Shown here: positions 1 through 64,000 of the stretch, piece by piece | How positions within the stretch are numbered: position 1 is the first letter of the stretch | Layout: each line of letters opens with the position of its first letter | Assembly: GCA_040390725.1 (NCBI GenBank) | Contig: JAZJXT010000006.1 | Coordinates: forward strand, 367-64,366 | Reading direction: 5' to 3' | Source: Patescibacteria group bacterium | GTDB taxonomy: Bacteria; Patescibacteriota; Minisyncoccia; Phycocordibacterales; UBA9973 | DNA length: 64,000 nt | Notes under the pieces: model-generated | What the model was told of the DNA's origin: nothing | What the model saw: only the letters and a program-made list of their open reading frames with translations | The model's database searches: none | Position numbers and translations under genes: made by a program

Positions 1-185
1 CAGGGTATGCTCCTTTATCATAAAGATAAAGATTATTGAGGTTTACTCAATAGGGTTTCCCCATTCGGAAATCTCCGGATCAAAGGTTGCTAGGCACCTC
101 CCCGAAGCTTATCGCAGCAACGCCACGTCCTTCATCGCCTCTTAAAGTCAAGGCATCCACCGTACGCCCTTAAATTTCCTGTTAA
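1..185 (-). rRNA. rrl: 23S rRNA, 5' end (the gene continues beyond the window start)
   Basis: The reverse complement of 1-185 matches the conserved 23S 5' domain (GGATGCCTTGAC...GATGAAGGACGTG...GCGATAAGC...GATTTCCGAATGGGGAAACC). No 16S rRNA is found upstream on the minus strand within 5 kb. Confidence 0.8.
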
Positions 186-574
186 GAAATTTGAAAACCA
201 CAAACCCTACATTACATAGGGTTAAAACAAAGCTCTAAAAACATTCTTTCAGGGACCGCTCCCATACTTAAAAAATTCTTAAAACTAATTTCTGTCTAGG
301 CCGAAAAGACCCTCCTCAACCCTGTCGCTCGCGAGCGACGGGGTCAATACCTGACAGCTTTTAATTTTCAATATTCAATCGTCCCGAATTTTCAATAAAA
401 AAACCGCTTTTAGAGCGGTCTTAACAGACAAATAAAAACGTCTGCTAAACCCGCCGTTTTAACTTGTTTTTTATAATTATCATACTGATTAAGCCATACT
501 ATACTAAAGCCAAAAATAAGTCAAATTTCCCCTTCTGGGGATATGTTTATAACGTGGGGAAAGAGGAAAATCAC

Positions 575-1081
575 TTACATCAAACTATCAATGAGATTAT
601 CCAAATTATCAAAAAAAGTTTTTTGGTTAGTCTTACAATTATCGTATTGAGTATTCCCTGGACCACCATATCCATCACAATTAACCCAATAAAGTTTGAA
701 AGTTGCTATTTTAATTCCAGCTCCGTTTGCTTTCGTATAAGTATAATCACCACCCACATGACCCGCCGCTCCATCCAGAAAACTACTAACACAATATGTT
801 TTACCATTTATTATTTTTTGAACTGCTGTGGAGTTTTCACCATTAGACGGCAAGCAAGAATACGCAACTGAAGAATCTTTAACTACCGGAGGCCAACCAT
901 TTTCATATGTTCCCATATATTGCGGAAGTGTTGTTGAAACTGGTGAATTGTTTTGTACCGGATTATTTACAATAGTATTTATTGCAGGAATATTTTGTGG
1001 CTTCAAAAAAGCTACGTAGCCAATAATTAAAATTATTACCACTAACAAAGTTATTATAACTGTACGTGTGTTTATTTTCAT
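575..1081 (-). CDS. hypothetical protein with an N-terminal transmembrane anchor and a secreted domain
   Basis: ORF track; hydrophobic N-terminus (VIITLLVVIILIIGYVAF). Downstream hairpin terminator gctgaactagtcagc. No recognisable family. Confidence 0.4.
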   Translation of the reverse strand: MKINTRTVIITLLVVIILIIGYVAFLKPQNIPAINTIVNNPVQNNSPVSTTLPQYMGTYENGWPPVVKDSSVAYSCLPSNGENSTAVQKIINGKTYCVSSFLDGAAGHVGGDYTYTKANGAGIKIATFKLYWVNCDGYGGPGNTQYDNCKTNQKTFFDNLDNLIDSLM

Positions 1082-1158
1082 AAATTAAGTATATCACAAA
1101 AAAAATGGACAAAAAGAAAAGGCTGAACTAGTCAGCCTTTTTTAAAAACAAATTCATT

Positions 1159-1926
1159 TCATCCCCCTAACTCTGGATACAAAGCATGTAAAAATTTATC
1201 TTTACATTTTGCATACACAATCAAATTCTTTACAATGGGATCTTTGAAATTAATACTTTGCTGATTAACTTTTCCAAAGGACAGATGAAAATCACTGCAA
1301 TCACAAATCACCTCAGTCATTTCAGGATGATTCTCATGGTAAACAAAAAACTGATAATCCCATGCCTGTTTTTCTCTGAGAAAACTGTTAGAAAAAGGAA
1401 GCGGTTTTAAATGATTTTTTGCATCTATATTGCTAAAGGATTGAAGTGCATGAACAAATTCATGGATTAAACAAGATGCTAATCCATCAAGATCTAGAAA
1501 ATTTGTACATGCTTTTGCATTCATACCAAAAGCAGCTTTACCACTTTTTATTAATTCATCAGAGAAAAAAGTAAATACATTCTCGCTGGGCGAACCACTT
1601 GAATCATTATTAAAAGTTTCCATCGCTTGATCCTCAAGAATCAAAAGTGTAATTTTTGATTCTAATCGGAATGTGTCTAGTCTTGCTTCCCGTATCGTAA
1701 GATGTTCTAACCCATAGAGAATAAAATCTCTAGTAAAAGTATCCCGAATAACCTGACACATCTCGCTGGCTCTTTTTACTACACGGCTAGCAAATTCGAT
1801 TTTTGTCTCTGGGGTTTGCTCTGAAACATCAGCGACTTTTTTAATATCTTTTTTGCATAACCATGCCTGGCAGAAAAAACTGAAACAGAACAAAACGATA
1901 ACTGGCATTAATACTGAATTTTTCAT
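1159..1926 (-). CDS. secreted protein with an HExxH motif; putative zinc metallopeptidase-like
   Basis: Signal-peptide-like N-terminus; motif LIHEFVHALQ (HExxH). The family is not identified. Confidence 0.4.
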   Translation of the reverse strand: MKNSVLMPVIVLFCFSFFCQAWLCKKDIKKVADVSEQTPETKIEFASRVVKRASEMCQVIRDTFTRDFILYGLEHLTIREARLDTFRLESKITLLILEDQAMETFNNDSSGSPSENVFTFFSDELIKSGKAAFGMNAKACTNFLDLDGLASCLIHEFVHALQSFSNIDAKNHLKPLPFSNSFLREKQAWDYQFFVYHENHPEMTEVICDCSDFHLSFGKVNQQSINFKDPIVKNLIVYAKCKDKFLHALYPELGG

Positions 1927-2085
1927 TGGTTGGGGGTTAGGGGTTAAACATTATTTAACCTTCCCAACTTAAAATAAACGGGGAAAATTAAATAATGTTT
2001 AACTCAAAATCACCTATGTCAAAAAACTGCTTTACTTTATATACTAACATTTATTAGAAAAAAGTCAAATAAAAATTAAAAAATC

Positions 2086-2580
2086 CTACGGTCCCGTTCC
2101 CGCTCGTTTGATATAGTAGCCTTGGCTGTTTTTATCTATCGTGACAAAAGATCCAGAGTTTATCCAACCATCCTCAGCAGGAACCCCGCCTCCCGCATAC
2201 CATTTGGACGTTTGACCCTTTGGTACTGGCATAGGTTTTACTGAATATGCAACACCAACCATAAAAGCATTATCTGTATCGTCTGCCATAAACCAAAACT
2301 TTTCCGGTTCTTTTGTTGTATTTCTAGTTCCGATAAAAGTTATTTTATTTATTTTGTAATCCAATAATTCCCCCTGATCAGTGAGCCATTTGGTAAAAAG
2401 AGGATAAACAATATCTGAATATTTTTGCATATCTTCAGATTGAACTTGCGCCAAATTTTTACTTTCTGAAACAGAATTTTTCTTCCCCGCATAATATGAC
2501 ATTCCGCCCACAGCCAAAACAGCGATGATTATTAAAATTATTACTATTGGTGCGAAGCCTTTATTTGTTTTCATTCTCAT
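2086..2580 (-). CDS. hypothetical membrane-anchored protein
   Basis: N-terminal TM helix (PIVIILIIIAVLAVGG). Downstream terminator and flanks resemble those of 575-1081. Confidence 0.4.
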   Translation of the reverse strand: MRMKTNKGFAPIVIILIIIAVLAVGGMSYYAGKKNSVSESKNLAQVQSEDMQKYSDIVYPLFTKWLTDQGELLDYKINKITFIGTRNTTKEPEKFWFMADDTDNAFMVGVAYSVKPMPVPKGQTSKWYAGGGVPAEDGWINSGSFVTIDKNSQGYYIKRAGTGP

Positions 2581-2658
2581 AAATTAAGTATAACACAAAA
2601 AAATTGGCAAAAATAAAAAGCTGACATGGTTAGTCAGCTTTAAAAATATTTAAGATAC

Positions 2659-3603
2659 TCAACCCACTATGGATTTAGCATGCTTGATGTGGTCGTTGAA
2701 AGTTTTACGATCACCGCTACAATCATAGAATTGCATATGCACCCCAAACCTTTTTGCCATGATAAAGAAATCATTTGTATGCCAAAGCCCCATTATAATA
2801 GCAATTTTCTTATAACCGTGTTTATGGGCTGCAATTGATGCTTTCGCAAAAGCAAGATAACTTCTAAGCATCATCAGATAAGACTGCATTTTGTCTGCGT
2901 CTGGAAAATCATCCAGATACTCTGATTTTAAATTCAAAGTAGCCATTGGACGATCCTGCAATCCAAACAAATGAACCTTATCTTTATGGGAAAGCCAATA
3001 ACGCACATCTCCCATTGCAAAGTTTTCAGGCTTCATTGTGTCTAAGAGTAATTGACCCTTATAGTCAACTCCATGCAATTCTTTTTCTCCTTGAATCATT
3101 TCTTTTTCCATCGTCTTCAAACTTACCTCCTCAGAAGTTGCATCCTCAACACCAACAGCTTCGTATTTATTAAACTCAAGCAGATAAAAAATAGCCCATT
3201 GGCTTTTATGAGAATCTTCCGAGTGTTCCCCCCTCATAGCATCAAGGTGGGTTTGAGCAATAAAATCAAATTCGATTCCCTTTGCATAAAGCAGTCCTTC
3301 CCTGATAATTTTCTTGTAGTTTTCTACATTTTTAAATACTGCATCAAACTCTTTTTGAAGTTTAGGGTATTTAAAAGTGTGAAGCATTTCAATACCATAA
3401 CTCATCATACTGTCTTCAGTATGCAAAAGAATTGGCAAAGAAGTTGCTTGTACTTCATAAAGAAACTTGAACATATCAAGAGTATCTTTGCCAACCGAAC
3501 TACTACTCAAAACAGCTTTTTCTTGTGACTTACTACTATTATTGTTAGTGCAGGCCAATAAGAAAATAATAATTAGTGGTAAAAAAACAAAAAACTTTTT
3601 CAT
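2659..3603 (-). CDS. putative lipoprotein, unknown function
   Basis: Lipobox-like LLAC after a hydrophobic N-terminus. The 150-bp upstream leader is ~80% identical to the leader of 1159-1926. Confidence 0.45.
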   Translation of the reverse strand: MKKFFVFLPLIIIFLLACTNNNSSKSQEKAVLSSSSVGKDTLDMFKFLYEVQATSLPILLHTEDSMMSYGIEMLHTFKYPKLQKEFDAVFKNVENYKKIIREGLLYAKGIEFDFIAQTHLDAMRGEHSEDSHKSQWAIFYLLEFNKYEAVGVEDATSEEVSLKTMEKEMIQGEKELHGVDYKGQLLLDTMKPENFAMGDVRYWLSHKDKVHLFGLQDRPMATLNLKSEYLDDFPDADKMQSYLMMLRSYLAFAKASIAAHKHGYKKIAIIMGLWHTNDFFIMAKRFGVHMQFYDCSGDRKTFNDHIKHAKSIVG

Positions 3604-3808
3604 GATTTGATTTAATTAAGGTTAAAAACATTACTGAACCTTCCTAATTTAAATAAACAAGGAAAGTTCAATAATGTTTGACCTAAAATCAATATGTCAA
3701 AAAACTATACTATTTTTAAACTATCATACTTTTTACAAAAAGTCAAATAGCAAAATGCCCCCGCCAGCAGGCGGGGGCATTTTTAGTAAATAAATCTTAA
3801 TAAAGAAA

Positions 3809-4504
3809 TTATTGATGATGAGACATGTCTTCACCAAGCTTATTGACGAATCTGCCAGCTGCATCTTTAGCACCCAAGCCAAAAGCAAGAGCACCTCCGA
3901 TAGCAAGCATACCGATAATACCTGTGAAAACTATTTGCATATAAGCAGGAGCTACTCCTAATTGACCTAATGCAATAATGAAAGCAAAAACCCAAATAGC
4001 ATATCTAGCGATAGAAGCTAGCATATTTGCAGAACGCAAGCTCATAGATTTTGCTCCAGCTCCAATTAATTTTGAAACTGCTTCAGCTACAAATGTAGCG
4101 ATAATCAAAATAAATGCAGCTACGATAACTCTAGGCAAGAATCCTAAAACATCTTCTTTCAAGAATACAGAAATATCTCCTAGGCCTACCAAATTTAGAG
4201 AAGGCATAAGGAAAACCAAAATAACAAACCATTTTACAACTTGTCCGATAAAGTAGCCGGAGTCCAAACTCATTCCAGCCTTTTTCATAAACTCACTCAT
4301 ACCAATAGAAGATAAAAGTCTGTCTACTTTTAGAGCGCCGATAACATGCTCAAATGCTTTTGCAACCAAATTACCCAAAATCCAACCTACTACAAAAAAT
4401 ACAATAGCGATAATAAGCTTTGGCGCGAATTGAATAAATCCCCACCACAAATCTTGAAGAGATGCATTAAAAACATCGCCCCATGACATCCAAATATTGT
4501 TCAT
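3809..4504 (-). CDS. multi-pass membrane protein; MscS-related 'conserved TM helix' repeat family (tentative)
   Basis: Repeated amphipathic or TM segments with a glycine-rich C-terminal part. I recall a resemblance to small mechanosensitive-channel-like proteins, but this is not certain. Confidence 0.35.
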   Translation of the reverse strand: MNNIWMSWGDVFNASLQDLWWGFIQFAPKLIIAIVFFVVGWILGNLVAKAFEHVIGALKVDRLLSSIGMSEFMKKAGMSLDSGYFIGQVVKWFVILVFLMPSLNLVGLGDISVFLKEDVLGFLPRVIVAAFILIIATFVAEAVSKLIGAGAKSMSLRSANMLASIARYAIWVFAFIIALGQLGVAPAYMQIVFTGIIGMLAIGGALAFGLGAKDAAGRFVNKLGEDMSHHQ

Positions 4505-4583
4505 AAATTATAAATAAAACTAATTAATAATAAACTTTCTAAGTTCGACCCTATTAAGTTTCTAGTTTCATTATATCAAATTT

Positions 4584-5165
4584 CTAGCTCTTTTTTAAAG
4601 CATGTGTGGATAACTCCTTGGCCTGCAAAACAACCTCATGAGGAAAATCAAGTATATCTCGTATTAGCTTATCATACATATTTAACCTATAAACAAAGTC
4701 TTTCGTATCAAAAATAGCATAAATTATTTCAGTTCCTAGCTCAGCTTCCAGCTTTTTTACGCCTTCTTCTATCTTATTTTTACTTAACTTGTCGCCTACT
4801 ATCAACAAATCCACCCTACTACTCTTGTTTTTGATAAATATACCAGAAACCAAAAAAAGTTTTATTTTACCTATTTTTTTAAAATTATCTAATATTACTT
4901 GCTTGTCTAAATTCTCAGAGCTCAACAAAAGAGTCTCAAATTCAATCTTGTATTTAAAATTAGAATCAAAAATATATTCCTGTCCGTGTTTTTTTATAAA
5001 ACCTGAGGAAATAAGAAGCTTGATTTCCTTGCGGACAGCATCGGCAGTGACTCGGCTTCGTTTTGCAATATCTACACCTTGAAAACCTTTTGTTTTATTC
5101 AATAAAAAAAGCCTCATGATCTTGACCCGAGCCGGACTGCCTAAAATTTTCCCCAATATTTCCAT
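4584..5165 (-). CDS. hypothetical; N-terminal winged-helix-like domain and C-terminal minimal nucleotidyltransferase-like segment (tentative)
   Basis: ORF track; C-terminal SGIFIKNKSSRVDLLIVGD resembles the GS...D.D motif of nucleotidyltransferases. Confidence 0.3.
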   Translation of the reverse strand: MEILGKILGSPARVKIMRLFLLNKTKGFQGVDIAKRSRVTADAVRKEIKLLISSGFIKKHGQEYIFDSNFKYKIEFETLLLSSENLDKQVILDNFKKIGKIKLFLVSGIFIKNKSSRVDLLIVGDKLSKNKIEEGVKKLEAELGTEIIYAIFDTKDFVYRLNMYDKLIRDILDFPHEVVLQAKELSTHALKKS

Positions 5166-5258
5166 AACTACTTTATAAACCTTTTTTACTAAAAAAACAA
5201 GGGCAAAAAGAAAGCCCGGAAAATTATTTATTCAAATAATTTTCCGGGCTAAAAATAA

Positions 5259-5645
5259 TTAACTAACTAATGTTATATCTTTTGAAGTCTTAAAGATAAA
5301 AACTGTCTTAGGGGGAAACTTTTGATCAGTTGCCCCATCAAAAATCTCAACCTCAACATGCTCGAATGTTTTAAACACTCTCACAAACTGACAAGAATAA
5401 TGACCCGGCTTTGTCTTCAGCGTATCAAGCTTGTACTGTGGCTTCATCGCTATGAACAGATTTTTTCTAAACAATTCCGGGGAAAAATTTATTATATCCG
5501 TAATATCTTGTAATTCTTTCGGAGTACAAAAGCAATCCAGTCCGAATGAGCTGGATGTAGCTTTAGAATAAATATCCCCATACATTTTAGCCCTTGGAAG
5601 CCCTAGATCACGCAAGCTTTTAAAAACCAAATTTTCTTTTGTCAT
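5259..5645 (-). CDS. hypothetical protein
   Basis: ORF track only. Confidence 0.3.
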   Translation of the reverse strand: MTKENLVFKSLRDLGLPRAKMYGDIYSKATSSSFGLDCFCTPKELQDITDIINFSPELFRKNLFIAMKPQYKLDTLKTKPGHYSCQFVRVFKTFEHVEVEIFDGATDQKFPPKTVFIFKTSKDITLVS

Positions 5646-5744
5646 AAGACATTATTTTTACTAAAACTCGCCTACTCTTTAAAGGATTTTCGGCTACTCC
5701 TTATTTATTTGTCAAAAAACTTTACCAAGCTCAAAAAAGAACAA

Positions 5745-5825
5745 ACACCAGCTTTTAAAAAGCTGATTCTTGAGTTGTTTTTAAAAACTTTCACAACACA
5801 AAAATCAAATTTCTACTTTATAAAA
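5745..5825. repeat. ~80-bp repeat (R8 copy 1): bidirectional terminator plus conserved spacer, downstream of serC
   Basis: aacaccagctttt-aaaaagctg...ttgagttgttttt...acacaaaaatca.atttcta aligns at ~75% with 10172-10250. Confidence 0.55.
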
Positions 5826-5834
5826 AAATATTCA

Positions 5835-6950
5835 TTATGTCAATACCAGACCTTTTAGGACCCTACAAAACTCTTCTACTTCTTGCCTTGAATGGCTGGG
5901 GAAATTCCCCAGCCTGATTTGTTTTTCTTTATCTTCCCCATAGCCACTAGCCACCAAAAAACCCTTTTCTTTCAAACTTTCTATTATTTTTTTCGACCCA
6001 TTTTTTGTTTCAGCTACTATCACAGTCTCAGAGCGCATTTCTTTATTATTAATTAACGGTTTTAATTCTTTGCATTTTTCTAATGTAGAATATATTAATT
6101 TTGCTTTTACTTTTATCTCACTTTTTAAATTCTCTACTCCTACACTTAAATAATCCTTGCAAACTTCATTTAATAAATACATACCGAAAACATTTGGCGT
6201 TTCTGGAGTTTGATTTTTCTCAGAATATTTTAAAAAACTCGCAAATGAATGATAAGAACCCGTATATTGTTTATTCTTTTTTTCTATCTCCTCCGCTTTT
6301 TTCAAAGCTCGCGGACTGACAAATAGCACGCCGAGCCCCGCCGGCAAGCCGAAGCCTTTTTGTACTGAAAAAAATGCACAATCAACTTTTGAAAAATCAA
6401 CATCGCACACCGGCGCGCTCGACACGATGTCGAGCGCGATTAACTTGTCCGGGAATTTTTCATAAACTTTTTCCAGAAAACTATTAGGTAAAAGTACCCC
6501 ATTAGTAGTTTCATTATGGGTCATACATATTAATTCCGGATCGCAATCACTGGGTATATCCTCCAAAGAAAATGAGCGATCCTCACGAGCTAATATTTCA
6601 GTACTCACTCTGCCTTGATCTTTACTAATTTCAGAAAATTTTTTAGAAAAATATCCATCGACAAAATGCAAAGTATTTTTCTCCGAACAATTCTGCACGA
6701 CACGTTCCATGAATTCTGTCGCGGAACAAGCATAAAAAACATAATATTCATCGGGAATATTCAAAAGTTTTTTTAAGTTACTTGATAAATCCTCATAAAG
6801 TTCCATAAACTTCTCTCCCCTGTGTGATATCGAACCGATATCTTCTCTACCAGCTTGCTCAATAAATTCCCCGAATTTCGGATGAAGATTACTTGGACCA
6901 ACTGTAAAATAATTTAATTTCATAAATTTAAATAATTGTTCTTGTTTCAA
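5835..6950 (-). CDS. serC: phosphoserine aminotransferase (class V aminotransferase)
   Basis: Length and motifs of class-V PLP aminotransferases (FSVQKGFGLPAGLG). Operon context with serA and a serB-containing gene. Confidence 0.7.
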   Translation of the reverse strand: MKQEQLFKFMKLNYFTVGPSNLHPKFGEFIEQAGREDIGSISHRGEKFMELYEDLSSNLKKLLNIPDEYYVFYACSATEFMERVVQNCSEKNTLHFVDGYFSKKFSEISKDQGRVSTEILAREDRSFSLEDIPSDCDPELICMTHNETTNGVLLPNSFLEKVYEKFPDKLIALDIVSSAPVCDVDFSKVDCAFFSVQKGFGLPAGLGVLFVSPRALKKAEEIEKKNKQYTGSYHSFASFLKYSEKNQTPETPNVFGMYLLNEVCKDYLSVGVENLKSEIKVKAKLIYSTLEKCKELKPLINNKEMRSETVIVAETKNGSKKIIESLKEKGFLVASGYGEDKEKQIRLGNFPSHSRQEVEEFCRVLKGLVLT

Positions 6951-7932
6951 CAGTAAATGATAAACTATTGGATAAATTATTATTCTTAGAATTCATAAAT
7001 TTAAAAAGACGATTTGAAACAAATTGCGCGATGTGTTTTTGCGCCTCTTCCGTACTGCCTCCTATGTGTGGAGTCAAAATAACATTCGGTAATTTTTGTA
7101 ACACATTTACTACTTTTTCATTATTACTTTTCGGCTCTTCGGGAAAAACATCCACCGCAGCTCCGGCTAAGTGCCCGGACTTTAAGCTGTGAGCTAAAGC
7201 TTCCAAGTTTACTACTTTTCCACGACTAAGATTCAAAAAATACGAACCTTTACGCATTATTTTAAATTCTTTTTCTCCAATCAAATTATGATTTTCAGCG
7301 CGAGCATCAATATGTAAAGTCACAATATCAGACTTTCTCAAAAGTTCTTCCATGCTGTCACACTTTTTTGCACTTCCCAATGCAGGCCTATCTGCAATAT
7401 CAAAATAATAAACTTGCATACCCATAAATTCCGCCATAAATGAAAGATGTGAACCAATATTCCCATAACCAATAATCCCCAAAGATTTTCCTCTCACTTC
7501 AAAACTCCCCTCTGAGCTTTTATTCCAAACTTTTTTGTGCAAGTTAACGCTTTTATCAAAAACTTTTCGTAAAAGCATTATCATCTCACCCAAAGCAAGC
7601 TCTACTACACTCCTGGTGCTGGAATATGGCGCATTAAATACTGAAACTCCATAATGTCCGCAAGCCAAAAGATCTATCTGGTCAGTACCTATACAAAATG
7701 CTCCCACTGCACGAAGGTCCGGCGCATTTTCCAAAACTTTTTTTGTCACCTTTGTTTTTGACCTGATGCCTAAAATAGAAACACCTTTTAAAGCCCCGAT
7801 GAGCTCTTCTTCATTTAAGGCTTGTACTAAATTTTTTACTTCATATCCTTTTTGGATAAAAAACTTTTCCGCTTCCAAATCAATATTTTCCAACAATAAT
7901 ACTTTTATTTTATTTTTTCTTATTTTTTGCAT
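6928..7932 (-). CDS. serA: D-3-phosphoglycerate dehydrogenase, short form (D-isomer 2-hydroxyacid dehydrogenase)
   Basis: NAD-binding GIIGYGNIGSHLS and the catalytic region typical of D-2-hydroxyacid dehydrogenases; adjacent to serC. No ACT domain (334 aa). Confidence 0.7.
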   Translation of the reverse strand: MQKIRKNKIKVLLLENIDLEAEKFFIQKGYEVKNLVQALNEEELIGALKGVSILGIRSKTKVTKKVLENAPDLRAVGAFCIGTDQIDLLACGHYGVSVFNAPYSSTRSVVELALGEMIMLLRKVFDKSVNLHKKVWNKSSEGSFEVRGKSLGIIGYGNIGSHLSFMAEFMGMQVYYFDIADRPALGSAKKCDSMEELLRKSDIVTLHIDARAENHNLIGEKEFKIMRKGSYFLNLSRGKVVNLEALAHSLKSGHLAGAAVDVFPEEPKSNNEKVVNVLQKLPNVILTPHIGGSTEEAQKHIAQFVSNRLFKFMNSKNNNLSNSLSFTVETRTII

Positions 7933-7949
7933 ATATAATTTTACGATTA

Positions 7950-10127
7950 TTAAATAATAATTTTTAAAACATCTAGGAACGACCTTGCTTGAAAATCAGA
8001 ACGAAGAGCTACGTTTTTCCTGTATATATGCTCAGTATATGCTATAAAATTTTCTGCTATGCCACTTTCTTTTATTTCATAATCAGTGTACCCATCACCT
8101 ATAATGATTGCCGGCATCGGCAAAGAAAGAGCTTTTAGTTGTTTTACTTTTCCTAAATGTTCAGAAGTTAACCGTGAAGAATCAACTCCTATTACTCGGC
8201 CGAATTTATTAAATTTAAATTTATTGGCAAATACATTCCCTGCTGGTATGCCTAATTTTTTTATAGTCGGCAAGATCATCTCTTCGAAACCACCGGAAAC
8301 TACATAAATATTTTCAGCATTTGTATTGAAGAAATCTTCATTGTCCAAGAATGATTTGGTAATAAATTTGGTTATCTGCTTGCCTGCTTCTAATACTTGG
8401 TCTCGTGTCGGCGCCATCAATGCCATTCTTTTTGCCAGTGATTCATCGAAACTTATTTCACCATTCATCCCCGAATTAGTAATATCTTTTATTTTCCAAA
8501 TAATTTGTTTTTTATTCGGGTTATTTTTTAAAGATAAATCTGCCAAAAAATCCAAAGATTCAACACATACAATAGTGCTATCAAAATCAAAAATAATACT
8601 TTTGTATTTTAACTTTTTACTATCACCAACCATTACTCCCCTGTTAAATAAATTCATCGGGTCTACGTCTTTTTTTAATTTATTTAATAAATTCATTTCT
8701 TTTTCACTATACAAAAAACTCAAAAATGATCGACCATTTCCCTTTGGATCTCTTACTGTTTTTCTGCCACATCCATGCTCAGCAGAAATAGTGCCGCCCA
8801 GCATCAAAGGAACATTTAAAAGTTTATCGTATATTTTTTCAGCCTTTTTCCAATTCTTCACAGAGTCTGGCAAAAAATTAAAATGTAAGTGCTGGTCCCC
8901 GATATGCCCCCACATTGCCGTGGCAGGAGCACTATTTTTTGGACAAAATTTCTTAAAATCTTTCTCCGCCTTTTTGTATATTTTCAATAAAACTTTAAAT
9001 TTAGAAACAGGTACGGCAAAATCAGTCCCGAGTTTTTTCATATTATTTTTTTTCAAGAAATTACGTACAGCACTTGGTATGCCATACCTGACTATTTTTA
9101 TAACTTCTTCACCATATTCTTTATTTACTTTAAAAGACTTCTTTGCTCTCTTTATTATTTTTTCTATTTTTTTATCCCCTTTCAAATACTCCACCTCTAC
9201 CAAAGAACTTTCCATGCTAAACGGAAGCTTGTTATTTTTAGAAAACAATTTTAAAGAATTTGAATCAATAAATTCCAAAGAAATAATCCCCTTTTGTCTT
9301 TTTAAATTAAATTTAAATTTTTGAAGATTTTCCGCAAAAGCCAAGGCTTTTTTTTCTTTATTAAAAGAATAAATATATGACATTATTTCCTTTTTTGGAG
9401 AAATGCCCACTTCGGCCTGAAGGATCAAGCCGAAAATTCCCTCTGTACCAATAAAAAGATCTATCAAATCCATATTTTTTGAAGTTAAAACTCCAGCGGA
9501 ATTTTTAACTTTTGGATTCGGCAATTTTGGTAAATTTATAATTTTTCCATCGAGTTTTATTTTCCAATTCTCTGCACTATATTTACCTCGAGGAATATAA
9601 AATATTTTTCCATTTGGCAACATTACCCATAATGCTTTCACATGGTCACGAGTCGGACCGAAACCAAAAGTCCGTGGCCCGGAGGCATTCGTCGCCACAT
9701 TGCCACATAGAAATGCATTCACCTCTCCCGGATGTGGAGCATAAAAAAGATTTTCTTTATCTAGTGCTAAAATTAATTTTTTTAACACTACCCCTGCGGA
9801 CACTATACAAGTCGTTTTATTTTTATTTAAAAATATTCCATTTGATATTTTTTTATAATTTTTTAAGTCCCCTATATTTTCAAATAATTTTTCAGTGCTT
9901 AAGATTATCGCTTCTTCATATGGCATGATACCGGCATTAAGCCCTGTCTTTGCTCCGCTAAAAGTTATGGGTACTTTATTTTTTATTGACTCATTTACGA
10001 TTCTTTTTACTTCAATAATATTTTCAGGATAAAAAGCTCGGCAAGAACTAGCAGACCTCAATGGCTTTATCCTGCCTGCATCCAATAAGTTCTCCTCTTT
10101 TATTATTTTTTGTTTGATTTTTTTCAT
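7950..10127 (-). CDS. serB: fusion protein: N-terminal FAD-linked oxidase (GlcD/D-2-hydroxyacid dehydrogenase type) with a C-terminal HAD phosphoserine phosphatase
   Basis: N-terminal FAD-binding PCMH-like region (ITFSGAKTGLNAG) and the FAD-oxidase C-terminal motif GHIGDQHLH (GHxGDGNxH-like). C-terminal HAD motifs FDFDSTI ... GDGYTD. Confidence 0.65.
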   Translation of the reverse strand: MKKIKQKIIKEENLLDAGRIKPLRSASSCRAFYPENIIEVKRIVNESIKNKVPITFSGAKTGLNAGIMPYEEAIILSTEKLFENIGDLKNYKKISNGIFLNKNKTTCIVSAGVVLKKLILALDKENLFYAPHPGEVNAFLCGNVATNASGPRTFGFGPTRDHVKALWVMLPNGKIFYIPRGKYSAENWKIKLDGKIINLPKLPNPKVKNSAGVLTSKNMDLIDLFIGTEGIFGLILQAEVGISPKKEIMSYIYSFNKEKKALAFAENLQKFKFNLKRQKGIISLEFIDSNSLKLFSKNNKLPFSMESSLVEVEYLKGDKKIEKIIKRAKKSFKVNKEYGEEVIKIVRYGIPSAVRNFLKKNNMKKLGTDFAVPVSKFKVLLKIYKKAEKDFKKFCPKNSAPATAMWGHIGDQHLHFNFLPDSVKNWKKAEKIYDKLLNVPLMLGGTISAEHGCGRKTVRDPKGNGRSFLSFLYSEKEMNLLNKLKKDVDPMNLFNRGVMVGDSKKLKYKSIIFDFDSTIVCVESLDFLADLSLKNNPNKKQIIWKIKDITNSGMNGEISFDESLAKRMALMAPTRDQVLEAGKQITKFITKSFLDNEDFFNTNAENIYVVSGGFEEMILPTIKKLGIPAGNVFANKFKFNKFGRVIGVDSSRLTSEHLGKVKQLKALSLPMPAIIIGDGYTDYEIKESGIAENFIAYTEHIYRKNVALRSDFQARSFLDVLKIII

Positions 10128-10171
10128 ATTATTTTGCTCTTTATTTATTTTTACAACTGAACCTAAATAGA

Positions 10172-10250
10172 AAACACCAGCTTTTTTAGAAAGCTGGTGT
10201 TTGGGTTGTTTTATTTAAAATTTACGACACAAAAATCAGCTTTCTATTGA
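10172..10250. repeat. ~80-bp repeat (R8 copy 2) upstream of the ser operon
   Basis: See 5745-5825. Includes the hairpin aacaccagcttttttagaaagctggtgtt. Confidence 0.55.
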
Positions 10251-10375
10251 ATTAGAAGCTGATGAGGAAGCTACAGAAAGCCCGGAAATTTTCTTTAAAA
10301 TTGTGGCTGATCTAAACATAATATGAATATAGCACATAATAACAAATTATAAAAGTCAGCTGTGGAAAACCCTTT

Positions 10376-12010
10376 TTAATGCTGATAAAATCCTCTCGCC
10401 TCCGAATCAGGAATCATTATTAAATTCACACCTTTTTCTTTGCAAAGCTCTACTGTTTTGTCATCATTTACCGAGCCGGAAGTGGAAAAAATTGTTTTTA
10501 CTCCCCTGTCTATTAATACCTTAGGCGCATCAGGAAATGGGAAGAAACTATCACTATATGCCACTGCATTATTCAAATCCGCCTCTTTTGCATTTGCATC
10601 AAAAGTTCTAGCTGCATCATCGGCACGCAAAAGAGCAAGCTTTGCAGCGCCGACGCGGTCTTGCTGACCGACACCATTACCTACTAGCCGTCCATCTTTT
10701 ACTAAAGTTATCGTATTGCTATTTGAAGTCGCCCCCACCGCCCAAGCTAGCACAATATTTTGCATTTCCTCCTCCCTTATGGGGAGGATTGAGGAGGGGC
10801 GTATTTCAGGCACAAAATCATAGTTCGGTTGCATCATAAATCCACCTCGCACATAACGAAATCTTTTTGCAGTATCGAGCGACGCCATTCCCGCTTTTTC
10901 TATATTTTTATTTGCGAGTAATCTACACTTCCCTTTTTTTCTAGAAAGTATATCTATTGCTTCCGCTGAAAATGAAGGCGCGGAAACAATATCGAGCAAC
11001 CTCCTCACTCCTTCCGGAGAATATTTATGAATTAATTCTTCCGCTATTTTTTCATCGACATGAAAATTGAGCATCACTGAACCGCCGAAAATAGCACGCA
11101 AATCACCAAGCAACATTTTACCAACTGCTTCTATTCCGTCTTCTCCAAATCCCGCTCCGCAAGCATTGCCGTGTTTTGCACCAATTGCTATAAATGGAAC
11201 TTTCCCAAAATTTTTCTCAAACCCCGCGCCGATATGCGTCATAGTTTGCATCATTCTGTCCAAATCACAAATGTTGTTATAACTCATCGGACTTCCTGCT
11301 ACGAGCTCCCATTTATGAATCGCCAAACTGTCACCACCAGATAAATTCTCATACAGACTCGCCGGCTTCTGATAAGCATTCTCACCATAAACACATTCTA
11401 AATTTTTCTTGCCGAAAATTCCTTTGTATCCTCCAGCACTGTGATACTCACTAGAAATAGAACAATATTTTGAAACTACCGCTTCTACTTTTGCCGCTAA
11501 ATTATTTAAAAATTCTTCACGATTTTCTTCACCATTTTTTAACCACTCTAAAACTTTCATTCTATCGAGAGGGTCACAAATAGTAATGCGTCTGCCTTTT
11601 GCACCCGAGCGAATCAATGCTACTCCACCCATATCCGTCTGTGCTATGACGGATTCTTTTGTAGCTTCCGGTTTTGCTATTTCATTTTCCAATGGATATA
11701 AATCAGAACAAACTAAATCAATCCAAGGAATTTCATATTTCTCAAGTTCAGCCAAATGTTCCGGCGTGTCGAGAGCCAAAAGCCCGCCATGAATTTTCGG
11801 ATGAAGGGTAACTACGCGATGACTCAAAATAGCGGGTACTCCGGTAATGTCTGCAACATCAGTGACAGCTATCCCCGCTTCAGTTAAATGTTTTGCTGTA
11901 CCTCCGGAAGAAATTATTTTCCAACCCAAAGCCACTAAGCCCTCGGCAAATTCTTTGATACCTTGCTTGTCATATACTGATATTAGGGCTGTTTTTTGCT
12001 TATTTTGCAT
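10376..12010 (-). CDS. purH: bifunctional AICAR transformylase / IMP cyclohydrolase
   Basis: N-terminal MGS-like domain ALISVYDKQGI...SSGGTAK...TLHPKIHGG, colinear with PurH. Confidence 0.8.
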   Translation of the reverse strand: MQNKQKTALISVYDKQGIKEFAEGLVALGWKIISSGGTAKHLTEAGIAVTDVADITGVPAILSHRVVTLHPKIHGGLLALDTPEHLAELEKYEIPWIDLVCSDLYPLENEIAKPEATKESVIAQTDMGGVALIRSGAKGRRITICDPLDRMKVLEWLKNGEENREEFLNNLAAKVEAVVSKYCSISSEYHSAGGYKGIFGKKNLECVYGENAYQKPASLYENLSGGDSLAIHKWELVAGSPMSYNNICDLDRMMQTMTHIGAGFEKNFGKVPFIAIGAKHGNACGAGFGEDGIEAVGKMLLGDLRAIFGGSVMLNFHVDEKIAEELIHKYSPEGVRRLLDIVSAPSFSAEAIDILSRKKGKCRLLANKNIEKAGMASLDTAKRFRYVRGGFMMQPNYDFVPEIRPSSILPIREEEMQNIVLAWAVGATSNSNTITLVKDGRLVGNGVGQQDRVGAAKLALLRADDAARTFDANAKEADLNNAVAYSDSFFPFPDAPKVLIDRGVKTIFSTSGSVNDDKTVELCKEKGVNLIMIPDSEARGFYQH

Positions 12011-12033
12011 AATTTATTCTAAATTTTTACTTA

Positions 12034-12103
12034 AAAACAAAAGCACCCCGAGCAAATGCAAGGGATGCTTTTATTATAGTACTTTTGAAAAGTTATTTCA
12101 ATT
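12034..12103 (-). promoter_or_regulatory. R2a: consensus sigma70-like promoter (TTGAAA-17-TATAAT) followed by a leader hairpin and U-tract, upstream of purH
   Basis: The minus strand reads ttgaaataacttttcaaaagtactataat, then agcatcccttgcatttgctcggggtgcttttgttttt, then ATG of purH. Near-identical copy at 13598-13668. Confidence 0.55.
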
Positions 12104-12905
12104 AATTATTATTTGTACTTTCCACTATAGTTTGCTTATCTATATTCCAATGTATAGCTTTATTCTTAAGAATTTTTCGTGCTGATAGATCGTTAATATA
12201 AACGTCTTTCCATAACCGTAAAACGTCATCGTGTTTTTCAACTAAAAATACTAACTTTTTTTCTAATTTAGTTATCACTGTTTTTAAGCCGGAAGGATTT
12301 ACCCTAACAAGGTTAATTACTTCATCCAGAATTTGCCTTGTTTCTTTAAAGTTTTGCGCATTATCTATTTTGCTATTCATAATAAATGCAATCTTAGGAA
12401 TGACTTTATTATTTTCAAATATCTCTATTTCTTGCATAGTCTCTGCGTCCCCTGAATCACCAAACGAAACTCCTGGCTCAAAAAATATATTATTTAAATC
12501 TTCTAATGAATTTGTATTTTTTATATCCTGCTCAAGAAGTTGAAAATATTTATTTACAAAACTTTTAAAAAGAGGGCGATCAGACTGTCTAATTTTTACA
12601 AAATAATGAATATGGAGATTTTTAAAATCAGAAAGTTCTTCGATTGTTGTTTTTGCACTATTTATTTTATTAGTAAATTGAGCAATAAACATCTCTTCTG
12701 CCATCTTAGCTTCAATTGGAGCATTTTTTGTACTATCTCGCTTGTACTCCTCCTCTATTTTTTCAGATTCTTGTTTCTGTTGAAATTCAGTATGCTTAAC
12801 AAGTCCTTCACCAATAGCAAGCCCTGCGAGAACAGCTAAGGCATTAGTAACTAAAGGGTTAGCCATAATTTTCTTTCCTATATTCATTCCTTCTTTTTTT
12901 CCCAT
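12102..12905 (-). CDS. hypothetical protein with an N-terminal TM segment
   Basis: ORF track. Confidence 0.35.
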   Translation of the reverse strand: MGKKEGMNIGKKIMANPLVTNALAVLAGLAIGEGLVKHTEFQQKQESEKIEEEYKRDSTKNAPIEAKMAEEMFIAQFTNKINSAKTTIEELSDFKNLHIHYFVKIRQSDRPLFKSFVNKYFQLLEQDIKNTNSLEDLNNIFFEPGVSFGDSGDAETMQEIEIFENNKVIPKIAFIMNSKIDNAQNFKETRQILDEVINLVRVNPSGLKTVITKLEKKLVFLVEKHDDVLRLWKDVYINDLSARKILKNKAIHWNIDKQTIVESTNNN

Positions 12906-13026
12906 AAATTTATTATAAAGTTAATTAGTAATCCGACTCATATATAGTACTCTCTCTCTCTGCACGTCAAGCAAGTATGATTATCCACAGATTCATTTAC
13001 TTGTACATATCTACTAAATATGGTAT

Positions 13027-13129
13027 CTTATAAATGTGCCTGTGGGCGTAAGCCCCTTATCGGCTAAGGATCTTCCAAAGCTGAAGACAGGTACATAAAA
13101 AAACCCAAGCCAGTGCTTGGTTTTTTTTA
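13027..13129 (+). ncRNA. R3a: candidate ~100-nt structured RNA with GNRA hairpin (gggcGTAAgccc) and its own intrinsic terminator, convergent with the 3' end of 13132-13578
   Basis: ~80% identity to the minus-strand copy at 47497-47593, with different but self-complementary terminator stems (compensatory). Ends in aaacccaagccagtgcttggtttttttt. Confidence 0.5.
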
Positions 13130-13131
13130 TT

Positions 13132-13578
13132 TTAATCTTCGTCTATTCCCTGAGTGTAAAGTCTTTGGTCGTATGGCATAACACTCCAAAACATTATATT
13201 GCCATCTCCGACTTGCTTTAAAATAATTTTTATTTTATGTTTTTTGTTATTTAATATCGCATGAAATCCCCAATACTGAACTTGTTTCATTTTATAAAAA
13301 CCGTCGTTTTGCATTTTACCATATTTTTCAATTTGCATACGATGCTCTTGAAGCGTTCCGCATTTAGGAATTATTTCTAATGCTTTTTTGAGAAGTATAA
13401 ATTTTAATATTTGCTCTTTGAGATTTCTCGGGGTACGATTCGGCTTATACTGAAGATGATTGAAACCATCTGAATTTAAAATTATTTTCGTTTGAAAATA
13501 CGGGCAATGAATTTCTTTTCTAAATTCATAAAGTGCTTTTGCTTTTGCGCGAATGTTTTCAAAATCTTGCATAATCAA
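13132..13578 (-). CDS. hypothetical protein, paralog family X (HCP...NS.GF.HL.Y...GDGNI.F.SV motifs)
   Basis: Clear paralogy with 47042-47455 (shared motifs HCP, IILNSDGFNHLQY/IIFNSKGFYHLRY, VGDGNIMFWSV/IGDGNITFLSV). No known family recognised. Confidence 0.5.
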   Translation of the reverse strand: MIMQDFENIRAKAKALYEFRKEIHCPYFQTKIILNSDGFNHLQYKPNRTPRNLKEQILKFILLKKALEIIPKCGTLQEHRMQIEKYGKMQNDGFYKMKQVQYWGFHAILNNKKHKIKIILKQVGDGNIMFWSVMPYDQRLYTQGIDED

Positions 13579-13597
13579 AAGTATAACACAAAAATTA

Positions 13598-13668
13598 AAA
13601 ACAAAAGCGCCCCGAGCAAATGCAAGGGATGCTTCTATTATAGTACTTTTGAAAAGTTATTTCAATTC
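13598..13668 (-). promoter_or_regulatory. R2b: second copy of the promoter/leader-hairpin module, upstream of paralog X1
   Basis: ttgaaataacttttcaaaagtactataat plus hairpin gcatcccttgcatttgctcggggcgc plus U-run; ~90% identical to 12034-12103. Confidence 0.55.
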
Positions 13669-13710
13669 TACCACGGAGGAGTTTTCTCTGTAAAATAATT
13701 TACCTAATAT

Positions 13711-14013
13711 CTATGTGGGCTGTCCAGTATCCTTATCTATCAAATAATCCCCTATCAGATTTCCATTCTTATTAAAAACTTCCATGGAAAAACAAGAAGC
13801 CATTTTTTTACTCATTGAATTCTTAAAAACAACCGTGTTGCCTTCCTTTCCGTCACTTAAACTAACAAATTCATTTAAAATATTCTCGGGATCAAGCTTA
13901 TGAAAAGATACTAATTTTTCTATTGCCTGATCAACTGTTAAAACTTCTCCAATTTTAACAAAATCACTGAACACAGGTGGTTTATCTTTTTTACTACTCT
14001 CCATGGTAACCAT
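13711..14013 (-). CDS. hypothetical protein
   Basis: ORF track. Confidence 0.3.
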   Translation of the reverse strand: MVTMESSKKDKPPVFSDFVKIGEVLTVDQAIEKLVSFHKLDPENILNEFVSLSDGKEGNTVVFKNSMSKKMASCFSMEVFNKNGNLIGDYLIDKDTGQPT

Positions 14014-14201
14014 AAATTTTTTATATTTAAACTATTCCAATCCGACCTCTATATAATACCCCACTATAGTCATTTAGCAAGGACAGTTATACACAGGTAA
14101 AATGTCTATTTATCTATATAGAAAAGACAGTATACATCCAGAAAAAATAAAATACCCTTTCGGGCATTTTATTTTTTAATATATTTTTTATTTTATATTA
14201 G

Positions 14202-14573
14202 TTATTTCAACTCAACTTTGCCACCTACTTCTTCGATTTTCTTTTTAACTTCTTCAGCTTCAGCTTTCTTCATACCTTCTTTCAATGTAGCTGGAGCGCC
14301 GTCTACTAAATCTTTCGCTTCTTTCAATCCTAGACCCAAGACTTCTTTTACGATTTTCATAACAGCGATTTTTTGTTCACCTGCTGATGCTAGCACTACT
14401 GTGTAAGCACTCTTTTCTTCTTCAGCTCCGGCGCCAGCGCCTGCTGCAGGACCAGCCACAGCGACAGCCGCAGCAGATACTCCGAATTTTTCTTCGATAG
14501 CCTTTACTAAATCATTAAGATCAAGCACAGACATACCTTCTATTTTTTCTAACAAATCTTTAAATTTTTCCAT
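14202..14573 (-). CDS. rplL: 50S ribosomal protein L7/L12
   Basis: Ala/Gly-rich hinge and the conserved C-terminal domain [27 protein letters not shown]. Confidence 0.9.
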
Positions 14574-14601
14574 AATAATATTTAAGTTAAATTTTTAATA
14601 A

Positions 14602-15081
14602 TTATTTCTTCTTTGCAACTTCGTTTAATCCTAATGCCAATCTTTGCATAGGAGATTTCAACAAGTATGCCAATTGCGAAAGTAAAACTTCTCGTCCTGG
14701 TATCGTTGCTATTTCCATCATTCTCGTTCCGCTCACAAATTGTCCTTCGAAAATTCCTCCCAAGATATTCAACATATCTTTGTGAGTTTTCTGGAAATTG
14801 TAAACTTCGCGAGCTGGCGCTATTTCATCAGATGAATAAGCTATTGCTACTTCACCTCCGAGCTCCGGCAATTCGCCTTTTGCTTTTCCGGCTAATGCTC
14901 TCTTTAATAAAGTCTTTCGAGAAACTCTATAAGACACTCCTTGATTTCGCAAATTTTTGCGAAGAACTGTCTCATCTCCGGCATGAATGCCGTGAAAGTT
15001 TACGAAGACAAGAGACTTTGACCCCGAGACAGCTGTCTCAAGATCCTTTATCATTCCTTCTTTTATATTTTTTGTTATCAT
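14602..15081 (-). CDS. rplJ: 50S ribosomal protein L10
   Basis: Position immediately upstream of rplL; size and sequence typical of L10. Confidence 0.8.
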   Translation of the reverse strand: MITKNIKEGMIKDLETAVSGSKSLVFVNFHGIHAGDETVLRKNLRNQGVSYRVSRKTLLKRALAGKAKGELPELGGEVAIAYSSDEIAPAREVYNFQKTHKDMLNILGGIFEGQFVSGTRMMEIATIPGREVLLSQLAYLLKSPMQRLALGLNEVAKKK

Positions 15082-15339
15082 AATTTGATTTCAATAAAAA
15101 AAGCAGCTTTTCAGCCGCAAATTAATACACCAATGTATCGACCCCTAAGCAGGACTTCTTCCCTTTTCTCCGGGACGCCTACTGTCATTGCGGTATGTTC
15201 AATATAGCATATTTACAATAAATTGCAAGATTATTTTAAAGTTGTCCACACTTTTGCTTGCATACTTCTACACATTTGTTATTATATAAATAACTTTGGC
15301 TTCGGCCTCCGAGAAACCCCCGCAAGGGGGTTTCGTTGT

Positions 15340-15648
15340 TTATATATAATTTTTTAATTTATTTTTTATAACTTCAAATTCTTCAACAGGGATAACTGCT
15401 ATTTTACGAGCAAGTCTTCTGGTATCAATTAATTTTACCTGAGAAATAATAGCTGATGAACCAGTAGATGGTATTTCTACATACCAAGAACCTTTCTTTT
15501 TATTTGAAGTTAAAGGCACACCGATAAATGTATTTAATGTAACTTTTTTAATAACCAAAACCGGACGCTCAAAAAGCTCGTGTTTTCCACTTTGCTCACT
15601 GCCGATATTTAAACCGACAGAACAAAACCAAATGTCTCTTTCTGACAC
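15340..15648 (-). CDS. mazF: MazF/PemK-family endoribonuclease toxin; no obvious partner antitoxin ORF
   Basis: GLNIGSEQSGKHELFERPVLVIKK matches the MazF/PemK core. Followed by a strong hairpin terminator (gaaacccccgcaagggggtttc). Confidence 0.55.
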   Translation of the reverse strand: MSERDIWFCSVGLNIGSEQSGKHELFERPVLVIKKVTLNTFIGVPLTSNKKKGSWYVEIPSTGSSAIISQVKLIDTRRLARKIAVIPVEEFEVIKNKLKNYI

Positions 15649-15799
15649 ATAAATTGGATTGCGATTATTTATTTTTTTCTTTAATTCATTCCACTCATCA
15701 AAATCTTGAATTCAGCAAGTATAACACGCATGCAATAAAAACCTTGTAAAAAAACTAATAATCTTTATTTAAAATAGAAAAATAAGGTATAATACTTAA

Positions 15800-16633
15800 A
15801 TGTTATCTACAATAATACCAATAGCTTCCGCATTTTTGGCGGCAATCGCCGGGATATTGGCTCGTGTTTTACTTAAAGACACTCCCGCAAAAAAAATGCT
15901 GTCTATAAATTTCCTTATTATGGGAGCAACGCTTCTTGTAATATCCCCTTTCTTTTATAAATTTACAGCTTCTTGGCAAAGTGTTAGTATCGTACTTTTA
16001 ATTGCAATCATTGATACTCTTGGAAATTATTTTTATTTCAAAACATTTGAAAAAACAGAAGCGAGCATTGCTCTGCCATTACTATCTCTCGCTCCGGTTG
16101 TAACATTTTTCTTTGGAGCAATTATTTTAAATGAATATACTTCAATACTTAAAATTATAAGCTCGTTAGTAATTGTTGTGCTTATTATTGTAATTTCAAT
16201 AGACTGGAATGAACTGCCAAAATTTAGAAAAGCAACATTATACCCGGCGCTAATTTCAGCATTTTTATTTGGACTATCAGCTATCCCAAGCAAATATCTA
16301 CTTTCAACCATTCACGCCATAAATGCGCCGACTCTATATATGTTTCGTGCAATACTTATCGGAATTTTTGCACTTATGTTTTTAAAAAACTCGTTGAGTA
16401 ATCTAAAAACAAAAACATACGGCTTTATATTTATCAGAGGGTTATTTGTTATAGGACAATGGATTCTTCTTTATTATGCGATAACCTTAGGCAACACAGG
16501 GGTTGCAGTCACCCTAGGAAATATCACTCCTATATTTGTACTATTTTTAAGTCTTATTTTTCTCAAAGAGAAATTCAATTGGAAAAAAGCTTTGGCAGCA
16601 ATTGCAATTCTTGCCATATCTTTTACGCTTTAA
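15800..16633 (+). CDS. DMT/EamA-family transporter (about 10 TM)
   Basis: Two internally repeated 5-TM halves; hydropathy pattern typical of EamA. Confidence 0.5.
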   Translation: MLSTIIPIASAFLAAIAGILARVLLKDTPAKKMLSINFLIMGATLLVISPFFYKFTASWQSVSIVLLIAIIDTLGNYFYFKTFEKTEASIALPLLSLAPVVTFFFGAIILNEYTSILKIISSLVIVVLIIVISIDWNELPKFRKATLYPALISAFLFGLSAIPSKYLLSTIHAINAPTLYMFRAILIGIFALMFLKNSLSNLKTKTYGFIFIRGLFVIGQWILLYYAITLGNTGVAVTLGNITPIFVLFLSLIFLKEKFNWKKALAAIAILAISFTL

Positions 16634-17163
16634 TTTTTATTAAAGACAGAGACAAACTTCCCTTCGGAAATTCTTTTAGCAACTTCGGACGAGCCGAATA
16701 TTTGTCCATTCATGCAAACATACACTCCTGGTTTTAAAGTTTTTACAGATGCTAAGGCGTAACCTAAATTAAAAGGTGCATCAGATGGCGAGAATCCCGT
16801 CAGAGGTATCATCGCCCCAGTTAAAATAATCACTTTATCTTTTCTTTTCAACTGCGATGTTAAAAATCTGGCAGTATCAGGCATAGTATATGTGCCGTGC
16901 GTAATTATTATTTTTTTTGACTTTGATTTTTCTATAGCTTTTAAAATTTTCTTTAAATCTTCACTCGTTAAAGAGCGGCTATCTTTCATGCAAATATCAA
17001 CAAAAGAAATTACACCCCCCCCCTCAATTTTTAAACTTTTTATAAAAGAAGGTAACACGGATTTCTTCAAAGGAACAATAGCATCCTTTATGCCTTCATA
17101 ATAAGAATCAATCGTCCCGCCTGTTATAATAAACTCTATATTTTGATTGTTTTTCATAACCAC
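16630..17163 (-). CDS. L-asparaginase N-terminal-domain protein
   Basis: IITGGTIDS and ITHGTYTM correspond to the asparaginase TGGTI and HGTDTM motifs. Only ~177 aa (one domain). Confidence 0.5.
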   Translation of the reverse strand: MVMKNNQNIEFIITGGTIDSYYEGIKDAIVPLKKSVLPSFIKSLKIEGGGVISFVDICMKDSRSLTSEDLKKILKAIEKSKSKKIIITHGTYTMPDTARFLTSQLKRKDKVIILTGAMIPLTGFSPSDAPFNLGYALASVKTLKPGVYVCMNGQIFGSSEVAKRISEGKFVSVFNKN

Positions 17164-17450
17164 ATAATAACAAAAACAAAACTTAAATACAAATAAAAAA
17201 AGTCCTCCCCAGGGGGAAGACCATAATTAATTACTCTAGTCGCCACCCAGACCAAAGGCCTGGATCAGTCTCACACAGTGAGACCCGTTTTAAAAATAAA
17301 CTAATCTTCTTAATTAATGTGAATCAGGCTTTTAATTAAAATAAGAAAATCTATTGCAAGAACTCGCGAACGAGGTCGAGGAACTAACTGCATTTAGCAT
17401 AACATAAGTAAAAGCTAAAAGAAATAATTTTAATACTCCCTCATTGAAAC

Positions 17451-18578
17451 TTACGCGTCGACTTTTTTGATGAGGTTATCTGGAGTAACGACACTTGTTT
17501 TTGCATTTGGATATAATTTTAAAAACTCCTTGAAAGATACATCTGTGTCGCTCCATTTACATTCATAAGCGATGATGTCCAATCCTGATTTTTCAATAAA
17601 ATCTATTTCTAAACCGGTTCGTGTTCTCCAAAACATTATCTCCGGAGGAAAAGTTTCCAGTGTTCCATATTTTAACCTTTCCGTTATAAAAAAATTCTCA
17701 AATATCACCCCTTTATCAGCCCTAACTTCAAGCAATTTTTTAATATCAACAAGAGAATTCCTCACGCCAAGATCTAAGAAAAAAACCTTAAAAGCTTTCT
17801 TCAACTCATTACGAGAATTTTGCGAAAAAGAATGAACTATTTTAATAATGAAAGATTGCTCGAGTAAACGAAGATATTTCTGCACCACGGAACGGCTTAT
17901 GCCCAAACTCACAGAAAGCTCATTTACTGAAACCATCTGCCCTATTTGCAAGGCAAGCATTTTTACCAAATCTTCAAAAATACGCGGATTGCGTATTGCT
18001 TCAAAAACAAAAACATCTTTATATAAATAATTAGTGGCTATATTTTTTAAAACAATTTCTTTTTCAGCTCTTGTTTCGGCTGATACAACGGCGGGATAAG
18101 TTCCAAAAAGCAAATAATCCATCAGGTCTTCTTTTGTAATATTTTTTACCATTCTAATTTCTTTAAGAGAAAGAGGCAAAAGAATAAATTCAAAAACTCT
18201 GCCGGTCATCGGTTCGTTTATTTTATTCGCCAAATCAAAAGAGCTTGAACCGGTGGCAATAATTTGAATCTCGGGATATGTGTCATGAAATACTTTTAAA
18301 ATTGTACCGATATCTTGAATAGTTTGAGCTTCATCAAAAACAACAATTTTTTTACCTTTTATCAAAGACAATAAAGCATTAGGTTTACCGACTATAAAAT
18401 GTTCTCGAACATCATTAATCTGGCAATCAAAATATGCGCCATCATTGCCATACTGACTAATAATTTTTTTTGACAAAGTAGTCTTGCCGGACTGTCTGGG
18501 TCCTAAAATTGCAATCATTCTGCCCTTAAACAATAAAGACTCTATTTTGGATTCTATTTGACGCTTATATATAATCAT
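17451..18578 (-). CDS. AAA+ ATPase of the COG1373/DUF4143 type, inserted at a duplicated secY 3' end
   Basis: Walker A GPRQSGKTT, Walker B VVFDEAQ and a C-terminal DUF4143-like region. Its last 7 codons (LIKKVDA) and ~50 nt duplicate the secY 3' end. Confidence 0.6.
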   Translation of the reverse strand: MIIYKRQIESKIESLLFKGRMIAILGPRQSGKTTLSKKIISQYGNDGAYFDCQINDVREHFIVGKPNALLSLIKGKKIVVFDEAQTIQDIGTILKVFHDTYPEIQIIATGSSSFDLANKINEPMTGRVFEFILLPLSLKEIRMVKNITKEDLMDYLLFGTYPAVVSAETRAEKEIVLKNIATNYLYKDVFVFEAIRNPRIFEDLVKMLALQIGQMVSVNELSVSLGISRSVVQKYLRLLEQSFIIKIVHSFSQNSRNELKKAFKVFFLDLGVRNSLVDIKKLLEVRADKGVIFENFFITERLKYGTLETFPPEIMFWRTRTGLEIDFIEKSGLDIIAYECKWSDTDVSFKEFLKLYPNAKTSVVTPDNLIKKVDA

Positions 18579-18637
18579 ATAATAGTCATTATAACAATTT
18601 GCTCTTTAAAAAGCAAATTGTCTTTAAATACAAAATC

Positions 18638-19909
18638 TTAGTACTCTCTCATTGAGACTTGTGCGTCAACTTTTTTGATGAGGTCTAGGACAACAGAGAC
18701 GACGATGAGAAGAGCCGTACCACCAAGGGCAATAGCGGTGATTCCTGTAGCTGCGCGCATAACGAGTGGGAGGACTGCAATGAGACCCAAGAATGTAGCG
18801 CCCATCATCGTGATGCGATTTAATACTTTTGAAATGTATGCGGAAGTACTTGCGCCCGGGCGAATACCAGGAATAAATGCTCCATTTTTCTGCAAGTTGG
18901 TAGATAATGCTTCCGGATCAAATGTAACTGCAGTGTAGAAATATGTGAAGAGAAAAACCAAAATAAAATACAATACAGAGTATAGCCACGATGTTTGTGA
19001 AAACGACATCAACACATGAGAAATACTCATCAAGATAGGCTTCGTAGAAGTAGCCAAAAATGTGCCGATCATTTGAGGGAAAAGCAAAATAGATAGTGCG
19101 AAAATTATCGGAATAACTCCGGCTTGATTCACACGAAGTGGCAAATAAGTAGAACCACCTCCGTAGACTTTTGTGCCACGAACTTGCTTTGCATAAGTGA
19201 CAGGGATAGGGCGTTCTGCTTCGGTGACAATGACGACACCCGCGATAACTATCGCTCCCATAGCTATAAACAAAAGGTAAAGAGGGATTTGTGAAACATC
19301 AAAAGTAAAAAGAAGTTGACCGATGTGTGTAGGAATACCGGCTACGATACCTGCAAAAATTATTAACGATACTCCATTACCAATACCAAATTCTGACATA
19401 AGCTCCCCTATCCACATAAGTAAAATAGAGCCGGCAACAACTACAATCACATTTGTAACTTGGCCAAAAATACTCAAATCACCCAAGATGTGTTGATTGT
19501 GCAAAAGTGCAAGCAAAGAAAAACCTTGAATCGCAGCCAAAGGAATAGTGATGAGTCTGGAATATTGAGTAAATTTCTTTCTACCTAGTTCACCTTCTTC
19601 ATGATAAAGCTTTTTCAAAGCGGGAATCATGATAGTCAACAACTGCATAATAATAGATGAAGTAATATACGGACCGACACCCAACATTAAAATAGAGAGA
19701 TTGGAAAGTCCTCCACCGGAAAAGATGTTTAAGATTCCAAAGAATTGATTATTATTTAAAAATTGATTTAAGGCTACTGAGTCAATGCCTGGAATAGGAA
19801 TAGCCGCAAGCAAACGAAATACAACTAGAGAACCAAGAACAAACAAAATACGCTTGCGCAATGTAGCATCACTCCAAACTTTTTTTGCTTTAATCCAAAA
19901 ATTTTCCAT
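18638..19909 (-). CDS. secY: preprotein translocase subunit SecY
   Basis: 10-TM protein of 423 aa directly downstream of rplO in the spc-type cluster. Confidence 0.85.
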   Translation of the reverse strand: MENFWIKAKKVWSDATLRKRILFVLGSLVVFRLLAAIPIPGIDSVALNQFLNNNQFFGILNIFSGGGLSNLSILMLGVGPYITSSIIMQLLTIMIPALKKLYHEEGELGRKKFTQYSRLITIPLAAIQGFSLLALLHNQHILGDLSIFGQVTNVIVVVAGSILLMWIGELMSEFGIGNGVSLIIFAGIVAGIPTHIGQLLFTFDVSQIPLYLLFIAMGAIVIAGVVIVTEAERPIPVTYAKQVRGTKVYGGGSTYLPLRVNQAGVIPIIFALSILLFPQMIGTFLATSTKPILMSISHVLMSFSQTSWLYSVLYFILVFLFTYFYTAVTFDPEALSTNLQKNGAFIPGIRPGASTSAYISKVLNRITMMGATFLGLIAVLPLVMRAATGITAIALGGTALLIVVSVVLDLIKKVDAQVSMREY

Positions 19910-19916
19910 ATTGTCT

Positions 19917-20234
19917 TTAATTTCTGACTTTGATCTTACCTCCCTTTAACTTTAGTTCTTTTCTCATAGCAGAGAAACTTTTCTTGTCACCTTTTATCAT
20001 ACTAGCGACTTTTTCTTCTTTTAAAATAATAGCCTTGCGGAAAGATTTAAATCTGTAACCGCGATTCTTTGGCAACTTCTTGATAATGTCTCGAAGTTCC
20101 GGACGGCGCTTGTTACCGGCACGAGCTGTCTGCCCCTTGCCTCCTCGGCCGGAAGTTTTCGCGTGCTTACCCCCGCGTCCTACGATGCGGTCTTTTTTAT
20201 TCTTATGTTCTCTTTTTAAATTATGTGTTTGCAT
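19917..20234 (-). CDS. rplO: 50S ribosomal protein L15 (short form)
   Basis: GRGGKGQTARAGNKRR ... LPKNRGYRF. Position between S5 and secY; no L30 gene in the 18-bp gap to rpsE. Confidence 0.7.
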   Translation of the reverse strand: MQTHNLKREHKNKKDRIVGRGGKHAKTSGRGGKGQTARAGNKRRPELRDIIKKLPKNRGYRFKSFRKAIILKEEKVASMIKGDKKSFSAMRKELKLKGGKIKVRN

Positions 20235-20252
20235 TTTATTTTATTTAAATTT

Positions 20253-20807
20253 TTATTTAACATTAACTGCTTCTTCTTTGCCTGCTATTACAACTGTCTC
20301 TGGAACTGGCTTTGAATATTTAACAGAAACAGGAGCAAAGGCCACCATCACTGCTTTTGCATTGTTCAATTTGTTCTTGCTACCGGATAAAATCTTACCT
20401 GTAACATCCTTAACACCAGCCAATTTTACAATGTCATGAAGTACAGAACCGACGACGAGTCCTCGGCCTTTGTTTGGCATTATTTTAACAGAACAACTGG
20501 AGAACTTGCCGGAAACTTCATGAGGCAAAGATGAAGTCTTTGTGAGTTTCAACTTCACCATATTTTTCTTTGCATTTCGGAGAGCTTTGTTTATGGCTAG
20601 AGCTGTATCGCCTGCCTTACCGAGACCCAAACCAATAGCGCCTTTTTTATCTCCGGCAATAATAGCAACAGAGAAAGAGAAACGGCGTCCTCCTGCGACG
20701 ACACGAGTAACACGACGAATGTCTATGATCTTTTGATCAAATTCAGGCTTTGGTCTGTCGAAAGATGATGACCTGCGATTATTCTTTTTTTCATTTCCTT
20801 TTTCCAT
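20253..20807 (-). CDS. rpsE: 30S ribosomal protein S5
   Basis: Conserved RVTRVVAGGRRFSFSVAIIAGDKKGAIGLGLGKA. Confidence 0.9.
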   Translation of the reverse strand: MEKGNEKKNNRRSSSFDRPKPEFDQKIIDIRRVTRVVAGGRRFSFSVAIIAGDKKGAIGLGLGKAGDTALAINKALRNAKKNMVKLKLTKTSSLPHEVSGKFSSCSVKIMPNKGRGLVVGSVLHDIVKLAGVKDVTGKILSGSKNKLNNAKAVMVAFAPVSVKYSKPVPETVVIAGKEEAVNVK

Positions 20808-20831
20808 ATTTTTGTCTGTATTTTTTATTTA

Positions 20832-21173
20832 TTAAAATTTTAATCCAGCAGCTCGCGCTTCATCAGCTACTAATTTTACACGGCCAGTATATTTGAACCC
20901 GTTTCTGTCGAAAACAACTTGGCTTATTTTCTTTGCCAAAGCATTTGCGCCGATCATCTTGCCTACTTGCTTTGCTCGTTCTATCTTTGTACCTTTTGCA
21001 ATTTTTACATCGCTTGCTTCCGCTAGAGTCTTGCCTGCTGTGTCATCAATAAGCTGCGCGTAAATAAATTTGTTTGATCGGAAAACAGAAAGACGTGGGC
21101 GCTCAATAGTACCCTTCATCTTTGCTCTGATTTTTGCTTTCAATCTTATTCTTTTGTCTTCTTTTTTAATCAT
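20832..21173 (-). CDS. rplR: 50S ribosomal protein L18
   Basis: [20 protein letters not shown]. Confidence 0.85.
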
Positions 21174-21192
21174 ATATTTTTATATAAATTTA

Positions 21193-21726
21193 TTATGCAG
21201 TCTTCTTACCTTGTTTTCGTCTGATGACTTCACCTTCATATCGGAAACCTTTACCTTTGTATGGTTCTGGCTTTTTCATTGCTCGAACTCCCGCAGTGAA
21301 AGCTCCCACTGTTTCTTTATCGCTTCCTGTGACAGTAATAACATTTTTTTCTGCTGTTACTGTAAGTCCTTCCGGTATTTTAACAACAACAGGGTGAGAG
21401 AATCCTAAAGCCAAATTCAAATCTTTTCCTTTTACTTCAGACTTGAAACCCACTCCTTCCAAAATCAATTTCTTTACATAAGGAGTAACAACTCCGGCAA
21501 TCATGTTCTTGATGTGTGAAGCATAAGTCCCCCACAAAGCTTTTGAAAATTTATCATTTCTTTTTACATTTAAAGTAATACTCTTGTCAGCGATTTTTAT
21601 TTCGATATCGTCTCGGAAATTCTTAGTCAAAGTCGCCTTTGGACCTTTCACTGTCAAAACTTCGCCACTTTTTGTGACTGTTACTCCCGCTGGTATTAAT
21701 ATTTCTTGTTTTCCTATTCTACTCAT
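21193..21726 (-). CDS. rplF: 50S ribosomal protein L6
   Basis: MSRIGKQEILIPAGVTV and a two-domain L6 pattern. Confidence 0.85.
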   Translation of the reverse strand: MSRIGKQEILIPAGVTVTKSGEVLTVKGPKATLTKNFRDDIEIKIADKSITLNVKRNDKFSKALWGTYASHIKNMIAGVVTPYVKKLILEGVGFKSEVKGKDLNLALGFSHPVVVKIPEGLTVTAEKNVITVTGSDKETVGAFTAGVRAMKKPEPYKGKGFRYEGEVIRRKQGKKTA

Positions 21727-21735
21727 ATAATTTTA

Positions 21736-22122
21736 TTACGAAATTTTAAATAAAGCCTCACCGCCGACTTGTTCTTTGCGTGCTTGCTTGCCGGACATTA
21801 TTCCCTTTGGGGTCGATAATACCAAGAGCCCCGCGCCATTCTTTACTGTGTGAATATCTTTCATTCCGAAATAAACTCTTTTTGATTGCTTGGAAATTCT
21901 TTCAACTTCGGAAATTCTTGGCTTCTTGTCCACGTAAATCAAATTAACTTCCAAAAGTGGCTGACCTTTTTTTGTCTTCTTGGAAATTTCAGAAACATAG
22001 CCTTCTTTTTTCAAGCATTCAGCAATAGCGTTTTTCATTTTAGAATACGGAAAAGCTACGGACTCGTGTCCTGCTCGGCTAGCGTTCTTCATCATTATTA
22101 ACATGTTTGAAATTGAATCCAT
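21736..22122 (-). CDS. rpsH: 30S ribosomal protein S8
   Basis: Sequence and position. Confidence 0.85.
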   Translation of the reverse strand: MDSISNMLIMMKNASRAGHESVAFPYSKMKNAIAECLKKEGYVSEISKKTKKGQPLLEVNLIYVDKKPRISEVERISKQSKRVYFGMKDIHTVKNGAGLLVLSTPKGIMSGKQARKEQVGGEALFKIS

Positions 22123-22187
22123 AATTTTTGTTTTGTCCCGATGTCGGACATATGGTTACCATATGTCCGACATCGGGACTATTTTCT

Positions 22188-22373
22188 CTACCAACTCGAC
22201 TTGCGGATGCCCGGAAGCATTCCTTCATTTGCTAATTCTCTGAAACAAATACGGCAAAGACCAAAGTCTCTCATGAAGCCATTACCTCGGCCACAACGAA
22301 AACATCGATTTTTCTGTCGACTTGAAAACTTTGGTTTCTTTTTTGATCGTGCTATGACGGATGTTTTTGCCAT
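22188..22373 (-). CDS. rpsN: 30S ribosomal protein S14, zinc-ribbon type (type Z, 61 aa)
   Basis: CxxC...CxxC (CFRCGRGNGFMRDFGLCRIC). L5, L24 and L14 are not upstream; tmRNA is there instead. Confidence 0.85.
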   Translation of the reverse strand: MAKTSVIARSKKKPKFSSRQKNRCFRCGRGNGFMRDFGLCRICFRELANEGMLPGIRKSSW

Positions 22374-22526
22374 AAATAATTAAATTGGGATCTGCCCTGT
22401 TAATATCACGCTCTTTTTCTTTAACCCTTTAAAAACTAAAGAATTAAAGGAGAAAAGCGGATTAATCAAGACCGTATTCCCTTGCCTGCCATACTAGCAA
22501 ATTAGAAATAAATAGTCAAATATTTG

Positions 22527-22923
22527 TGGAACTGACGAGAATTGAACTCGTGTGCAAAAGGTTGTTGCAGAGAAATCGACATGCTTGGCTCATTTTTTTG
22601 TTTAAATTTTAAAATTCTTAAATGAGCAAAATATTTTAAAATCGAGTTCTAAGTTTTCGTGAAATATGCGAACAAATATTTCCTTATCCCGATAATATTA
22701 TGCCTCGTCTCATATATCGGAAGTCTATGAGGGAGACACCAGTTTGGCTTACGCGAAAGCTGGAGCGAAAGCAAAATCATTCATACCGAAGTATGGAGAA
22801 GCTTTTGCAAACGCCTTAGAAGTCAATTTTGCAATTAACATTTGAGCGAATTTTTTCGAGATTACGCTCATGCTCGGCATGCATCAATAGCAAAAGGCCT
22901 TTTGTCTATGCCTTGCAGTCCCC
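22527..22923 (-). ncRNA. ssrA: tmRNA (SsrA)
   Basis: Minus-strand 5' GGGGACUG pairs with 3' CAGUUCC + A (the acceptor stem has a G3-U wobble, the alanine identity element). T-arm acgag-TTCAATT-ctcgt. Internal tag-like reading frame ...gat ttt gct ttc gct cca gct ttc gcg TAA (..DFAFAPAFA*). Immediately adjacent to smpB. Confidence 0.7.
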
Positions 22924-22941
22924 TGTGATGTCATTAAATTT

Positions 22942-23385
22942 TCAACGATCTTTCATTTCTCTTCTGACTTCTCTATCAGTATCGCGTTTCTTTATGCTCT
23001 CACGTTTATCGTATTTTTTCTTTCCTTTAACTAAAGCGATTTCCAGCTTTATTTTTCTATTTTTATTATACACTGAAAGAGGAACGATAGTCAAGTTTGT
23101 TTTTTCATTGTCTGAGAGTTCTTTAATTTCTTTTTTTGTGAGCAAAAGTTTTCTATTCCTCAAGGGGTCATAATCTTTCGGCGCATTTTTTACCTGATAA
23201 GGCGGAACATTTGAATTTATTAAAAACGCCTCACCCCCGCGGACAATAACAAAAGCCCCTTCAAGCGACATTTGCCCTCCCCTGATTGATTTGACCTCTT
23301 GCCCTAAAAGCTCGATACCGCATTCAAACTTTTCCAAGATTTCATAATCAAACCTCGCTTTTCTATTTTCCGCATAATTTGCCAT
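22942..23385 (-). CDS. smpB: SsrA-binding protein SmpB
   Basis: ARFDYEILEKFECGIELLGQEVKSIR ... typical SmpB. Confidence 0.85.
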   Translation of the reverse strand: MANYAENRKARFDYEILEKFECGIELLGQEVKSIRGGQMSLEGAFVIVRGGEAFLINSNVPPYQVKNAPKDYDPLRNRKLLLTKKEIKELSDNEKTNLTIVPLSVYNKNRKIKLEIALVKGKKKYDKRESIKKRDTDREVRREMKDR

Positions 23386-23460
23386 AATTTAATCTTAACA
23401 TAATTTGACATATTTTTTGGGCTTGCTATACTATATATGTTTAATATATAAAAGAAATAT

Positions 23461-23736
23461 ATGACTACACAAGTAATTTTCACCATAGATAGAGATTTAA
23501 AAGACAGGGCGATGCGCAAAGCCCGTTCTTTTGGTCTTCCCTTTTCTTCTGTGTTAAATCTTGCCACGCGCGCTTTTGTGGAAGGAAAAATAAACATAGG
23601 CGTAATTGACACAGAGCCATTTAATGAAAAAACTGTTCGTGAACTCCGCTCCACTCTTTCTGATGTCTCAAAAAATAAAAACCTCTCCCCTCGCTTTTCT
23701 TCCGCCAAGGAAGCTATAGAATATCTAAAAAAATAA
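23461..23736 (+). CDS. relB: RelB/DinJ-family antitoxin
   Basis: N-terminal ribbon-helix-helix-like VIFTIDRDLKDRAMRKARSFGLPFSSVLNLATRAFV; 2-nt gap to the toxin gene. Confidence 0.55.
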   Translation: MTTQVIFTIDRDLKDRAMRKARSFGLPFSSVLNLATRAFVEGKINIGVIDTEPFNEKTVRELRSTLSDVSKNKNLSPRFSSAKEAIEYLKK

Positions 23737-23737
23737 T

Positions 23738-23992
23738 ATGCATATAATTTTCCATCACAGTTTCAAGAAGAAGCTCAAAAAGCTTCCAATGAAAGTAAGG
23801 GAAAATTTCTACGAGCGTCTTTTAGTGTTTGAGGAAAATAAATTCAATCCAATTCTAAACAATCACAGCGTGGAAAATAGATTCCCTAGGTGCCGAAGCA
23901 TAAACATCACTGGTGATTTTCGCGCTATATTTAAAGAAGAAAATGACGCTTGTAATTTCCTAAAAATCGGCACACATTCAGAATTATATTAA
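23738..23992 (+). CDS. relE: RelE/ParE-family mRNA interferase toxin
   Basis: FKKKLKKLP...RSINITGDFRAIFKEEND...IGTHSELY matches the RelE/YafQ-type pattern. Confidence 0.55.
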   Translation: MHIIFHHSFKKKLKKLPMKVRENFYERLLVFEENKFNPILNNHSVENRFPRCRSINITGDFRAIFKEENDACNFLKIGTHSELY

Positions 23993-24075
23993 AAATACTC
24001 GTCAGTTCCACAAAAAAAATGAGCCCACCAATATTATTGGCAGGCTCAAAAATAATTCAAATTTTGTGCTCTCAA

Positions 24076-25287
24076 CTATCCACGAAGAAACTCAAAAACC
24101 TTTTCTTCGGAAAATTTTTGCACAACCTGTTCGGCAAACTTCTTTAAACCACTACCTAAGTAAGCACCATTTCCCTTATACCAATAAGTGCTCTCTGAAA
24201 ATTTATCCAGAGCATTTTTATTGTTGCTAATATGATCAATGGTATTTGCCATCAAATCACAAAGCAGTGGAAAAATACCGCTCCCGCTCCACCTTTTCAT
24301 AACGGTAAAAAACGGAATGTTTTTGTGCATAGTGATAGATAATGGATCAATACCGGCAAGCCATTCTGGGTTCACCCACTCCATCGCTGCAACATGATGA
24401 TACGGTGTTGCAATAAACTCAAGGTCAACCAATTCTCTCAACTGAGGACGAAACTCCAAATAATCGGTAGGAATAGGATCAAGGTTTGGAAAGTTTTTGA
24501 TACCCCTATCTCTACGATTATACATTTGATAGAACCAAGCAAACGATTTTGAACCAACAGCATCACAGATAAATTGCGCACGATCTGAAACGTGTGGGTC
24601 TTCGGCGTTAACTGAATCCTGTAAATCTCCAAAATAGACGACTGGCATCGCAAGGAGAACTTCCGGCAAATTACTATTCGGAAGCACAGTTGGTAACTCA
24701 AAAATGTAACGCTCCCGATTAAAATCAACCTGTAAACCAATCGGCTTCATCAACCTTGCGCCTCGTACCGCATCATTACCTAAAGCAACATACGCCGTAC
24801 ACATAGTATACACAGCGGTAAGATGCTTTTCTTCAAACCTTCCTTTTTCAATCATTAAACCCATAAAATCAAAAACTGATTTAAAGGCGTTAAAGGAAAC
24901 ATGAAGCGCAGCAATGTGTGCTCCTAAGTGTTGCTTCTCCGAAACTCTTTTTGAAATCAAGCTCGTTGCTTCGGCTGGACTTGTATCAAAAGTAATACCC
25001 ATGTCCGCCAGCATCAAAAAATTAGTCTTGAAAAAGGACTCCTTTAAGTTCGGCAACGCTTCACGGAATACAGATGACGATTTAAGTTCGTCTGAAAATG
25101 CCCAACGCGGAATCGTCTCGAGAGGATTGTTTCGAATTGCCTGACTAACTAATTCCGGTGAAGCAAACCTTGGTTTACGATGTAACGTTTGGGACGGATG
25201 CAAGCGAACAACCTGCTCAAGCTCAACAGTGCCGACAGAGAAACCCCCAGGGTTTCTTCCATCTTTTTGTAAAATAAGATCTTTCAT
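24076..25287 (-). CDS. hypothetical protein (403 aa), GC-richer than the neighbours
   Basis: ORF track; no family recognised with confidence. Confidence 0.3.
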   Translation of the reverse strand: MKDLILQKDGRNPGGFSVGTVELEQVVRLHPSQTLHRKPRFASPELVSQAIRNNPLETIPRWAFSDELKSSSVFREALPNLKESFFKTNFLMLADMGITFDTSPAEATSLISKRVSEKQHLGAHIAALHVSFNAFKSVFDFMGLMIEKGRFEEKHLTAVYTMCTAYVALGNDAVRGARLMKPIGLQVDFNRERYIFELPTVLPNSNLPEVLLAMPVVYFGDLQDSVNAEDPHVSDRAQFICDAVGSKSFAWFYQMYNRRDRGIKNFPNLDPIPTDYLEFRPQLRELVDLEFIATPYHHVAAMEWVNPEWLAGIDPLSITMHKNIPFFTVMKRWSGSGIFPLLCDLMANTIDHISNNKNALDKFSESTYWYKGNGAYLGSGLKKFAEQVVQKFSEEKVFEFLRG

Positions 25288-25441
25288 TTTTTTAAAATTT
25301 CAACGAACGCTTACTCTTTAGATTTTCAGCTCCCTCTAAAAAAGTACAAATAAGTACAAATTCAATTATAAGTATATATATATATCAGCATTTGTCAAGC
25401 CCCCTATTACCAACTACTATAAAAAGTGCTAGAATACGATT

Positions 25442-26878
25442 ATGCAAGAAAAGAAGAAATTAAATGTTTCGGGATATAGGGGCGTATGGGGGCAGACTTT
25501 AACTGAAGAAATAGCACGTGGGTATGCTCGAGCTTTTGCACTTTTTACCAAGGAAATTACAGGCAAGGAAAAACCGACAATATTAGTGGGGCGCGATGGA
25601 CGCGCGAGCGGTTCGGAAATAAAAGAAATAATAATTCCTGAATTAGAAAAGATAGGGGCGAGTGTAGTGTATGGCGATGTGATGCCCACACCGACAGTTT
25701 TATTTGCCGTCCGCAAGCACGGCTATGACGGCGCGATAATTATCACTGCTTCACACAACCCTATCGAATACAACGGCCTAAAATTTGTAAACAATAAAGC
25801 GCTTTTTACTATTGAAGATGAAGTTTCTAAAATAGAAAGCTACTACGAAAGCGCGCGAAGCAGTGCTTTTGGAAGCATTGCACAGGCTGGCGAGCCGAGC
25901 ATAGCAATCCGCCAGCAGGCGGATATGCGCGCTGACAAAAATACTGCTTCGCGTGCTGAAACACCAAACTTCTCAAAAGAACACGCGGATAAAATTATCA
26001 CGAACATAAATGTCTCGGCTATTCGCGCAAAGAAATTCAAAGTCGCTGTGGATATGATAAATGCTTCCGCTTGCGTAATGGACCCTTATCTATTTGAACA
26101 ATTAGGTGTAGAACTTATTCCATTAAACAATACTCCAAACGGACAATTCGCGCACACTCCGGAACCACTCAAACAAAATTTAACAGGCATTGCTGAACTC
26201 GTAAAAACTTCCGGCGCTGATTTAGGCTTCGCTCACGATCCAGATGCCGACAGATTATTAATAATAAATGAACTAGGTGAAGTTATTTCCGAAGAATATA
26301 CAGTAGCATTCGGCATTGAAAATATTTTATCAAAAAATTCCGGCAAAAATATCGTAATAAATTTATCAACTTCGCAAATGTCTGCCGACATAGGAAAAAA
26401 ATACAGCAGTAAAACTTTCCGTACAAAAATAGGTGAAGGATATGTCGTCGACGGCATCCTCGCGCACGATGCCATCATCGGTGGTGAAGGCAACGGCGGA
26501 TGCATCTACCCTGCTATAAATACTTGCCGTGATAGCTTCACTAGCTTGGCATTAGTTCTAGAAATTCTAGCGGAAAGAAATCAAACTGTCAGCGAATGCG
26601 TCGCAACTTTACCAAAATACTTTATGAAAAAAGATAAATGGTCGCTCGCCGGACTCAATACTCCCCTTTCCGAAATGTATGAAAAATTAAAATCTGAATT
26701 TAACGACACTATAATAGATGAACAAGACGGCCTGCGCCTAGACTTCCCTGACAGCTCCTGGATTCACATCCGCCCCTCCAACACTGAGCCAATAATACGT
26801 ATATTTGGCGAGGCTAAAGCACAGGAACAAATAGACAAATTATTCAAGCAAACAAAGTTGACTTTGGGGCTACAATAG
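25442..26878 (+). CDS. phosphohexomutase (phosphoglucosamine/phosphomanno/phosphoglucomutase family)
   Basis: The active-site serine loop TASHNP (ITASHNPIEYNGLK) and a four-domain length. Confidence 0.7.
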   Translation: MQEKKKLNVSGYRGVWGQTLTEEIARGYARAFALFTKEITGKEKPTILVGRDGRASGSEIKEIIIPELEKIGASVVYGDVMPTPTVLFAVRKHGYDGAIIITASHNPIEYNGLKFVNNKALFTIEDEVSKIESYYESARSSAFGSIAQAGEPSIAIRQQADMRADKNTASRAETPNFSKEHADKIITNINVSAIRAKKFKVAVDMINASACVMDPYLFEQLGVELIPLNNTPNGQFAHTPEPLKQNLTGIAELVKTSGADLGFAHDPDADRLLIINELGEVISEEYTVAFGIENILSKNSGKNIVINLSTSQMSADIGKKYSSKTFRTKIGEGYVVDGILAHDAIIGGEGNGGCIYPAINTCRDSFTSLALVLEILAERNQTVSECVATLPKYFMKKDKWSLAGLNTPLSEMYEKLKSEFNDTIIDEQDGLRLDFPDSSWIHIRPSNTEPIIRIFGEAKAQEQIDKLFKQTKLTLGLQ

Positions 26879-26924
26879 GATAGTATCTATGGTACCTAAA
26901 GCTTTACGGCTTTTTATATAGAAA

Positions 26925-27431
26925 TTGCGTGAAAGAATAAACAACCAAATACGAGCAAAGGAACTTCGAGTCTTAGACAACGAAAACCAAAACCTCGGTG
27001 TTTTAAGCTTTAAAGAAGCATTAGAAATGGCACAAGCGAGAGGTATGGACTTGATAGAAATAGGTCCAAATAGCAACCCTCCTGTCGCCAAGATAATGGA
27101 TTTCGGCAAATATCAATATGAAGCGAGTAAAAAGTTAAAGAAAGCGAAGGCGGGTGCTAAGTCCACAGAGACAAAATCAATCCAAGTAAAGATAGGCACC
27201 GGTGATCACGACTTGGAGCTCAAAGCAAAAACTGCTTCCAAATGGTTAAAAGAAGGACACAGAATAAAAATAGAACTTTTCCTTGCTGGACGCGCGAAAT
27301 ACATGGATGAAAAGTTTTTGAAAGAACGCTTAGACAGAGTATTACATCTGATTACCGAAGATTACAAAATATCAGACACATATAAAAGAGGACCAAAAGG
27401 ATTATTTATAACAATAGAGAAAGCAAAATAA
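26925..27431 (+). CDS. infC: translation initiation factor IF-3
   Basis: IRAKELRVLDNENQNLGVLSFKEALEMAQARGMDLIEIGPNSNPPVAKIMDFGKYQYE aligns with IF-3. The true start may be a non-ATG codon nearby. Confidence 0.85.
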   Translation: MRERINNQIRAKELRVLDNENQNLGVLSFKEALEMAQARGMDLIEIGPNSNPPVAKIMDFGKYQYEASKKLKKAKAGAKSTETKSIQVKIGTGDHDLELKAKTASKWLKEGHRIKIELFLAGRAKYMDEKFLKERLDRVLHLITEDYKISDTYKRGPKGLFITIEKAK

Positions 27432-27457
27432 TTTAAAAATAAAAAACAAAAAATTTT

Positions 27458-27652
27458 ATGAAAGGAATGAAAACAAATAAATCGTTTGCAAAGAGATTAA
27501 AGCTTACAAAGAATGGAAAGGTTCTTTCCCGTAAAGCAGGCTTTAACCATTTCAATGCAAAACAATCCCGCAATACTCAGCTAGCCGGCCGAAAAGGAAA
27601 TAATTTCGTTATCAAGAACAAGCCGAAAAGTCACTTACTGCCTTTCAGCTAA
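27458..27652 (+). CDS. rpmI: 50S ribosomal protein L35
   Basis: MKGMKTNKSFAKRLKLTKNGKVLSRKAG; infC-rpmI-rplT order. Confidence 0.85.
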   Translation: MKGMKTNKSFAKRLKLTKNGKVLSRKAGFNHFNAKQSRNTQLAGRKGNNFVIKNKPKSHLLPFS

Positions 27653-27681
27653 TAATTTATAAATAATTTTCAAATAATAAA

Positions 27682-28035
27682 ATGACAAGAGTAAAAAAAG
27701 GAGTACACGCATTAAAAAGAAGGAGAAGTGTCTTAAAGCAGACCAAAGGAATGCGTCATGGACGCAGTACTAAAGAACGCCAAGCAAAAGAGGCATTGCT
27801 TCATGCTGGTTCTTACTCTTTCGCTCACCGAAAAGATAAAAAAGGCCACAACAGAACTCTTTGGAATATAAAAATAAATGCAGGTTCTCGTGAACTCGGT
27901 ATGACTTACTCTACACTCATCAGTGCATTAAAAAAGAAAAACATAGAAGTTGACCGAAAGATCCTAGCCGACCTAGCTGAAAACAACCCTGAAACTTTCT
28001 CTAGAATCCTAGCAAGCTTAAAAAAACAAGGTTAA
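27682..28035 (+). CDS. rplT: 50S ribosomal protein L20
   Basis: MTRVKKGVHALKRRRSVLKQTKG... Confidence 0.9.
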   Translation: MTRVKKGVHALKRRRSVLKQTKGMRHGRSTKERQAKEALLHAGSYSFAHRKDKKGHNRTLWNIKINAGSRELGMTYSTLISALKKKNIEVDRKILADLAENNPETFSRILASLKKQG

Positions 28036-28773
28036 ACCTTGTTTTTTTATTACACTTCCTCTTCTCTGTAATTCAACCAATCATTTATAAAATCTTTAAA
28101 CTCTTTGTGAGATTGAAAATACTCTGGAAAATTTTCCAAATTTAAAATAGATTTTTCTATCCTGAAAGACCCGCAGTGATCTATAAAACTAGAAAATTTA
28201 TAATCAGCTAAAAACTTTTTTGTTTCTGCTAAATTTTTAATTCCCTCTTCCTTCCAAGTCTTATCTATCAACTTTACTGGATTTAATCCGATATAAGCAA
28301 ATAAATATTTTAAATAATTATCACCCATAGCGTGTCTACCTTTAAATGTTCCTTGAAATAAACTGCCAGTACGATTGTTCTTTTTATTGAAATACATAGT
28401 ATATGCCGTTGTTAACTTCTGCATAAATAAACTAATTCCATTTTGAACTTTTTCTCTAGCTAGAATATGAAAGTGATTAGGCATTAAACAATAAGAACCA
28501 ATTTCAACCAAAGTATCACTTTTTTCCAATTCCCAAAAATCTGACAAGGTTAAACCTTGTTTTTGGTAATCCCCTATATCTACTTTTTCGATACTATTAC
28601 ATAAATACAAAAGAACCATAAATCTATCGTAGTCATTTATGTCATCAAAAATAATTCTTTTATCTACTCCTCTATTATACAGATGGAAAAATTCACCAAT
28701 TGAAAATTCAATATTTCTAGTCATTGTTATATTTTAACAAAAAATAAAGGCAAAAACAAGGTTTAACCTTGTT
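28025..28773 (-). mobile_element. IS200/IS605-like (RAYT-like) element: Y1 transposase gene bracketed by identical palindromic hairpins
   Basis: Hairpins aacaaggtt(t)aaaccttgtt at 28025-28043 and 28755-28773, plus a third copy inside the CDS at 28545-28562. Confidence 0.55.
28050..28724 (-). CDS. IS200-like Y1 (HuH) transposase / REP-associated tyrosine transposase-like
   Basis: YCLMPNHFHIL (HuH motif of Y1 transposases) and GSLFQGTFK (GxLWQxR-like). Confidence 0.6.
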   Translation of the reverse strand: MTRNIEFSIGEFFHLYNRGVDKRIIFDDINDYDRFMVLLYLCNSIEKVDIGDYQKQGLTLSDFWELEKSDTLVEIGSYCLMPNHFHILAREKVQNGISLFMQKLTTAYTMYFNKKNNRTGSLFQGTFKGRHAMGDNYLKYLFAYIGLNPVKLIDKTWKEEGIKNLAETKKFLADYKFSSFIDHCGSFRIEKSILNLENFPEYFQSHKEFKDFINDWLNYREEEV

Positions 28774-28775
28774 TT

Positions 28776-29339
28776 TTAAATAAAATTACCTATTTCTTTA
28801 ATAAGATAATCTAAAGTTTTATAAACAATTCCATTCAAACCTAAACTTTTTGCAATCTCAATATTTTTTTCTCCATCATCAATAAAGAGAATTTCCTCTG
28901 GCAAACAACCACATCGCTGGATAGCTGTTTCAAAGATTTCTTTGCTTGGTTTAATAAGTTTCAAATCAGAAGAAATAAGTATAGGGTCAAACATTCCTAA
29001 TTTTTCAGAAATTAACCTCTCTAATAAACTTCGAGGAATATTCGTAAGCAATCCTATTTTATATTTATCTTTTAAATTATTTTCTATAAAATCAAATAAT
29101 TCATAATTAACTTTCGGCGCATTATTTACTGCTTTCCAGATTTCATTCTCAAAAATACCCGACTTTTCAGAAATTAGTTTTACAAGTTCATTTTCAGACA
29201 AATCTCCCGCATCAAGAACATCAAGTTTTTTTATCCATTCTATTTGTTCTGATGCCGGAATAAATTTCTCAATAACTGTTTTATAAACAGGGGTAGACAA
29301 TACACCAAAAAAATCAAAAAGAATTGTTTTAATTTTCAT
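28776..29339 (-). CDS. HAD-superfamily hydrolase
   Basis: Motif I ILFDFFGVL. Confidence 0.55.
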   Translation of the reverse strand: MKIKTILFDFFGVLSTPVYKTVIEKFIPASEQIEWIKKLDVLDAGDLSENELVKLISEKSGIFENEIWKAVNNAPKVNYELFDFIENNLKDKYKIGLLTNIPRSLLERLISEKLGMFDPILISSDLKLIKPSKEIFETAIQRCGCLPEEILFIDDGEKNIEIAKSLGLNGIVYKTLDYLIKEIGNFI

Positions 29340-29577
29340 ATTTTTTTCTATGTATAATTAAGGAACTAATTGCAATAACTGCCCAAATAGACTGTAATGC
29401 AACAGATGGCCAAGCGTACTGGTAAAAAACATTTGCACCTACACCAATAGCGCCAAACAAATTCATAATTTGGTAAACCTTGCTATCCCCCGCGACTTTT
29501 TTAGAAGAAACAAGAAAATAAGCGCCGACAATCAATACTGTTCCAACCCAACCTGCTATTTGAGTAACGTTTTCCAT
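29329..29577 (-). CDS. small membrane protein
   Basis: Two predicted TM helices. Confidence 0.3.
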   Translation of the reverse strand: MENVTQIAGWVGTVLIVGAYFLVSSKKVAGDSKVYQIMNLFGAIGVGANVFYQYAWPSVALQSIWAVIAISSLIIHRKKYEN

Positions 29578-29580
29578 TTT

Positions 29581-30183
29581 TTATAATTTAAACTCCTCCA
29601 CTTTTGTTTTCATTACTAATTCTATAATTCTAGAAACTAAACGCTTTGGATCAGAGTCAAAAAGAATCTTATCATTCGGACGGTGGCCTTTTTCGATAAT
29701 CATTTTTATTTCTTCGGCAGTTTCCCAGCCTTCATCTTCCAAAATTCCTATAGGCTTATTATCTTCAAATGCTACTGTGAATTCATGAATAGTACCAATA
29801 CGTCCACAACCTAAAAAAACAGCATCAGTGGAACGAGTAAGCAAAATATCTCGCATAGCATAACCGAAACCTGTATAAATAAGAACATCCATGTAGTCTA
29901 CAGGTAATTTAAAAACTTCTACATGCTCTTTTTCAGTTGCTGCCGGTGAAAGACCGATAGAAATACCTCCGGCTTCTTTCGCGCCCATTGCTGACCAAAG
30001 AGGAAACCCTGTAGTAGCACCAGAAACTAAAATACCTCCTTGGCGTACTATTTCCGCACCAAGTTCTTTAGCTTTGTTTAAAGCATTAGGTCCGCAGTGA
30101 CCTGTCTCAGCTGCACCGGAGACACACAGCTTGAGCTGATGATGTCCATGCTTTAAATAAGGATTTGATGATAATACGTCCAT
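29581..30183 (-). CDS. LOG/TIGR00725-like Rossmann-fold nucleotide-binding protein
   Basis: GCGRIGTIHEF resembles the PGGxGTxxE motif. Confidence 0.4.
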   Translation of the reverse strand: MDVLSSNPYLKHGHHQLKLCVSGAAETGHCGPNALNKAKELGAEIVRQGGILVSGATTGFPLWSAMGAKEAGGISIGLSPAATEKEHVEVFKLPVDYMDVLIYTGFGYAMRDILLTRSTDAVFLGCGRIGTIHEFTVAFEDNKPIGILEDEGWETAEEIKMIIEKGHRPNDKILFDSDPKRLVSRIIELVMKTKVEEFKL

Positions 30184-30202
30184 AAATTTATTCTAACATT
30201 TT

Positions 30203-31567
30203 TTAACACTCGAGCACAACAACATCATTTCTGTCAGGAGCATAAGCATCGATACCTAAATCATCTCTCAATTTTTGCACCAAAAATAAAGCGGACTTGG
30301 GCTCACCCATCACGACAAAAACTTTTTTGACGCTATCTTCCATGTCTTCCACAAAATCAATCAATGCGTTGGAATCTTTATGTCCGGAATATCCGGAGAT
30401 AGTCACGATATGCGAACGCACTACTACATCTTCACCAGAAATATGCACAGTCTTTACCCCTTCTTGAATCAAACGCCCTGGAGTACCGACTGACTGATAA
30501 CCAGTCAAAAGAAGAGTGTTGTTTGGGTCGGGCAAATAATGCCTTTCATGGTGCACTACCCTGCCCCCGGAAGACATACCAGAGCCCGCAATAACTATTT
30601 TAGGGTTTGGAATATTGGCTATCAATTTTGATTCTTCAGAACGTAACGTCTCATGCAATCCAGGGAAATCAAAAATATGTTTTCCATCAGAAATAGCTTT
30701 TTGTGCAGTTTCATTAAAATAATTTTTATACTTCTTAAAAACATCCGTCAAATGAATAGCGAGCGGTGAATCCAAATAAATAGGCATAACAGGCACACGA
30801 TCATCTTCTACGAGCGCATCTATTTCAAACAATAGTTCTTGTGAACGTTCGAGTGAAAAGGTAGGGATAATAAGAGTACCTTTTCTTTTATAATTATCTT
30901 CAATAGTTTCTTCTAATTTTTTTCTTCTCTCACTTCTCTCTTCGTGATTCCTGTCACCATAAGCACTTTCCATTATTAGATAATCCGCATCAGTTATCTT
31001 TTCAGTATCAGGCAAAAGCGGTGAAGGACTGTTGCCCAAGTCACCGGTAAAAACAATTTTCTTTTCATTATAAATAAATTGCACCATGGCCGAACCTAAA
31101 ATATGCCCTGCGTTTAAAAATGAAACTTCAAAATTATCGGCAATTTTTATTTTTTCTTTATATTCAAATCCCTGCCAGAGAGATAATGCTAATTTAACAT
31201 TTTCTTCGGTGTAAATTTTATGTAAATTATGTTCGGTGCTTTTTGAAAGTATACCCATAGTGTCCTCGAGCATAGGGCCAGCCAGAGCCTTGGTAGGAGT
31301 TGTGGAATAAATTTTTCCTCGGAAACCTTCTGAGATTAATTTAGGAATTCTTCCCAAGTGATCCACGTGCGCGTGAGTAATAAAAAGTATATCTATGGTT
31401 TTAGCATCATAAGGAAATGGGTCCCAGTTTATATCATCAGCTAATTTCAAGCCTTGAGTCAATCCGCAGTCAACCAATATTTTTTTATCTCCGACTTCCA
31501 GCAAAAAATTCGCCCCGGTCACAGTACCGGCTCCTCCACAAAAAGTTATTTTCATTATGCACTGCAT
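30203..31567 (-). CDS. MBL-fold beta-CASP ribonuclease (RNase J/CPSF-like)
   Basis: ITHAHVDHLG (HxHxDH) and the beta-CASP length. Confidence 0.6.
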   Translation of the reverse strand: MQCIMKITFCGGAGTVTGANFLLEVGDKKILVDCGLTQGLKLADDINWDPFPYDAKTIDILFITHAHVDHLGRIPKLISEGFRGKIYSTTPTKALAGPMLEDTMGILSKSTEHNLHKIYTEENVKLALSLWQGFEYKEKIKIADNFEVSFLNAGHILGSAMVQFIYNEKKIVFTGDLGNSPSPLLPDTEKITDADYLIMESAYGDRNHEERSERRKKLEETIEDNYKRKGTLIIPTFSLERSQELLFEIDALVEDDRVPVMPIYLDSPLAIHLTDVFKKYKNYFNETAQKAISDGKHIFDFPGLHETLRSEESKLIANIPNPKIVIAGSGMSSGGRVVHHERHYLPDPNNTLLLTGYQSVGTPGRLIQEGVKTVHISGEDVVVRSHIVTISGYSGHKDSNALIDFVEDMEDSVKKVFVVMGEPKSALFLVQKLRDDLGIDAYAPDRNDVVVLEC

Positions 31568-31574
31568 GAGTTAA

Positions 31575-32018
31575 TTATACCGCACTTTTTTCCATAACCA
31601 TAATTTTTTTGAAAAAATACAAAAGCGCTAGTGATCCTCCACCTAAATCAAAACAAATATCTGAAGAAGTATCCAATACATTGAACAGATTTTGAATAGT
31701 AAAATGATTAACAAGAATTTCAAAAATTTCCCATCCCAAGCCCACCAACAAAACCCCTAAAAGAACTTTAAAAATATATTTAAAAGACATTTCTTTTGGC
31801 GGAAAAAGCCAAATCAAAGCAAAAGAAAGCCATGCTCCCCCTAAAAAGTGCATTGGCATATCAAAATACCAGATACTGGAGTACCAATAAAACTTATTGG
31901 CGACGAAATTCATCCCAAAAATAATAAAAATTAAAGGCGCTATTATTTTTAACAATTTTTCTTTATTTATTGTGTTGTTCATAATGTTTATTATATCACT
32001 TGGAAGAAAAAACCGCAC
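31575..32018 (-). CDS. hypothetical membrane protein
   Basis: ORF track; hydrophobic. Confidence 0.3.
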   Translation of the reverse strand: MRFFLPSDIINIMNNTINKEKLLKIIAPLIFIIFGMNFVANKFYWYSSIWYFDMPMHFLGGAWLSFALIWLFPPKEMSFKYIFKVLLGVLLVGLGWEIFEILVNHFTIQNLFNVLDTSSDICFDLGGGSLALLYFFKKIMVMEKSAV

Positions 32019-32267
32019 AAATTAAATTGGTGCGGAGTCTTTCTTAGGACTACCTCCAATGTATTACCATAGCTTATAGCTAAGTGGGTGCTAGACATGA
32101 GAGGCCAAGGCCAAACACGATCGAAGCTCCCATAAAATAGTGTTCTAGGTAATAATTGAAAATAACCCTACCTAAAGTATACGCTCTTAAAATTTTTACG
32201 CAACAAGATTTTCAAAAAGACACGAAATTTTACCAAAAACAAGCAAAAGTATTTTAATAATCTAAAT

Positions 32268-32912
32268 TTAAAGCTCAAAATTTTTCAATTTTTCAACATA
32301 ACCGGAAATTGACGCATCATTTATATCTTCCGGCTTGATTTTTGAATGTGAAAAAATCTCTTTTTCGATTTCAAAAATACAATTTTCTTTTTTATCATAA
32401 TCATCGGCATGAAGTTGCGAATATCTGCCCGCGTATCTTCTTTTACCCTCCGAAAGTCGCTCACTCACAGACACTACACCGAGAGGCGCGACTCGCAAGT
32501 CAGCATAATTACAAATTTTTTTCTCCATATCATTTCCCTCTCTAGTCTGACAACTGTGAACAAAGCCGACGCCATCTATTAAAGATAAAACTCTTTCTGA
32601 CATACCTAGCTCCCTCACTATTTCCAATGTTGCCTTGTGTTCATCTCTGCCATATTTTGCAAAATACTCATCTTGAATTTTCTGCCAATATTCCAATCCT
32701 TCAGGCTCTAAAAATTCCAAGAAATATTTAAGTTCCGACTTTATCATATTCCCCATGTCGTGCAAAAGTGAAGCAGTGATGATAGCTTGCCTGTCCACCG
32801 GCACATTTATGGATTCACAAATCTGTAGAGCTACACCCGCCACCCGTAATTGATGCGAAGCCAAACTTGGCATCAACTTATATTCTTTATAAATGTCAGA
32901 AATATTCCGCAT
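32268..32912 (-). CDS. HD-domain phosphohydrolase
   Basis: H...HD motif (SLLHDMGN). Confidence 0.5.
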   Translation of the reverse strand: MRNISDIYKEYKLMPSLASHQLRVAGVALQICESINVPVDRQAIITASLLHDMGNMIKSELKYFLEFLEPEGLEYWQKIQDEYFAKYGRDEHKATLEIVRELGMSERVLSLIDGVGFVHSCQTREGNDMEKKICNYADLRVAPLGVVSVSERLSEGKRRYAGRYSQLHADDYDKKENCIFEIEKEIFSHSKIKPEDINDASISGYVEKLKNFEL

Positions 32913-32917
32913 AAATT

Positions 32918-33508
32918 TTATTCAAAATATCCAAGCTCTTCTAAGAAGTTTTCGAGAATTCGAAGTGGTACGCCAACGACAGTATCTATGGAGCCCTCTA
33001 CTTTTTTCGCATAATGCAAAAATGCTCGCGAATGAAAACCTGCTGCTGTATAAGTTATCGAGTTATCTGCCATTTCTTTTATGACACGTTCTGGAATTTC
33101 TCCCCAATCTATGTATGTAGTATCTACGGCCTGTAAAGTTTTATTTAGTCCGATATGATGCGCAACCACGGAGGTGTACATTGTAGTTTTACTATTTACA
33201 TATTCTTTATGCCAACGCATCACTTCTTCTTTTGAAATTGGCTTTTCTCGGAGTTCGCCATTGTGCACGGCAACACCGTCAAAAGTTATAATGATTGAAT
33301 TTGAATCAAAATTATTTTTTTCGAGTATCGCATCCATTTTCGCCAAAGCAATTTTTAAAACCAAATCTTTAAAATCATCCGAGCGTATTTTCTTTTCATC
33401 TATGTCTGCAATCTTAACATCAAAAACAAAACCGGCATCTTCTAAAAGTTTCTTGCGAAACAAAGACGCCGATCCGAGAATTAATTTTGTTTTCTCTTTT
33501 TTATTCAT
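32918..33508 (-). CDS. maf: Maf-like nucleoside triphosphate pyrophosphatase
   Basis: LILGSASLFRKKLL is Maf-like. Confidence 0.7.
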   Translation of the reverse strand: MNKKEKTKLILGSASLFRKKLLEDAGFVFDVKIADIDEKKIRSDDFKDLVLKIALAKMDAILEKNNFDSNSIIITFDGVAVHNGELREKPISKEEVMRWHKEYVNSKTTMYTSVVAHHIGLNKTLQAVDTTYIDWGEIPERVIKEMADNSITYTAAGFHSRAFLHYAKKVEGSIDTVVGVPLRILENFLEELGYFE

Positions 33509-33534
33509 TTTTAAAACATAGAAATTAAAAACTT

Positions 33535-34008
33535 TTATTTATGTTCAGCGTAGATAAAATCAACGTCTATTTTCTCATAAGAAAAGATTTCTTCTTTTTT
33601 GAAAAATCTTGCGACTTCCGCCTCGCCTGCTTCTACGCCATCAGAAGCATGCACGATATTTGATTGAGTTGAAAGAGAAAAATCTCCACGGATAGTGCCT
33701 GCATTTGCCTCCCATGCTTTTGTCGGGCCTACTAATAAACGAATAGCGGACACAGCATTAATACCTTCTACGGCTAGGACTATCACAGGGCAGTGTTTCA
33801 TAAAGTCTCGAATACCAGGGAAAAATGGCTTGTCTTTGATATGCGCATAATGTTCCTCGAGCATTGCGTCTTCTAAATTCATCATTTTCATGCCGACGAT
33901 TTTTAACCCCTTTTTCTCAAGACGGCTCACAATCTCCCCCACCAAATTCCTCTGCACTGCATCCGGCTTGATAATAATCAACGATTTTTCACTGTTTGGT
34001 CTTGCCAT
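33535..34008 (-). CDS. ndk: nucleoside diphosphate kinase
   Basis: ERSLIIIKPDAVQRNLVGEI...NIVHASD. Confidence 0.85.
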   Translation of the reverse strand: MARPNSEKSLIIIKPDAVQRNLVGEIVSRLEKKGLKIVGMKMMNLEDAMLEEHYAHIKDKPFFPGIRDFMKHCPVIVLAVEGINAVSAIRLLVGPTKAWEANAGTIRGDFSLSTQSNIVHASDGVEAGEAEVARFFKKEEIFSYEKIDVDFIYAEHK

Positions 34009-34112
34009 AAAATATATTATAAATTAAATACTAATAGCCCTATACTATCAGAAAAATACTTTTTTGCAAAATAAAAGCCCGGCAATCAAATAATGATTAC
34101 TGGGCTTTAAAT

Positions 34113-34922
34113 TCACAATGGTATAAACAATGTGTCACTACTATCAACAAGAAAATCTTTATATGAATATAGTGTCACCTCAAAAGCAGAGAGCCGTATT
34201 TTAGCGGGAAAATCAATTGTCCCACCATTTCGAGAACCAGATGTCCATGGAACATTCTTGCTGATCCTAGGCTGATAACTACCTGAAGTATATTCCATAG
34301 AAACAACTACTTTTTCCCCAAATAACTCAGTCACAAAGAAACCATTTTTTCTTATGGAAAAAATAAGAGCTAAGGCTGTATTATAAGGAATGACAGCTTT
34401 TTCAAAATTAAGATTTAGTGTTTCTAGATAATCATCAATACCCGGACAGTCTTCACGTGACTTTACCCCAGTACATATAAAACTAAGATGATCTAAAGAA
34501 CTTAAATGATACCTTTTCAAGCTTTGAATTTCTATCAACAAATGGTTAAAATTTACCTTCTCTTTTATAATTTTTTTAAACAAATTTTCGTCAAAAGCAA
34601 AAGTTTTGTATAACATAAAAACACATTTTTTGGTATGTTTTACATAAGAAAACCTATTGCGAATGCGGCAAAACCCTCTGTCCTCAAAAGAAGCCAGTAT
34701 CCCTCCTAGAGTTTTCTCTTTAACGAAAGAGAGAAGCTTTAACTGAAACGTAAAAGAATTTTTTTCAATTGGTAAACATTTTTTTACCTTCTGAAAAACA
34801 CTCTCAAATTCTGGCAACAAAAACTTTTCAAAGTATTTATTTATGCCATTTCTCTTAATTTCTTCCTCCAGGGCTATTTTAAACTCCGGAGAAAACTCGT
34901 AATTTTCTTTTAACTCTTCCAT
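34113..34922 (-). CDS. hypothetical protein
   Basis: ORF track. Confidence 0.3.
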   Translation of the reverse strand: MEELKENYEFSPEFKIALEEEIKRNGINKYFEKFLLPEFESVFQKVKKCLPIEKNSFTFQLKLLSFVKEKTLGGILASFEDRGFCRIRNRFSYVKHTKKCVFMLYKTFAFDENLFKKIIKEKVNFNHLLIEIQSLKRYHLSSLDHLSFICTGVKSREDCPGIDDYLETLNLNFEKAVIPYNTALALIFSIRKNGFFVTELFGEKVVVSMEYTSGSYQPRISKNVPWTSGSRNGGTIDFPAKIRLSAFEVTLYSYKDFLVDSSDTLFIPL

Positions 34923-35335
34923 TTTTATCTACTTTTTATTTAACTGTCAAAGAACTTTGGGCAAGGTAGTTCGAAAACCTTTTAGGATTTTTATTGTGAA
35001 GCTTCCGTGCTCCTTTCTAAAATTTTTTATTTAAACTACCTCCATTTTTAATTTAAAGAACAAAACGACCTCACTTGAGGCCGCTTTTGAAAATTTGTTT
35101 TAGTTTTGGAGATTATTGCAAACGCTCTGAAGCAGCCTCAAGTTGTATTGGGCTGTAGCGGCGGAGAACCATATTTACTTTTGCAATTATCTTATTCACT
35201 TTTCTAATATATACTTATTAAAATCTTTGTCAAATCATACTAATGCTCATGCTGTGGATAACTTAGGAATGAGCAAAATAAAAAACCCGGACAATTGCCG
35301 GGTTCCCTGAAGATAGACCCCATCACAACATAGGG

Positions 35336-35866
35336 TCAGACTTGTGTTAGTTCAAAAAGAACAACTTTTTCATACCTACGGGAGGGAGAAAGCCTGTCTG
35401 TAAAATAACAAAATTTAGGCGTTATTCCAATATATAATTTCCCTCCATTGGAAGGAAAAACAGCTATTGAATCTCCTTCCTGAAAAAAAAGATGAGGATT
35501 ACTTTGAAAAATTCTCAATATCTGCCACGGAGAAAAATTCCGGCCTTGAAAGGCGACATCCGCAGGACAAACATCTTCCTGAATGGAGGTACTGAAAAAA
35601 TCTTTTGCAGTTCGTTCAACACCAGGGAAGCTTATTCGAGAGTCGAAAGTATTAAAATCACGGACTGTATCCGCGTTAAAATTTCCACCCACTGTGGCTT
35701 CCACTGCGTGTTTTAAGCTGCAGAAAGTTTCCGGGTAGTTGCAACCCGCTATGGCCTTTTTTAAAATCAACGAAGCTTTTTCGTCAAGATTGATTTTCAA
35801 TAATTGAATAAGGCCATTCAATAATGTTCTTGTGCCGGGCATGCCGACTGTTATTGTGTCTCCCAT
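35336..35866 (-). CDS. hypothetical protein (GC-richer), immediately downstream of the 924-aa ATPase
   Basis: ORF track. Confidence 0.3.
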   Translation of the reverse strand: MGDTITVGMPGTRTLLNGLIQLLKINLDEKASLILKKAIAGCNYPETFCSLKHAVEATVGGNFNADTVRDFNTFDSRISFPGVERTAKDFFSTSIQEDVCPADVAFQGRNFSPWQILRIFQSNPHLFFQEGDSIAVFPSNGGKLYIGITPKFCYFTDRLSPSRRYEKVVLFELTQV

Positions 35867-35999
35867 CGCTTTTTTAAAGCTAGTTTCTGCCCGCGTTTAG
35901 TAGCGGAACTACACTTTTTCACTATTCGAATATTAAGAACAATGAACCAAATTCATTTTCTACTTATTGAGATATTTTGCAAATAAAAACTGTGGATAA

Positions 36000-38774
36000 C
36001 TAATCGCTCTGTCTTTCGTATTTTGCCATGATTTCGGCCTCTACCTCTTCCCTATCCCTGCCATATTTTAGATATGAAAGCTCTTTTAGGCTGTCCACTA
36101 TCTCAACATTCCCGGCCTCTGGTGCAAGGGTATGCATATTAAAAGGCTTTGTCGGCTGGCCATTTACCAGCATGCTCACATAAGCATTATAATTATCAAG
36201 CTTCATGATATCTATCGCTTTAAAAGTCGGCTGAAATCTTTTTTCCAAAAAATCTGCATCTTCGGAGCTGACGCGGAAAATAGCCATCGAACCGACGTTA
36301 CCAAAAACAGCATCTTTGATATCATCTTCGAGCTGAGCTATATACTGGTGCGCAATATTTAACGACAAACGATATTTACGAGCTTCGGAAAGAATCGAAG
36401 CGATAGAATCAGTCGTGACGTTTTGGAATTCATCTATATACAAATAAAAATCATTCATCTTTTTACCAAACATATCAACACGAGAAAGAGCCGCCATTTG
36501 TATTTTACCCACGAGCACGAGACCTATCAAATTCGCATTCATCTCGCCCAGGCGCCCCTTGGAAAGGTTCACAAGAAGAATTTTTTTATTGTCCATAATT
36601 TCTCGAAAATTAAAAACGGACTTTTCTTGGAGCACTACGGGACGCATGATGTCATTTGAAATAAAGTTATCAAATTTGGAAGTAATATAAGGCACGAAGT
36701 TCGCCAAACTTTGATCTCCCGTCGTCTGCTCGGCTGAAATCCAGAATTGCTTGATGATAGGATTTTTACATTTTGCGAGTTTCATATCACGAAATTCTTT
36801 ATCACCGAGTACGCGCGAAATCTCGAGCAAAGTACAGCCGGAATCCGGGTCTTCCATTATTAAAAAAGCGGAGTTTTTAAAATACTGTTCGAACATCGGC
36901 CCACCGGAAGTTTTCATGTCGAAAAGTTTATTAAAAATTCCCATCAATTCATTTACCACAAAAGTTTTCTGCTCAGGATATTTGCGGTCAAATTCGAGCA
37001 TATTTAGGCCCATCGGGCGCGCAGTGTAGGCAGGGTCAAAATAAATAACATCATCAATGCGCTCTTTTGGAATACGCGAAAGAATAGTCTGAATATCTGT
37101 GCCGTGCGGATCAATATAACAACAACCATCACCATTTCGTATGTCTTGCGTTATCATGTTCAACATAATATTGGTCTTACCGGTACCCGTCTGACCTATA
37201 ACATACATATGTCGCACGCGGTCCTCGCGAGCCATATGTATTTCAGTGTCGCGCCCACGATAGCTATTTACTCCCAAGGTAATCCCCTCTTTGCCCATCT
37301 CCAAAGGAGCCGGAGCGACTCCTGCCTTTGCTTCTTTGAGTTGAGGCATTCCTAAAATTCCTATCGGGAAATGAAAAACAGAAGCGAGCTCTTTTAAGTT
37401 CATCGGCATTATTCTTTTCGGCATAAAAGCGCGATACGAAAAATCATGAAAAAATTCTTTCAGAGCGGAACCTTTTAACTGCTCAAATAAAATAGAATTG
37501 CTGGCGGGCTCGGTGAATTGATTAAAAGAAGATTCTATTTCTGCCAAGATTGATTCAGCTCTTTCTTTATTTTCAGCAGAAGCGACGACGCGAATACCGG
37601 CTTTCATAATAGTACTTTTTAATTTGTTCGCTATATTTTCAGCCGCATTTTGATCAACAGACCTGCGCCCTCTCATATATTTTGGATCATTCTTTCCCTT
37701 ATTATCAAAATCACCCAAGACAAGATCTCTAGAAGCTTTCCAGATAGCTTGATGAAATTTATAAAAATTATCAGATGCATGCATTATGGATGTTCCGCTT
37801 TTTACATCGTCTAAAATCATATGAAAATCTTGAGTGAATTTTTCTCCCGCAGGAGCAAAGAGAAATTGAATAGCGGCACCCTCACCTTCTGTTTTTAATT
37901 TAGAAAAAACATTTAAAACCGTACTCATAGGATCATGCTCGATATTATCGTAAGTTTTTATCGGCAACACAGAACGCTGAGAAAAATGCGCACATGCACC
38001 GACAGAAACACCCTTGTCATTAAATACATTATAGTCATCTAAAACTTCTCGGATTTTTGCATCATGATAAAAAGCTAAAACTTGTTTTTCAAAAAGTGAA
38101 ATACGATTGTTTGGTATTGCAGCATAAATAACCACTGAATCGCTCTGGCTACCCAAGGCTACTTCCAAAACAAAATAATTATCCTTGGAATTATTCCTAT
38201 CTTCGGATATGGACTGCATGCCGGCATAAAATTGTTCCATCGCGCCGATAAATTCTTTGAAACCTTTTTTATCGCCTTCATCTTTTGGCGGAGGCAATGT
38301 GACTTCAAAAAGCGTCATATTTAAAGACTTCCAAAGAGGTGTGCCTTCTTTTAAGCCGGGTATTATTTGCCCTGTACTTAAATATTGAATCAATAGTCTA
38401 TGAAAATCATCATCGATATGCGGGCTATTCATTTCCTCAACTACAGACATGGCATTGCGAATTCCTTTTGTAAGCATAATACCCAAGAGCTCTTCCATGG
38501 TAGCATCATGAGGCTCCGGTTTTAATTTTAGAACGATGGCTTCGGCTTCTTTTTTTTCAATGATATGATTTTTATGCACGGCTTGCTCTAGTGGAATTTT
38601 TTTATATTCATGAGCAACAGCCCGAGCTGCTTCTTCGGCAGCATGTTCAAAATGCCCTTTGTCTTTTAATTCCTGTTCTTTTTTAGCGACATGCGCGCGC
38701 AAATAATCAAGCTCTTCATGGGGAGTTTGAAACTTCGGCATTTCTTTTAAAAAACTTCCTGCAGTTCCTAACAT
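36000..38774 (-). CDS. large P-loop ATPase of the VirB4/VirD4 (TraG/TraD, AAA_10/DUF87) type
   Basis: Walker A IGQTGTGKT, Walker B LYIDEF, downstream ARKYRLSLNIAHQ (RKxG...TQ/AHQ-like motif of FtsK-HerA-clade T4SS ATPases), and a ~500-aa N-terminal extension. Confidence 0.5.
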   Translation of the reverse strand: MLGTAGSFLKEMPKFQTPHEELDYLRAHVAKKEQELKDKGHFEHAAEEAARAVAHEYKKIPLEQAVHKNHIIEKKEAEAIVLKLKPEPHDATMEELLGIMLTKGIRNAMSVVEEMNSPHIDDDFHRLLIQYLSTGQIIPGLKEGTPLWKSLNMTLFEVTLPPPKDEGDKKGFKEFIGAMEQFYAGMQSISEDRNNSKDNYFVLEVALGSQSDSVVIYAAIPNNRISLFEKQVLAFYHDAKIREVLDDYNVFNDKGVSVGACAHFSQRSVLPIKTYDNIEHDPMSTVLNVFSKLKTEGEGAAIQFLFAPAGEKFTQDFHMILDDVKSGTSIMHASDNFYKFHQAIWKASRDLVLGDFDNKGKNDPKYMRGRRSVDQNAAENIANKLKSTIMKAGIRVVASAENKERAESILAEIESSFNQFTEPASNSILFEQLKGSALKEFFHDFSYRAFMPKRIMPMNLKELASVFHFPIGILGMPQLKEAKAGVAPAPLEMGKEGITLGVNSYRGRDTEIHMAREDRVRHMYVIGQTGTGKTNIMLNMITQDIRNGDGCCYIDPHGTDIQTILSRIPKERIDDVIYFDPAYTARPMGLNMLEFDRKYPEQKTFVVNELMGIFNKLFDMKTSGGPMFEQYFKNSAFLIMEDPDSGCTLLEISRVLGDKEFRDMKLAKCKNPIIKQFWISAEQTTGDQSLANFVPYITSKFDNFISNDIMRPVVLQEKSVFNFREIMDNKKILLVNLSKGRLGEMNANLIGLVLVGKIQMAALSRVDMFGKKMNDFYLYIDEFQNVTTDSIASILSEARKYRLSLNIAHQYIAQLEDDIKDAVFGNVGSMAIFRVSSEDADFLEKRFQPTFKAIDIMKLDNYNAYVSMLVNGQPTKPFNMHTLAPEAGNVEIVDSLKELSYLKYGRDREEVEAEIMAKYERQSD

Positions 38775-38817
38775 ACCTTAATTATACAATAAATAAAATA
38801 AAAATGTGTATTTATAT

Positions 38818-39591
38818 TTATCTAGAAGTTAAAATTTCTGCTTCGCCGTCGGTGATGGCAATAGTGTTTTCGAAATGCGCGCTGCGCTTGCCATCGGATG
38901 TGCGGAAAGTATAGCCGTCTTTATCGATTGTCACATTTTTGGTGCCATTATTTAACATCGGCTCGATAGCTATGACCATACCTTTTACCAGTTTCGCGCC
39001 CGTGCCCTTTTTGCCAAAATTCGGAATATATGGATCTTCGTGAATTGCTTTACCTACTCCATGCCCGGAAAGAACTTCTACAATGCCGAATTTGCCTTGA
39101 GATTTTACAAAGTTTTCTATAGCGTAGCCAATATCCCCCACTCTATTGCCTACTCGCGCAGCATCGATGCCGACGTGCAATGCTCTCTCAGTAATATCCA
39201 TGAGTTTTTCTGATTGAGCATTGACCTTGCCGACAGGCACCGTGAGAGCCATATCAGTATAGAGTTCTTTGTGCATCAAACCTAAATCAATCGAAACAAT
39301 ATCCCCTTCTTTTAATATTTTTTCTTCACTGGGAATGCCATGCACGACTTCTTCATTTACTGAAACACAAAGAGATGCCGGATAAGGAGTCTTGGCACCT
39401 TCTGGGCGATAATTTAAAAATGCCGGATAATCCCCGCCGTCTCGTATTAATTTTTCCGCATATCTATCCAAATCTTTTGTAGAAATTCCCGGAGCCACCA
39501 TGTCTTTTACTTTATACAAAACAGTCGCGAGCCTCCTGCCCCCTTCACGCAGTATTTCTATTTCTTCCGGTGTTTTTATTATAATTGCCAT
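38818..39591 (-). CDS. map: methionine aminopeptidase type I
   Basis: Pita-bread fold metal ligands and a ~257-aa length. Confidence 0.8.
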   Translation of the reverse strand: MAIIIKTPEEIEILREGGRRLATVLYKVKDMVAPGISTKDLDRYAEKLIRDGGDYPAFLNYRPEGAKTPYPASLCVSVNEEVVHGIPSEEKILKEGDIVSIDLGLMHKELYTDMALTVPVGKVNAQSEKLMDITERALHVGIDAARVGNRVGDIGYAIENFVKSQGKFGIVEVLSGHGVGKAIHEDPYIPNFGKKGTGAKLVKGMVIAIEPMLNNGTKNVTIDKDGYTFRTSDGKRSAHFENTIAITDGEAEILTSR

Positions 39592-39595
39592 AAAT

Positions 39596-40276
39596 TTATG
39601 ATATTACCGTTCCCAAAAAATCTTCCCCATTTAAACATCTTTCCAAATTCGAAATATTTTTTCCGTTTAAAATCATGACTTGCATTTTATCTTCTTCTGC
39701 GAGCTTGGAAGCGATAGGGTCAAAAGGAGAAGAAAGCCCCGGGTTCCATTCACTCGGTATTAACTTTCGATATTCTTGCCAGCTAATTTTCTCTATCTTT
39801 TTTGCATCCGGAAATTTATTCGGATCTTTATCATAAGCATAATCAATATTGGAAAGATTGATAACTTTTTTGGCACCTGTTGAAACTGCCGCTAAAACCG
39901 CATCCAAATCAGTGCTTTGCCCCGGCTCACAAGCCGAGCCTATTATTATAGGTTTTCCTAAATTTAAATTCTGGTGTAAATCCGCAATGACTTTTTCATA
40001 AGCAACATCTCCAAAAATTACTCGCAATAATTCCGCATTTAATTTGAGCGATGCAATACCTATCCAATCCAAATCTACATTTGATGGATTCGATAATTCT
40101 TTCGCAACATTTTGGTATTTCCTGCAAATTTTTCCTCCACCAGTAATGATGACGAATTTTTTTCCTTTTTGTACTTGTGATAAAATTAAATTTTTAAAAT
40201 CTTTCAAAAACCCTGTATCTATTTCTTCAGGAATAATGAGCGAGCCCCCTAATGAAATTATTATTGTTTCTTCCAT
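39596..40276 (-). CDS. pyrH: amino-acid-kinase-family protein, probably UMP kinase (archaeal type)
   Basis: IISLGGSLI ... ITGGG pattern. Confidence 0.45.
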   Translation of the reverse strand: MEETIIISLGGSLIIPEEIDTGFLKDFKNLILSQVQKGKKFVIITGGGKICRKYQNVAKELSNPSNVDLDWIGIASLKLNAELLRVIFGDVAYEKVIADLHQNLNLGKPIIIGSACEPGQSTDLDAVLAAVSTGAKKVINLSNIDYAYDKDPNKFPDAKKIEKISWQEYRKLIPSEWNPGLSSPFDPIASKLAEEDKMQVMILNGKNISNLERCLNGEDFLGTVIS

Positions 40277-40277
40277 G

Positions 40278-40865
40278 TTAATATCCTAAAGCTTTAATAA
40301 TATCTTTTTGCACATCTTCGACGGACTGCTCGCCATTTACGGTAAAAAGTTCATAGCCTTGCTTGCCTTTAAAATAATTCATTGAAGGAATTACATTATT
40401 TACATATTCATCAAATCTTTTTTCAATGCCTTCCCTGGTATCATCAGCCCTGCCTCGCAATAAATTTCTTTTCATTGCTTCTTCTCGGCCTACTTCGATA
40501 TAAATTATTTTTACCTTTTCTCTTCTAAAAAATTTTATCATTTTTTCAAATGATTCTGCCTGTACTAAAGTGCGAGGATAACCATCCGCTATCAAATTTT
40601 TTTCATCAGACAAAGAAGAAGTCAAAATACTAGTGAAAATAGAAGTGGTTAAAAAATCAGGCTGGAGCTCCCCGCGAGCCATAGAGTCTTTTATCAAATA
40701 CCCAACATGATTGCCGGACTCTACTAGCTTCCTGTATTCATTTCCGGGATAAGCGCAAATAGTTTCCTTGGATGTCTTCTCTTTCAAGAAGTCCATCAGG
40801 AGCTTTATTTGTGTGCCCTTGCCGGAACCAACTATACCAAAAAATACTAAAGTTTCACTTTTCAT
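40278..40865 (-). CDS. adk: adenylate kinase
   Basis: GIVGSGKGTQ P-loop and the LID LLRGRADD. Confidence 0.7.
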   Translation of the reverse strand: MKSETLVFFGIVGSGKGTQIKLLMDFLKEKTSKETICAYPGNEYRKLVESGNHVGYLIKDSMARGELQPDFLTTSIFTSILTSSLSDEKNLIADGYPRTLVQAESFEKMIKFFRREKVKIIYIEVGREEAMKRNLLRGRADDTREGIEKRFDEYVNNVIPSMNYFKGKQGYELFTVNGEQSVEDVQKDIIKALGY

Positions 40866-40903
40866 ATATCAACAATACAGGATTTGTGCATAATAATCAA
40901 GAT

Positions 40904-40988
40904 TCCCCTCTTGAGGGGTGGCTCGCTTTAGCGAGACAATACTCCACCTCCCCCGCCTTCAAGGCGGGTACTCCTCAAGAGGAGAATT
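40904..40988 (+). repeat. R6a: ~90-110-nt structured repeat (ttcccctcttgaggggtgg ... ccacctcccc-hairpin-gggtactcctcaagaggagaat)
   Basis: Three same-orientation copies with conserved outer stems and a third hairpin showing compensatory changes (cccgcc/ggcggg here). Confidence 0.55.
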
Positions 40989-41014
40989 AAATCCGAGGTG
41001 AATTTAAAAACAAA

Positions 41015-41599
41015 TTGTGCTTTAATGTATATATGAAAAGAGAAATCATAACAATAGCCGGAGCGCCTGGCAGTGGCAAGTCCAGCACTGCGGACCTAGT
41101 AGCTAAAAACCTTAACTTTCAGCGTTTTTCATCGGGAGATTTCATGAGAAAAATTGCGCTCGAAATGGGGATAACAATAAATGAACTACAAACAGTCGCA
41201 GAGAATGACAAGACAATAGATTACAAAATTGATGAAGAAGTTAAAAAAGCCGGAGAACTAAACAAGGTGGTTATTGATTCCAGATTGGCATTTCACTGGA
41301 TGCCGGGTAGCTTCAAAGTTTACCTCGACCTCCCCCCACAAATAGCCAAGCAAAGAATTTTAAATAATTTAAAAACAAATCTTCTCAGACAAAAAAGTGA
41401 AGGCTCTTCTGATATAGAAGAAATTTACCAAAAAATAACAAGCCGTCTGGAAAGTGAAAAAAAGAGATACAAAGAACTTTATGATATAGACCATATGGAT
41501 AAAAATAATTTCGATCTGATAGTGGACACCGACAAAAATAATTTACAGGAAGTCGTAAAAATAATTACTGCCAAATATCAAGAATGGCTGGAAAAATAA
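41015..41599 (+). CDS. cytidylate-kinase-like P-loop kinase
   Basis: IAGAPGSGKSS Walker A and length. Confidence 0.45.
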   Translation: MCFNVYMKREIITIAGAPGSGKSSTADLVAKNLNFQRFSSGDFMRKIALEMGITINELQTVAENDKTIDYKIDEEVKKAGELNKVVIDSRLAFHWMPGSFKVYLDLPPQIAKQRILNNLKTNLLRQKSEGSSDIEEIYQKITSRLESEKKRYKELYDIDHMDKNNFDLIVDTDKNNLQEVVKIITAKYQEWLEK

Positions 41600-41677
41600 T
41601 AAGCTATCAAGCCTATTACTATCATCACAATAAAAATAATTAAAGTTTTAAAAAAATGTTTTGTAATCATTTTATTT

Positions 41678-41860
41678 TTATCTATAACCCATAAAATACA
41701 AAATCACTGCTAAGATAATAAGAATAAATACCAAGACATAAGGTATATTCCACCACCAATTTTTTTTATCCATGTGTTTTTCAAATTTCTCATAGCCATC
41801 AGTCACGATAAAAACAGGCAGAACCACCATCACAAAATAAAGAAAAAATATTATAGGCAT
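41678..41860 (-). CDS. small two-TM membrane peptide
   Basis: ORF track. Confidence 0.3.
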   Translation of the reverse strand: MPIIFFLYFVMVVLPVFIVTDGYEKFEKHMDKKNWWWNIPYVLVFILIILAVILYFMGYR

Positions 41861-41884
41861 AATTTTTTTATAAACTTGATATTT

Positions 41885-43597
41885 TTAATGTAAACTATTA
41901 CTTAAATAAGCCCTGGTCTTTGGGCCAAAATATCCGGAGGCAGGAATTATACCTACAACATTTTGCCATTCAATCATTGCAGCCTTGGTAAGTTTGCCGA
42001 AATTTCCATTTTTGCCAACCTTGGACAGAGCCCTAGCTTCCAGACCTTTATCCTGATGAATCAAAAAATCCTGCAGAGCCATCACTGCCTTACCTTTACT
42101 TCCCAAGCCAAGATTTATTGTAATATCTTTTATTGACGAAACAGCCACAAATTTAAAAGATTTGGAGGGTACCAGAACTGAAGACTTGGCCAGAGAATTT
42201 ACAGTCAACACATTGATATTATCTGATACCGTCGCTGACCCTACGCCTAAAGAATTTTTAAATTTCACATAAACAGTCTGCACTCCATCTCCAGCTGAAA
42301 GTGTCCATGATTTCTTCTGAGTGAAAGGCACCCATGACGCTCCAAGAAAAGAATTATTATTTGCAATCATCATTTGAGTAGCACCCTGACTGAAAAGAGT
42401 TAAAATGACATTAGAAGAAGGAGCCCCAGCCTCGCCATTATTTATCAAAACTGAAGCATGAGTAGTATTTGGTATGTTTAAAATATTTATTGTGGCTGTA
42501 TTTGTTGTTGTCGTACTCGTAGTATCCACAGGTGTTACATCTGGCTCAACATAAGAAGATGTAGTATGACGAATAGTTTGAACACTACCATTTACTACCG
42601 CTGTATCAGTCGGGCCGTCATTAGTCGATGCTACGAACACACCGACATCGTCTCCATTTACTATGCCATCACTGCCACTGTCAACATAAACAGGAATTTC
42701 AAAATTTAAAGTTCTAACATTAGTCGCAGTTGGGGTAATATTTGCTGTAATAAAAATTCTCAAACCTCCATTTGGAATAGCTGTTGTTAATCCGCTCAAA
42801 TTCCATTTTTGATTATTAGATGTCACAGTCATTAAGCCCAAATCAGTATCACTGCCTGCATTGAAAATATTATCACCATCATCTACCCAAGCATGCACAG
42901 CAGAAATATCAGTACTATTTACCGCAGTGCCGATATTTTGCACACCGAGACCTGTCAGCTTGTCATCTCTTCTGTCAAAAACCCCATTTGATGCAGATCC
43001 ACCCGCAGTACCGTTGTCATAAAAAATATCTTCACCAGCTTGATACTTGCCATCACTATTGGCATCACTAAATGCCCATGTATTGTTAACGTTAGACATT
43101 GGTCCAAAAAGAGGACCAGATCCTAATATAAAAGACATTGCGCCACTGGTACAAGTCGTATCGTTGGAAATAAAGACTTGCTCGCCAATATTAAAAGGAG
43201 GGATTAAGCTTTTTGCACAAAGCGAGACAAGTCCGGAAGGACTTTGGCTATCCACGATATCAACAGCACCAAAAGGTACTAAAGGTGCACCCTGATATAT
43301 CGCGGTAAAACTTCCACTACCGTTAGTAGTAGAACCTTGTCCGGAACTTATTCCGTCCGTATCTACCACAGTATCAGCAGTAAAAGAACTTCCATTCCAC
43401 GCATCAGGAATTTTTACATCCATCACCAAGACATTCGTATCACCTCTGTGCACTGTCGCTGTCGGAGCGACGTTGTTCGTAATATTAGTCGCCAAGGAAG
43501 CACTAGCAAGAGACGGGAGTTGAGAAAAAATTAAGCCAGCAATTATAAATACACTTTTTATAACTTTATTCATCAGTAAATTATAACATAATTGCAA
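41885..43597 (-). CDS. large secreted surface protein with a C-terminal peptidoglycan-binding (PG_binding_1-like) domain
   Basis: Signal peptide, a Thr/Asn/Gly/Ser-rich body, and C-terminal KGKAVMALQDFL...GNFGKLTKAAMIEWQ (PG-binding helical motif). Confidence 0.55.
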   Translation of the reverse strand: MQLCYNLLMNKVIKSVFIIAGLIFSQLPSLASASLATNITNNVAPTATVHRGDTNVLVMDVKIPDAWNGSSFTADTVVDTDGISSGQGSTTNGSGSFTAIYQGAPLVPFGAVDIVDSQSPSGLVSLCAKSLIPPFNIGEQVFISNDTTCTSGAMSFILGSGPLFGPMSNVNNTWAFSDANSDGKYQAGEDIFYDNGTAGGSASNGVFDRRDDKLTGLGVQNIGTAVNSTDISAVHAWVDDGDNIFNAGSDTDLGLMTVTSNNQKWNLSGLTTAIPNGGLRIFITANITPTATNVRTLNFEIPVYVDSGSDGIVNGDDVGVFVASTNDGPTDTAVVNGSVQTIRHTTSSYVEPDVTPVDTTSTTTTNTATINILNIPNTTHASVLINNGEAGAPSSNVILTLFSQGATQMMIANNNSFLGASWVPFTQKKSWTLSAGDGVQTVYVKFKNSLGVGSATVSDNINVLTVNSLAKSSVLVPSKSFKFVAVSSIKDITINLGLGSKGKAVMALQDFLIHQDKGLEARALSKVGKNGNFGKLTKAAMIEWQNVVGIIPASGYFGPKTRAYLSNSLH

Positions 43598-43618
43598 AAA
43601 AAAATACGCAAGAATTTA

Positions 43619-43738
43619 TTCCCCTCTTGAGGGGTGGACTTTGTATCCAAAGGACGGGGTGGAAGAATTCATCCACCTCCCCCTGCGGGTACTCCTCAAG
43701 AGGAGAATCAAAAAAAACACCCTCTCGGGTGTTTTTTT
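43619..43738 (+). repeat. R6b: second copy of the structured repeat, with a 3' intrinsic terminator (acaccctctcgggtgttttttt)
   Basis: See R6a. The middle insert actttgtatccaaaggacggggtggaag is shared with R6c. Confidence 0.55.
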
Positions 43739-43758
43739 GTTAATAACAAATTTATTAT

Positions 43759-45711
43759 TTATTCGTTATCCCCTGCCTCCATTTTCATTTTAGCTTTTGT
43801 CTTTGGACCTACGAGACCATCAGCTACGAGATCATGAGCCTTTTGCCATTTCTTTATTACAGAAATAGTCTTTGGACCAAGCTTTCCATCAACTACCAAA
43901 CCAAGATTAAGAAGTTGATTAAGAAGTTTTTGAAGTTCCATAACTGCATCACCTTTACTGCCATTCTTTAGAGTCATTGTGCCCAAATTAAATGGACCAT
44001 GAGCCTTTACGCCTTCGTTGTTTACGCAAAGATCGCCAGTAGAAGTGTTGTATTTATTTCCTCCGGAACATCCTGGAGACATTGTTGTCTCAGTTACTGC
44101 AGGAGTAGTAGGAGTCGCTGCTGTAACTGTAATAGTCACAGGAGTTTCACTCTGTGCTACTGTCGAAGTAGTCGAACCGGAAGGCGTAGGAGGTGTGCAA
44201 GTTGGGTAGTCAGTCGCGCCGTTTGAACAAATAGATGTACATGCTGGATAGTCAGTAGCTCCATTATCACAAACAAAATTATTACTGCTTGGTCGGCGAG
44301 CAACATCTACTGTGCCTGTTCCGGCAGCAGCAAAGTAAAAATCACTTGTATGGTCTGGAGTTGGAGATGCACCTACATTAGTTGAACCCCAAACACCAGC
44401 GCTTTTATATCCCCCATAAACCTTCATAGTGTCAGAGCTAGAAGCCCCTACCAATACCACCGGTAATGCTGAAAGTGATGAATCAATATTGAATAACTTC
44501 GTGATAATCAAAGCGCCTCCGAAAGTTTTCACTCCGCTACCGCTCAAAGAAAGATTATAGTAAGTACCAGAAGAAGCTACATTAGTAAATTTAACTGTTT
44601 GAGCTCCACCTGTGTAATTTACATTGTTACCTGTTGCAGTAGCATCAAGGTTAAATGTAGCAGATGTTCCGCCAAGATTCAAAGTAGTAGATGCTCCTTG
44701 TGTAAGAGTTCCAGAACCTGCGAGAGCAGTTCCGACTGTTAATGTGCCATTATTTGTATATGTTCCATCAACAGTCAAACTAGGGATACTAAGAGTTCCT
44801 GTTAAAGTTTTAGTTGAACCGGACAAAGTGTGCACACCTGAACTTGCAGTAAATGTGCCGGAATTTGCCAAGCTTCCTGCGATACCCACAGTAGCTGCAG
44901 CTGTTTCAGAATATGTTCCGCCGACAGTAACGTCATCACTAAATACAAGAGTAGCAGCCGCATTAACATTCATAGTTCCACTGTCAGTAACAGCGCCAGT
45001 GAAAGTCTTTGTTCCTGTGCCGGAAATTGTCAAAGTTCCTCCGCTAGCAACATTAGTAGTATTAGAAGCAGTAAATGTGTTGCCTGCCATAGTCAATGTA
45101 GCTCCATTAGCAACACTCAATGCGCCAGTAGCAGTAAGTGTATTTGCTCCAGCAGATAATGTGCCGGAATTTACAGCCAAAGTGCCTCCGACTGTAGTTG
45201 TACCAGACAAAGAAACTGTACCAGAACCACCAACTATAACATTGTTATATGTTGTATAAGTACCCATTGCTTGTGCACCTGCACCATTAAAAGTAAGAGT
45301 GCTACCTGTTCCGTCAAAAGTTCCACCAGCACCAAAGTTACCACCTACATTAATTGCACCTGCACTAGTTGTCAAAACAGCGCTTGACCCATTAAAAGTA
45401 ATATTACCACTTACTGTCAATGTTCCACCACTTACTGTCAATGTTCCACCACCAGCAGTATTATTTATAGTAATTGACGATGCGCCTGCAGAACCCGAGG
45501 CTAAAGTGACATTATCTCCTCCAACTATAGTAACTGCATCACCTTCAACTGGGACAATGCCTCCTACCCAAGTAGCCCCTGTATTCCAAGGACCTCCCCC
45601 TCCAGTAGAAGAGATTGCCGAGGCTTCAGCTTTGTTGGCTGAGAAACCAACAAGCATCAAAGCAAAAACAAAGAAAACAGAAACAAAACGAAATATTTTT
45701 TTATTTAACAT
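43759..45711 (-). CDS. large secreted Gly/Thr/Ser-rich (beta-helix-like repeats) surface protein with a C-terminal peptidoglycan-binding domain
   Basis: Signal peptide; repeats GGTLTVSGNITFNG etc.; C-terminal KGDAVMELQKLLN...DGKLGPKTISVIKKWQ. Confidence 0.55.
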   Translation of the reverse strand: MLNKKIFRFVSVFFVFALMLVGFSANKAEASAISSTGGGGPWNTGATWVGGIVPVEGDAVTIVGGDNVTLASGSAGASSITINNTAGGGTLTVSGGTLTVSGNITFNGSSAVLTTSAGAINVGGNFGAGGTFDGTGSTLTFNGAGAQAMGTYTTYNNVIVGGSGTVSLSGTTTVGGTLAVNSGTLSAGANTLTATGALSVANGATLTMAGNTFTASNTTNVASGGTLTISGTGTKTFTGAVTDSGTMNVNAAATLVFSDDVTVGGTYSETAAATVGIAGSLANSGTFTASSGVHTLSGSTKTLTGTLSIPSLTVDGTYTNNGTLTVGTALAGSGTLTQGASTTLNLGGTSATFNLDATATGNNVNYTGGAQTVKFTNVASSGTYYNLSLSGSGVKTFGGALIITKLFNIDSSLSALPVVLVGASSSDTMKVYGGYKSAGVWGSTNVGASPTPDHTSDFYFAAAGTGTVDVARRPSSNNFVCDNGATDYPACTSICSNGATDYPTCTPPTPSGSTTSTVAQSETPVTITVTAATPTTPAVTETTMSPGCSGGNKYNTSTGDLCVNNEGVKAHGPFNLGTMTLKNGSKGDAVMELQKLLNQLLNLGLVVDGKLGPKTISVIKKWQKAHDLVADGLVGPKTKAKMKMEAGDNE

Positions 45712-45944
45712 AAATTTTTTAAACTTAATAATAATGAATAATAATAAAGACCTAAATAAATGCTTGCAATAAGCACTAATTATTATAACAAATAGAAAAA
45801 TACAAGGATAGTAAAGGTGTGGATAAGTCAGCTTGTCTATGTCCTACTTGTCATGACTGCTTTTCTTTGCCGCGATTATTAAAAGAATAATGGCAATAGC
45901 TAGCAATGCCCCCAATATATATATATTAATCATAACATTTGTAC

Positions 45945-46142
45945 TCATAAGTTAGTTTCATTTTTTCTACTAAGAACATACATCGACCAAAAGATTATTG
46001 ACAAAATAAATCCGGAAATTACAACAGCATAATTTACCTCGACACCCATCAAGCTCGTAAGGAATACAGACGCAAAGAAAACTTGTCCTAAATCTTTACA
46101 TACTTCTCCTAAGGCTTTTGGATTTGCAAGTGAATTAAACAT
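45945..46142 (-). CDS. small membrane protein
   Basis: ORF track; 2 TM. Confidence 0.3.
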   Translation of the reverse strand: MFNSLANPKALGEVCKDLGQVFFASVFLTSLMGVEVNYAVVISGFILSIIFWSMYVLSRKNETNL

Positions 46143-46211
46143 AATCCAAGTATAACATAAAAATTAAAAAACCACTCAGTGAGAGTGGTTTTTTAATTAG
46201 AATAAATTTAT

Positions 46212-46709
46212 TTATTCCTGCACCAAAACAGTCGCTACGTTTTGGTATTTATCACAATCCACAAGAAGAGTTTTGGATTTCAAGTAAACATCAGGCAAAA
46301 CCACTATCTTGAAACTCCATGGCTTTATAGTAAATGTCGTCCCCACCTTTATTGTCCGAGTATTTGGAGACCTGTTATCCATCATAATACCAGTATTATC
46401 TTTATATGTAACGTTAAAAGGATGTGCCTGACATGTCTTATCAAGCTGAATTCTCCTGTCAGCATACTTTACTAAAGCGTTTGCGTATGACAAAGTTATA
46501 GCTGAACTTGTAACAGGACTAGGCTCAAGGTCTTGAACTGATTCCGGCTCAGTCCCTACCGTAGCTGTATTTTCAGCCGGATTTGTTACATCCGGAGCTA
46601 CCGCTTGCTTATTTTTAGACATAAATAATAAAACTAATACAATAACAACAACTACTCCTGCCCAAACCCACATAGATTTATTTTTTTCCATAAAATTTTT
46701 TACCACCAC
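46212..46709 (-). CDS. secreted/anchored hypothetical protein
   Basis: N-terminal TM/signal; ORF track. Confidence 0.35.
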   Translation of the reverse strand: MVVKNFMEKNKSMWVWAGVVVVIVLVLLFMSKNKQAVAPDVTNPAENTATVGTEPESVQDLEPSPVTSSAITLSYANALVKYADRRIQLDKTCQAHPFNVTYKDNTGIMMDNRSPNTRTIKVGTTFTIKPWSFKIVVLPDVYLKSKTLLVDCDKYQNVATVLVQE

Positions 46710-46812
46710 AGCCTTACGCTTAGGCAGTTATGTTAATTTTTAATTAATAAAACATTTATAATACTTTAATTATATCATACATAATGCCGTATCAACAAGT
46801 AAAATATTACAG

Positions 46813-46904
46813 CCTCACCCCCTTAATCCCCTCTCCGGAGTACCAGAGAGGGGAAACCAAATTCAAACACAAAAAAGCACCCATTTCTGAGTGCTTTTTT
46901 GTTT
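46813..46904 (+). repeat. R5 inverted-repeat end (cctcacccc-N5-cccctctcc-loop-gagagggg) plus R4 terminator repeat copy 1
   Basis: Inverted partner at 47617-47637. Direct repeat of aaaccaaat.caaacacaaaaaagcacccatttctgagtgcttttttgttt at 47638-47690. Confidence 0.6.
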
Positions 46905-46974
46905 GCTTGTTGAAAAATTTTCCACAGATATATTGCTTTTATTGTTAAAAAGTGTATAGTAATAATGTACTCGT

Positions 46975-47058
46975 GAACCGTAAGGTTTATTCGGCTAAGG
47001 AATTCCATACGCCGCAAGCGAGTACTACAAAGACGCCGTCGCTATGACGGCTTTTTTG
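46975..47058 (+). ncRNA. R3c: partial, degenerate copy of the R3 element, convergent with the 3' end of paralog X2, with its own terminator (gccgtcgctatgacggctttttt)
   Basis: cCGTAAGgtttaTTCGGCTAAGGAatTCC aligns to the cGTAAGccccTTATCGGCTAAGGAtcTTCC of R3a. Confidence 0.4.
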
Positions 47059-47455
47059 TTTGCTTTTCTTTCTTTTTCCAAACGCTCAAGAATGTAATAT
47101 TTCCATCACCTATCCTGCGCAAAACAACAGAAACAGTGGCTCCACTTTTTCCGGCGATTTCTTTTAATTCCCAAATCTCAAAATATTTACCGAGCGGTTT
47201 TGAATACTGCTGTTTTTTATAATCAAAAATACTTTTTGCGTTTTTAATTACAGGAATCACCAACGGAAGCAACCCCATTTTAAATTGTTGCTCTTTAATA
47301 TTTCTTTGTTTGCCGTGGCTATCATATCTTAAATGATAAAATCCTTTAGAATTAAAAATAATCTCTTCATTTAAAATAGGGCAATGCACTTTGCCAATGG
47401 TTTTATACCAAGCCCCCTTTTCTTTCAAAAATTCTTGAAACGATTGTTTTTCCAC
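47042..47455 (-). CDS. hypothetical protein, paralog family X (second copy)
   Basis: See 13132-13578. Confidence 0.5.
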   Translation of the reverse strand: MEKQSFQEFLKEKGAWYKTIGKVHCPILNEEIIFNSKGFYHLRYDSHGKQRNIKEQQFKMGLLPLVIPVIKNAKSIFDYKKQQYSKPLGKYFEIWELKEIAGKSGATVSVVLRRIGDGNITFLSVWKKKEKQTKKPS

Positions 47456-47496
47456 AAAATAGATTATAGCATAATAAGAAAAATATTTTATAAAAC

Positions 47497-47593
47497 AAAA
47501 AATCCACCTTTCGGTGGGTTCTTTGTTATGCCTGGCTTCAAGCTTAGGAATACCTTAGCTGAACGGGGCTTACGCCCACAGGCACACTTATAA
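47497..47593 (-). ncRNA. R3b: full copy of the R3 structured element, co-directional with and immediately upstream of paralog X2, ending in the terminator cccaccgaaaggtgg + U-run
   Basis: ~80% identity to 13027-13129 including the gggcgtaagcccc hairpin. Confidence 0.5.
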
Positions 47594-47616
47594 TCTAACA
47601 TAAAATTTTTAATTTT

Positions 47617-47690
47617 GGAGAGGGGTCAGGGGTGAGGAAAAACCAAATACAAACACAAAAAAGCACCCATTTCTGAGTGCTTTTTTGTTT
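47617..47690 (+). repeat. R5 inverted-repeat end (ggagaggggtcaggggtgagg) plus R4 terminator repeat copy 2
   Basis: Reverse complement of the first half of 46813-46853; R4 ~95% identical to 46854-46904. Confidence 0.6.
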
Positions 47691-47736
47691 CAATTTATCC
47701 GGAATTGATAACCGCTATAACTTAACAAACTATAGA

Positions 47737-50700
47737 CTAGCTAGTTAGGCCAACAGAATTTGTTGGGTAATTATTCAAGTATAAAGTGTTGTTTGTTGTC
47801 TCATTTCCTGTTGCACCACCTGCTGTGTCAGTCCAGACAAATGTTGCAGCTGCACCAACAGAACTTGAGATAGAGCTCGAGTGAGCACCACCAGAGTTAG
47901 GAACAGCTGAAACTGGGACAAAGATCTTGAAGGTAATAGTTGTTCCGTGTGCAATAAGGTAACCACCGTTATTAAAGGTGATTGTACTATTACCACTAGA
48001 GAACGAACCAGCTGTTGTTTCAAGAACAGCACCTGAAGCATCTTTTACAAAAATACTTGTTGTAGAAGAAGAAACTCCAGTTCCAGATGTAGAATCTGCA
48101 CCATCAGCAAGAGTTGCGTCAGTTGTAGATACATGAATATCTAAGCTCTGTAGAGTGATGTCTCCTGCTTGATCAGCGCTAACTGTAACGTTCATAGCGT
48201 TTTCGTTACCAACAGCTAGGACACCACCAGCAGCAACTACTGCGACAACTGGCTTTGAACCAACAACTCTCATAGTAGGAGTTGAGACAGTGATAGTACC
48301 AGTGTCTGAACTCGCTCCTCCGATAGTGTAGTAAACCTTTGTCATAGTAAGTTGTGAAGTGCCGTTATCAGAAGTGTATGCACCGATACCAGCAGCACCG
48401 ACAGATCCATAAGAAATCATTACAGGGAATGTAGCACCAGAAGAACCATTTGGAACAGCAAGGTTAAGACCTGTGATGTCAAATGTGTTGCCAGTAGTGT
48501 TAACATTACCAGTTTGTCCTCCTACAGTGATAGCAGTGATAGGATCAGTTGCGCCACTTGTAGAGAATGTGATTTCAGTAATATTTGCATTTCCGTTTGA
48601 AGATACAAATTTGAATGAACCTGTAGTTGCATTACTTACTCCTGTAGCTCCCGCTGCAACATACTGAGAAGTAGTTGAACTTGAAGTAACCAATGTAGGT
48701 GTAGCGACAGTACCAGTAGCCATTGTTATTGTTTGACCAGTAACATCTGTAAGACTAGTATTGCCATTTGCAAAGATAGAAACATTTGAACTTGAACCGA
48801 TACCTTGTGGAGCAAGCTTAGTAAGTATTGTACCGTAGTTTGCACCTCCAAGATCAGCCATCAAATCAATTGTCTTTGTTGCACCTGGTGCAAGAGTAAA
48901 GTCAACTGAGAAAGTATCAGTACCAGTTGGAGCAATTGGATTTGAACCAGAACCTGAAGTTTCTGAAGTTCTCAATCCGTTTACATAAGTGATAGCTGTA
49001 GCTGTCTTACCAGCGACAGTGATAGCAGCACCTAATGCACAACCTCCAGTACCTGCTGTAGAAACAGTTGTAGTAAGTTGTGTTGAACTTGCAACTGCAG
49101 TTACTGTACCAACTAGGTCTACTGTAGGACAATCAACAGTGATCACATCACCAGCATTGAAGCTAGCAGAAGATGATACGTTGATAGCGTGACCAGCACC
49201 TGCTGTAAAGTCACTACCAGCAGCAACCAATGTAGGAGTAGCAAATGTTGTTGTAACTCTCAAGCTAGTAACACGAACAGATTCAGATGTACTCTGGTTC
49301 TGCATAGTGTAAGAGCCAAGTTTTACGTTTGCAGTATTTGCATTCATAACTTGATTACCATAGCTAGCGTTCTTTCCAACGTTAAGAGTACCAGTTTGAA
49401 TGTTCAAAGTGTTACCTGTAACGCTTGGGATAGCCAAGCCATTGTGTGAGTTCATACCTTCAGCACCAGTAGAACTTCCTACTAGGCTAGCGTGAAGAGT
49501 ACCAGCTGTGTAGTTGATACTTGTGCTGTTTCGGATATCTGCACGGATTTCCAAATAACTATCAACACCTGCAGGCACAATCATTTGTGAGCCTGGTGTC
49601 ATATCTATTTGAGTACCGGAAGTACCAGTTGCAGTTTGAGTACCAATTTGTGAACCATTAAAGTAAGCAGTAACGTTCTGAAGAGTTGTTGTACTTCCAG
49701 AAGAAACTGTTCCACTAATAGTTGGTGTGAAAGAAAGCGTGTTTACCTTCATATCTTCACCGTAAGCATGCAATTTGAACTTAGCGATAGCTACGTTTGT
49801 AGCACCACCAGTCACTTTAGTCATAGCTTGGAAAGTAGGGTCAATAACAGCTGTCATTGAACCTGCGTTTATAGTGATTGAAGAGTAAGTTGCGTTTGTT
49901 ACACCTCCGAATACAACGTTGATTCCGACTTGAGAGTCGTAAACCATCATATCAGAAGCTAATTGAACTGAAAGTTGAATAGTTCTTGCAGAACCTTTTA
50001 CGACATCTGCGCGAACATCCAAAGTGTGGTTACCAGTAGTAAGTTCAACTGGCATTGCAGACAAGTCAAAGGTTACATAATTTGAACCATTAACTGTTGT
50101 CATTGTACCTGTAGAACCTAGAGCAAGTCCGTCTTTGTATAGTTTTACATTCGCTAGAGCGTCAGTAGGAGCAGAACCGATAACTCGGAAGTTTGCAGCC
50201 TTGAGCCATAGAGAGTGTGTACCTACAACATTGATAGGAGCTGACCATACTGTGTAAGCAGTAGTACCAGGGTTAACTGTAGGGTTAACAGGTAGAGTAT
50301 TTGTAGTGAAGCTTACTGAAGCAGCATTTGATCCAGTAGCGACATACATAGTATTACCAACCAAGTTAACATTTGTAGCTGCACCGCCAGTAACTGTGAA
50401 AGAAGTCATATTTACGCCAAGACTGTAAGCAGTGTTACCGACATTAAGCACGTCAGCTCTTACGGAAATAGTTCTTGAACCACTAACCATAAGATTAAGA
50501 CTACTCATAGTAAGATCACCGTTATTGTTGAAAGAGTAACCATCTGTCAAACGTGTTACACCATCGTATAGGTAAACGTTTGTAAGAGTACTCTGATCAG
50601 AAATACCAGTTCTCTTTAACATAACAGAGTTAACTGTTCCAGTTCCTGTGAATGTAACGTGTAACAAGTCAGCAGTAGCTTGACCGGCAACGATTGTGCC

Positions 50701-51273
50701 AGCAGCTGGGTTGTCTGTTGCAAGCATTACAGTAACAGGACCAGTTTGAGAAGCAGTAGAACTTGCTGCGTAGCAAGCTCCGCCAGTTACAGGACTAAAT
50801 CCTGCAGCTGAAGTACAACCAGGTGGAAGGAATGTGTTTGCCATTACGCTAGCACATGACATGCCAGTTGTTGAACTGTATCCAGAAGCTGAAGTACAGC
50901 CTGCTGGGAAGTTACCTGATACTGAACCGTGAGCGACTAATGAAGCTCGTGACATTGGTCCGAATACTCCGTCAGCTGTAAGGCCGGCAGAAGCTTGGAA
51001 CATTTTCACTGCAGCCTTAGTTGCGTTTCCGAAGTATGTTGTTTCCATACCTGCAGAACCAGCACTAACACCGTCAACGTGGAAACCCTTTTCATTAAGC
51101 ATCTGTTGAAGACACATAACTTGAGAATTTCTCATTCCATATTTCAAAGTCATAGTGAAGCCAGTACAATTTGCTGCGTTGACTTCTGTTGCATTTACAG
51201 CAACAACACCAACGAACATAACTGCCGCCATCACAACTCCTGAAAGGAATTTTGATTTAAATAAATTACTCAT
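47737..51273 (-). CDS. giant (1178 aa) secreted Thr/Ser/Gly/Val-rich surface protein with an N-terminal peptidoglycan-binding domain
   Basis: Signal peptide, then CTGFTMTLKYGMRNSQVMCLQQMLNEKGF...ATKAAVKMFQASAGLTADGVFGP (PG_binding_1-like), followed by >1000 aa of low-complexity beta-rich sequence. Confidence 0.55.
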   Translation of the reverse strand: MSNLFKSKFLSGVVMAAVMFVGVVAVNATEVNAANCTGFTMTLKYGMRNSQVMCLQQMLNEKGFHVDGVSAGSAGMETTYFGNATKAAVKMFQASAGLTADGVFGPMSRASLVAHGSVSGNFPAGCTSASGYSSTTGMSCASVMANTFLPPGCTSAAGFSPVTGGACYAASSTASQTGPVTVMLATDNPAAGTIVAGQATADLLHVTFTGTGTVNSVMLKRTGISDQSTLTNVYLYDGVTRLTDGYSFNNNGDLTMSSLNLMVSGSRTISVRADVLNVGNTAYSLGVNMTSFTVTGGAATNVNLVGNTMYVATGSNAASVSFTTNTLPVNPTVNPGTTAYTVWSAPINVVGTHSLWLKAANFRVIGSAPTDALANVKLYKDGLALGSTGTMTTVNGSNYVTFDLSAMPVELTTGNHTLDVRADVVKGSARTIQLSVQLASDMMVYDSQVGINVVFGGVTNATYSSITINAGSMTAVIDPTFQAMTKVTGGATNVAIAKFKLHAYGEDMKVNTLSFTPTISGTVSSGSTTTLQNVTAYFNGSQIGTQTATGTSGTQIDMTPGSQMIVPAGVDSYLEIRADIRNSTSINYTAGTLHASLVGSSTGAEGMNSHNGLAIPSVTGNTLNIQTGTLNVGKNASYGNQVMNANTANVKLGSYTMQNQSTSESVRVTSLRVTTTFATPTLVAAGSDFTAGAGHAINVSSSASFNAGDVITVDCPTVDLVGTVTAVASSTQLTTTVSTAGTGGCALGAAITVAGKTATAITYVNGLRTSETSGSGSNPIAPTGTDTFSVDFTLAPGATKTIDLMADLGGANYGTILTKLAPQGIGSSSNVSIFANGNTSLTDVTGQTITMATGTVATPTLVTSSSTTSQYVAAGATGVSNATTGSFKFVSSNGNANITEITFSTSGATDPITAITVGGQTGNVNTTGNTFDITGLNLAVPNGSSGATFPVMISYGSVGAAGIGAYTSDNGTSQLTMTKVYYTIGGASSDTGTITVSTPTMRVVGSKPVVAVVAAGGVLAVGNENAMNVTVSADQAGDITLQSLDIHVSTTDATLADGADSTSGTGVSSSTTSIFVKDASGAVLETTAGSFSSGNSTITFNNGGYLIAHGTTITFKIFVPVSAVPNSGGAHSSSISSSVGAAATFVWTDTAGGATGNETTNNTLYLNNYPTNSVGLTS

Positions 51274-51687
51274 AATATTAATTTTTAATTCCGCTTAAGA
51301 ATTTTATAAAATGTTTAACTTTTATATAAATTCAAAATCGGGATTGTGTGGTTGTAATTTAGTTTCGACTTGTCATAATTTTTTTATTAAAAAATGACAA
51401 AACTAAAACCACACTGTTAATCTAATATCTCGCTTTTTAACGCGAGACAATTTAGACACAAACTTGATAACCATCAAAAACAGAAAACAATTTTCGTATT
51501 CTATTTTCAATGATCTTGTATCGTGTGCGCAAACTTTTTCCATAACAGAAAAAGCTTTGCCCAAGACACATAACTATTATAGTACTTGCACTATAAATAG
51601 AGCAAGTAAAATTGTGGATAAACCCCTTAATAAATAAAGAGTTCGCCACGTTTTTGATATTAGCAAATTTAGAACCTTTAAGCAAAT

Positions 51688-52506
51688 TTAGATATTATAT
51701 TTTGACCACCTCTTCTCCCCTGTTTTTTTTAACAAATTGTCCTTTACCATAGAGATGAGTTCGCGCTGTAAAGTTTTCTCTCCGCATGTCCTTAAGACAC
51801 CTTGGGCGTTATCTTTGATGTCCTTTATTGTCGCTCCACCTTTGTCCTTTATAATTTTTATTATCTCTTCATGGCGTTGTTTTTTTAGATTATTGAAAGC
51901 CTCTCCCCCCGCCCTCTCCAAAGTAGAGGGAGCTTTAATTTTGTCCGATATCGCTTTCATTAAAGTGTGTCCTTTTTGAAGACCAAAATTTATAGATTGA
52001 TGTCCGTTAGAAACTTCTTTCACCCTCTCCTTGATAAGGAGAGGGTTGGGGTGAGGTGAATTTTGAAATTTATTTTCTACTTCTTCTTCCCCAAAAAAAT
52101 CCTCCAATAAAACAGAATTTCTTTGCGTATCCAACACCTCTGAATTTAAAAATTCTTTCATTTTTAAAAACTCTCTTTTTAAAATAGTAGAATTCATTTC
52201 TGAAATTAAATTCACGGTCAAAGCTATGTCCAATAAAGATATTATGGCAGAAATTTTTTGATCTAAATGTGTATGTAAGGAATCTGTGTCCGATATAATT
52301 TCCGTACCTAATGTCCTTAATTTATTACGTAATGGCTCTTCTTTGTCCATTATGTCCGTTACCATATAAAGAGCTATTATAAGCTTATTTGTTTTTGTGT
52401 AGGACATCAACATTCCTCCTGTATTCCCATGTCTCCTGAGCACTGAAAGAGCTGATGTCGCATAGCTGTCTTTGAGATTTTTATTTTCATCTAACATGTT
52501 GTCCAT
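51688..52506 (-). CDS. hypothetical protein carrying in-frame R5-like palindromic segments
   Basis: ORF track. ccctctccttgataaggagagggttggggtgagg at 52023-52057 lies inside the ORF and encodes ..HPNPLLIKER.. Confidence 0.35.
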   Translation of the reverse strand: MDNMLDENKNLKDSYATSALSVLRRHGNTGGMLMSYTKTNKLIIALYMVTDIMDKEEPLRNKLRTLGTEIISDTDSLHTHLDQKISAIISLLDIALTVNLISEMNSTILKREFLKMKEFLNSEVLDTQRNSVLLEDFFGEEEVENKFQNSPHPNPLLIKERVKEVSNGHQSINFGLQKGHTLMKAISDKIKAPSTLERAGGEAFNNLKKQRHEEIIKIIKDKGGATIKDIKDNAQGVLRTCGEKTLQRELISMVKDNLLKKTGEKRWSKYNI

Positions 52507-52538
52507 TATATATAAAAGACATAGAAATGCAAATCTTA

Positions 52539-52650
52539 TTCCCCTCTTGAGGGGTGGACTTTGTACTCAAAGGACGGGGTGGAGGTTTTCGGGTTAATAA
52601 ATTCTCCACCTCCCCCCGACAGTAGTCGGGGTACTCCTCAAGAGGAGAAT
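52539..52650 (+). repeat. R6c: third copy of the structured repeat
   Basis: ttcccctcttgaggggtggactttgtactcaaaggacggggtggagg...ccacctccccccgacagtagtcggggtactcctcaagaggagaat. Confidence 0.55.
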
Positions 52651-52680
52651 TAAAAAAAATATGTTAAAATACATTTACTT

Positions 52681-54960
52681 ATGGCAAAAAATTCAAACAG
52701 TAAAAATAATAAAAACAGCAAGGAAAAAATTAAAGATAAAAATGAAAAACCTGCACGCGGGAACAAAGAATCTTCCGGAAAAAATAATCAGCAAAAGAAA
52801 TTAAAAACAGAAACAAAACACAGCATCATAGCAATAATATTTTTTGTTCTAGCGGTATTTCTTTTCATGGCGGCATTTGATTGGGCGGGCATGGCAGGAA
52901 AATTTGTTCATGATGTTTTGCATTATCTTTTGGGTTGGGGTTATGGGCTTTTGCCTGCTCTATTTGTATTGTTAGGAATTTCTTTTCTAAAATCAGAATA
53001 CGAAAATGTCGGATGGTTGCGAGCAGGCAGTGGACTTTTATTTTTAATGTCCGGACTAGGCATCATAGACATAGCTTCCGCAAATCATTCAGGCGGACTT
53101 TTTGGAGAAATTTCCGCCGCTCCTTTAGTTTACTTTTTTGATCCATCTGCAAGTATTGTTTTCCTCGGAGCAATTTTAATAATTTCCATTTTAATAATGT
53201 TTGATGCTGAGCTCGCAGTCATGCCATTCTTTGAAAGAGTTTGGGTAGCGATTAAAAGAATTTTTGTAAAAAATAATACAGAAGAAAGTGAAGAGGAGGA
53301 AGAATCTACCTCACCTGAACCACAAGAAGAGGAAGAAGAAGTGCCTGAAGAAAAAGAAACGACCGGAGAAAAAATTAAAAAAGTATTAGGTGTCGGCAAA
53401 AAAGAAAAAACAAAAGAAGAAAAAGTAGAGGAAGAAGAAATGCCGGTCAGAAAAACAAGAAGCTTGTTATCAACCTATGTCCCTCCCCCACTCACACTCC
53501 TCGAAGAAGACAAAGGTAAACCAAACACTGGCGACATCAAAGCAAATGGAAATATTATCAAACGCACACTAGCGAACTTCGGCATCGAAGTCGAAATGGA
53601 TGAGATAACTGTCGGCCCTAGTATCACACGTTATGCTTTGAAGCCAGCCGAGGGAGTAAAACTTTCAAAAATAGTAGCCCTCCAAAGTGACCTTGCTCTC
53701 GCATTAGCTGCTCACCCCTTGCGTATCGAAGCCCCCATCCCAGGCAAGTCACTCGTCGGTATTGAAATCCCTAACAAAGTAAAATCCACCGTCGGACTAG
53801 CTACACTTCTTTCAGATGATAAATTTAAAAATTCACCAAACCCTCTCGATGTGGCCCTCGGTCGTGGAATTTCCGGAAAAGCAGTATTCGACAACTTGGC
53901 AAAAATGCCTCATGCGCTCATCGCTGGTACAACAGGATCCGGAAAATCCGTCACCATTCACTCAGTCATTACTTCCCTTTTATATAGAAACGGCCCAGAT
54001 GATTTGAAGTTAATAATGGTTGACCCAAAGCGTGTAGAATTAACTTTATACAATAAAATTCCCCACCTACTCACTCCTGTCATCACTGAAGCAAAAAAAT
54101 GTATCTTGGCTTTGAAATGGGCAGCAAAAGAAATGGATAGGCGTTATGATATCCTCCAAGAAGAATCCGTACGTGATATCAATTCTTACCATGAAACTAT
54201 TTATCCTAGATTATTAAAGACTTACGAAAAAGCCACAGAAAAAGGCGACGAGACGGCAAAACAACCAGAACGCATGCCATATATTGTCATTATTATAGAT
54301 GAGCTCGCAGACATCATGATCGCCTACCCTCGAGAACTAGAGTCTGCAATAGTCCGCCTCGCTCAAATGTCTCGAGCTGTCGGCATACATATTATATTGT
54401 CCACTCAACGCCCGGAAGTAAATGTCATCACCGGATTGATCAAAGCAAACATCCCTGCGCGTATTGCCCTCAAAGTTTCTTCCGGTATAGATTCACGCAC
54501 AATATTAGATGCCACCGGTGCAGAAAAACTTTTAGGTGCCGGAGATATGCTTTACTCTTCCGGTAAAGCTCAGCCAGAACGTCTACAATCAGCATTTATA
54601 ACCGAAGCTGAAGTAAAAAGCGTCGTAAAATATCTCGCAGATGCTTACAAAGATGAAGTCATGGAAGACATTGCTATGACGACAGGCAATATTTCCGCTG
54701 ACAAAAGTATTTTTGAAAGCACTCTAGATGATGCGGGTGACGATGACGAAATGTACGAAGAAGCTCGTGCTTGTGTTATAGAGGCCGGTAAAGCATCCAC
54801 TTCGTATTTGCAAAGAAAATTAAAATTGGGTTATGCCAGAGCAGCACGACTCATGGATATGCTAGAAGAACGCGGAGTCATCAGTGCTGGCGACGGTGCA
54901 AAACCTAGAGAGGTTTTAGAAAAGATTGAACATACAGAATCCGGTGAAAACGTCATATAA
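52681..54960 (+). CDS. ftsK: DNA translocase FtsK/SpoIIIE
   Basis: N-terminal TM segments, an acidic linker, and a C-terminal motor with Walker A IAGTTGSGKS and a gamma-domain-like end. Confidence 0.85.
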   Translation: MAKNSNSKNNKNSKEKIKDKNEKPARGNKESSGKNNQQKKLKTETKHSIIAIIFFVLAVFLFMAAFDWAGMAGKFVHDVLHYLLGWGYGLLPALFVLLGISFLKSEYENVGWLRAGSGLLFLMSGLGIIDIASANHSGGLFGEISAAPLVYFFDPSASIVFLGAILIISILIMFDAELAVMPFFERVWVAIKRIFVKNNTEESEEEEESTSPEPQEEEEEVPEEKETTGEKIKKVLGVGKKEKTKEEKVEEEEMPVRKTRSLLSTYVPPPLTLLEEDKGKPNTGDIKANGNIIKRTLANFGIEVEMDEITVGPSITRYALKPAEGVKLSKIVALQSDLALALAAHPLRIEAPIPGKSLVGIEIPNKVKSTVGLATLLSDDKFKNSPNPLDVALGRGISGKAVFDNLAKMPHALIAGTTGSGKSVTIHSVITSLLYRNGPDDLKLIMVDPKRVELTLYNKIPHLLTPVITEAKKCILALKWAAKEMDRRYDILQEESVRDINSYHETIYPRLLKTYEKATEKGDETAKQPERMPYIVIIIDELADIMIAYPRELESAIVRLAQMSRAVGIHIILSTQRPEVNVITGLIKANIPARIALKVSSGIDSRTILDATGAEKLLGAGDMLYSSGKAQPERLQSAFITEAEVKSVVKYLADAYKDEVMEDIAMTTGNISADKSIFESTLDDAGDDDEMYEEARACVIEAGKASTSYLQRKLKLGYARAARLMDMLEERGVISAGDGAKPREVLEKIEHTESGENVI

Positions 54961-55288
54961 AAAAATAATAACGGTGGGCGGGTTTTCACTTTTCTTTGTA
55001 TTGATTATTTTTTATGCATTTTTTACATCAGAAAATTTAATCTTTGGTGTTAAGATAAAAAATGTAAATATAGTAGATGGTGCAAAAGTGGAAAATAACA
55101 TTTTAGAAGTCAAAGGAACAGCGAAAAATGCAGTAGAATTGAGCTTAAATGGACGAGATATTTCCGTAGACCAAGGTGGCAATTTTAACGAGACAATTAT
55201 ATTGCTTTCGGGGTATAATATCATAGACATAAAAGCAAAGGATAAATTTGGAAATGTTGATGAGAAAAATTATAAATTAATTTATTAA
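54926..55288 (+). CDS. hypothetical membrane/secreted protein (the start is probably downstream of the listed ATG)
   Basis: ORF track; overlaps the ftsK end. Confidence 0.3.
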
Positions 55289-55295
55289 AAAATAT

Positions 55296-56333
55296 ATGCA
55301 GCAAAAAAAAGCAAAAAAAGAAGACAAGACAAGCAATAATGATTTGGAAGAAACACTAAAATCAATCCAAACAAAATTCGGCGAAGGCTCTATTATTAAA
55401 ATGGGTGACACTCCAAAAGTAGACTTGAATGTCATACCGACAGGTTCCCTTGGTTTGGATATGGCTCTAGGCGTCGGTGGAATACCACGTGGCAGAATCA
55501 TCGAAGTTTTCGGACCGGAATCATCCGGTAAAACTACCCTAGCTTCACACATCGTCGCTGAAGCGCAAAAACTCGGAGGTATCTGCGCGTACATCGATGC
55601 CGAACACGCAATGGATCCGGAATATACCAAAAAACTCGGAGTAAAAATAAATGACCTTCTCGTTTCCCAGCCTGACACCGGCGAGCAAGCATTAGAAATA
55701 GTTGAGAGCCTCGTGCGCTCCGGAAAAATTGATGTTATCGTCATAGACTCCGTCGCAGCATTGACTCCAAAAGACGAAATCGAGGGCGATATGGGCGCGT
55801 ATCACGTGGGCAAGCAGGCCCGCCTGATGTCCCAAGCTCTCCGTAAACTTACCGCAATAGTAGCCAAATCAAAAACCGTCGTCATTTTCATAAACCAAAT
55901 CCGTATGCAAATAGGCGTGATGTTCGGCAATCCAGAAACGACACCGGGAGGCAAGGCTTTGAAATTCTACACTTCTATCCGCCTCGACATCCGCAAAATA
56001 GCGCAAATTAAAAAAGGCGAAGACGTCGTCGGCTCCCGCACTCGCGTGAAAGTCGTAAAAAATAAAGTCGCCGCTCCTTTCAAGCAAACAGAATTCGACA
56101 TCATTTACAATGAAGGTATTTCCAAAGAAGGAGAAATAATAGCATTGGGTGAGAAATTCAAAATCGTAGAAAAATCCGGCAATTCATATTTCTATATGCC
56201 AGCCGGTGAAGGCAAGGAAAAAGTAAAGCTCGGCGTAGGCTACGACAACACTCGCACATTCTTAAAAGAAAATTCCAAAATCGCTGAACAAATCTTGAAA
56301 GAAATCAGAAAGAAGTTTGCAGAGGAGGTTTAA
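55296..56333 (+). CDS. recA: recombinase RecA
   Basis: [18 protein letters not shown] and the conserved L1/L2 regions. Confidence 0.9.
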
Positions 56334-56336
56334 TAC

Positions 56337-56386
56337 CCTCACCTAGCCTCACCCCTTAACCCCCTCTCCAGAGTACTAGAGAGGGG
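56337..56386 (+). repeat. R5 inverted-repeat end bounding the hicBA cassette (left)
   Basis: cctcacctagcctcacccc-ttaa-ccccctctcc-agagtactaga-gagagggg. Confidence 0.55.
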
Positions 56387-56519
56387 TAAAATACTTGCAT
56401 ACTTTTTTGGCTATGATATAATATACTCACTAAATGTGAAAGGCATCCTATATGGGTGCTTTTCTTGTTTTTAAATCATTAAAGCTTGCATTACAGTATA
56501 GATTTGATATTATCAAGAT

Positions 56520-56768
56520 ATGTCCAAAGAATTCTCTTATAAAATAGAATACGAGGTTGATAAGAAATCCGGTCAAGTAACGGCGACTATTCCTGAGCTT
56601 AATCACATTTCTTCTTTTGGTGATTCATTTGCCGAAGCGGAAGCCAATGTTCGTGAAGCATCATTGGGGTATTTGGAGTTGCTAGTTAAAAAACAAAAAA
56701 GAATCCCTGCTCCTGCATTTCACACTGATGGAACGTATTTAAAACTTTTTATTCCAAAGTTTGCTTAA
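56520..56768 (+). CDS. hicB: HicB-family antitoxin
   Basis: UPF0150/HicB-like fold signature (YKIEYEVDKKSGQVTATIPELNHISSFGDSFAEAEANVREA); overlaps hicA by 8 nt. Confidence 0.55.
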   Translation: MSKEFSYKIEYEVDKKSGQVTATIPELNHISSFGDSFAEAEANVREASLGYLELLVKKQKRIPAPAFHTDGTYLKLFIPKFA

Positions 56769-56994
56769 AAAAATGAGCAAATTAAATCCTTTATCAGCTA
56801 GAAAGGTTATTCAGAAACTCAAAAAAATAGGTTTTATTAAAACGCATCAGCGCGGAAGTCATTTGTATTTAGAAAACGGTGATAAGGTCGTAACAATTCC
56901 CGTTCACGGTTCAAAGGATATTCCCGTAGGTACTCTTTACAACATTGTCGTTAAACAAGCCGAACTTTCCATAAAAGAATTTCAGAATTTATAA
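56761..56994 (+). CDS. hicA: HicA-family mRNA interferase toxin
   Basis: KLKKIGFIKTHQRGSHLYLENGDKVVTIPVHGSKDIPVGTLYNIVKQA matches the HicA/YcfA pattern. Confidence 0.6.
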   Translation: MLKKMSKLNPLSARKVIQKLKKIGFIKTHQRGSHLYLENGDKVVTIPVHGSKDIPVGTLYNIVVKQAELSIKEFQNL

Positions 56995-57004
56995 TTTTTT
57001 TATT

Positions 57005-57051
57005 CCTCCCCTCTCTAAAATTTTTATTTTGGAGAGGGGTCGGGGGTGAGG
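57005..57051 (+). repeat. R5 inverted-repeat end bounding the hicBA cassette (right)
   Basis: cccctctc-loop-ggagagggg tcggggg tgagg; reverse complement of the left end core. Confidence 0.55.
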
Positions 57052-57090
57052 AAATTTGATTTTATTTTAAAATTTGATAACATACTAAAT

Positions 57091-57672
57091 ATGGCAACAT
57101 TAGAATACAGTGAAATACGCGGAGGAAAAATCATCTTACATGATGACGAGCCTTGTGAAGTTATCGACTCGCACGTCGCTCGCACCCAACAACGCAAACC
57201 TCAAAACCAGGTCAAGCTTAAAAGTCTTATTTCCGGCAAGGTCTTCCCTGCTACTTATCACGTTTCCGACAAAGCTGACGAAGCGGAAATCGAAAAACGT
57301 GAAGTGAAATTCCTTTATCACAACAAGGGCGAATATTGGTTCTGTGATCCTACTGATCCAAAAAACAGATTTAAATTAAACGAAGCGTTGCTCGGCAACA
57401 CTGTAAAATTCTTGAAAGATAATGAAAACGTCACCGCGCTAGTCTGGACGACAGAAGACGATGAGGAAAAAACTATCGGACTCAAGCTCCCTATCAAAAT
57501 GCAATTCAAAGTAAAAGAAGCTCCTCCTGCTGTCCGCGGAGACACTTCCAAGGGTGGCAATAAATTCATCGTCCTTGAAAATGGCTCCTCTATCACAGTG
57601 CCTATGTTTATAAACGAAGGTGACACTGTCATCATAAATACCGAAACCGGCGACTACGTCGAACGAGCCTAA
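57091..57672 (+). CDS. efp: elongation factor P (start moved to the internal ATG at 57091)
   Basis: Three-domain EF-P pattern, including the KPGKG-like loop region. Confidence 0.8.
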   Translation: MATLEYSEIRGGKIILHDDEPCEVIDSHVARTQQRKPQNQVKLKSLISGKVFPATYHVSDKADEAEIEKREVKFLYHNKGEYWFCDPTDPKNRFKLNEALLGNTVKFLKDNENVTALVWTTEDDEEKTIGLKLPIKMQFKVKEAPPAVRGDTSKGGNKFIVLENGSSITVPMFINEGDTVIINTETGDYVERA

Positions 57673-57731
57673 AAAATAAGTAAAAAGAAAGGACACCATT
57701 GGTGTCCTTTAAAATTGTTTTTAGTCTTTTG

Positions 57732-58232
57732 CTATTTAATCCGCCGATGAAGCGACTTTTGGAGATTAGCTTCCTCTGCTTCATGCCTTGCTTTTTCAAT
57801 GGCAATATTTAAATGTAAAATCTTACCATGATCATTTTTATATTGGATTTTTGTAAACTCCTTTAATTTTTCACAGTAAACAGAATTATTTATGTATTTA
57901 GGCAACATATTAATCCCGATGCTAAAAACCATAAGGCGTTCACGTCTATTAAAGTTTTTAATTTTAATAAAAGTATCGAGCATTTTAATTAAAACATTTT
58001 CTTCAGAAGACACCATAGTATAATGGTATTTTCCGTTCTGAAAAAATTCAATCAAAGGACCAGATACGCCCTTTTTATCTTCTGCCATGGTTTGGAATTT
58101 CGAAAATATTTCTTGGATTTTTTCTTCGGGTATTGGCACCTCTGTTTTTTTATCAAGATACTCTCTTAATATATTAACCAAACGCCTTTTTCCTGAAATT
58201 ACTATTTCGTATTGAAATAATATTTTTCGCAC
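57732..58232 (-). CDS. hypothetical protein
   Basis: ORF track. Confidence 0.3.
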   Translation of the reverse strand: MRKILFQYEIVISGKRRLVNILREYLDKKTEVPIPEEKIQEIFSKFQTMAEDKKGVSGPLIEFFQNGKYHYTMVSSEENVLIKMLDTFIKIKNFNRRERLMVFSIGINMLPKYINNSVYCEKLKEFTKIQYKNDHGKILHLNIAIEKARHEAEEANLQKSLHRRIK

Positions 58233-58365
58233 TTCTAGTACTTTCTTTTTTGTTAAAGCTACAAATAAATCAACCTATTTTATCCGAAAAAGCAATAGCA
58301 CTATTGACTATTTAATAAAAAAATGATAATCTTTTTATTCAGCCAAGGGGGCTGAGTTTTGTTTT

Positions 58366-59931
58366 TTGACAAAATTAAATAAAAATTTTCATCACCAAAA
58401 TTTCGTAATCATGAAATCAATTTTTTCTTTCGCATGGGCTTTAGCTCTCCTTTTGTTGGTAGGAAAAACCAACGCACAAATTTCAAATTTTATTGTTAAC
58501 CAGGACACAATTTGTGCTGGAGACACTGTTTTTGTTACCAACCTGTCAACAGGTTCAAACCTGAAAAGTAACTGGTACAGCGCTAACGGCTCTCCTCAGA
58601 CATGGGAAGGAATAACAATCCCTATGGGTGTTACCTACTGGAATCCCGGTACGTATCAAATTGAACTGATCGTGGAAGACACGGTGTCGCATATTCAAAG
58701 TACGCCGTTTATTGTTACTATTTATGTGTATCCAATACCGCAGACATTTACTACCACGCCAAGTGGAAACATTTACCAAAATTGTAACGGCAATCCCGTG
58801 ACAGTTACAGCCAACACCGCCGGAGGAGTAAATTACCTTTGGAGACACAATGGTAATACTGTTGACACAAATGCTACGGCAAACCTAAGTGGTACAGGAG
58901 CGTATTTTGTGTACGCTACTAACATTTACGGTTGTCGAAATAGCCAAGGTTGGTATGTCTATGTGAATCCAAATCCAGCACTAAACATAAGCCTGGGAGT
59001 TAATGGAAACAATAATGACACTGTTTCTATTTGCAACAACCCGCTAAATACAAACTATGCGTATGTAAACTGGAGCAGTCCGATAAGTATTCTTCCTTCG
59101 TTCCAATGGAATGATGGATCAAATGGTAATAACTTAGCTGTTACCCAATCCGGAAACTACTGGGCCATACTAACAGACTTAAATACTGGATGTAGTGATA
59201 CGGACAGTGTTTATGTTTATTTACATCAACTGCCTGTACCGGTAATTACATCACCTATGCTAGAGTTTTGCGAAGGAGCAGGCACAGTCTTACTCGTAGC
59301 CACTCACTATCCTTCCTATTCATGGAGCAATAGTGCAAATACTCAAAGCACTTATGTGAATTGGGGAGGTGTCTTTACTGTAACAGTTACCGATACCTTT
59401 GGTTGCACAGGAACAGCACTGAGTGTACAAACTATTGTATGGCCAAACCCAGTTGCCGAAATAGAAACAATTGATTGTGAAATGGCTGCAGGGCTGATCA
59501 CACTTGGACCGGGAGATTCCATTCAATGGTCATTAAACGGAATACCTATTCCCCAATCCAACAGTCAATTCTTGTTGGCAACTGGGACAGGTTTCTATAC
59601 AGTGACAGTAACAAATTCACACGGTTGCACAGGCACATCATTGCCCATGCCTATGAATTGCACTGAAACTGGCGTAGACTTACTTGCCCAAATGAAAGGC
59701 ATAAATGTTTATCCAAACCCAGTTGTAAATCAACTGACGGTTAAATTTGCAAACCAAAATACCAAATACAAAGTCCAAATCGTGGACATGGTTGGTAAAA
59801 GTTTGGCAGAGGCTGAAGGAACCGATGAAGTAATCATTCCGCGAGGAAACATTACTCCGGGTTATTATATTGTCAAAATCCGTGACAGTGAAAATAGCCA
59901 AGAAAAAACTGCACAGATTATCGTGCAGTAA
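58366..59931 (+). CDS. secreted protein with a Bacteroidota-type T9SS C-terminal sorting domain
   Basis: Signal peptide ending ...KTNAQ. C-terminus VYPNPVVNQLTVKF...KVQIVDMVGKSL...GYYIVKIRD...IIVQ (Por_Secre_tail pattern). Noticeably higher GC than the flanks. Confidence 0.55.
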   Translation: MTKLNKNFHHQNFVIMKSIFSFAWALALLLLVGKTNAQISNFIVNQDTICAGDTVFVTNLSTGSNLKSNWYSANGSPQTWEGITIPMGVTYWNPGTYQIELIVEDTVSHIQSTPFIVTIYVYPIPQTFTTTPSGNIYQNCNGNPVTVTANTAGGVNYLWRHNGNTVDTNATANLSGTGAYFVYATNIYGCRNSQGWYVYVNPNPALNISLGVNGNNNDTVSICNNPLNTNYAYVNWSSPISILPSFQWNDGSNGNNLAVTQSGNYWAILTDLNTGCSDTDSVYVYLHQLPVPVITSPMLEFCEGAGTVLLVATHYPSYSWSNSANTQSTYVNWGGVFTVTVTDTFGCTGTALSVQTIVWPNPVAEIETIDCEMAAGLITLGPGDSIQWSLNGIPIPQSNSQFLLATGTGFYTVTVTNSHGCTGTSLPMPMNCTETGVDLLAQMKGINVYPNPVVNQLTVKFANQNTKYKVQIVDMVGKSLAEAEGTDEVIIPRGNITPGYYIVKIRDSENSQEKTAQIIVQ

Positions 59932-60049
59932 AATTAAATGGTGTTAATACACCCCACCCGCTTAATACAAGCGGGTGTTTTTTTATCTAAAATCAAAATA
60001 ATACCCAATAAAATATGAATATTTCAACCCTTGACTTATTGCTATAAAT

Positions 60050-61399
60050 ATGCTAGACTTGATAGATAGGCGGAGTAACCGCTATTATTTGTACCTTGTA
60101 ATCAACAATTCAATATATCTTATGAAGAATTCAGTATTTTCCGTATGGGCTACTGCCCTTTTCTTTTTGTTGGCTTTTAATAAAACCAATGCGCAATTTT
60201 CCTGCATGTCTAATATCCATGTCAGTACTGGAGTCAGCTTTGTCGTTGACTGTAGCAATCAAAAAGTTGTTACTTTCACTACAGACAGCTTGTCCAGAGC
60301 TTACTCATGGATGATAGGCAGTACTCCATTGGGAGTTGCTATCTCCATGACGGTGACTATCACTACCCCGGGCGATTACAACATCACAGCAACCGACACT
60401 ATGAATAGTTGGTGCTATGACGTTGTTCAGATTCACGCACTGCCACGTCCTGTGACAGTGGTGAATGTGAATGTTCCTGGATCAACGGTTATTGGGAACA
60501 CTACCTTTGTCTGTTCAAACCCAAACGGCTATTCCCTGAATGGAAACACCACCGGTGTCAGCTATTACTGGGATAACGGACCAGGTCCATTGATCAGGCA
60601 TGTTTTCCAAGGAGGAGTTTACATCTTTACAGGTGTAGATAGCTACGGATGCACAACATCCGATACCGTAAACTTGGTTATCTGGCAAAGCCCGACTCCT
60701 GCAATAATTGGAAACGTTCCAGTGTGCTCTGGGTCGAGCTTGGTGCTGTCGGTTGATAGTCCTACCATCTACTCTAGTGTTAATTGGAGTGGTGTCGGCA
60801 CATCAGGCAACAGTCCCACTGCATCGGTGAACACAACAATCAATTACGCGAGTTATATCGTGGATATGACTGCAACTGATGCAAATGGATGCTCTGCAAC
60901 AACCACTGCCCTTGTGACCGTAAAGCCTACTCCGCTGACACCTACGGTATTTAGTACCAGCCCTGTGGCATGCAAAATGTATGACATACACGGTGGTAAT
61001 TTATACCAATGGATGATGGGTTCAGGAGCAGGTTCGATAATTCCGGGAGCAACGAGTTCTGTTTATTATCCTACCAGCCCAAATTATTACTGGGTGGTAG
61101 AAACAGATATCGTTTCTGGGTGTGGTAGCGCATCTCTGCCATTATGGTCAGATTGCAACATTGCGTCTGGTGTGGATGACGAACTGGATAAAAAAGATAA
61201 ACTGAAAATTTCTTCAGAAGGAATAAGCATAGAATTTGCTGATGCCGAAATACACACTGTTAAAGTGATTGACGGTATTGGGCAAGTTGTAGCAACTGAA
61301 ACTTCCTCAACTGAAATTTTGTTTCGGAACATCAAACCAGGAATTTATTTCCTGCGTGTTGATGAGAAGCCAGCGGTAAAAATCGCTGTACGACAATAA
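60050..61399 (+). CDS. second secreted protein with a T9SS-type C-terminal sorting domain
   Basis: Signal peptide ...KTNAQ. C-terminus ISIEFADAEIHTVKVIDGIGQVV...GIYFLRVDEKPAVKIAVRQ. GC-richer. Confidence 0.5.
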   Translation: MLDLIDRRSNRYYLYLVINNSIYLMKNSVFSVWATALFFLLAFNKTNAQFSCMSNIHVSTGVSFVVDCSNQKVVTFTTDSLSRAYSWMIGSTPLGVAISMTVTITTPGDYNITATDTMNSWCYDVVQIHALPRPVTVVNVNVPGSTVIGNTTFVCSNPNGYSLNGNTTGVSYYWDNGPGPLIRHVFQGGVYIFTGVDSYGCTTSDTVNLVIWQSPTPAIIGNVPVCSGSSLVLSVDSPTIYSSVNWSGVGTSGNSPTASVNTTINYASYIVDMTATDANGCSATTTALVTVKPTPLTPTVFSTSPVACKMYDIHGGNLYQWMMGSGAGSIIPGATSSVYYPTSPNYYWVVETDIVSGCGSASLPLWSDCNIASGVDDELDKKDKLKISSEGISIEFADAEIHTVKVIDGIGQVVATETSSTEILFRNIKPGIYFLRVDEKPAVKIAVRQ

Positions 61400-61546
61400 A
61401 ATGGTGTATTACACCGACCCATATTGAACAACAATATGGGTTATTTTTTTGCCTAAATACTAAAAAATACAAAAATTTGACATAAAAGTATCCGTTAATA
61501 TATACTGAAAATATAAAATTTAATTATAATTAACAGAAATAATATT

Positions 61547-62575
61547 ATGGCAAAAACAAAAGAAAAGTTTATTTATACATACATCTGGCTCGACGGCTAC
61601 AAGCCGGAGCCGAACTTAAGGGGCAAAGACAAAATCCTCGAAGGTATTAAAACATTAAAAGAACTCCCAGGCTGGTCATTTGACGGTAGCTCAACACAGC
61701 AAGCAAAAGGTCATTTCTCGGACTGCTTACTCAATCCGGTAAAAATGATTCCTGACCCAGCACGAGAAAGAAGCTTTTTGGTTTTCTGTGAAGTTTTAAA
61801 TCCGGATGGCACTCCGCATATTTCAAATACTCGTGCACAACTCGCTCCATATGATTTCAAAGGAAGCTGGTTTGGAATGGAACAAGAATATGTATTTATA
61901 AAAAATGGCCGACCGATAGGTTTCCCCATAGATGCAAAAAAGTTTCCGAAACCTCAGGGCGAATATTATTGCGGAGTCGGTGCAGAAAATATTTCCGGCC
62001 GAGAATTAATGGAGGAGCACACTTTGATGTGCATCGAAGCAGGCATTCCTCTGACTGGCACAAATGCCGAAGTTCTCTTAGGTCAATGGGAATTCCAGCT
62101 TTTTGGACAAGATGGCGCACTGGATACTGCTGACCTCCTTTGGCTCACTCGCTATCTTTTAGTACGCACTGCGGAATCTTACGGCGTATCAGTTTCCTTT
62201 CACCCAAAACCGCTCACCAAAGGCGACTGGAACGGTTCCGGACTTCACACAAACTTTTCTACAAATAAAATGCGTGGCGCTGGCGGTAAAGAATTATTCC
62301 AAAGAATTTACAAAGCATTTGAAAAAAATGCAAAAATGCATATTGATCATTATGGATCAGACAATCACCTACGCCTCACGGGAAAACATGAAACACAATC
62401 TATCCACACATTCTCGACTGGTGTTTCCGACCGTGGAGCATCTATCAGAATTCCGCTTTCGACCGACAAAGAAATGCGTGGTTATCTCGAAGACCGACGC
62501 CCAGCATCAAACGGCGACCCATACAAAATCTTGCTCGCAATTTGCAAAACATTAAAAGAAGCAAAAGCGGATTAA
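61547..62575 (+). CDS. glnII: glutamine synthetase type II (eukaryote-like GSII)
   Basis: ~342 aa; N-terminal YIWLDG and the catalytic-domain motifs NGSGLHTNFST ... are typical of GSII rather than GSI or GSIII. Confidence 0.65.
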   Translation: MAKTKEKFIYTYIWLDGYKPEPNLRGKDKILEGIKTLKELPGWSFDGSSTQQAKGHFSDCLLNPVKMIPDPARERSFLVFCEVLNPDGTPHISNTRAQLAPYDFKGSWFGMEQEYVFIKNGRPIGFPIDAKKFPKPQGEYYCGVGAENISGRELMEEHTLMCIEAGIPLTGTNAEVLLGQWEFQLFGQDGALDTADLLWLTRYLLVRTAESYGVSVSFHPKPLTKGDWNGSGLHTNFSTNKMRGAGGKELFQRIYKAFEKNAKMHIDHYGSDNHLRLTGKHETQSIHTFSTGVSDRGASIRIPLSTDKEMRGYLEDRRPASNGDPYKILLAICKTLKEAKAD

Positions 62576-62602
62576 AAGAATTTTCAAATCGCCAGGCAAG
62601 AC

Positions 62603-63088
62603 CTAGCGATTTTTATTTATTATTGATTTTTTGTTTTGGGGGAAATTTTCTAAAATTTCACTTATTTTTTTATTTAACCCTGGATGTATAAAATTAGGAG
62701 CTATTTCATTTAAAGGTATTAAAACAAAATCACGTTCTGTTAAAAGTGGGTGCGGAATTTCGAGAATATCATTTTTGAAAACAAGGTCATCGTAAAAAAG
62801 AATATCAATATCTATCTCGCGCGGGCCCCAATAAAAAGTTTCTTTTCTGCCGACTTTTTTTTCTATTTCTTTTACGAAAGTTAAAAGCTCCAGTGGGGTA
62901 AGATTTGTTTCCGCTTCTATCGCAGTATTTAGAAAATTATTTTGCTCGGTAAAACCCACTGCCTTACTCTCATACACCGACGCGTATTTTAAAACTTTTA
63001 TTTTCTCGGACAAAAATCTATACGCTTTTTTAATATTCTCTTCTCTATCTCCCGTATTTGAGCCCAATGCCAAATATATTTTATGCAT
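62603..63088 (-). CDS. folK: 2-amino-4-hydroxy-6-hydroxymethyldihydropteridine pyrophosphokinase
   Basis: IYLALGSNTGDR and the HPPK length. Confidence 0.75.
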   Translation of the reverse strand: MHKIYLALGSNTGDREENIKKAYRFLSEKIKVLKYASVYESKAVGFTEQNNFLNTAIEAETNLTPLELLTFVKEIEKKVGRKETFYWGPREIDIDILFYDDLVFKNDILEIPHPLLTERDFVLIPLNEIAPNFIHPGLNKKISEILENFPQNKKSIINKNR

Positions 63089-63089
63089 A

Positions 63090-63443
63090 TTATCTTGATT
63101 TTTCTATCTCCACACCGACGGATTCTATACCAGGGAATTTATTTGGTTTCTCTACTCGCACTTGCACTTTTTGTGCCATTTTTTCTGCCAAACAAATATC
63201 GGCAATAGTATCAGCCAAAGTTTCAATCAATACAAATTCTTTTTGCGCCACTAATTGGGTTATTTTTTCTTTAAAAATTACATAATTTACAGTATCATTT
63301 ATATCTTCACTTTTTACAGATTTACTAATGTCCGCCCACACAGCTATATTTAATAAAAGGCTTTGTGTAGCATTTCGCTCTATGGTATGTTCGCCCACAT
63401 TTGCAGTCACTATAAAATTTTTAATAAATATTTTTCCAATCAT
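63090..63443 (-). CDS. folB: dihydroneopterin aldolase
   Basis: Size and the conserved IFIKNFIVTANVGEHTIER pattern. Confidence 0.65.
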   Translation of the reverse strand: MIGKIFIKNFIVTANVGEHTIERNATQSLLLNIAVWADISKSVKSEDINDTVNYVIFKEKITQLVAQKEFVLIETLADTIADICLAEKMAQKVQVRVEKPNKFPGIESVGVEIEKSR

Positions 63444-63478
63444 ACTTTTATGCTAACATTTTTTGCATTATTTTTCTA

Positions 63479-64000
63479 TTATTTTAATTCGTCTAGCAAT
63501 ACTAAGAATTTTTTATTTTCCAATACATCGTGTGTGCGCACTATATTTGCGCCATTTAATACAGCAAAAGCTGTCTCTGCCAATCCCGCCTCGAGCCTTT
63601 CACTCGGCCCCGGTACTTCTTTTAAATTCAATTTCTCTTGCAAAACCTTGCCTAAATGGCTCTTCCTAGAAACACCCACCAGTAAAGGCATCCCCCATTT
63701 GGTGAACTTTTTAAATTCCCTTATTATGGTTAAATTATGCTCGACTGATTTACCGAAACCAATCCCCGGGTCTAAAATAAACTGCTCTTTTTTTACGCCA
63801 TTTTTTAACCCGAATTTTATTTGCTCCGCAAAAAATTTATTTATCTCTGAAATTACATTTTTATATTTTATCTCACCCTTTTGCATCGTACGTGGTTCAC
63901 CTTTTATATGATAAATAATAATCGGCACTTTATATTTCGCCACAACTTTTGCCATAGCCTTGTCATATGTAAAACCGCCTAAACTGTTTATTATATTCGC
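63479..64000 (-). CDS. folP: dihydropteroate synthase (N-terminus beyond the window end)
   Basis: LLVGVSRKS and the C-terminal DHPS region. The ORF is open to the window edge. Confidence 0.7.
   Translation of the reverse strand, partial: ANIINSLGGFTYDKAMAKVVAKYKVPIIIYHIKGEPRTMQKGEIKYKNVISEINKFFAEQIKFGLKNGVKKEQFILDPGIGFGKSVEHNLTIIREFKKFTKWGMPLLVGVSRKSHLGKVLQEKLNLKEVPGPSERLEAGLAETAFAVLNGANIVRTHDVLENKKFLVLLDELK

Follow-up and report, generated by a model that had tools for sequence, protein, structure and literature searches.

Three copies of a short structured element lie on the same strand (+) of the window, the whole 64-kb stretch of Patescibacteria DNA that was analysed, and the question they raise is what kind of element this is. 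The first-pass annotation had described same-orientation repeats resembling a three-way junction and had suggested a structured ncRNA family or a structured MITE. The window copies belong to a structured, palindromic DNA repeat that is dispersed among genomes. We hold, with moderate confidence, that they are gene-less doublets of selfish DNA resembling REPINs, MITEs or Rickettsia palindromic elements (RPEs), and that they are probably handled by DUF559 nucleases. The MITE suggestion is close to this reading while the ncRNA suggestion was not supported.

Anatomy of the three window copies

A covariance model (CM) built from unrelated genomes was found to match the window in only three places, each of them twice on opposite strands (E 3e-20 to 4e-7), and the next best match after these six had an E value of 0.38. 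The three same-orientation copies are therefore genuine, as is also read directly from the sequence. The six matches, the only ones in the window, form three +/- pairs. Each copy is thus made of two ~50-nt two-hairpin modules placed head to head, in which one + and one - match to a single module model constitute the terminal inverted repeats (TIRs). Copies with perfect TIRs were found in other genomes (L009, L108).

The module (~50 nt) has the layout AATTCCCCT-CTTG-AGGGGTGG, followed by a variable hairpin (P2) and then ACGGGGTGGA. When read on the G-rich strand (~45-50 nt), the P1 hairpin AATTCCCC-T-CTTG-A-GGGG is followed by TGG, a short P2 of free sequence and (A)CGGGGTGGA. In the window copies, the 3' half has diverged from this layout and reads ATTCTCCTCTTGAGGAGTACCC-hairpin-GGGGAGGTGGA. 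The 10-mer CCTCTTGAGG was observed nine times with at most one mismatch against 2.1 occurrences expected, and none of the shuffles reached nine.

Copy a (40902-40987, 86 nt), copy b (43618-43708, 91 nt) and copy c (52538-52650, 113 nt) are all doublets on the + strand that run from ATTC to GAAT. The A half of copy a (~40902-40941, +; match to model R1 at 40899-40941, E 9.5e-13) contains P1 (CCCCT-CTTG-AGGGG), GGTGG and P2 (CTCGCT-TT-AGCGAG), with the second GGGGTGG box deleted, and its B half (~40940-40987) is read on the - strand (R1 match 40940-40990, E 8.7e-10). In copy b, the A half (43618-43666, +; match 43615-43666, E 3e-20) has CTTTG-TATC-CAAAG as P2 and the box ACGGGGTGGA, the spacer between the halves is AGAATTCA and the B half occupies 43669-43708 on the - strand (match 43669-43711, E 3.8e-7). 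The A half of copy c (52538-52586, +; match 52535-52586, E 1.4e-19) has CTTTG-TACT-CAAAG as P2 followed by a longer spacer, and its B half (52602-52650, -; match 52602-52653, E 2.6e-8) has CCCCGAC-TACT-GTCGGGG as P2.

The positions given in the first-pass annotation were right to 1-2 nt, except that its end for copy b (43738) wrongly took in a separate terminator at ~43710-43739. A central insert had been assigned to copies b and c only; copy a was observed to carry the homologous compensated hairpin CTCGCT-TT-AGCGAG and to miss only the 7-nt GGGGTGG box. Likewise, CCACC(T)CCCC in copies b and c pairs with the internal GGGGTGGA box instead of the 5' GGTGG. The three-way junction is one possible fold only, and the conserved unit is the two-hairpin module, which forms an inverted pair here and is also found alone and, elsewhere, singly and in arrays. 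The two halves of a doublet differ by one base pair (C:G to T:A), where the local hairpin is kept and the long closing helix acquires C.A and G.T mismatches.

Covarying hairpins and their neighbourhood

The module hairpins are maintained by compensatory change. Among 63 distinct modules, 94% of the hairpin cells were paired, and both helices pooled gave 120 double-change cells, where shuffles gave 42.5 and slid controls 10-36. P2 alone was 88% paired with strong covariation, and the distal part of P1 was observed to covary too (CCCCTCC/GGAGGGG, CCCCTTC/GAAGGGG, CCCCTCTT/AAGAGGGG and CCCCTTTT/AAAAGGGG). The compensatory base changes and the variable self-complementary hairpin (cccgcc/ggcggg and its counterparts) that had been noted in the window are thus real features of the family. 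Covariation does not establish function at each single locus. In repeats it may also arise when the active source copies are under selection, or when copies convert one another.

Triloops were found in 191 of 283 modules, where GNA on the G-rich strand (155) far exceeds TNC (5). Most are C-GNA-G, and a C:G pair closes the triloop in 173 modules. This bias of GNA loops to the G-rich strand is taken to favour a hairpin formed in single-stranded DNA, a reading that relies on the stability of d(C-GNA-G) mini-hairpins, which are known to be stable. The folds of the three copies are strong both as RNA (z -4.0 to -6.3 against shuffles, on either strand) and as DNA (z -3.4 to -7.2).

Copy a is located between adk and a cmk-like gene, copy b between genes of 570 and 650 aa, which are not the giant genes they had been taken for, and copy c upstream of ftsK. 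By eye, an adk promoter was recognised outside the element at 40866-40900 (-), consisting of a -35 hexamer TTGATT (40900-40895), 17 nt, a -10 hexamer TATTGT (40877-40872) and 6 nt before the ATG (40865). Copy a begins, at its A end, 1 nt away from this promoter, and a -35-like hexamer was likewise seen 5-6 nt from the A end of copies b and c. A promoter scan reported only TTTGCA-N17-TATAAT beside copy c and no promoter-like site in the region of copy b. Read by eye, the flanking genes appear to be leaderless with their promoters between the element and the ATG.

A bidirectional intrinsic terminator (A-run, CACCC-TCTC-GGGTG, T-run) is present at 43710-43739, outside the element. Copy b had been described as ending in such a terminator; the terminator is there, but it is a separate hairpin which ends the upstream gene (43759-45711, -) just before copy b. 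A hairpin with a T-run of this kind is absent at copies a and c, and no T-run directly follows the element on either strand in any of the three copies. The terminator scan at copy a gave a single match with the tail AATCTTGATT. Intrinsic termination by the copies themselves was rejected as their hairpins have no following T-run.

These observations bear on a structured non-coding RNA family, either an sRNA or a cis-regulatory element, built as a three-way junction. The strong predicted RNA folds, closing helix included, the covarying hairpins and the terminator after copy b are all in keeping with it, and so is the second box of canonical DUF559 cassettes (see below), GGGGTGG(T), which lies 3-6 nt 5' of the ATG in the position of a ribosome-binding site. 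We nevertheless consider such an RNA very improbable. In each of the two inverted halves the GNA loops fall on the G-rich strand, and one transcript can therefore not carry both, the promoters read by eye leave the element out of the UTR, and the terminator serves the upstream gene of one copy. The element also takes mixed orientations towards neighbouring genes, is flipped at one site and is inserted in frame in coding sequences. Comparison with Rfam, which had been proposed as a check, gave no family at or above the gathering threshold, only sub-threshold matches at chance level; those in the window (Phe_leader, RNAI and STnc370) align mainly to the terminator-type hairpin by copy b, and those elsewhere are weak hairpin matches.

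Insertion and spread of the doublets

Compared with related genomes, copy a is inserted sequence. The cmk-adk spacer of the window is 167 nt long and holds copy a; the orthologous spacers in relatives are 22-88 nt long and lack the element (five retrieved contigs with four distinct adk orthologs, 74-76% identical). In these relatives, the layout TTGATT-N17/18-TATTCT-ATG is kept at adk. The first-pass annotation had considered that the copies might behave only as insertion polymorphisms, and they do behave as such polymorphisms; the absence from all relatives that it had also considered was not observed, as the family is abundant there. No direct repeats that would mark a target-site duplication were found at the borders beyond the palindromic ATT...AAT or AATT...AATT ends, which are indistinguishable from the TIRs, and the empty alleles are too diverged to place the junction. 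Repeats of this kind break assemblies, and a second assembly of the source genome breaks within copy a.

Doublets of the window type have spread within Patescibacteria both in intergenic spacers and in frame in housekeeping genes. In-frame doublets were observed in the RNB domain of RNase R and in PheT, RsmA and PurD, each in at least two genomes. At one RNase R site the doublet is present in both orientations with identical flanks, and its structure is kept even in RNase R orthologs that are 75% identical. The RNase R insertion loop looks like a recurrent hotspot. The in-frame insertions account for the peptide junk ('IPLLRGG / NSPLEGW / TPQEGN') that recurs in gene calls near these elements.

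Adoption by the host as a structural DNA or RNA motif has been proposed for certain repeats of the REP/BIME, ERIC or Correia type. A motif of this kind would be a GC-rich cruciform or hairpin kept as a protein-binding site, as a transcriptional insulator between divergent promoters or as a stabiliser of mRNA ends. The very stable folds, the structure kept over long divergence in RNase R and the placement of all three window copies in promoter-bearing spacers, where a -35-like hexamer recognised by eye is 1-6 nt away from the A end, are what it would lead one to expect. However, the element is missing from the same spacer in relatives despite the conserved adk promoter, it occurs in either orientation and also within coding sequence, its hairpins lack the T-run of an intrinsic terminator, and three copies are too few for a positional rule. 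We regard host adoption as quite unlikely.

Many bacterial phyla carry the module family. The exact 19-mer of the module was found in at least 119 genome stretches with labels spanning more than ten phyla, cultured isolates among them. Carriers by label include Patescibacteria, Kapabacteria/Ignavibacteria, Bacteroidota, Bacillota, Thermotogaceae, Nitrospirota, Verrucomicrobiota, Planctomycetota (Brocadia), Cloacimonadota, Bdellovibrionales, Hyphomicrobiales and Simkania. Two isolates (Parasediminibacterium JCM 36343 and Pedobacter cryotolerans) and two single-record chromosomes carry it, and just one match was obtained in 2.9 M viral contigs searched. Some phylum labels belong to MAG bins, for example that of the Simkania MAG, where mis-binning is possible. 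It is unusual for a bacterial repeat that a non-coding module of 50 nt stays nearly identical in more than ten phyla.

DUF559 cassettes and comparison with known systems

Inverted module pairs bracket a DUF559 gene. After clustering of 414 ORFs located within 400 nt of the 19-mer, part of which were scanned against Pfam, DUF559 (PF04480, E 1e-24) was the one real protein that recurred between flanking modules, and no transposase cluster was found. Neither a TnpA (Y1) transposase nor an IS with a recognised transposase sharing the module ends was found among the ORFs beside modules, and in place of a RAYT (Y1 HUH) gene flanked by the units we found PF04480. The gene encodes an endonuclease of ~115-135 aa (Vsr / PD-(D/E)XK-like), whose nearest solved structure is 3HRL, an 'endonuclease-like protein', and it forms compact cassettes of ~0.5 kb (about 0.45-0.55 kb). 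The ATG is located a few nt past GGGGTGGT and the stop 0-90 nt ahead of the inverted box. We know of no enzyme activity for this subfamily.

The link was also seen in 80 metagenome loci selected by DUF559 protein similarity alone, in which modules had a density of 3.28 per kb next to the gene and of 0.094 per kb at distances above 600 nt, a 35-fold difference. The nearest upstream module was + in 54 loci and - in 5, the nearest downstream module was - in 47 and + in 9, and 39 loci had the layout module(+)-gene-module(-) compared with 2 with (-,+). In addition, predicted targets of programmed inversion show a 14-fold enrichment of the annotation 'DUF559 domain-containing protein' (PMC9881135), an outcome expected of genes flanked by inverted repeats and hence an independent hint for the link.

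The cassette is multi-copy and nested. The subfamily was found in Nomurabacteria and Paceibacterota, where one gene is directly followed by a window-type doublet; within the 64-kb window there is no DUF559 gene. Truncated DUF559 remnants adjoin a module in L055 and L101. One exact junction in the central conserved region of hsdS holds the cassette in three genomes (L100, L121, L122). The one set of near-identical cassettes that might have lain in differing contexts shares this hsdS site. In two Patescibacteria genomes the DUF559 gene occupies a conserved pilM-pilO position with modules in reversed polarity, and it looks like a resident rather than a recently moved gene.

The doublets may be seen as non-autonomous selfish DNA analogous to REPINs, MITEs and RPEs. 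Their hairpins, formed where the G-rich strand is single-stranded or extruded, would be recognised by a DUF559-type nuclease provided in trans, and this nuclease might nick or cut at the ATT/AAT termini. By itself a hydrolytic nuclease does not make a transposase and a PD-(D/E)XK hydrolase is incapable of strand transfer, therefore host repair or ligation would be needed to copy, move or flip the element after cutting. The window copies would be passengers just upstream of promoters, which may perturb transcription and probably encode no RNA with a function of its own. More tentatively, the module pair and its gene could constitute a new class of autonomous mobile element of ~0.45-0.55 kb, driven by a Vsr-like PD-(D/E)XK nuclease that reads strand-specific C-GNA-G triloop DNA hairpins. 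Such an element would have crossed phyla with its ends nearly unchanged, its gene-less doublets colonising spacers and in-frame sites in essential Patescibacteria genes. We know of no autonomous IS as small as this.

Modules and nuclease gene could instead be two distinct selfish elements. The doublets would then spread by another enzyme or by recombination, and the DUF559 gene would encode a free-standing homing endonuclease. Its product would cleave 'empty' doublets in the stretch flanked by the two GGGGTGG boxes, and repair would copy the gene in with the modules as homology arms, which would make the window copies unoccupied landing pads and not deletion derivatives. In keeping with this, a homing endonuclease of a group I intron is listed in the Vsr/DUF559 group of PD-(D/E)XK nucleases (table, PMC3424549), the position of the gene relative to the two inner boxes is fixed, the cassette sits at one precise hsdS site in three genomes and modules without a gene nearby are present in many genomes. 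We think this arrangement unlikely as arms of 45 nt are short for recombinational repair, the truncated remnants beside modules fit cassette decay and the spread of the doublets themselves is left unexplained. Homing endonucleases of the Vsr-like fold, free-standing or borne by an intron (PMC3424549), resemble the cassette, though not the window copies, in having a small gene at one precise site; unlike them, the cassette has no intron or intein and is bracketed by structured inverted repeats which exist without the gene too.

Returning to selfish doublets served by a nuclease, a close parallel is REP/REPIN with RAYT (REPtron). Shared features are a short palindromic unit, inverted doublets forming a long hairpin as the proliferating form, a small nuclease-type gene bracketed by inverted units, no obvious target duplication and a structure presumed active in single-stranded DNA. 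The gene here is a DUF559 hydrolase (PD-(D/E)XK, Vsr-like) and not a Y1 HUH transposase, the module is nearly unchanged across phyla (19-mer in more than ten) and not lineage-specific, the nuclease cassette is multi-copy and nested, and module copies also occur inside genes rather than just extragenically. Like the present doublets, the RPEs are, by description (PMC10969869), palindromic repeats of ~80-150 bp with some frames free of stop codons. Copies in relatives resemble them as extra peptide loops in frame in housekeeping genes, a likeness of the family only as the window copies are intergenic, whereas the taxa (Patescibacteria and others), the G-rich rather than AT-rich composition, the two-hairpin modular unit and the associated nuclease gene are different.

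IS-derived MITEs are similar in being small, non-coding and multi-copy, with TIRs and presence/absence between related genomes, but the 'ends' here are ~50-nt structured modules also found singly and in arrays, and no transposase-bearing IS with these ends was found. IS200/IS605 and PATE likewise combine a very small enzyme (~120-150 aa) with hairpin-bearing ends, a strand-specific structural signature and no evident target duplication; here neither TnpA(Y1) nor TnpB is present, the ends are inverted repeats and not like-oriented hairpins on one strand, and the chemistry would be hydrolytic. Integron attC sites were rejected, as R''/R' cores (RYYYAAC ... GTTRRRY) were not seen by eye and the modules flank the gene in inverted and not direct orientation.

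To our knowledge, DUF559 is a very large protein family without an assigned function, and if the nuclease link is true the family gains a testable one. The element would then be a counterpart to REPIN/RAYT and IS200 with a different enzyme, built on DNA hairpins and on hydrolytic chemistry of the restriction-enzyme type. With Pedobacter cryotolerans AR-2-6 and Parasediminibacterium JCM 36343 as cultured carriers, the model is testable at the bench. The streamlined, tiny genomes of Patescibacteria tolerate selfish DNA within essential enzymes, which bears on protein evolution, and the module family together with DUF559 may reveal an undescribed kind of mobile element.

Three inverted doublets and their setting in the window

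Three same-strand copies of the element were found on the + strand at 40902-40987 (copy a), 43618-43708 (copy b) and 52538-52650 (copy c), as the first-pass annotation had proposed, with ATTCCCCTCTTGAGGGGTGG common to their 5' ends and GGGTACTCCTCAAGAGGAGAAT to their 3' ends. The core 10-mer is enriched in the window (9 matches vs 2.1 expected) and the fold of each copy is much more stable than those of shuffled sequences, both as RNA and as DNA. The flanking genes adk, the cmk-like gene and ftsK had been correctly named. The genes beside copy b, described earlier as giant, encode proteins of only 570 and 650 aa, and the terminator taken as the end of copy b does not belong to the element: it is a bidirectional hairpin of its own (approximately 43710-43739) which terminates the upstream minus-strand gene. 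The central insert assigned to copies b and c only was a misreading: copy a has its own variable hairpin P2 (CTCGCT-TT-AGCGAG) and is without the second GGGGTGG box only.

The window form shows insertion polymorphism. The window belongs to a Patescibacteria MAG, its closest relatives by adk are Nomurabacteria and Paceibacterota (70-76% identity), and five distinct contigs carrying four of these orthologs were compared. The order secY, cmk-like (opposite strand), adk, pyrH-like, map and DUF8128 was observed to be conserved in all five, where the cmk-adk spacer is 22-88 nt long and lacks the element; the window spacer is 167 nt, of which copy a forms 86 nt. In L120 (Logan contig SRR26324628_12164), where this adk locus was assembled independently, the contig stops inside copy a, which indicates that the repeat breaks short-read assemblies. 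In the window, secY and the small gene preceding it (18641-20234) lie 21 kb from the cmk-like gene and adk (40278-41599), their direct neighbours in the retrieved relatives. The element copies were rejected as the cause of this break because the breakpoint, at approximately 41600-41885, is not at any element.

Read by eye, the adk promoter keeps its layout in the relatives (TTGATT, 17-18 nt, TATTCT or TATTGT, 6-8 nt, ATG), and copy a is located 1 nt upstream of the -35 box of adk in the window. A -35-like hexamer was read 5-6 nt from the A end of copies b and c, and in genes adjoining the elements a -10 box, which is often TGn-extended, lies 6-10 nt upstream of the ATG. The promoter regions assigned by eye near the elements are 40863-40900, 43597-43612, 52497-52533, 41015-41035 and 52651-52683; the automated scan reported only the site at 52505-52533 beside copy c. 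Since a -10 box so close to the ATG implies leaderless or near-leaderless mRNAs, this by-eye reading places the elements outside the mRNAs of their flanking genes. The listed start of the 272-aa ORF to the left of copy c probably overlaps the -10 box, and its real ATG is likely to be 9 nt further downstream.

Four two-copy repeat pairs of 81-97% identity also occur in the window (47634-47690 and 46848-46904; 12031-12103 and 13595-13667; 17418-17476 and 18626-18684; 1060-1121 and 2559-2620), two of which contain a terminator-like hairpin (e.g. AAAAAAGCACCCATTTCTGAGTGCTTTTTT).

A two-hairpin module with a strand-specific loop

The exact 19-mer TTCCCCTCTTGAGGGGTGG was found in at least 119 stretches when 185,579 species genomes were scanned, and in these the conserved unit proved to be a module of about 50 nt, smaller than the whole element, with the order (A)ATTCCCC-T-CTTG-A-GGGG (hairpin P1), TGG, free-sequence hairpin P2 and (A)CGGGGTGGA. 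Solitary modules are present in many genomes, and because the scan is biased to one exact 19-mer, the true abundance and diversity are larger. A covariance model, built after aligning 63 distinct modules, matches the window at the three elements only (E 3e-20 to 4e-7), twice at each and once per strand, and each copy is therefore a head-to-head doublet of module A with a diverged module B on the other strand (ATTCTCCTCTTGAGGAGTACCC-hairpin-GGGGAGGTGGA). One P1 pair differs between A and B, from C:G to T:A, which keeps the local hairpin and puts C.A and G.T mismatches into the long closing helix of the three-way junction suggested earlier. That junction stands in part: the folds still predict the long helix in a free single-stranded doublet, but it is the module, with its pair of local hairpins, that has been conserved in evolution.

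Pairing in P2 reaches 88% among the 63 aligned modules. Double-sided changes, pooled over both helices and uncorrected for relatedness among the repeats, occupy 120 cells as compared with 42.5 in shuffles and 10-36 in slid controls. The invariance of P1 in this set is due only to the search word, which fixed it; distal P1 does covary in modules that were identified without that word (CCCCTCC/GGAGGGG, CCCCTTC/GAAGGGG, CCCCTCTT/AAGAGGGG and CCCCTTTT/AAAAGGGG).

The loop of P2 carries a strand-specific signature. Three-base loops occur in 191 of 283 parsed modules, and 155 of the 191 are GNA (GAA 90, GCA 29, GTA 25 and GGA 11) with only five of the complementary TNC form; the triloop is closed by a C:G pair in 173 modules. 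GNRA tetraloops, a common motif of RNA, are seldom found among the parsed modules. The C-GNA-G fold is the classic extra-stable mini-hairpin of DNA, d(GCGAAGC), and is far less special in RNA. The same asymmetry is present in both inverted halves, so that in each half the G-rich strand is the favoured one, and one transcript cannot contain both of these strands. From this signature together with the stability of C-GNA-G in DNA, we infer that the structure acts in single-stranded or extruded DNA.

Most module-bearing genomes are MAGs and some phylum labels may be wrong, for example that of a Simkania bin; the cross-phylum range is still supported by isolates and single-record chromosomes of Bacteroidota and Kapabacteria, and by contigs from many independent studies. 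Two of the single-record chromosomes, Kapabacteria OY761611.1 and Flavobacterium CP096136.1, hold many copies. The MAG labelled Simkania (loci L001 and L087) has doublets with exactly the A module of window copy c; either the contigs are mis-binned or the element was recently transferred between Patescibacteria and a chlamydia-like bacterium. In a termite-gut Bacillota MAG, WRLT01 (L026, L033, L042, L078, L108 and L116), the second box GACGGGGTGGAAAG forms arrays and hairpins without the rest of the module, in both orientations with spacers of about 20-50 nt, which suggests that the hairpin-plus-box unit can multiply by itself. At L079:6076-6464 a module directly precedes a long (GAATTAC)n tandem repeat extending to the end of the examined stretch. 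A second, related G-rich repeat occurs in the window at 57003-57054 (TTCCTCCCCTCTC, a 15-nt AT loop and GGAGAGGGG-TC-GGGGGTGAGGAAA) with a partial copy, GGAGAGGGGTCAGGGGTGAGGAAA, at 47614-47640. The module covariance model does not pick it up, and a box of similar sequence adjoins a module in Parasediminibacterium (L021).

In-frame copies and comparison with known repeats

Window-type doublets were found within long stop-free frames in 15 of 32 cases among the fetched loci. In four genes the doublet plainly lies within a conserved protein and is common to orthologs from different genomes: it lies in frame inside a conserved domain of PheT (pheT; L024 and L072), RsmA (rsmA; L015, L047, L057 and L031) and PurD (purD; L019 and L020), and within the RNB domain of RNase R (L064 and L106), as DDAISFRV[INSPLEGW...SSRGEL]YEIGIHIADVS. 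We compared the RNase R loop between DDAISF and YEIGIHIADV in the 120 closest orthologs (proteins P0241-P0360; loci L106:4756-6804, L064:3649-5790, L215:201-2201 and L214:201-2195). A plain loop of 13-14 aa is seen in 56, and about 60 have extra segments of 3-31 aa, which are of several G-rich types (INSPLEGW..SSRGEL, LPSLNKEGVGGG..GTPPQKGG, DLSPTPLH..NGEGRRGE, VIRPPRPSGTPPSQGE and LPLLNKERAGGEV). In Patescibacteria this loop looks like a hotspot for insertion or, failing that, a site where insertions are tolerated. In the DNA, the doublet runs A then B' in L106 and L064, and L215 has a doublet of the same kind flipped, with B then A'; the flanks are identical in all three, TTT CGY ATT YTW on one side of AATTC...GAATT and R TAY GAA on the other. 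These opposite orientations suggest flipping in place or re-insertion via the palindromic AATT ends.

Mixed orientation, coding insertions and flipping at one site point to a DNA element rather than an RNA gene, which turns aside the earlier proposal of a structured ncRNA family; the element is a structured, modular, palindromic DNA repeat. Searches of Rfam, at the gathering threshold over the whole window and at permissive E-values with copies a and b and seven module or cassette loci, gave no match on the element. The gathering-level matches in the window, a 23S rRNA 5' end (1-183, minus strand), a DUF805b RNA motif (5669-5702) and tmRNA (22524-22922), are unrelated to it, and the sub-threshold Flavo-1 and whalefall-1 matches at a Pedobacter locus are both away from the module.

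In behaviour the element is closest to REPINs with their RAYT gene and to the Rickettsia palindromic elements (RPEs), whose described behaviour (PMC10969869) matches the in-frame, mixed-orientation doublets. It fails membership of the REP/RAYT, MITE and IS200/IS605 groups. Unlike REP/RAYT repeats it has no Y1 transposase and is neither extragenic-only nor lineage-specific; unlike a MITE, which was the other earlier proposal, no target duplication could be shown for it and no IS partner was found; and unlike IS200/IS605 it has no TnpA. Integron attC sites, dif-like sites and terminators were rejected as its identity, as were a phage origin (a single match among IMG/VR viral contigs) and a protein-coding repeat (P2 lengths vary out of frame). 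A G-quadruplex formed by the four G-runs is a further conceivable reading. In the open literature searched, the module sequence gave a single chance match, in a plant microsatellite paper, and nothing relevant was found there on Patescibacteria with MITEs or palindromic elements.

Association with DUF559 genes and possible mobility

Only one genuine protein recurs between modules among the ORFs that adjoin the 19-mer, a DUF559 protein of about 115-135 aa, which matches PF04480 (E 1e-24) and has 3HRL as its nearest solved structure. It is the sole recurrent family near modules, where no transposase or RAYT partner was found. As an independent test, 80 metagenome loci were chosen solely by DUF559 protein similarity and then scanned for modules. 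Module density was 3.28 per kb adjoining the gene vs 0.094 per kb at more than 600 nt from it. The nearest upstream module is on the + strand in 54 cases and the - strand in 5, the nearest downstream module is - in 47 and + in 9, and the cassette layout is (+,-) in 39 and (-,+) in 2. The module is tightly and directionally associated with the DUF559 gene.

The cassette is very compact, with the ATG often 3-6 nt past the GGGGTGGT box and the inverted module 0-90 nt past the point where the protein match stops. Pedobacter cryotolerans AR-2-6 and loci L110 and L121 are among the carriers of such cassettes. P2 is mostly long at left ends (GGCAGGCGAAGCCTGAC) and short at right ends (GCCCGAAGGGC); truncated cassettes (L055 and L101) and nested or tandem modules (L091, L100 and L145) also occur. 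Some cassettes split type I restriction hsdS genes into two half-genes at one precise position of their central conserved region (L100:420-1110, L121:860-1580, L122:595-1290 and L091:980-1730), and these copies differ from one another through whole-module indels. One lineage occupies an identical hsdS position in three genomes. The near-identical cassettes of L121, L122 and L100 were discarded as proof of recent movement, since they align to one shared hsdS insertion site. In a published screen, DUF559 domain-containing proteins were 14-fold enriched among predicted programmed-inversion targets (PMC9881135), which fits with inverted-repeat-flanked genes. Judging from titles and abstracts, none of the open-literature papers listed for DUF559 deals with cassettes flanked by inverted repeats.

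In the mechanism that we favour, the doublets would be non-autonomous and their hairpins would be recognised in DNA form by the DUF559 nuclease; nicks or cuts near the ATT/AAT termini may then initiate movement, copying or flipping, which host repair or ligation would complete. The DUF559 nuclease is a hydrolase, not a transposase, which counts against movement driven by it, and no target-site duplication could be defined. No DUF559 gene is present within the 64-kb window, which also counts against the nuclease-driven model, as does the reversed module polarity in two Patescibacteria genomes where the gene belongs to a conserved pilM-x-DUF559-pilN-pilO arrangement (L208:1380-2200 and L211:1400-2180). 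The ORF of this type reads through the upstream modules, before which its ATG is placed, and one of the two genes is directly followed by a window-type doublet. In the main rival explanation the DUF559 gene would be a homing endonuclease that enters doublets already in place, with which the present data are also compatible. We regard it as a tentative and rather doubtful proposal that the module pair and DUF559 together may represent a new class of nuclease-driven mobile element.

What the first reader, a model, noticed from the sequence alone, without database searches (positions are those of the whole stretch)
41885..51273. Locus of three very large secreted low-complexity proteins, each anchored by a peptidoglycan-binding domain
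The 570-aa and 650-aa proteins carry a C-terminal PG_binding_1-like helical domain, and the 1178-aa protein carries one at the N-terminus right after the signal peptide. All have long Thr/Ser/Gly/Asn-rich beta-type repeat bodies. They are interspersed with small membrane peptides (41678-41860, 45945-46142, plus an unlisted ~35-aa hydrophobic ORF on the minus strand at about 45843-45950) and with R6 and R5 repeats. In a reduced genome, this much coding capacity spent on wall-anchored fibrous proteins suggests adhesins for cell-cell or host attachment, perhaps an episymbiotic lifestyle. Repeat-flanked positions suggest strain-variable content.
Basis: partly seen in the sequence, partly recalled or inferred. 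Interest (0 to 1): 0.55.

Follow-up and report, generated by a model that had tools for sequence, protein, structure and literature searches.

The report
Peptidoglycan-anchored surface proteins of a Patescibacterium
Three secreted proteins that clip onto the cell wall are real, but they differ: the largest is a conserved, apparently very highly expressed wall-coat protein found across a whole class of ultra-small bacteria and may be their unidentified surface-layer protein, while the other two are variable accessory surface proteins.

Summary
Three minus-strand genes (570, 650 and 1178 aa) each encode a signal peptide, a Gly/Ala/Ser/Thr/Asn/Val-rich all-beta body and one PG_binding_1 domain, C-terminal in the first two and N-terminal in the third.

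The bodies are unrelated to each other and are folded, not low-complexity.
- The 1178-aa protein is a string of six beta-sandwich domains.
- The 650-aa protein is a roughly 20-residue-per-turn beta-solenoid.
- The 570-aa protein is a mosaic of Ig-like modules.

The 1178-aa gene is not strain-variable.
- It belongs to a large family (at least 782 database clusters) typical of Paceibacteria (Parcubacteria).
- It sits at a fixed position (recA-ftsK <> 272-aa gene > this gene) in 47 loci.
- Family lengths are 1030-1302 aa, and variants are 99.8-100% identical within one well-sampled population.
- In 36 genomes it shows far stronger codon bias than recA or ftsK, which points to very high expression.

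I read it as the major wall-coat protein, possibly the surface-layer protein of this class. No gene has been assigned to that layer in the papers I could search.

The two smaller proteins lie in a variable stretch downstream. Relatives carry other cargo there on the same anchor tail, so an adhesin role is plausible for these two.

The parts
47737..51273 (-). C1178: 1178-aa conserved wall protein (NCBI MES2023819.1, 'peptidoglycan-binding protein'). Signal peptide, N-terminal PG_binding_1, two Cys-loops, six beta-sandwich domains.
   Evidence: ORF. Family of at least 782 clusters at 40-61% identity. AlphaFold pLDDT 80. Synteny. Codon bias.
50929..51159 (-). C1178 PG_binding_1 three-helix anchor (residues 39-115)
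   Evidence: Pfam 45.8 bits. PDB endolysin 7rum at E 3.9e-5. Helices 50-61, 83-95 and 106-114 in the model.
50773..50898 (-). C1178: two 15-residue Cys-loops, CTSxxG[YF]SxxTGxxC (residues 126-140 and 153-167), between anchor and body
   Evidence: Sequence. The motif is in 89 of the 120 best family hits, 1.7 copies on average. Small hairpins of low confidence in the model.
49390..50742 (-). C1178 domains D1-D3 (residues 178-628): the most conserved part of the protein
   Evidence: Identity to 42 homologs is 64%, 54% and 56%, against 41% for the anchor. D1/D2/D3 are remotely homologous (hhalign 79-92%).
47740..49389 (-). C1178 domains D4-D6 (residues 629-1178): more variable distal half, with a roughly 80-aa lineage-specific insert at residues ~680-760
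   Evidence: Identity 40%, 39% and 31%; occupancy of the insert is 0.30. Many homologs align by BLAST only over the first 54-57% of the query.
47655..47688 (-). Intrinsic terminator of C1178 (15-bp stem followed by a T run); part of the 57-nt unit repeated at 46848-46904
51274..51687 (-). 414-nt non-coding spacer upstream of C1178 (550-900 nt in relatives). Contains promoter-like TTGCTC-18-TATAAT near 51605-51575 and hairpins. Not alignable between relatives.
   Evidence: Sequence read. Gene tables of L002-L004. Alignment at 48% column identity.
51688..52506 (-). 272-aa protein with no Pfam match; conserved upstream partner of the C1178 family, divergent from ftsK
   Evidence: tblastn hit in 47 loci, always in the same place. 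No Pfam, NCBIfam or PHROG match.
43759..45711 (-). B650: 650-aa accessory surface protein (MES2023815.1). Signal peptide, beta-solenoid, disordered Cys/Thr/Pro linker, Cys-loop, C-terminal PG_binding_1.
44302..45615 (-). B650 beta-solenoid body (residues 33-470): strands of 3-4 residues, three per coil of about 20 residues
   Evidence: AlphaFold pLDDT mostly above 90. Sequence homologs are 'beta strand repeat-containing' proteins of Bacteroidota, Ignavibacteria and others, several carrying the PF18962 sorting domain. Fold matches to Ag43, tapirin, VacA and tailspikes are weak and not significant.
43777..44271 (-). B650 tail module: Cys-rich linker and Cys-loop (residues 481-562) plus PG_binding_1 (residues 578-645)
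   Evidence: Pfam 48.5 bits. The tail alone recurs at 51-74% identity on proteins of 262-364 aa downstream of C1178 homologs in relatives.
41885..43597 (-). A570: 570-aa (probably 562-aa, ATG at 43573) accessory surface protein (MES2023814.1, 'hypothetical'). A mosaic of modules.
   Evidence: Only 12 whole-protein relatives. Module-level relatives.
42563..43039 (-). A570 central domain (residues ~187-345), shared with Falkowbacteria and Wolfebacteria proteins and with P0317
   Evidence: P0317 (575 aa) also ends in PG_binding_1, with 54% identity in the tail.
42194..42481 (-). A570 85-aa Ig-like module (residues ~373-468), the unit of tandem arrays in giant proteins elsewhere
   Evidence: 6001 library proteins at E <= 1e-3, with up to 38 matched stretches per protein. 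Carriers hit Big_13, Big_12 and Big_1.
41900..42124 (-). A570 PG_binding_1-type anchor (residues 492-566)
   Evidence: Pfam 18.6 bits, below the cut-off. 57 bits and hhalign 98.6% against the family anchor profile.
46212..46709 (-). 165-aa membrane-anchored protein with its own strong terminator at 46162-46198; a recurrent downstream neighbour of the C1178 family
   Evidence: Homolog downstream in 20 loci. TM segment at residues 15-31. Terminator.
47042..47455 (-). 137-aa ORF bracketed by the duplicated 57-nt terminator unit; no homolog in related loci; looks like an insertion
45844..46142 (-). Two overlapping small hydrophobic ORFs (65 aa and 34 aa) upstream of B650
   Evidence: Identical in an independent assembly, L001. 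No homologs found in the related loci.
41578..41860 (-). Two small membrane peptides (60 aa with two TM segments; 30 aa with one) downstream of A570
   Evidence: Weak tblastn matches in L029, L006, L065 and L052.
43610..43717 (.). Hairpin repeat element between B650 and A570; other copies at 40900-40996 and 52533-52659
   Evidence: Fold -46.3 kcal/mol, z -4.2.

Best explanation
The locus combines one core gene with a variable tail.

Core gene (C1178). This is the local member of a conserved, very highly expressed protein family typical of Paceibacteria (Parcubacteria). After Sec export and signal-peptide cleavage, its N-terminal PG_binding_1 three-helix bundle and two disulfide-type Cys-loops hold it non-covalently on the peptidoglycan. 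Six beta-sandwich domains extend outward. The wall-proximal D1-D3 are strongly constrained and probably make the self-contacts or wall contacts. The distal D4-D6 are freer to vary. I read it as the main proteinaceous coat of the cell wall, that is, an S-layer-like or major envelope protein.

Variable tail (B650 and A570). Downstream lies a stretch where different genomes carry different cargo on the same Cys-loop plus PG_binding_1 tail. Here the cargo is a beta-solenoid (B650) and an Ig-module mosaic (A570). These are accessory surface proteins, most likely for binding other cells, polymers or surfaces.

Shown: domain content, folds, conservation, synteny and codon bias.

Inferred: export, wall binding, orientation, abundance, lattice or coat formation, and ligand binding.
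For: Anchor domain in all three proteins.

Folds: C1178 is a six-domain beta-sandwich string at pLDDT 80. B650 is a beta-solenoid plus linker plus three-helix anchor at pLDDT 84.

Family size and conservation: at least 782 clusters, with the top 120 hits at E < 1e-200 and 40-61% identity. D1-D3 are more conserved than the anchor.

Fixed position: recA-orf120-ftsK <> orf272 > gene, in 47 loci.

Narrow length range and near-identity within a population.

Codon bias:
- In the window, C1178 has Nc 39.8, GGT 0.63 against 0.32, AAC 0.54 against 0.24, and ACC+ACG 0.03 against 0.25 in other genes.
- In 36 genomes the family's median Nc is 39.0, against 48.2 for ftsK, 45.4 for recA and 51.0 for orf272. 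It is lower than ftsK in 36 of 36 loci and lower than recA in 33 of 36.
- G/C-ending four-fold codons are 0.10 against 0.31. orf272 lies on the same strand, so strand bias is not the cause.

Transcription unit: monocistronic layout with a strong terminator and a long upstream spacer.

Other properties: mature pI about 5, with few Cys outside the loops.

Literature:
- Cryo-EM shows an apparent S-layer on a Parcubacterium, and that paper notes three peptidoglycan-binding proteins in its genome.
- A 2026 review says S-layers are reported in some species and, in the passages I retrieved, does not name a gene.
- A 2017 paper says the structure of the CPR envelope is unclear.

Variable tail: the B650 and A570 bodies are absent from all 68 related genome loci, while the tail recurs on other small proteins. 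B650's body is homologous to surface cargo of other phyla that carry different sorting or anchor domains.
Against: - There is no direct evidence of abundance, of surface location or of a lattice.
- Codon bias is only a proxy for expression.
- Known S-layer proteins are usually poorly conserved between genera. This family is about as conserved as ftsK, which could instead mean a specific conserved partner.
- PG_binding_1 is not a documented S-layer anchor.
- Foldseek against the PDB gave only generic multi-Ig hits at TM about 0.1, and no S-layer protein appeared among the 50 hits shown.
- The genome scan used three peptide patterns, so the family's true taxonomic range and copy number are only partly known. 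Three of the genomes returned have a second, partial or full paralog (L033/L040, L039/L067, L059/L066).
- No ligand is known for B650 or A570. A570 shows ordinary codon usage.
Confidence: 0.5

Rival explanations
1. One reading: all three, including the 1178-aa protein, are strain-variable adhesins used to attach to a host or partner cell in an episymbiotic lifestyle.
For: - The proteins are secreted, wall-anchored and beta-rich.
- B650's body is homologous to beta-strand-repeat surface proteins of other phyla, and it weakly resembles Ag43 and tapirin adhesins.
- A570 carries an Ig-like module typical of giant adhesin-like proteins.
- Downstream content differs between relatives.
- Patescibacteria are often episymbionts.
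Against: For C1178: it is conserved at 40-61% identity across many genera that presumably have different partners, it sits at a fixed core position, its length range is narrow, and it is 99.8-100% identical within a population. Codon bias stronger than recA fits a bulk structural protein better than a specific adhesin. No DNA repeats drive variation.
Confidence: 0.25
2. C1178 is a conserved wall-associated scaffold that works with the cell-division or wall-growth machinery, for example as a spacer or ruler in the envelope. That would explain its fixed place beside ftsK and its housekeeping-level conservation, rather than it being an outer coat.
For: - Invariant neighbourhood recA-ftsK <> orf272 > gene in 47 loci.
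- D1-D3 are more conserved than the anchor.
- High expression signature.
Against: - It is transcribed divergently from ftsK, with its own long spacer and terminator, so there is no operon link.
- Synteny in small, little-rearranged genomes is weak functional evidence.
- A 115-kDa six-domain extracellular string has no counterpart among known division proteins (my knowledge, not tested here).
Confidence: 0.12
3. The proteins are cell-wall hydrolases or remodelling enzymes, as the database name 'Cell wall lytic activity' and the usual company kept by PG_binding_1 would suggest.
For: PG_binding_1 is typical of endolysins, SleB, L,D-transpeptidases and a DD-carboxypeptidase. One homolog carries that name.
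Against: Pfam, NCBIfam, PHROGs and the PDB find no catalytic domain in any of the three, or in 43 family members. The matches cover only the binding module.
Confidence: 0.03
4. C1178 is an alpha-2-macroglobulin-like protease trap anchored on the wall.
For: Foldseek lists bacterial and animal alpha-2-macroglobulins and complement C3/C5 among the hits (E 1e-10 to 1e-7).
Against: TM-scores are about 0.1, so the match means only 'many beta-sandwiches in a row'. There is no thioester CxEQ motif. No A2M Pfam domains were found in 43 members.
Confidence: 0.02

Closest known systems
S-layer proteins of monoderm bacteria built as an N-terminal wall anchor plus a string of Ig-like domains (Sap/EA1 of Bacillus anthracis, SbsB/SbsC of Geobacillus)
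   Same: - Sec signal peptide.
- N-terminal non-covalent wall anchor followed by about six beta-sandwich 'beads'. The SbsC and Sap architectures are described in the abstracts listed.
- Acidic pI.
- One monocistronic gene with signs of very high expression.
   Different: - The anchor is PG_binding_1 plus Cys-loops, not SLH or an SCWP-binding domain.
- No sequence match, and no specific fold match shown.
- Much higher conservation between genera.
- Lattice formation is untested.
PG_binding_1 (PF01471) modules of wall enzymes: SleB/SleC, phage endolysins (phiKZ gp144, AP3, LysT84), Streptomyces albus DD-carboxypeptidase 1LBU, L,D-transpeptidases
   Same: The three-helix peptidoglycan-binding module, at both sequence and structure level.
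   Different: Here the module carries no enzyme. It carries large non-catalytic beta bodies instead, and it is accompanied by 15-residue Cys-loops.
Beta-solenoid surface proteins: 'beta strand repeat-containing' cargo of Bacteroidota type IX secretion, autotransporter passengers (Ag43), tapirins
   Same: B650's body is sequence-homologous to the Bacteroidota and Ignavibacteria proteins (E 1e-80 to 1e-20), and it has the regular three-strand coil of this fold.
   Different: - B650 has no PF18962 sorting domain and no autotransporter barrel.
- The wall attachment is a C-terminal PG_binding_1 tail.
- Structural similarity to Ag43 and tapirin is not significant.
Bacterial Ig-like (Big) repeat giant surface proteins
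   Same: A570 residues ~373-468 are one copy of an 85-aa module that forms arrays of up to 38 copies in proteins of 1000-5000 aa. Three of these module carriers were checked against Pfam and all hit Big_13 (P0269, P0332, P0324).
   Different: A570 has a single copy, combined with a rarer central domain and a PG_binding_1 tail. The module itself is below Pfam detection in A570.

Membership tests
Pfam PF01471 PG_binding_1 | Score at or above the curated cut-off (23 bits) for the three-helix PG-binding domain | tested here: met
   B650 scores 48.5 bits and C1178 45.8 bits. A570 scores 18.6 bits, below the cut-off, but reaches 57 bits and hhalign 98.6% against a profile of the C1178-family anchor. 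Its relative P0317 passes at 24.1 bits, with 54% tail identity.
PG_binding_1 fold | Three-helix bundle superposable on solved PG-binding modules | tested here: met
   B650 model against the SleB N-domain 6tci: rmsd 1.2 A, TM 0.90. Several endolysins at about 1 A. C1178 model has helices at 50-61, 83-95 and 106-114. A570 was not modelled.
S-layer protein | Self-assembles into a two-dimensional paracrystalline lattice covering the cell | not testable with these tools
   Needs cryo-ET or in vitro assembly. Only monomer prediction was available.
S-layer protein | One of the most abundant proteins of the cell | tested here: inconclusive
   Indirect only. Codon bias is stronger than recA and ftsK in 33-36 of 36 genomes and in the window. 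No expression data.
S-layer protein (monoderm type) | SLH, CWB2 or another recognised S-layer anchoring domain | tested here: not met
   Pfam on C1178 and 42 homologs finds only PG_binding_1 and PG_binding_3.
Sortase-anchored 'cell wall surface anchor family protein' (a database name of homologs) | C-terminal LPXTG-type sorting signal | tested here: not met
   No LPXTG-like motif in any of the three proteins.
Type IX secretion cargo | C-terminal sorting domain PF18962 | tested here: not met
   Absent from B650, although present in several of its body homologs.
Autotransporter adhesin | C-terminal beta-barrel translocator domain | tested here: not met
   No such Pfam match. The C-terminus of B650 is a three-helix PG-binding domain.
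Alpha-2-macroglobulin / thioester proteins | Thioester motif CxEQ and A2M domains | tested here: not met
   No motif. No A2M Pfam hit in 43 members.
Peptidoglycan hydrolase | A recognisable catalytic domain (amidase, muramidase, peptidase, transglycosylase) | tested here: not met
   None found by Pfam, NCBIfam, PHROGs or PDB sequence search. The matches cover only the binding module.

The most novel reading that the evidence does not exclude
The C1178 family is the so far unassigned S-layer (major envelope lattice) protein of Paceibacteria/Parcubacteria. It would be a new type of S-layer protein, tethered directly to peptidoglycan by PG_binding_1 plus Cys-loops instead of SLH/SCWP. The neighbouring variable slot would display interchangeable cargo on the same tether.
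Probability: 0.3. Interest if true: 0.7.

Novelty: new variant of a known kind. Interest (0 to 1): 0.5.

Why it matters
The cell envelope of Patescibacteria (CPR), a very large and mostly uncultured bacterial phylum, is poorly understood.
- Electron microscopy shows an S-layer-like coat on some members, but the papers I could search name no gene for it in the Paceibacteria class. Proteins with SLH domains have been reported only in a different class, the Absconditicoccaceae.
- A single conserved gene with the marks of very high expression, a wall anchor and a six-domain body is a concrete candidate. It can be tested in the few available co-cultures and by metaproteomics.
- It would also make a useful marker gene and surface antigen for this class.
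- The shared anchor tail with swappable cargo suggests how these tiny cells diversify their surface.

Tried and rejected
- Foldseek with the whole C1178 model returned only generic multi-Ig proteins (hydin, mastigoneme, A2M, integrins) at TM about 0.1, which is not informative about function.
- B650's body found no significant structural match in the PDB or BFVD.
- The exact-sequence contig look-up failed for the 1164-aa version of C1178. For B650 it returned only a 3.2-kb identical contig, so no close strain was available for direct comparison of this locus.
- The upstream spacer of C1178 does not align between relatives, so no conserved leader RNA could be argued. Rfam found nothing in the locus.
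- The promoter-like count does not exceed shuffles (28 against 30.8), so promoter calls are by eye only.
- BLAST self-comparison found no internal repeats.
- PHROG, NCBIfam and Pfam gave nothing for orf272, orf137 or orf165.
- Literature searches for an assigned Patescibacteria S-layer gene, or for this family by name, found nothing specific. One search failed on term length.
- Rejected readings: hydrolase, alpha-2-macroglobulin, sortase substrate, autotransporter and T9SS cargo (see the membership tests).


Full report
**What is there.** The window is from a low-GC (31-42%) Patescibacteria genome. NCBI holds the same proteins from a 130-kb MAG contig labelled 'Patescibacteria group bacterium'.
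- A570, 41885-43597. The TTG start gives 570 aa; the deposited annotation uses the ATG at 43573, giving 562 aa.
- B650, 43759-45711.
- C1178, 47737-51273.

Each begins with a Lys-rich N-terminus, a hydrophobic core and an AxA-type site (ASA/S, AEA/S, VNA/A), and none has a later transmembrane segment. I judged this by eye and hydropathy and ran no signal-peptide predictor. SecY is in the window at 18638-19909. The mature proteins would be 56, 60 and 115 kDa with pI 4.8-5.1.

**The anchor.** PG_binding_1 is above Pfam's cut-off in B650 (48.5 bits, residues 587-642) and C1178 (45.8 bits, residues 49-107), and below it in A570 (18.6 bits against 23).
- I built profiles from the anchor domains of the C1178 family and of B650's relatives. 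A570 residues 492-566 score 57 and 34 bits against them, with hhalign probabilities of 98.6% and 97%.
- A relative with the same tail (P0317, 54% identical over 80 residues) passes Pfam.
- PDB sequence hits for B650 and C1178 are, apart from one marginal match (E 0.043), binding modules of endolysins, SleB, an L,D-transpeptidase-family protein and the 1LBU carboxypeptidase.
- The B650 model superposes on the SleB N-domain at 1.2 A.

**The bodies are three different things.** Apart from the anchor, BLAST finds no similarity between the three proteins and no internal repeats. DNA-level tandem repeats are trivial.
- C1178 was modelled with 42 homologs (pLDDT 80). After the anchor it is all-beta: about six beta-sandwich domains of 130-230 residues. 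D1-D3 are only remotely related to each other (hhalign 79-92%).
- B650 (pLDDT 84, body mostly above 90) is a regular solenoid of 3-4-residue strands, three per coil of about 20 residues. It is followed by a disordered Cys/Thr/Pro linker, the Cys-loop and the three-helix anchor.
- A570 is a mosaic. It has a central domain shared with Falkowbacteria and Wolfebacteria proteins. It has one copy of an 85-aa Ig-like module that elsewhere forms arrays of up to 38 copies (6001 library hits). And it has the anchor.

Composition is strongly skewed (56-68% G/A/S/T/N/V against 36%), but these are folded domains. 'Low-complexity repeat proteins' is therefore only loosely true.

**C1178 is a conserved core gene.**
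- The word-indexed search returned at least 782 clusters. The best 120 have E < 1e-200, and nearly all are full-length proteins of 1000-1340 aa (two are 770-780-aa entries, one labelled partial). They are 40-61% identical, and 102 of the 120 carry PF01471.
- A pattern scan of one genome per species found 68 loci. The record titles with a specific taxon are mostly Nomurabacteria, Staskawiczbacteria and Paceibacterota/Paceibacteria. About 25 more carry an 'uncultured Candidatus Saccharibacteria' bin title, which I take to be a generic label.
- In 47 of 72 related loci the arrangement is the same as in the window: recA, a 120-aa gene and ftsK on one strand, and divergently a 272-aa protein with no family match, a long non-coding spacer, then the C1178 homolog. 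Loci without the full arrangement include several where little or no upstream flank is held.
- Across these genomes the gene is 1030-1302 aa with the anchor always N-terminal.
- D1-D3 (54-64% identity to 42 homologs) are more conserved than the anchor (41%) or D4-D6 (31-40%). This protein also has a lineage-specific insert of about 80 aa.
- In the best-sampled relative (P0042, on more than 52 contigs), the full-length variants are 99.8-100% identical and 1140-1146 aa long.

**C1178 carries the signature of very high expression.**
- In the window its Nc is 39.8. Only one short gene of 230 codons is lower (35.0), and another of 186 codons ties. Typical genes have Nc 45-55.
- It nearly abolishes C/G-ending Thr, Ala, Ser, Gly and Val codons, prefers GGT (0.63 against 0.32), and switches Asn to AAC (0.54 against 0.24).
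- I then tested the family. In 36 genomes the homolog has a lower Nc than ftsK in 36 of 36 and lower than recA in 33 of 36. Medians are 39.0 against 48.2 and 45.4.
- G/C-ending four-fold codons are 0.10 against 0.31. orf272, on the same strand, is unbiased (Nc 51.0), which rules out strand composition as the cause.
- The gene has its own strong terminator (15-bp stem, 47655-47688) and a 414-nt upstream spacer (550-900 nt in relatives) with a good -35/-10 pair by eye. The spacer is not alignable across relatives.

**B650 and A570 sit in a variable slot.**
- None of the 68 related genome loci contains B650's solenoid or A570's N-terminal body.
- What recurs is B650's last 70-155 residues (Cys-loop plus anchor, 51-74% identical). 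It appears on unrelated small proteins of 262-364 aa, 1-4 kb downstream of the C1178 homolog, in about ten genomes.
- A 165-aa membrane-anchored protein (46212-46709) recurs downstream in 20 loci.
- In one relative, adk and map follow the C1178 homolog within 2.7 kb. In the window they are 6.9 kb away. The stretch from orf137 to A570 therefore looks like variable filling between conserved flanks.
- B650's body is homologous to 'beta strand repeat-containing' proteins of Bacteroidota, Ignavibacteria and others. Some of these end in the type IX sorting domain, so the same cargo is carried on a different address label.
- B650 also shows strong codon bias (CAI rank 3 of 60). A570 does not (rank 38 of 60).

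**What it most likely is.** My best reading has two parts. C1178 is the major wall-coat protein of this class, S-layer-like. B650 and A570 are accessory surface proteins mounted on the same peptidoglycan tether and are plausibly adhesive.
- The architecture (N-terminal wall anchor plus about six beta-sandwich beads, acidic pI, a single highly expressed gene) parallels the Bacillus/Geobacillus S-layer proteins. The anchor is different, and no SLH domain is present.
- A cryo-EM study reports an apparent S-layer on a Parcubacterium and notes three peptidoglycan-binding proteins in its genome, without assigning them.
- A 2017 genome paper says S-layer genes are lacking and that the envelope is unclear in all CPR studied to date.
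- A 2026 review mentions S-layers in some species and, in the passages I retrieved, names no gene.

The lattice, the abundance, the surface location and peptidoglycan binding are all inferred, not shown.

**Arguments against, and alternatives.**
- The unusually high conservation is atypical for S-layer proteins. It leaves room for a conserved envelope scaffold with a specific partner.
- A general adhesin role cannot be excluded.
- Hydrolase, alpha-2-macroglobulin, sortase-substrate, autotransporter and T9SS-cargo readings were tested and failed on defining features.

**Repeats and small ORFs.**
- The hairpin element has conserved inverted arms and a variable core, and folds at -46 kcal/mol (z -4.2). 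It has three copies in the 64-kb window, at 40.9, 43.6 and 52.5 kb. One copy lies inside the conserved ftsK/orf272 spacer, so the copies do not delimit a mobile island.
- A 57-nt terminator unit is duplicated on both sides of orf137, which has no homolog in relatives and looks inserted.
- The small hydrophobic ORFs exist. Only the pair downstream of A570 has weak matches in relatives.

**Verdict.** The genes are already deposited with automatic names, so the proteins themselves are not new. What is new is the recognition that the largest belongs to a conserved, highly expressed, uncurated family (about 1000 residues without Pfam coverage) that is a concrete candidate for the unassigned envelope or S-layer protein of Paceibacteria, next to a slot of swappable cargo on a shared PG_binding_1 tail.

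Noticed in passing
window 40900-40996, 43610-43717, 52533-52659; L061 11285-11304: A 100-125 nt intergenic hairpin element with conserved inverted arms (ATTCCCCTCTTGAGGGGTGG ... GGGTACTCCTCAAGAGGAGAAT) and a variable, internally paired core. Only three copies occur in the window, all within 12 kb. The exact 20-mer arm also occurs in a Nomurabacteria MAG. It looks MITE- or REP-like; its function is unknown.
   Followed up: partly
window 46848-46904 and 47634-47690, bracketing 47042-47455: A 57-nt unit containing a strong terminator hairpin is duplicated (95% identical) on both sides of a 137-aa ORF. That ORF has no family match and no homolog in 72 related loci. It looks like a small cassette inserted just after the C1178 terminator.
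   Followed up: partly
window 51688-52506 (-): A 272-aa protein without any Pfam, NCBIfam or PHROG match always sits between ftsK and the C1178 homolog (47 loci, 25-65% identity). By eye its C-terminus resembles a winged-helix DNA-binding domain, so it may be a regulator of the downstream gene. This was not tested.
   Followed up: partly
window 46212-46709 (-): A 165-aa protein with an N-terminal membrane anchor, a Pro/Thr/Glu linker and a beta-rich C-domain. A homolog lies downstream of the C1178 homolog in 20 related loci. Function unknown.
   Followed up: partly
Weak tblastn matches to one or both occur near the end of the surface-protein stretch in L006, L029, L052 and L065.
   Followed up: partly
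window 43573-43600, 47456-47480, 46143-46165: Extended -10-like boxes (TGNTATAAT or TGTTATACT) lie only 6-8 nt upstream of the start codons of A570 (ATG at 43573), orf137 and orf65, with no Shine-Dalgarno sequence. This suggests leaderless transcripts. Seen by eye only.
   Followed up: no
C1178 residues 126-167; B650 residues 481-562; relatives P0122, P0125, P0127, P0129, P0133, P0137: A 15-residue Cys-loop motif, C-x4-G-[YF]-S-x2-T-G-x2-C, occurs in 1-3 copies beside PG_binding_1 domains in Patescibacteria proteins. It is not covered by Pfam. It could be a disulfide-stapled spacer or a second wall-binding element.
   Followed up: partly
L002 11924-19500: In one relative the C1178 homolog is followed directly by a Wzy_C (O-antigen ligase-like) gene, sugar epimerases and glycosyltransferases. 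This hints that the surface protein or the wall polymer it sits on is glycosylated.
   Followed up: no
window 36000-38774 (-): A 924-aa ORF with a weak match to the TrwB_AAD_bind domain (type IV secretion coupling protein; E 4.8e-7), a few kb from the locus.
   Followed up: no
window 1-183, 5669-5702, 22524-22922, 18638-23385, 38818-40865: Context features of the window:
- the 5' end of the 23S rRNA at the window edge;
- a DUF805b RNA motif;
- a tmRNA gene;
- part of the ribosomal-protein/secY cluster.

adk and map are not beside secY. They lie next to the surface-protein locus.
   Followed up: no
L033/L040, L039/L067, L059/L066: Three of the genomes returned by the scan carry a second locus matching only the N-terminal or only the C-terminal half of C1178, so paralogs or split versions of the family exist.
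   Followed up: no

What the first reader, a model, noticed from the sequence alone, without database searches (positions are those of the whole stretch)
46813..47690. Paralog X2 cassette carries R3 on both sides and is bracketed by terminal inverted repeats (R5) and ~50-bp direct repeats (R4)
X2 (47042-47455, -) has a full R3 copy immediately upstream and co-directional (47497-47593), terminating ~40 nt before its start. This arrangement of structured RNA, terminator, then ORF resembles type III toxin-antitoxin or attenuator layouts, but with a single repeat. X2 also has a degenerate R3 copy convergent at its 3' end (46975-47058). The whole ~880-bp unit lies between cctcacccc-N5-cccctctcc (46813-46835) and its reverse complement ggagaggggtcaggggtgagg (47617-47637). 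Each end is followed by a near-identical ~50-bp hairpin terminator (46854-46904 and 47638-47690). This looks like a small non-autonomous mobile cassette with cargo, an IR-bounded MITE-like element, and no transposase inside.
Basis: seen in the sequence. Interest (0 to 1): 0.7.

Follow-up and report, generated by a model that had tools for sequence, protein, structure and literature searches.

The report
Inserted gene–small-RNA module between host repeats
The 880-bp unit is an accessory insertion in a candidate-phyla-radiation (CPR) bacterium that carries a small protein gene and a previously undescribed structured small RNA, a pair conserved across CPR bacteria and probably a toxin–antitoxin-like module, while its "terminal inverted repeats" are resident host triplex-motif repeats and its direct repeats are a duplicated host terminator.

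Summary
The reading as a transposon-like element bounded by terminal inverted repeats does not hold.

(1) The conserved unit is gene X plus a convergent ~95-nt RNA (R3). R3 lies just beyond the X stop codon in 43 of 45 homologous loci. It has its own sigma-70 promoter, and its terminator lies antisense inside the last X codons. R3 is a three-way junction with strong covariation (97% paired; 16 of 19 pairs compensatory) and has no Rfam match. The copy called "degenerate" (46967-47060) is X2's true partner. The upstream copy (47497-47593) is an orphan of the X1 type.

(3) R5 is a BoxC/PIT "triplex motif", which is ubiquitous in bacteria. A second R5 pair brackets a HicAB cassette. Relatives lack HicAB at that site, yet two of the three whose spacer could be read keep triplex-motif-like units there. 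The motifs are therefore resident, not cargo ends.

(4) R4 is a duplicated host terminator. Host-specific direct repeats of 32-127 nt flank X–R3 modules in 12 of 41 other loci, against 3 of 59 controls. How this duplication arises is unknown.

The parts
46813..46854 (-). R5 left: a complete BoxC/PIT/triplex-motif-like unit in antisense orientation (CCTCACCCC-CTTAAT-CCCCTCTCC-loop-GAGAGGGG).
   Evidence: The motif class was identified from PMC4666352.
46848..46904 (.). R4a: one copy of the 57-nt direct repeat. It holds a bidirectional terminator hairpin at 46869-46902.
   Evidence: (family D7).
46920..46966 (+). Promoter region of the convergent R3 RNA (-10 TATAGT at 46955-46960).
   Evidence: In the family, the -10 consensus sits at -12 to -7 and a TTGACA-like -35 at about -36 to -30.
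46967..47060 (+). R3-A, the cognate small RNA of X2. The three-way-junction core is 46967-47032; the terminator hairpin is 47035-47051, followed by a U tract. The last ~20 nt are antisense to the final six codons and the stop codon of X2.
   Evidence: 83 bits; z = -4.7; covariation; geometry.
47042..47455 (-). X2: a 137-aa LPD3-fold protein, the putative toxin or effector.
47456..47472 (-). X2 promoter: an extended -10 element (TGCTATAAT, complement of 47463-47471) 7 nt upstream of the GTG start codon. This implies a leaderless mRNA.
   Evidence: Read directly from the sequence. This is an inference.
47497..47593 (-). R3-B: an extra, co-directional R3 copy of the X1 type (core 47521-47585, terminator 47504-47517). 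It has a -10 box but no -35 element. I interpret it as an orphan.
   Evidence: 66 bits; z = -5.6; first 21 nt identical to the X1-linked copy.
47617..47637 (+). R5 right: a partial triplex-motif unit (GGAGAGGGG-TCA-GGGGTGAGG) that lacks the pyrimidine arm.
47634..47690 (.). R4b: the second copy of the direct repeat. It is the terminator directly downstream of the 1178-aa surface-protein gene (47737-51273, minus strand).
13036..13578 (.). Sister module: R3 (13036-13128, +) convergent with X1 (13132-13578, -).
12031..13667 (.). The unit that contains X1, R3 and a 267-aa ORF, bounded by a 73-nt direct repeat (12031-12103 and 13595-13667, 97% identical). There is no R5 here.
   Evidence: (family D2).
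56347..57051 (.). Second R5-bracketed cassette: triplex motif in (-) orientation at 56347-56387, hicB 56520-56768, hicA 56761-56994, triplex motif in (+) orientation at 57008-57051. It lies between recA and efp.
   Evidence: Empty sites in relatives.

Best explanation
The region is an accessory cassette that landed in an intergenic spacer already holding host repeats.

Its core is a compact, self-contained module of about 590 bp (46905 to about 47497). One part is X2, a 137-aa LPD3-fold protein, probably translated from a leaderless mRNA made from an extended -10 promoter. The other part is R3-A, a convergently transcribed RNA of about 95 nt. R3-A starts exactly at the first base of a conserved three-way junction (P1; P2 capped by a GNRA loop; P3). 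Its intrinsic terminator lies antisense within the last six codons of X2.

Inferred mechanism: the module behaves as a toxin-antitoxin-like (addiction or defence) pair. R3 holds X in check. It could do so by antisense pairing over the shared terminator (type I-like), by its folded domain binding the protein (type III-like), or by both. X is likely a nucleic-acid-targeting effector.

R3-B is an orphan RNA of the X1 type, left by an earlier or neighbouring module.

The R5 'terminal inverted repeats' are two resident BoxC/PIT/triplex-motif units in inverted orientation. Such pairs exist without cargo in relatives and behave as hot spots for insertion and rearrangement.

R4 is the terminator of the upstream surface-protein gene, duplicated on insertion. 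The same kind of host-specific duplication, 32-127 nt long, flanks X-R3 modules in other genomes. What causes it is unknown.

Shown: the existence, structure and expression signals of the RNA; the X-R3 linkage; the nature of R5; the direct repeats; the empty sites.
Inferred: toxicity, RNA-mediated control, and the insertion mechanism.
For: RNA:
- The covariance model R1 finds R3 in 43 of 45 X loci. In each it is convergent, with its core ending a median of 10 nt from the X stop codon.
- There were no hits with E < 0.1 in 600 kb of unrelated DNA.
- On 53 copies, 97.2% of cells are paired and 16 of 19 pairs show compensatory changes; 0 of 500 shuffles reach the observed values, and slid controls give 21-41% paired. 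RNAalifold finds covariation at 14 of 18 pairs.
- Upstream of 51 copies, the -10 box sits exactly at -12 to -7 (T 43/51, A 43/51, T 44/51), with a TTGACA-like -35 element.
- Folding z-scores are -4.7 to -6.1.
- No Rfam family matches, even at E <= 10.

Protein:
- The family has 1200 clusters at 50% identity with E <= 1e-3, nearly all 110-160 aa and standalone.
- The AlphaFold model has pLDDT 91.
- The top BFVD matches are LPD3 domains (probability 1.0, TM about 0.6).

Accessory or selfish behaviour:
- Paralogs are divergent (X1 and X2 share 31% identity).
- Modules occur in tandem, some X genes are disrupted, and some R3 copies are orphans.
- The module is absent at the syntenic site of relative L048.
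- Flanking direct repeats occur in 12 of 41 loci against 3 of 59 controls. Their sequences are host-specific.

R5:
- It has the same block design as the E. coli triplex motif (TM_ECO; PMC4666352).
- More than 120 metagenome contigs carry the motif.
- In relatives whose RecA is 90-93% identical, recA is followed directly by efp with no HicAB. Two of the three spacers read contain triplex-motif-like units, one of them an inverted pair with a 15-nt spacer.
Against: No experiment or transcriptome supports toxicity, RNA-protein binding or antisense control.
- PADLOC, PHROGs and NCBIfam gave no hits.
- X is far larger and more soluble than classical type I toxins.
- R3 is a single unit, not the tandem array of type III antitoxins.
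- Only the terminator overlaps X. The reason the junction domain is conserved is therefore unexplained.
- For X2 itself, no closely related genome with an empty site was found. The nearest neighbour-gene homolog is 69% identical, so the ancestral arrangement of R5 and R4 at this site is inferred by analogy.
- Direct repeats are detectable in only about 30% of loci.
Confidence: 0.6

Rival explanations
1. The roughly 880-bp unit is a non-autonomous, MITE-like transposable cassette. Its ends are the R5 inverted repeats, and a transposase or nuclease encoded elsewhere mobilises it. Candidates are the Y1/IS200-like ORF at 28050-28724 or a DUF559 endonuclease.
For: - Two units in the window have the same layout, triplex motif (-) ... 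cargo ... triplex motif (+).
- The same layout brackets DUF559 endonuclease genes in Synechocystis and Azospirillum replicons and in metagenome contig L155, so bracketed selfish cargo recurs across phyla. L108 has the opposite orientation, and in L098 and next to E. coli ycjD a unit is merely adjacent.
- A Y1_Tnp ORF exists in the window.
Against: - There is no target-site duplication outside R5.
- R4 lies inside one R5 and outside the other.
- The two bracketed units share no interior sequence.
- R5 is absent from the X1 module and from 45 other X loci.
- Triplex-motif-like units remain in two of the three recA-efp spacers read in relatives that lack the cargo.
- The right-hand R5 of X2 is only a partial unit.
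- The Y1 ORF is flanked by different hairpins (family D3).
- No DUF559 gene is present in the window.
Confidence: 0.12
2. X-R3 is itself an autonomous minimal mobile element. X is a nuclease or recombinase and R3 is its RNA cofactor or guide. Insertion produces the target duplications of 30-130 nt.
For: - Direct repeats bracket exactly the 560-750-bp module in several genomes. L031 has a 51-nt repeat at 100% identity around a 619-bp insert.
- Modules occur in tandem (L015, L016, L037, L042).
- X homologs are 50-80% identical across different CPR classes.
- The repeats are enriched relative to controls.
Against: - There are no conserved insert termini.
- Copies within one genome are divergent, not near-identical.
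- A Bro-N cassette without X is flanked by the same repeat in L015.
- Larger repeat-bounded units carry unrelated extra genes.
- The LPD3/BECR-like fold is not a known recombinase fold.
- No known transposase makes duplications of variable length from 30 to 130 nt.
Confidence: 0.12
3. The upstream R3 copy (47497-47593) is a cis-acting leader of X2. It would act as a riboswitch or attenuator, or as a type III-style antitoxin read through into the toxin gene.
For: The order is RNA, terminator, a 42-nt gap, then the ORF, all on the same strand. L010 has the same extra copy.
Against: - This layout occurs in only 2 of 46 loci.
- R3 has its own promoter and ends in a strong terminator, with no evident alternative fold.
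- X2 has its own extended -10 promoter downstream of that terminator.
- This copy matches the X1-linked subtype, not the subtype found with X2 homologs.
- There are no tandem repeats.
Confidence: 0.05
4. The units are integron-like gene cassettes exchanged by a site-specific recombinase acting on the hairpin repeats, which would serve as attC-like sites.
For: L015 shows an array of repeat-cassette-repeat-cassette-repeat. Toxin-antitoxin cargo is typical of chromosomal integrons (general knowledge).
Against: The repeats are locus-specific host sequences (terminators, or promoter and 5'UTR regions) with no shared core. The cassettes are dispersed as singles. No integrase was seen next to any of the loci inspected.
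Confidence: 0.03

Closest known systems
Type I toxin-antitoxin systems with convergent, 3'-overlapping antisense RNAs. Examples are par/Fst RNAI-RNAII, which share a bidirectional terminator, and txpA/RatA. The nuclease-type type I toxins SymE/SymR and RalR/RalA are also relevant (from general knowledge).
   Same: A small RNA with its own promoter is transcribed convergently. Its terminator is complementary to the 3' end of the protein's mRNA. The two-gene module is compact, present in several divergent copies per genome, and horizontally spread.
   Different: X is a 110-160-aa soluble, basic protein, not a short membrane peptide. The RNA carries a strongly conserved three-way-junction domain that does not overlap the mRNA. 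Toxicity has not been tested.
Type III toxin-antitoxin systems (ToxIN, CptIN, TenpIN).
   Same: A structured RNA is paired genetically with a putative RNase-like protein. In the window, the extra copy reproduces the order RNA-terminator-gene.
   Different: The conserved arrangement is convergent, not upstream. The RNA is a single unit rather than a tandem repeat array. X shows no sequence relation to ToxN/AbiQ.
BoxC / PIT / 'TM' intrastrand triplex motifs (Holder et al., NAR 2015, PMC4666352).
   Same: R5 has the same three blocks: a pyrimidine arm, a purine arm, and a mirror purine arm with T or A opposite A. It is intergenic and often occurs in inverted pairs. Loci that carry it are unusually variable between strains.
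   Different: The blocks are CCCCTCTCC/GGAGAGGGG/GGGGTGAGG, against CCCTCTCCC/GGGAGAGGG/GGGTGAGGG in E. coli. The first loop is 9-14 nt, longer than the 1-6 nt used in the published search. One unit is partial. The host is a CPR bacterium with about 37% GC.
LPD3 (Pfam PF18798), a domain of phage and conjugative-element polyvalent proteins (Iyer et al. 2017, PMC5512222).
   Same: The predicted fold of X2 matches LPD3 domains (BFVD probability 1.0). X1 and some homologs give weak or precomputed PF18798 hits.
   Different: X is a standalone chromosomal protein linked to an RNA gene. The function of LPD3 is itself unknown. X2 does not reach the Pfam threshold.
MITEs and REPINs (inverted-repeat-bounded non-autonomous elements).
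   Same: Inverted copies of a short repeat flank a segment that encodes no transposase.
   Different: There is no target-site duplication. The interiors are unrelated. The repeats persist at empty sites. The repeat family spans many phyla and is not tied to a cognate transposase in this genome.

Membership tests
MITE / non-autonomous TIR transposon | Terminal inverted repeats at both ends. | tested here: met
   A 21-24-nt inverted repeat lies at 46813-46836 and 47617-37, with 0 expected by chance. The right-hand copy is only a partial unit.
MITE / non-autonomous TIR transposon | A short target-site duplication immediately outside both inverted repeats. | tested here: not met
   The outer flanks differ...TATTACAG on the left, AAAAACCA... 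on the right. R4 lies inside the left repeat and outside the right one.
MITE / non-autonomous TIR transposon | Several copies of the same element, and repeats that are absent from empty sites. | tested here: not met
   The two bracketed units share no interior sequence. Triplex-motif-like units remain in two of the three recA-efp spacers read in relatives that lack the cargo.
BoxC/PIT/TM intrastrand triplex motif | Three consecutive blocks (pyrimidine, complementary purine, mirror-repeat purine) able to form G*G:C, A*A:T and T*A:T triads. | tested here: met
   The blocks are CCCCTCTCC / GGAGAGGGG / GGGGTGAGG. The third block read backwards (GGAGTGGGG) mirrors the second, with T opposite A, as in TM_ECO.
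BoxC/PIT/TM intrastrand triplex motif | Short loops (1-6 nt in the ITxF search definition). | tested here: inconclusive
   Loop 2 is 3-6 nt. Loop 1 is 9, 9 and 14 nt in the three complete units. More than 100 metagenome copies of the same blocks have loops of 4-6 nt.
BoxC/PIT/TM intrastrand triplex motif | Triplex formation in vitro or in vivo. | not testable with these tools
   This needs CD or NMR spectroscopy, or footprinting.
Type III toxin-antitoxin | An antitoxin RNA made of tandem repeats upstream of the toxin gene, separated from it by a terminator. | tested here: not met
   There is no tandem array. The upstream position is seen in 2 of 46 loci only; 43 of 45 are convergent.
Type III toxin-antitoxin | A toxin of the ToxN/AbiQ/CptN/TenpN endoribonuclease families. 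| tested here: not met
   There are no hits in Pfam, PADLOC or NCBIfam. The fold is LPD3-like.
Type I toxin-antitoxin | A cis-encoded antisense RNA that overlaps the toxin mRNA. | tested here: met
   The R3 terminator overlaps the last ~20 nt of the X2 coding sequence. Across 43 loci, the median distance from the R3 core end to the X stop codon is 10 nt.
Type I toxin-antitoxin | A small hydrophobic toxin, or demonstrated toxicity. | tested here: not met
   X is 137 aa and soluble, with a confident alpha/beta model. Toxicity cannot be tested here.
LPD3 (PF18798) | A match to the Pfam model above the gathering score. | tested here: inconclusive
   X2 gives no hit. X1 scores 17 bits against a cutoff of 27. 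Two homologs carry precomputed PF18798 annotations. The fold match to LPD3 domains has probability 1.0.
Any Rfam RNA family (for R3) | A covariance-model match. | tested here: not met
   Nothing reached the gathering score. At E <= 10 only terminator-type chance hits appeared.
Integron gene cassette | attC sites with conserved core sequences, and an IntI integrase nearby. | tested here: not met
   The flanking repeats are locus-specific host sequences. No integrase is adjacent in the loci inspected. The whole genome was not available.

The most novel reading that the evidence does not exclude
X (an LPD3-fold protein) together with the R3 RNA forms a minimal RNA-associated mobile element. It would insert itself without defined DNA termini and leave target duplications of 30-130 nt. 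This would be a new class of selfish element. It would also give the widespread LPD3 domain of phage polyvalent proteins a function that depends on a nucleic-acid cofactor.
Probability: 0.08. Interest if true: 0.95.

Novelty: new variant of a known kind. Interest (0 to 1): 0.68.

Why it matters
Three points follow from this analysis.

1. It defines a structured RNA family that has no Rfam match and that I did not find in the searchable literature. There are 53 copies with strong covariation. The RNA is tied almost one-to-one to a large family of small proteins (about 1200 clusters at 50% identity) in CPR/Patescibacteria, where very few non-coding RNAs or toxin–antitoxin-type systems are characterised. 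It also gives the orphan LPD3 domain its first conserved genetic partner.

2. It shows that BoxC/PIT triplex motifs, whose function in E. coli has been unclear for decades, occur in CPR genomes. Inverted pairs of them flank inserted selfish genes (HicAB, X–R3, and DUF559 endonucleases in other phyla), and they persist in empty sites. That makes the proposed link between these motifs and genome instability testable at defined junctions.

3. It exposes an unexplained insertion signature: host-specific duplications of 30-130 nt.

Tried and rejected
- Rfam, at gathering and permissive thresholds: no family for R3.
- Pfam, PADLOC, PHROGs and NCBIfam for X2: nothing. X1 gave only a sub-threshold LPD3 hit.
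- Foldseek against the PDB and a profile search of PDB sequences: nothing.
- The afdb50 fold library was not available.
- IMG/VR viral contigs: no X homolog.
- Literature searches for a CPR RNA-antitoxin or an LPD3-RNA link: nothing relevant.
- Looking for a third conserved gene inside the larger repeat-bounded units: the extra ORFs are unrelated to one another.
- Looking for conserved insert termini or microhomology at the junctions: none found.
- Looking for strain-level empty alleles of the X2 site. The closest neighbour-gene homolog is only 69% identical. The Logan contig of the same organism simply breaks inside R4. One look-up with a window protein found nothing.
- A tRNA-like reading of R3 (7-bp P1, invariant U8, 5-bp P3) was considered. 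ARAGORN and the Rfam tRNA models do not support it.
- A palindromic P3 loop (GGAAUUCC changing to GGGAUCCC) suggested kissing-loop dimerisation. That loop is absent or different in many copies.
Full report
**Source and setting.** The window comes from a Patescibacteria (CPR) metagenome-assembled genome. X2 is identical to the NCBI protein 'MAG: hypothetical protein V4439_03985 [Patescibacteria group bacterium]', on a 130-kb contig. GC content is about 31-42%. The finding lies between the 3' end of a 1178-aa surface-protein gene (47737-51273, minus strand) and the 5' end of a 165-aa gene (46212-46709, minus strand).

**Check of the observation.** Everything described is present.
- X2 is the ORF 47042-47455 (-).
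- A 21-24-nt inverted repeat, CCTCACCCC-N-CCCCTCTCC, lies at 46813-46836 and, reversed, at 47617-47637. None is expected by chance.
- A 57-nt direct repeat (95% identical) lies at 46848-46904 and 47634-47690. Each copy carries a 15-bp hairpin with flanking A and T runs.
- Three R3 copies are in the window: 13036-13101 (+), 46967-47032 (+) and 47521-47585 (-).

Two corrections matter.
- The convergent copy at the 3' end of X2 is not degenerate. It is the best match to the family model (83 bits, against 66 and 67).
- The direct repeat lies inside the left inverted repeat and outside the right one. The layout is [R5][R4]-cargo-[R5][R4]. This is not the geometry of a target-site duplication around an element with terminal inverted repeats, and no short duplication abuts the outer edges of R5.

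**What R3 is.** Thirteen copies (three from the window, ten from other genomes) align to a three-way junction. P1 is 7 bp. P2 is 4-5 bp and capped by a GNRA loop. P3 is 5 bp with a variable distal part. In this alignment 99% of cells are paired and 9 of 19 pairs show compensatory changes.

A covariance model built from that alignment found 53 copies in the window plus 45 loci that encode X homologs.
- On these 53 copies, 97.2% of cells are paired.
- 16 of 19 pairs have changes on both sides (173 cells).
- No shuffle of 500 reaches the observed values.
- Sliding the 3' partners drops pairing to 21-41%.
- RNAalifold independently recovers the fold, with covariation at 14 of 18 pairs.

The same model found nothing with E < 0.1 in about 600 kb of unrelated metagenomic DNA.

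Upstream of 51 copies there is a sigma-70 promoter in fixed register. A TAtAaT box sits exactly at -12 to -7 (T 43/51, A 43/51, T 44/51), and a cTTGACa box sits near -36 to -30. Transcription should therefore start at the first G of P1. Each window copy ends in an intrinsic terminator, and folding z-scores are -4.7 to -6.1.

R3 is therefore an independently transcribed RNA of about 95 nt, not a DNA repeat. No Rfam 15 family matches it, even at E <= 10. I found no paper describing it. The paper library is incomplete, so the absence of a paper is weak evidence.

**The conserved unit is X plus a convergent R3.** X2 has 140 homologs with E <= 1e-3 in the word-indexed search. They are 50-80% identical across Magasanikbacteria, Vogelbacteria, Komeilibacteria, Zambryskibacteria, Berkelbacteria and Taylorbacteria, and also occur in a few bins labelled Bacteroidetes or Actinomycetota. 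An exhaustive profile search finds 1200 clusters at 50% identity with E <= 1e-3, 702 of them with E <= 1e-10. Nearly all are standalone proteins of 110-160 aa.

In 43 of 45 genome loci, R3 lies on the opposite strand just beyond the X stop codon. The modelled core ends a median of 10 nt from the stop. Of the two exceptions, one contig ends 69 nt after X, and the other has only a weak upstream hit.

The R3 terminator therefore lies inside the last codons of X. In the window, the X2 codons ACA AAA AAG CCG TCA TAG are the complement of the 3' half of the R3-A terminator stem plus its U tract. The overlap is about 20 nt (47042-47061). The lysine-rich, low-confidence C-terminal tail of X is thus partly dictated by the terminator.

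X1 (13132-13578, 31% identical to X2) has the same convergent partner (13036-13128).

The co-directional upstream copy R3-B is the exception. Only L010 shows the same layout. R3-B shares its first 21 nt with the X1-linked copy and differs from the subtype found with X2's closest homologs. Its -35 region is replaced by R5. Its position implies that a former partner gene would have occupied the place where X2 now sits. I read it as an orphan left by an earlier or adjacent module.

Other loci also show orphan RNAs and disrupted X genes (L015, L016, L021, L037, L042).

**What X is.** Pfam, PADLOC, PHROGs and NCBIfam give nothing for X2. X1 gives a sub-threshold LPD3 hit. An AlphaFold2 model built on 75 sequences is confident (pLDDT 91, pTM 0.82). 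It has an N-terminal helix, a beta-hairpin, three helices, and then a four-stranded antiparallel sheet.

Fold comparisons gave the following.
- Against viral predicted structures, the best matches are LPD3 domains of phage polyvalent proteins (probability 1.0, TM about 0.6, E about 3e-3). The function of LPD3 is described as elusive, and it co-occurs with PBECR RNase domains (PMC5512222).
- Foldseek against the PDB and a profile search of PDB sequences found nothing.

Invariant residues include H41, R51, K90 and W95, plus the motif G116-x-G118. A nuclease-type effector is plausible but not shown.

**Is the module an insertion?** At the syntenic site of a relative (L048, neighbour gene 67% identical), the order is: homolog of the large surface protein, a 96-aa coiled-coil ORF, homolog of the 165-aa gene. 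There is no X and no R3. No closer relative was found. The Logan contig of the same organism breaks inside R4 and is uninformative.

Direct repeats like R4 are a recurrent signature of the module.
- The X1 unit is bounded by a 73-nt repeat, 97% identical (12031-12103 and 13595-13667).
- In 12 of 41 testable X loci, a direct repeat of 32-127 nt flanks the module, against 3 of 59 shifted control intervals.
- Examples are L031 (51 nt at 100% identity around a 619-bp insert), L045 (32-39 nt at 100%) and L019 (127 nt at 91%).
- L015 holds a four-copy array separating an X-R3 module, a Bro-N gene, and a frameshifted X-R3 module.

The repeats are different host sequences in each genome. They include terminators, a promoter plus 5' leader, and one stretch that looks like coding sequence. 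The insert ends share no motif. Minimal inserts are 560-750 bp. The X2 module proper (46905 to about 47497) fits that range at about 590 bp.

I could not identify a mechanism that gives duplications this long and this variable. Known transposases do not. Possibilities are fill-in of widely staggered breaks, template switching at stalled replication forks, or Campbell-type reintegration of excised circles.

**What R5 is.** R5 has three blocks: CCCCTCTCC, GGAGAGGGG and GGGGTGAGG. The third block is the mirror of the second, with T opposite A. This is the design of the E. coli BoxC/PIT 'TM' intrastrand triplex motif, CCCTCTCCC-loop-GGGAGAGGG-loop-GGGTGAGGG (Holder et al. 2015, PMC4666352).

That paper reports the following.
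- The motif occurs in more than 260 genomes.
- In E. coli K-12, several units lie as adjacent, oppositely oriented pairs, judged from the coordinates in its Table 1.
- Loci with the motif are much more rearranged between strains than control loci.
- The mechanism is unknown.

Nearly all hits are preceded by the complementary CCCCTCTCC arm.

In the window, the left units (46813-46854 and 56347-56387) are complete motifs in antisense orientation. The right unit of the second pair (57008-57051) is complete. The right unit at 47617-47637 lacks the pyrimidine arm.

The second pair brackets a HicB/HicA toxin-antitoxin pair (Pfam HicA_toxin E = 2.7e-16; HicB_lk_antitox E = 3e-5) between recA and efp.

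The empty-site test gave a clear result for this sister cassette. In four relatives with RecA 90-93% identical, recA is followed directly by efp. The spacers are 110-165 nt in three of them and about 35 nt in the fourth, and none has HicAB. Three spacers could be read.
- L182 holds CCTACCCTG-CCCTCCC-loop-GGGAGGG, then 15 nt, then CCCCCT-loop-GGGGG-loop-GGGGG. This is an inverted pair of triplex-motif-like units with no cargo between them.
- L180 also holds triplex-motif-like units.
- L181 holds none.

The motifs are therefore resident features of this spacer, and the cassette sits between them.

R5 is also absent from the X1 module and from the 45 other X loci. The one exception is an R5-like stretch at the edge of L034.

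Together with the geometry of R4, this argues against R5 being the terminal inverted repeats of a transposable cassette. It favours inverted triplex-motif pairs as places where foreign cassettes land or are retained.

**Side observation on a trans-acting enzyme.** In three motif-selected metagenome contigs, a DUF559 (Vsr-like endonuclease, Pfam PF04480) gene lies between or next to triplex-motif units: L108, L098 and L155. In L155 the unit is inserted in frame inside a methionine synthase gene.

In E. coli K-12, motif #9 of the published list lies about 165 nt from ycjD, which encodes a DUF559 protein.

I also inspected eight DUF559 loci chosen by protein similarity from plasmid or chromid records. 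Two are flanked by these motifs. Synechocystis has complete units on both sides, (-) then (+). Azospirillum has a complete (-) unit upstream and a pyrimidine-purine hairpin without the mirror arm downstream. Two more loci have partial units.

This suggests that such motif pairs are the home of a DUF559 selfish element, or its target. No DUF559 gene is in the window. The Y1_Tnp ORF at 28050-28724 is real, but it is flanked by unrelated hairpins.

**Most likely mechanism.** X-R3 is a horizontally spread, two-promoter module that I infer to be toxin-antitoxin-like. X is a nucleic-acid-targeting effector. R3 controls it, either as a 3'-overlapping antisense RNA (as in type I systems that share a bidirectional terminator), or through its conserved folded domain binding the protein (as in type III systems), or both.

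Points in favour:
- the architecture of the module;
- divergent paralogs within one genome;
- tandem copies and orphan RNAs;
- disrupted X genes that keep their RNA;
- the fact that the cassette in the other R5-bracketed unit is a bona fide toxin-antitoxin pair.

Points against:
- there is no functional evidence;
- the fold matches are weak;
- the module fits neither type I nor type III by their defining features (see the membership table).

**Novelty and verdict.** R5 belongs to a known class. R4 is an ordinary terminator, duplicated. The X-R3 pair is a new variant of RNA-controlled two-gene modules, with an RNA family not in Rfam and a large protein family of unknown function. The long host-specific duplications and the link between triplex motifs and selfish cargo are unexplained leads. 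Interest is moderate to high.

Noticed in passing
window 56347-57051: A HicB/HicA toxin-antitoxin cassette lies between recA and efp, bracketed by an inverted pair of the same R5 triplex-motif units. Four relatives (RecA 90-93% identical) have recA next to efp with no HicAB. Two of the three spacers that could be read contain triplex-motif-like units.
   Followed up: yes
L108 9446-9917; L155 3952-4384; L098 6-354; L171 (E. coli K-12 ycjD) 1205-1761; L172 403-900; L174 412-860: DUF559 (Vsr-like endonuclease) genes lie between or beside BoxC/triplex-motif units in unrelated phyla. In L155 the unit is inserted in frame inside a methionine synthase gene. This may be an autonomous element or a homing system linked to these motifs. 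I found no paper describing it.
   Followed up: partly
window 12031-13667: The X1-R3 module and a 267-aa ORF of unknown function are bounded by a 73-nt direct repeat. The repeat duplicates the purH promoter and leader region (TTGAAA-N17-TATAAT followed by a hairpin). There is no R5 here.
   Followed up: partly
L015 3777-6148: An array of four ~60-nt direct repeats (a host promoter plus Shine-Dalgarno region) separates three cassettes: an X-R3 module, a Bro-N domain gene, and a frameshifted X-R3 module.
   Followed up: partly
window 40902-40996, 43616-43717, 52536-52659: A second family of G/C-rich hairpin repeats has three copies in the window (TTATTCCCCTCTTGAGGGGTGG...GGGTACTCCTCAAGAGGAGAAT). 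At least one copy lies just downstream of a large surface-protein gene.
   Followed up: no
window 28018-28780: A Y1_Tnp (IS200/RAYT-like) ORF of 224 aa is flanked by inverted copies of AAAAACAAGGTTAAACCTTGTTTTT. A third copy lies inside the ORF (28544-28564), and a weaker (81%) match lies at 38069.
   Followed up: partly
window 51900-52056 (inside ORF 51688-52506): Triplex-motif-like sequences (GGAGAGGGTTGGGGTGAGG at 52038-52056 and CCCTCTCC...GAGGGAG near 51912-51931) lie inside a 272-aa ORF. They are read in frame as ...SPHPNPLLIKERV....
   Followed up: no
window 56394-56470: Inside the HicAB cassette, a consensus promoter (TTGCAT-N17-TATAAT) is followed after about 20-45 nt by a terminator hairpin. 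This suggests a very short transcript upstream of hicB.
   Followed up: no
window 1-183; 5669-5702; 22524-22922: The 5' end of the 23S rRNA gene lies at the window edge. There is a DUF805b RNA motif (39.5 bits) and a tmRNA gene (tag peptide AKLTSKAFAKASPYFGMNDFAFAPAFA).
   Followed up: no
L170 1-60 (Logan contig of the same organism): An independent assembly of the organism breaks exactly inside the R4 hairpin. This is expected if R4 is repeated in that sample too, and it gives no evidence on presence/absence polymorphism.
   Followed up: yes
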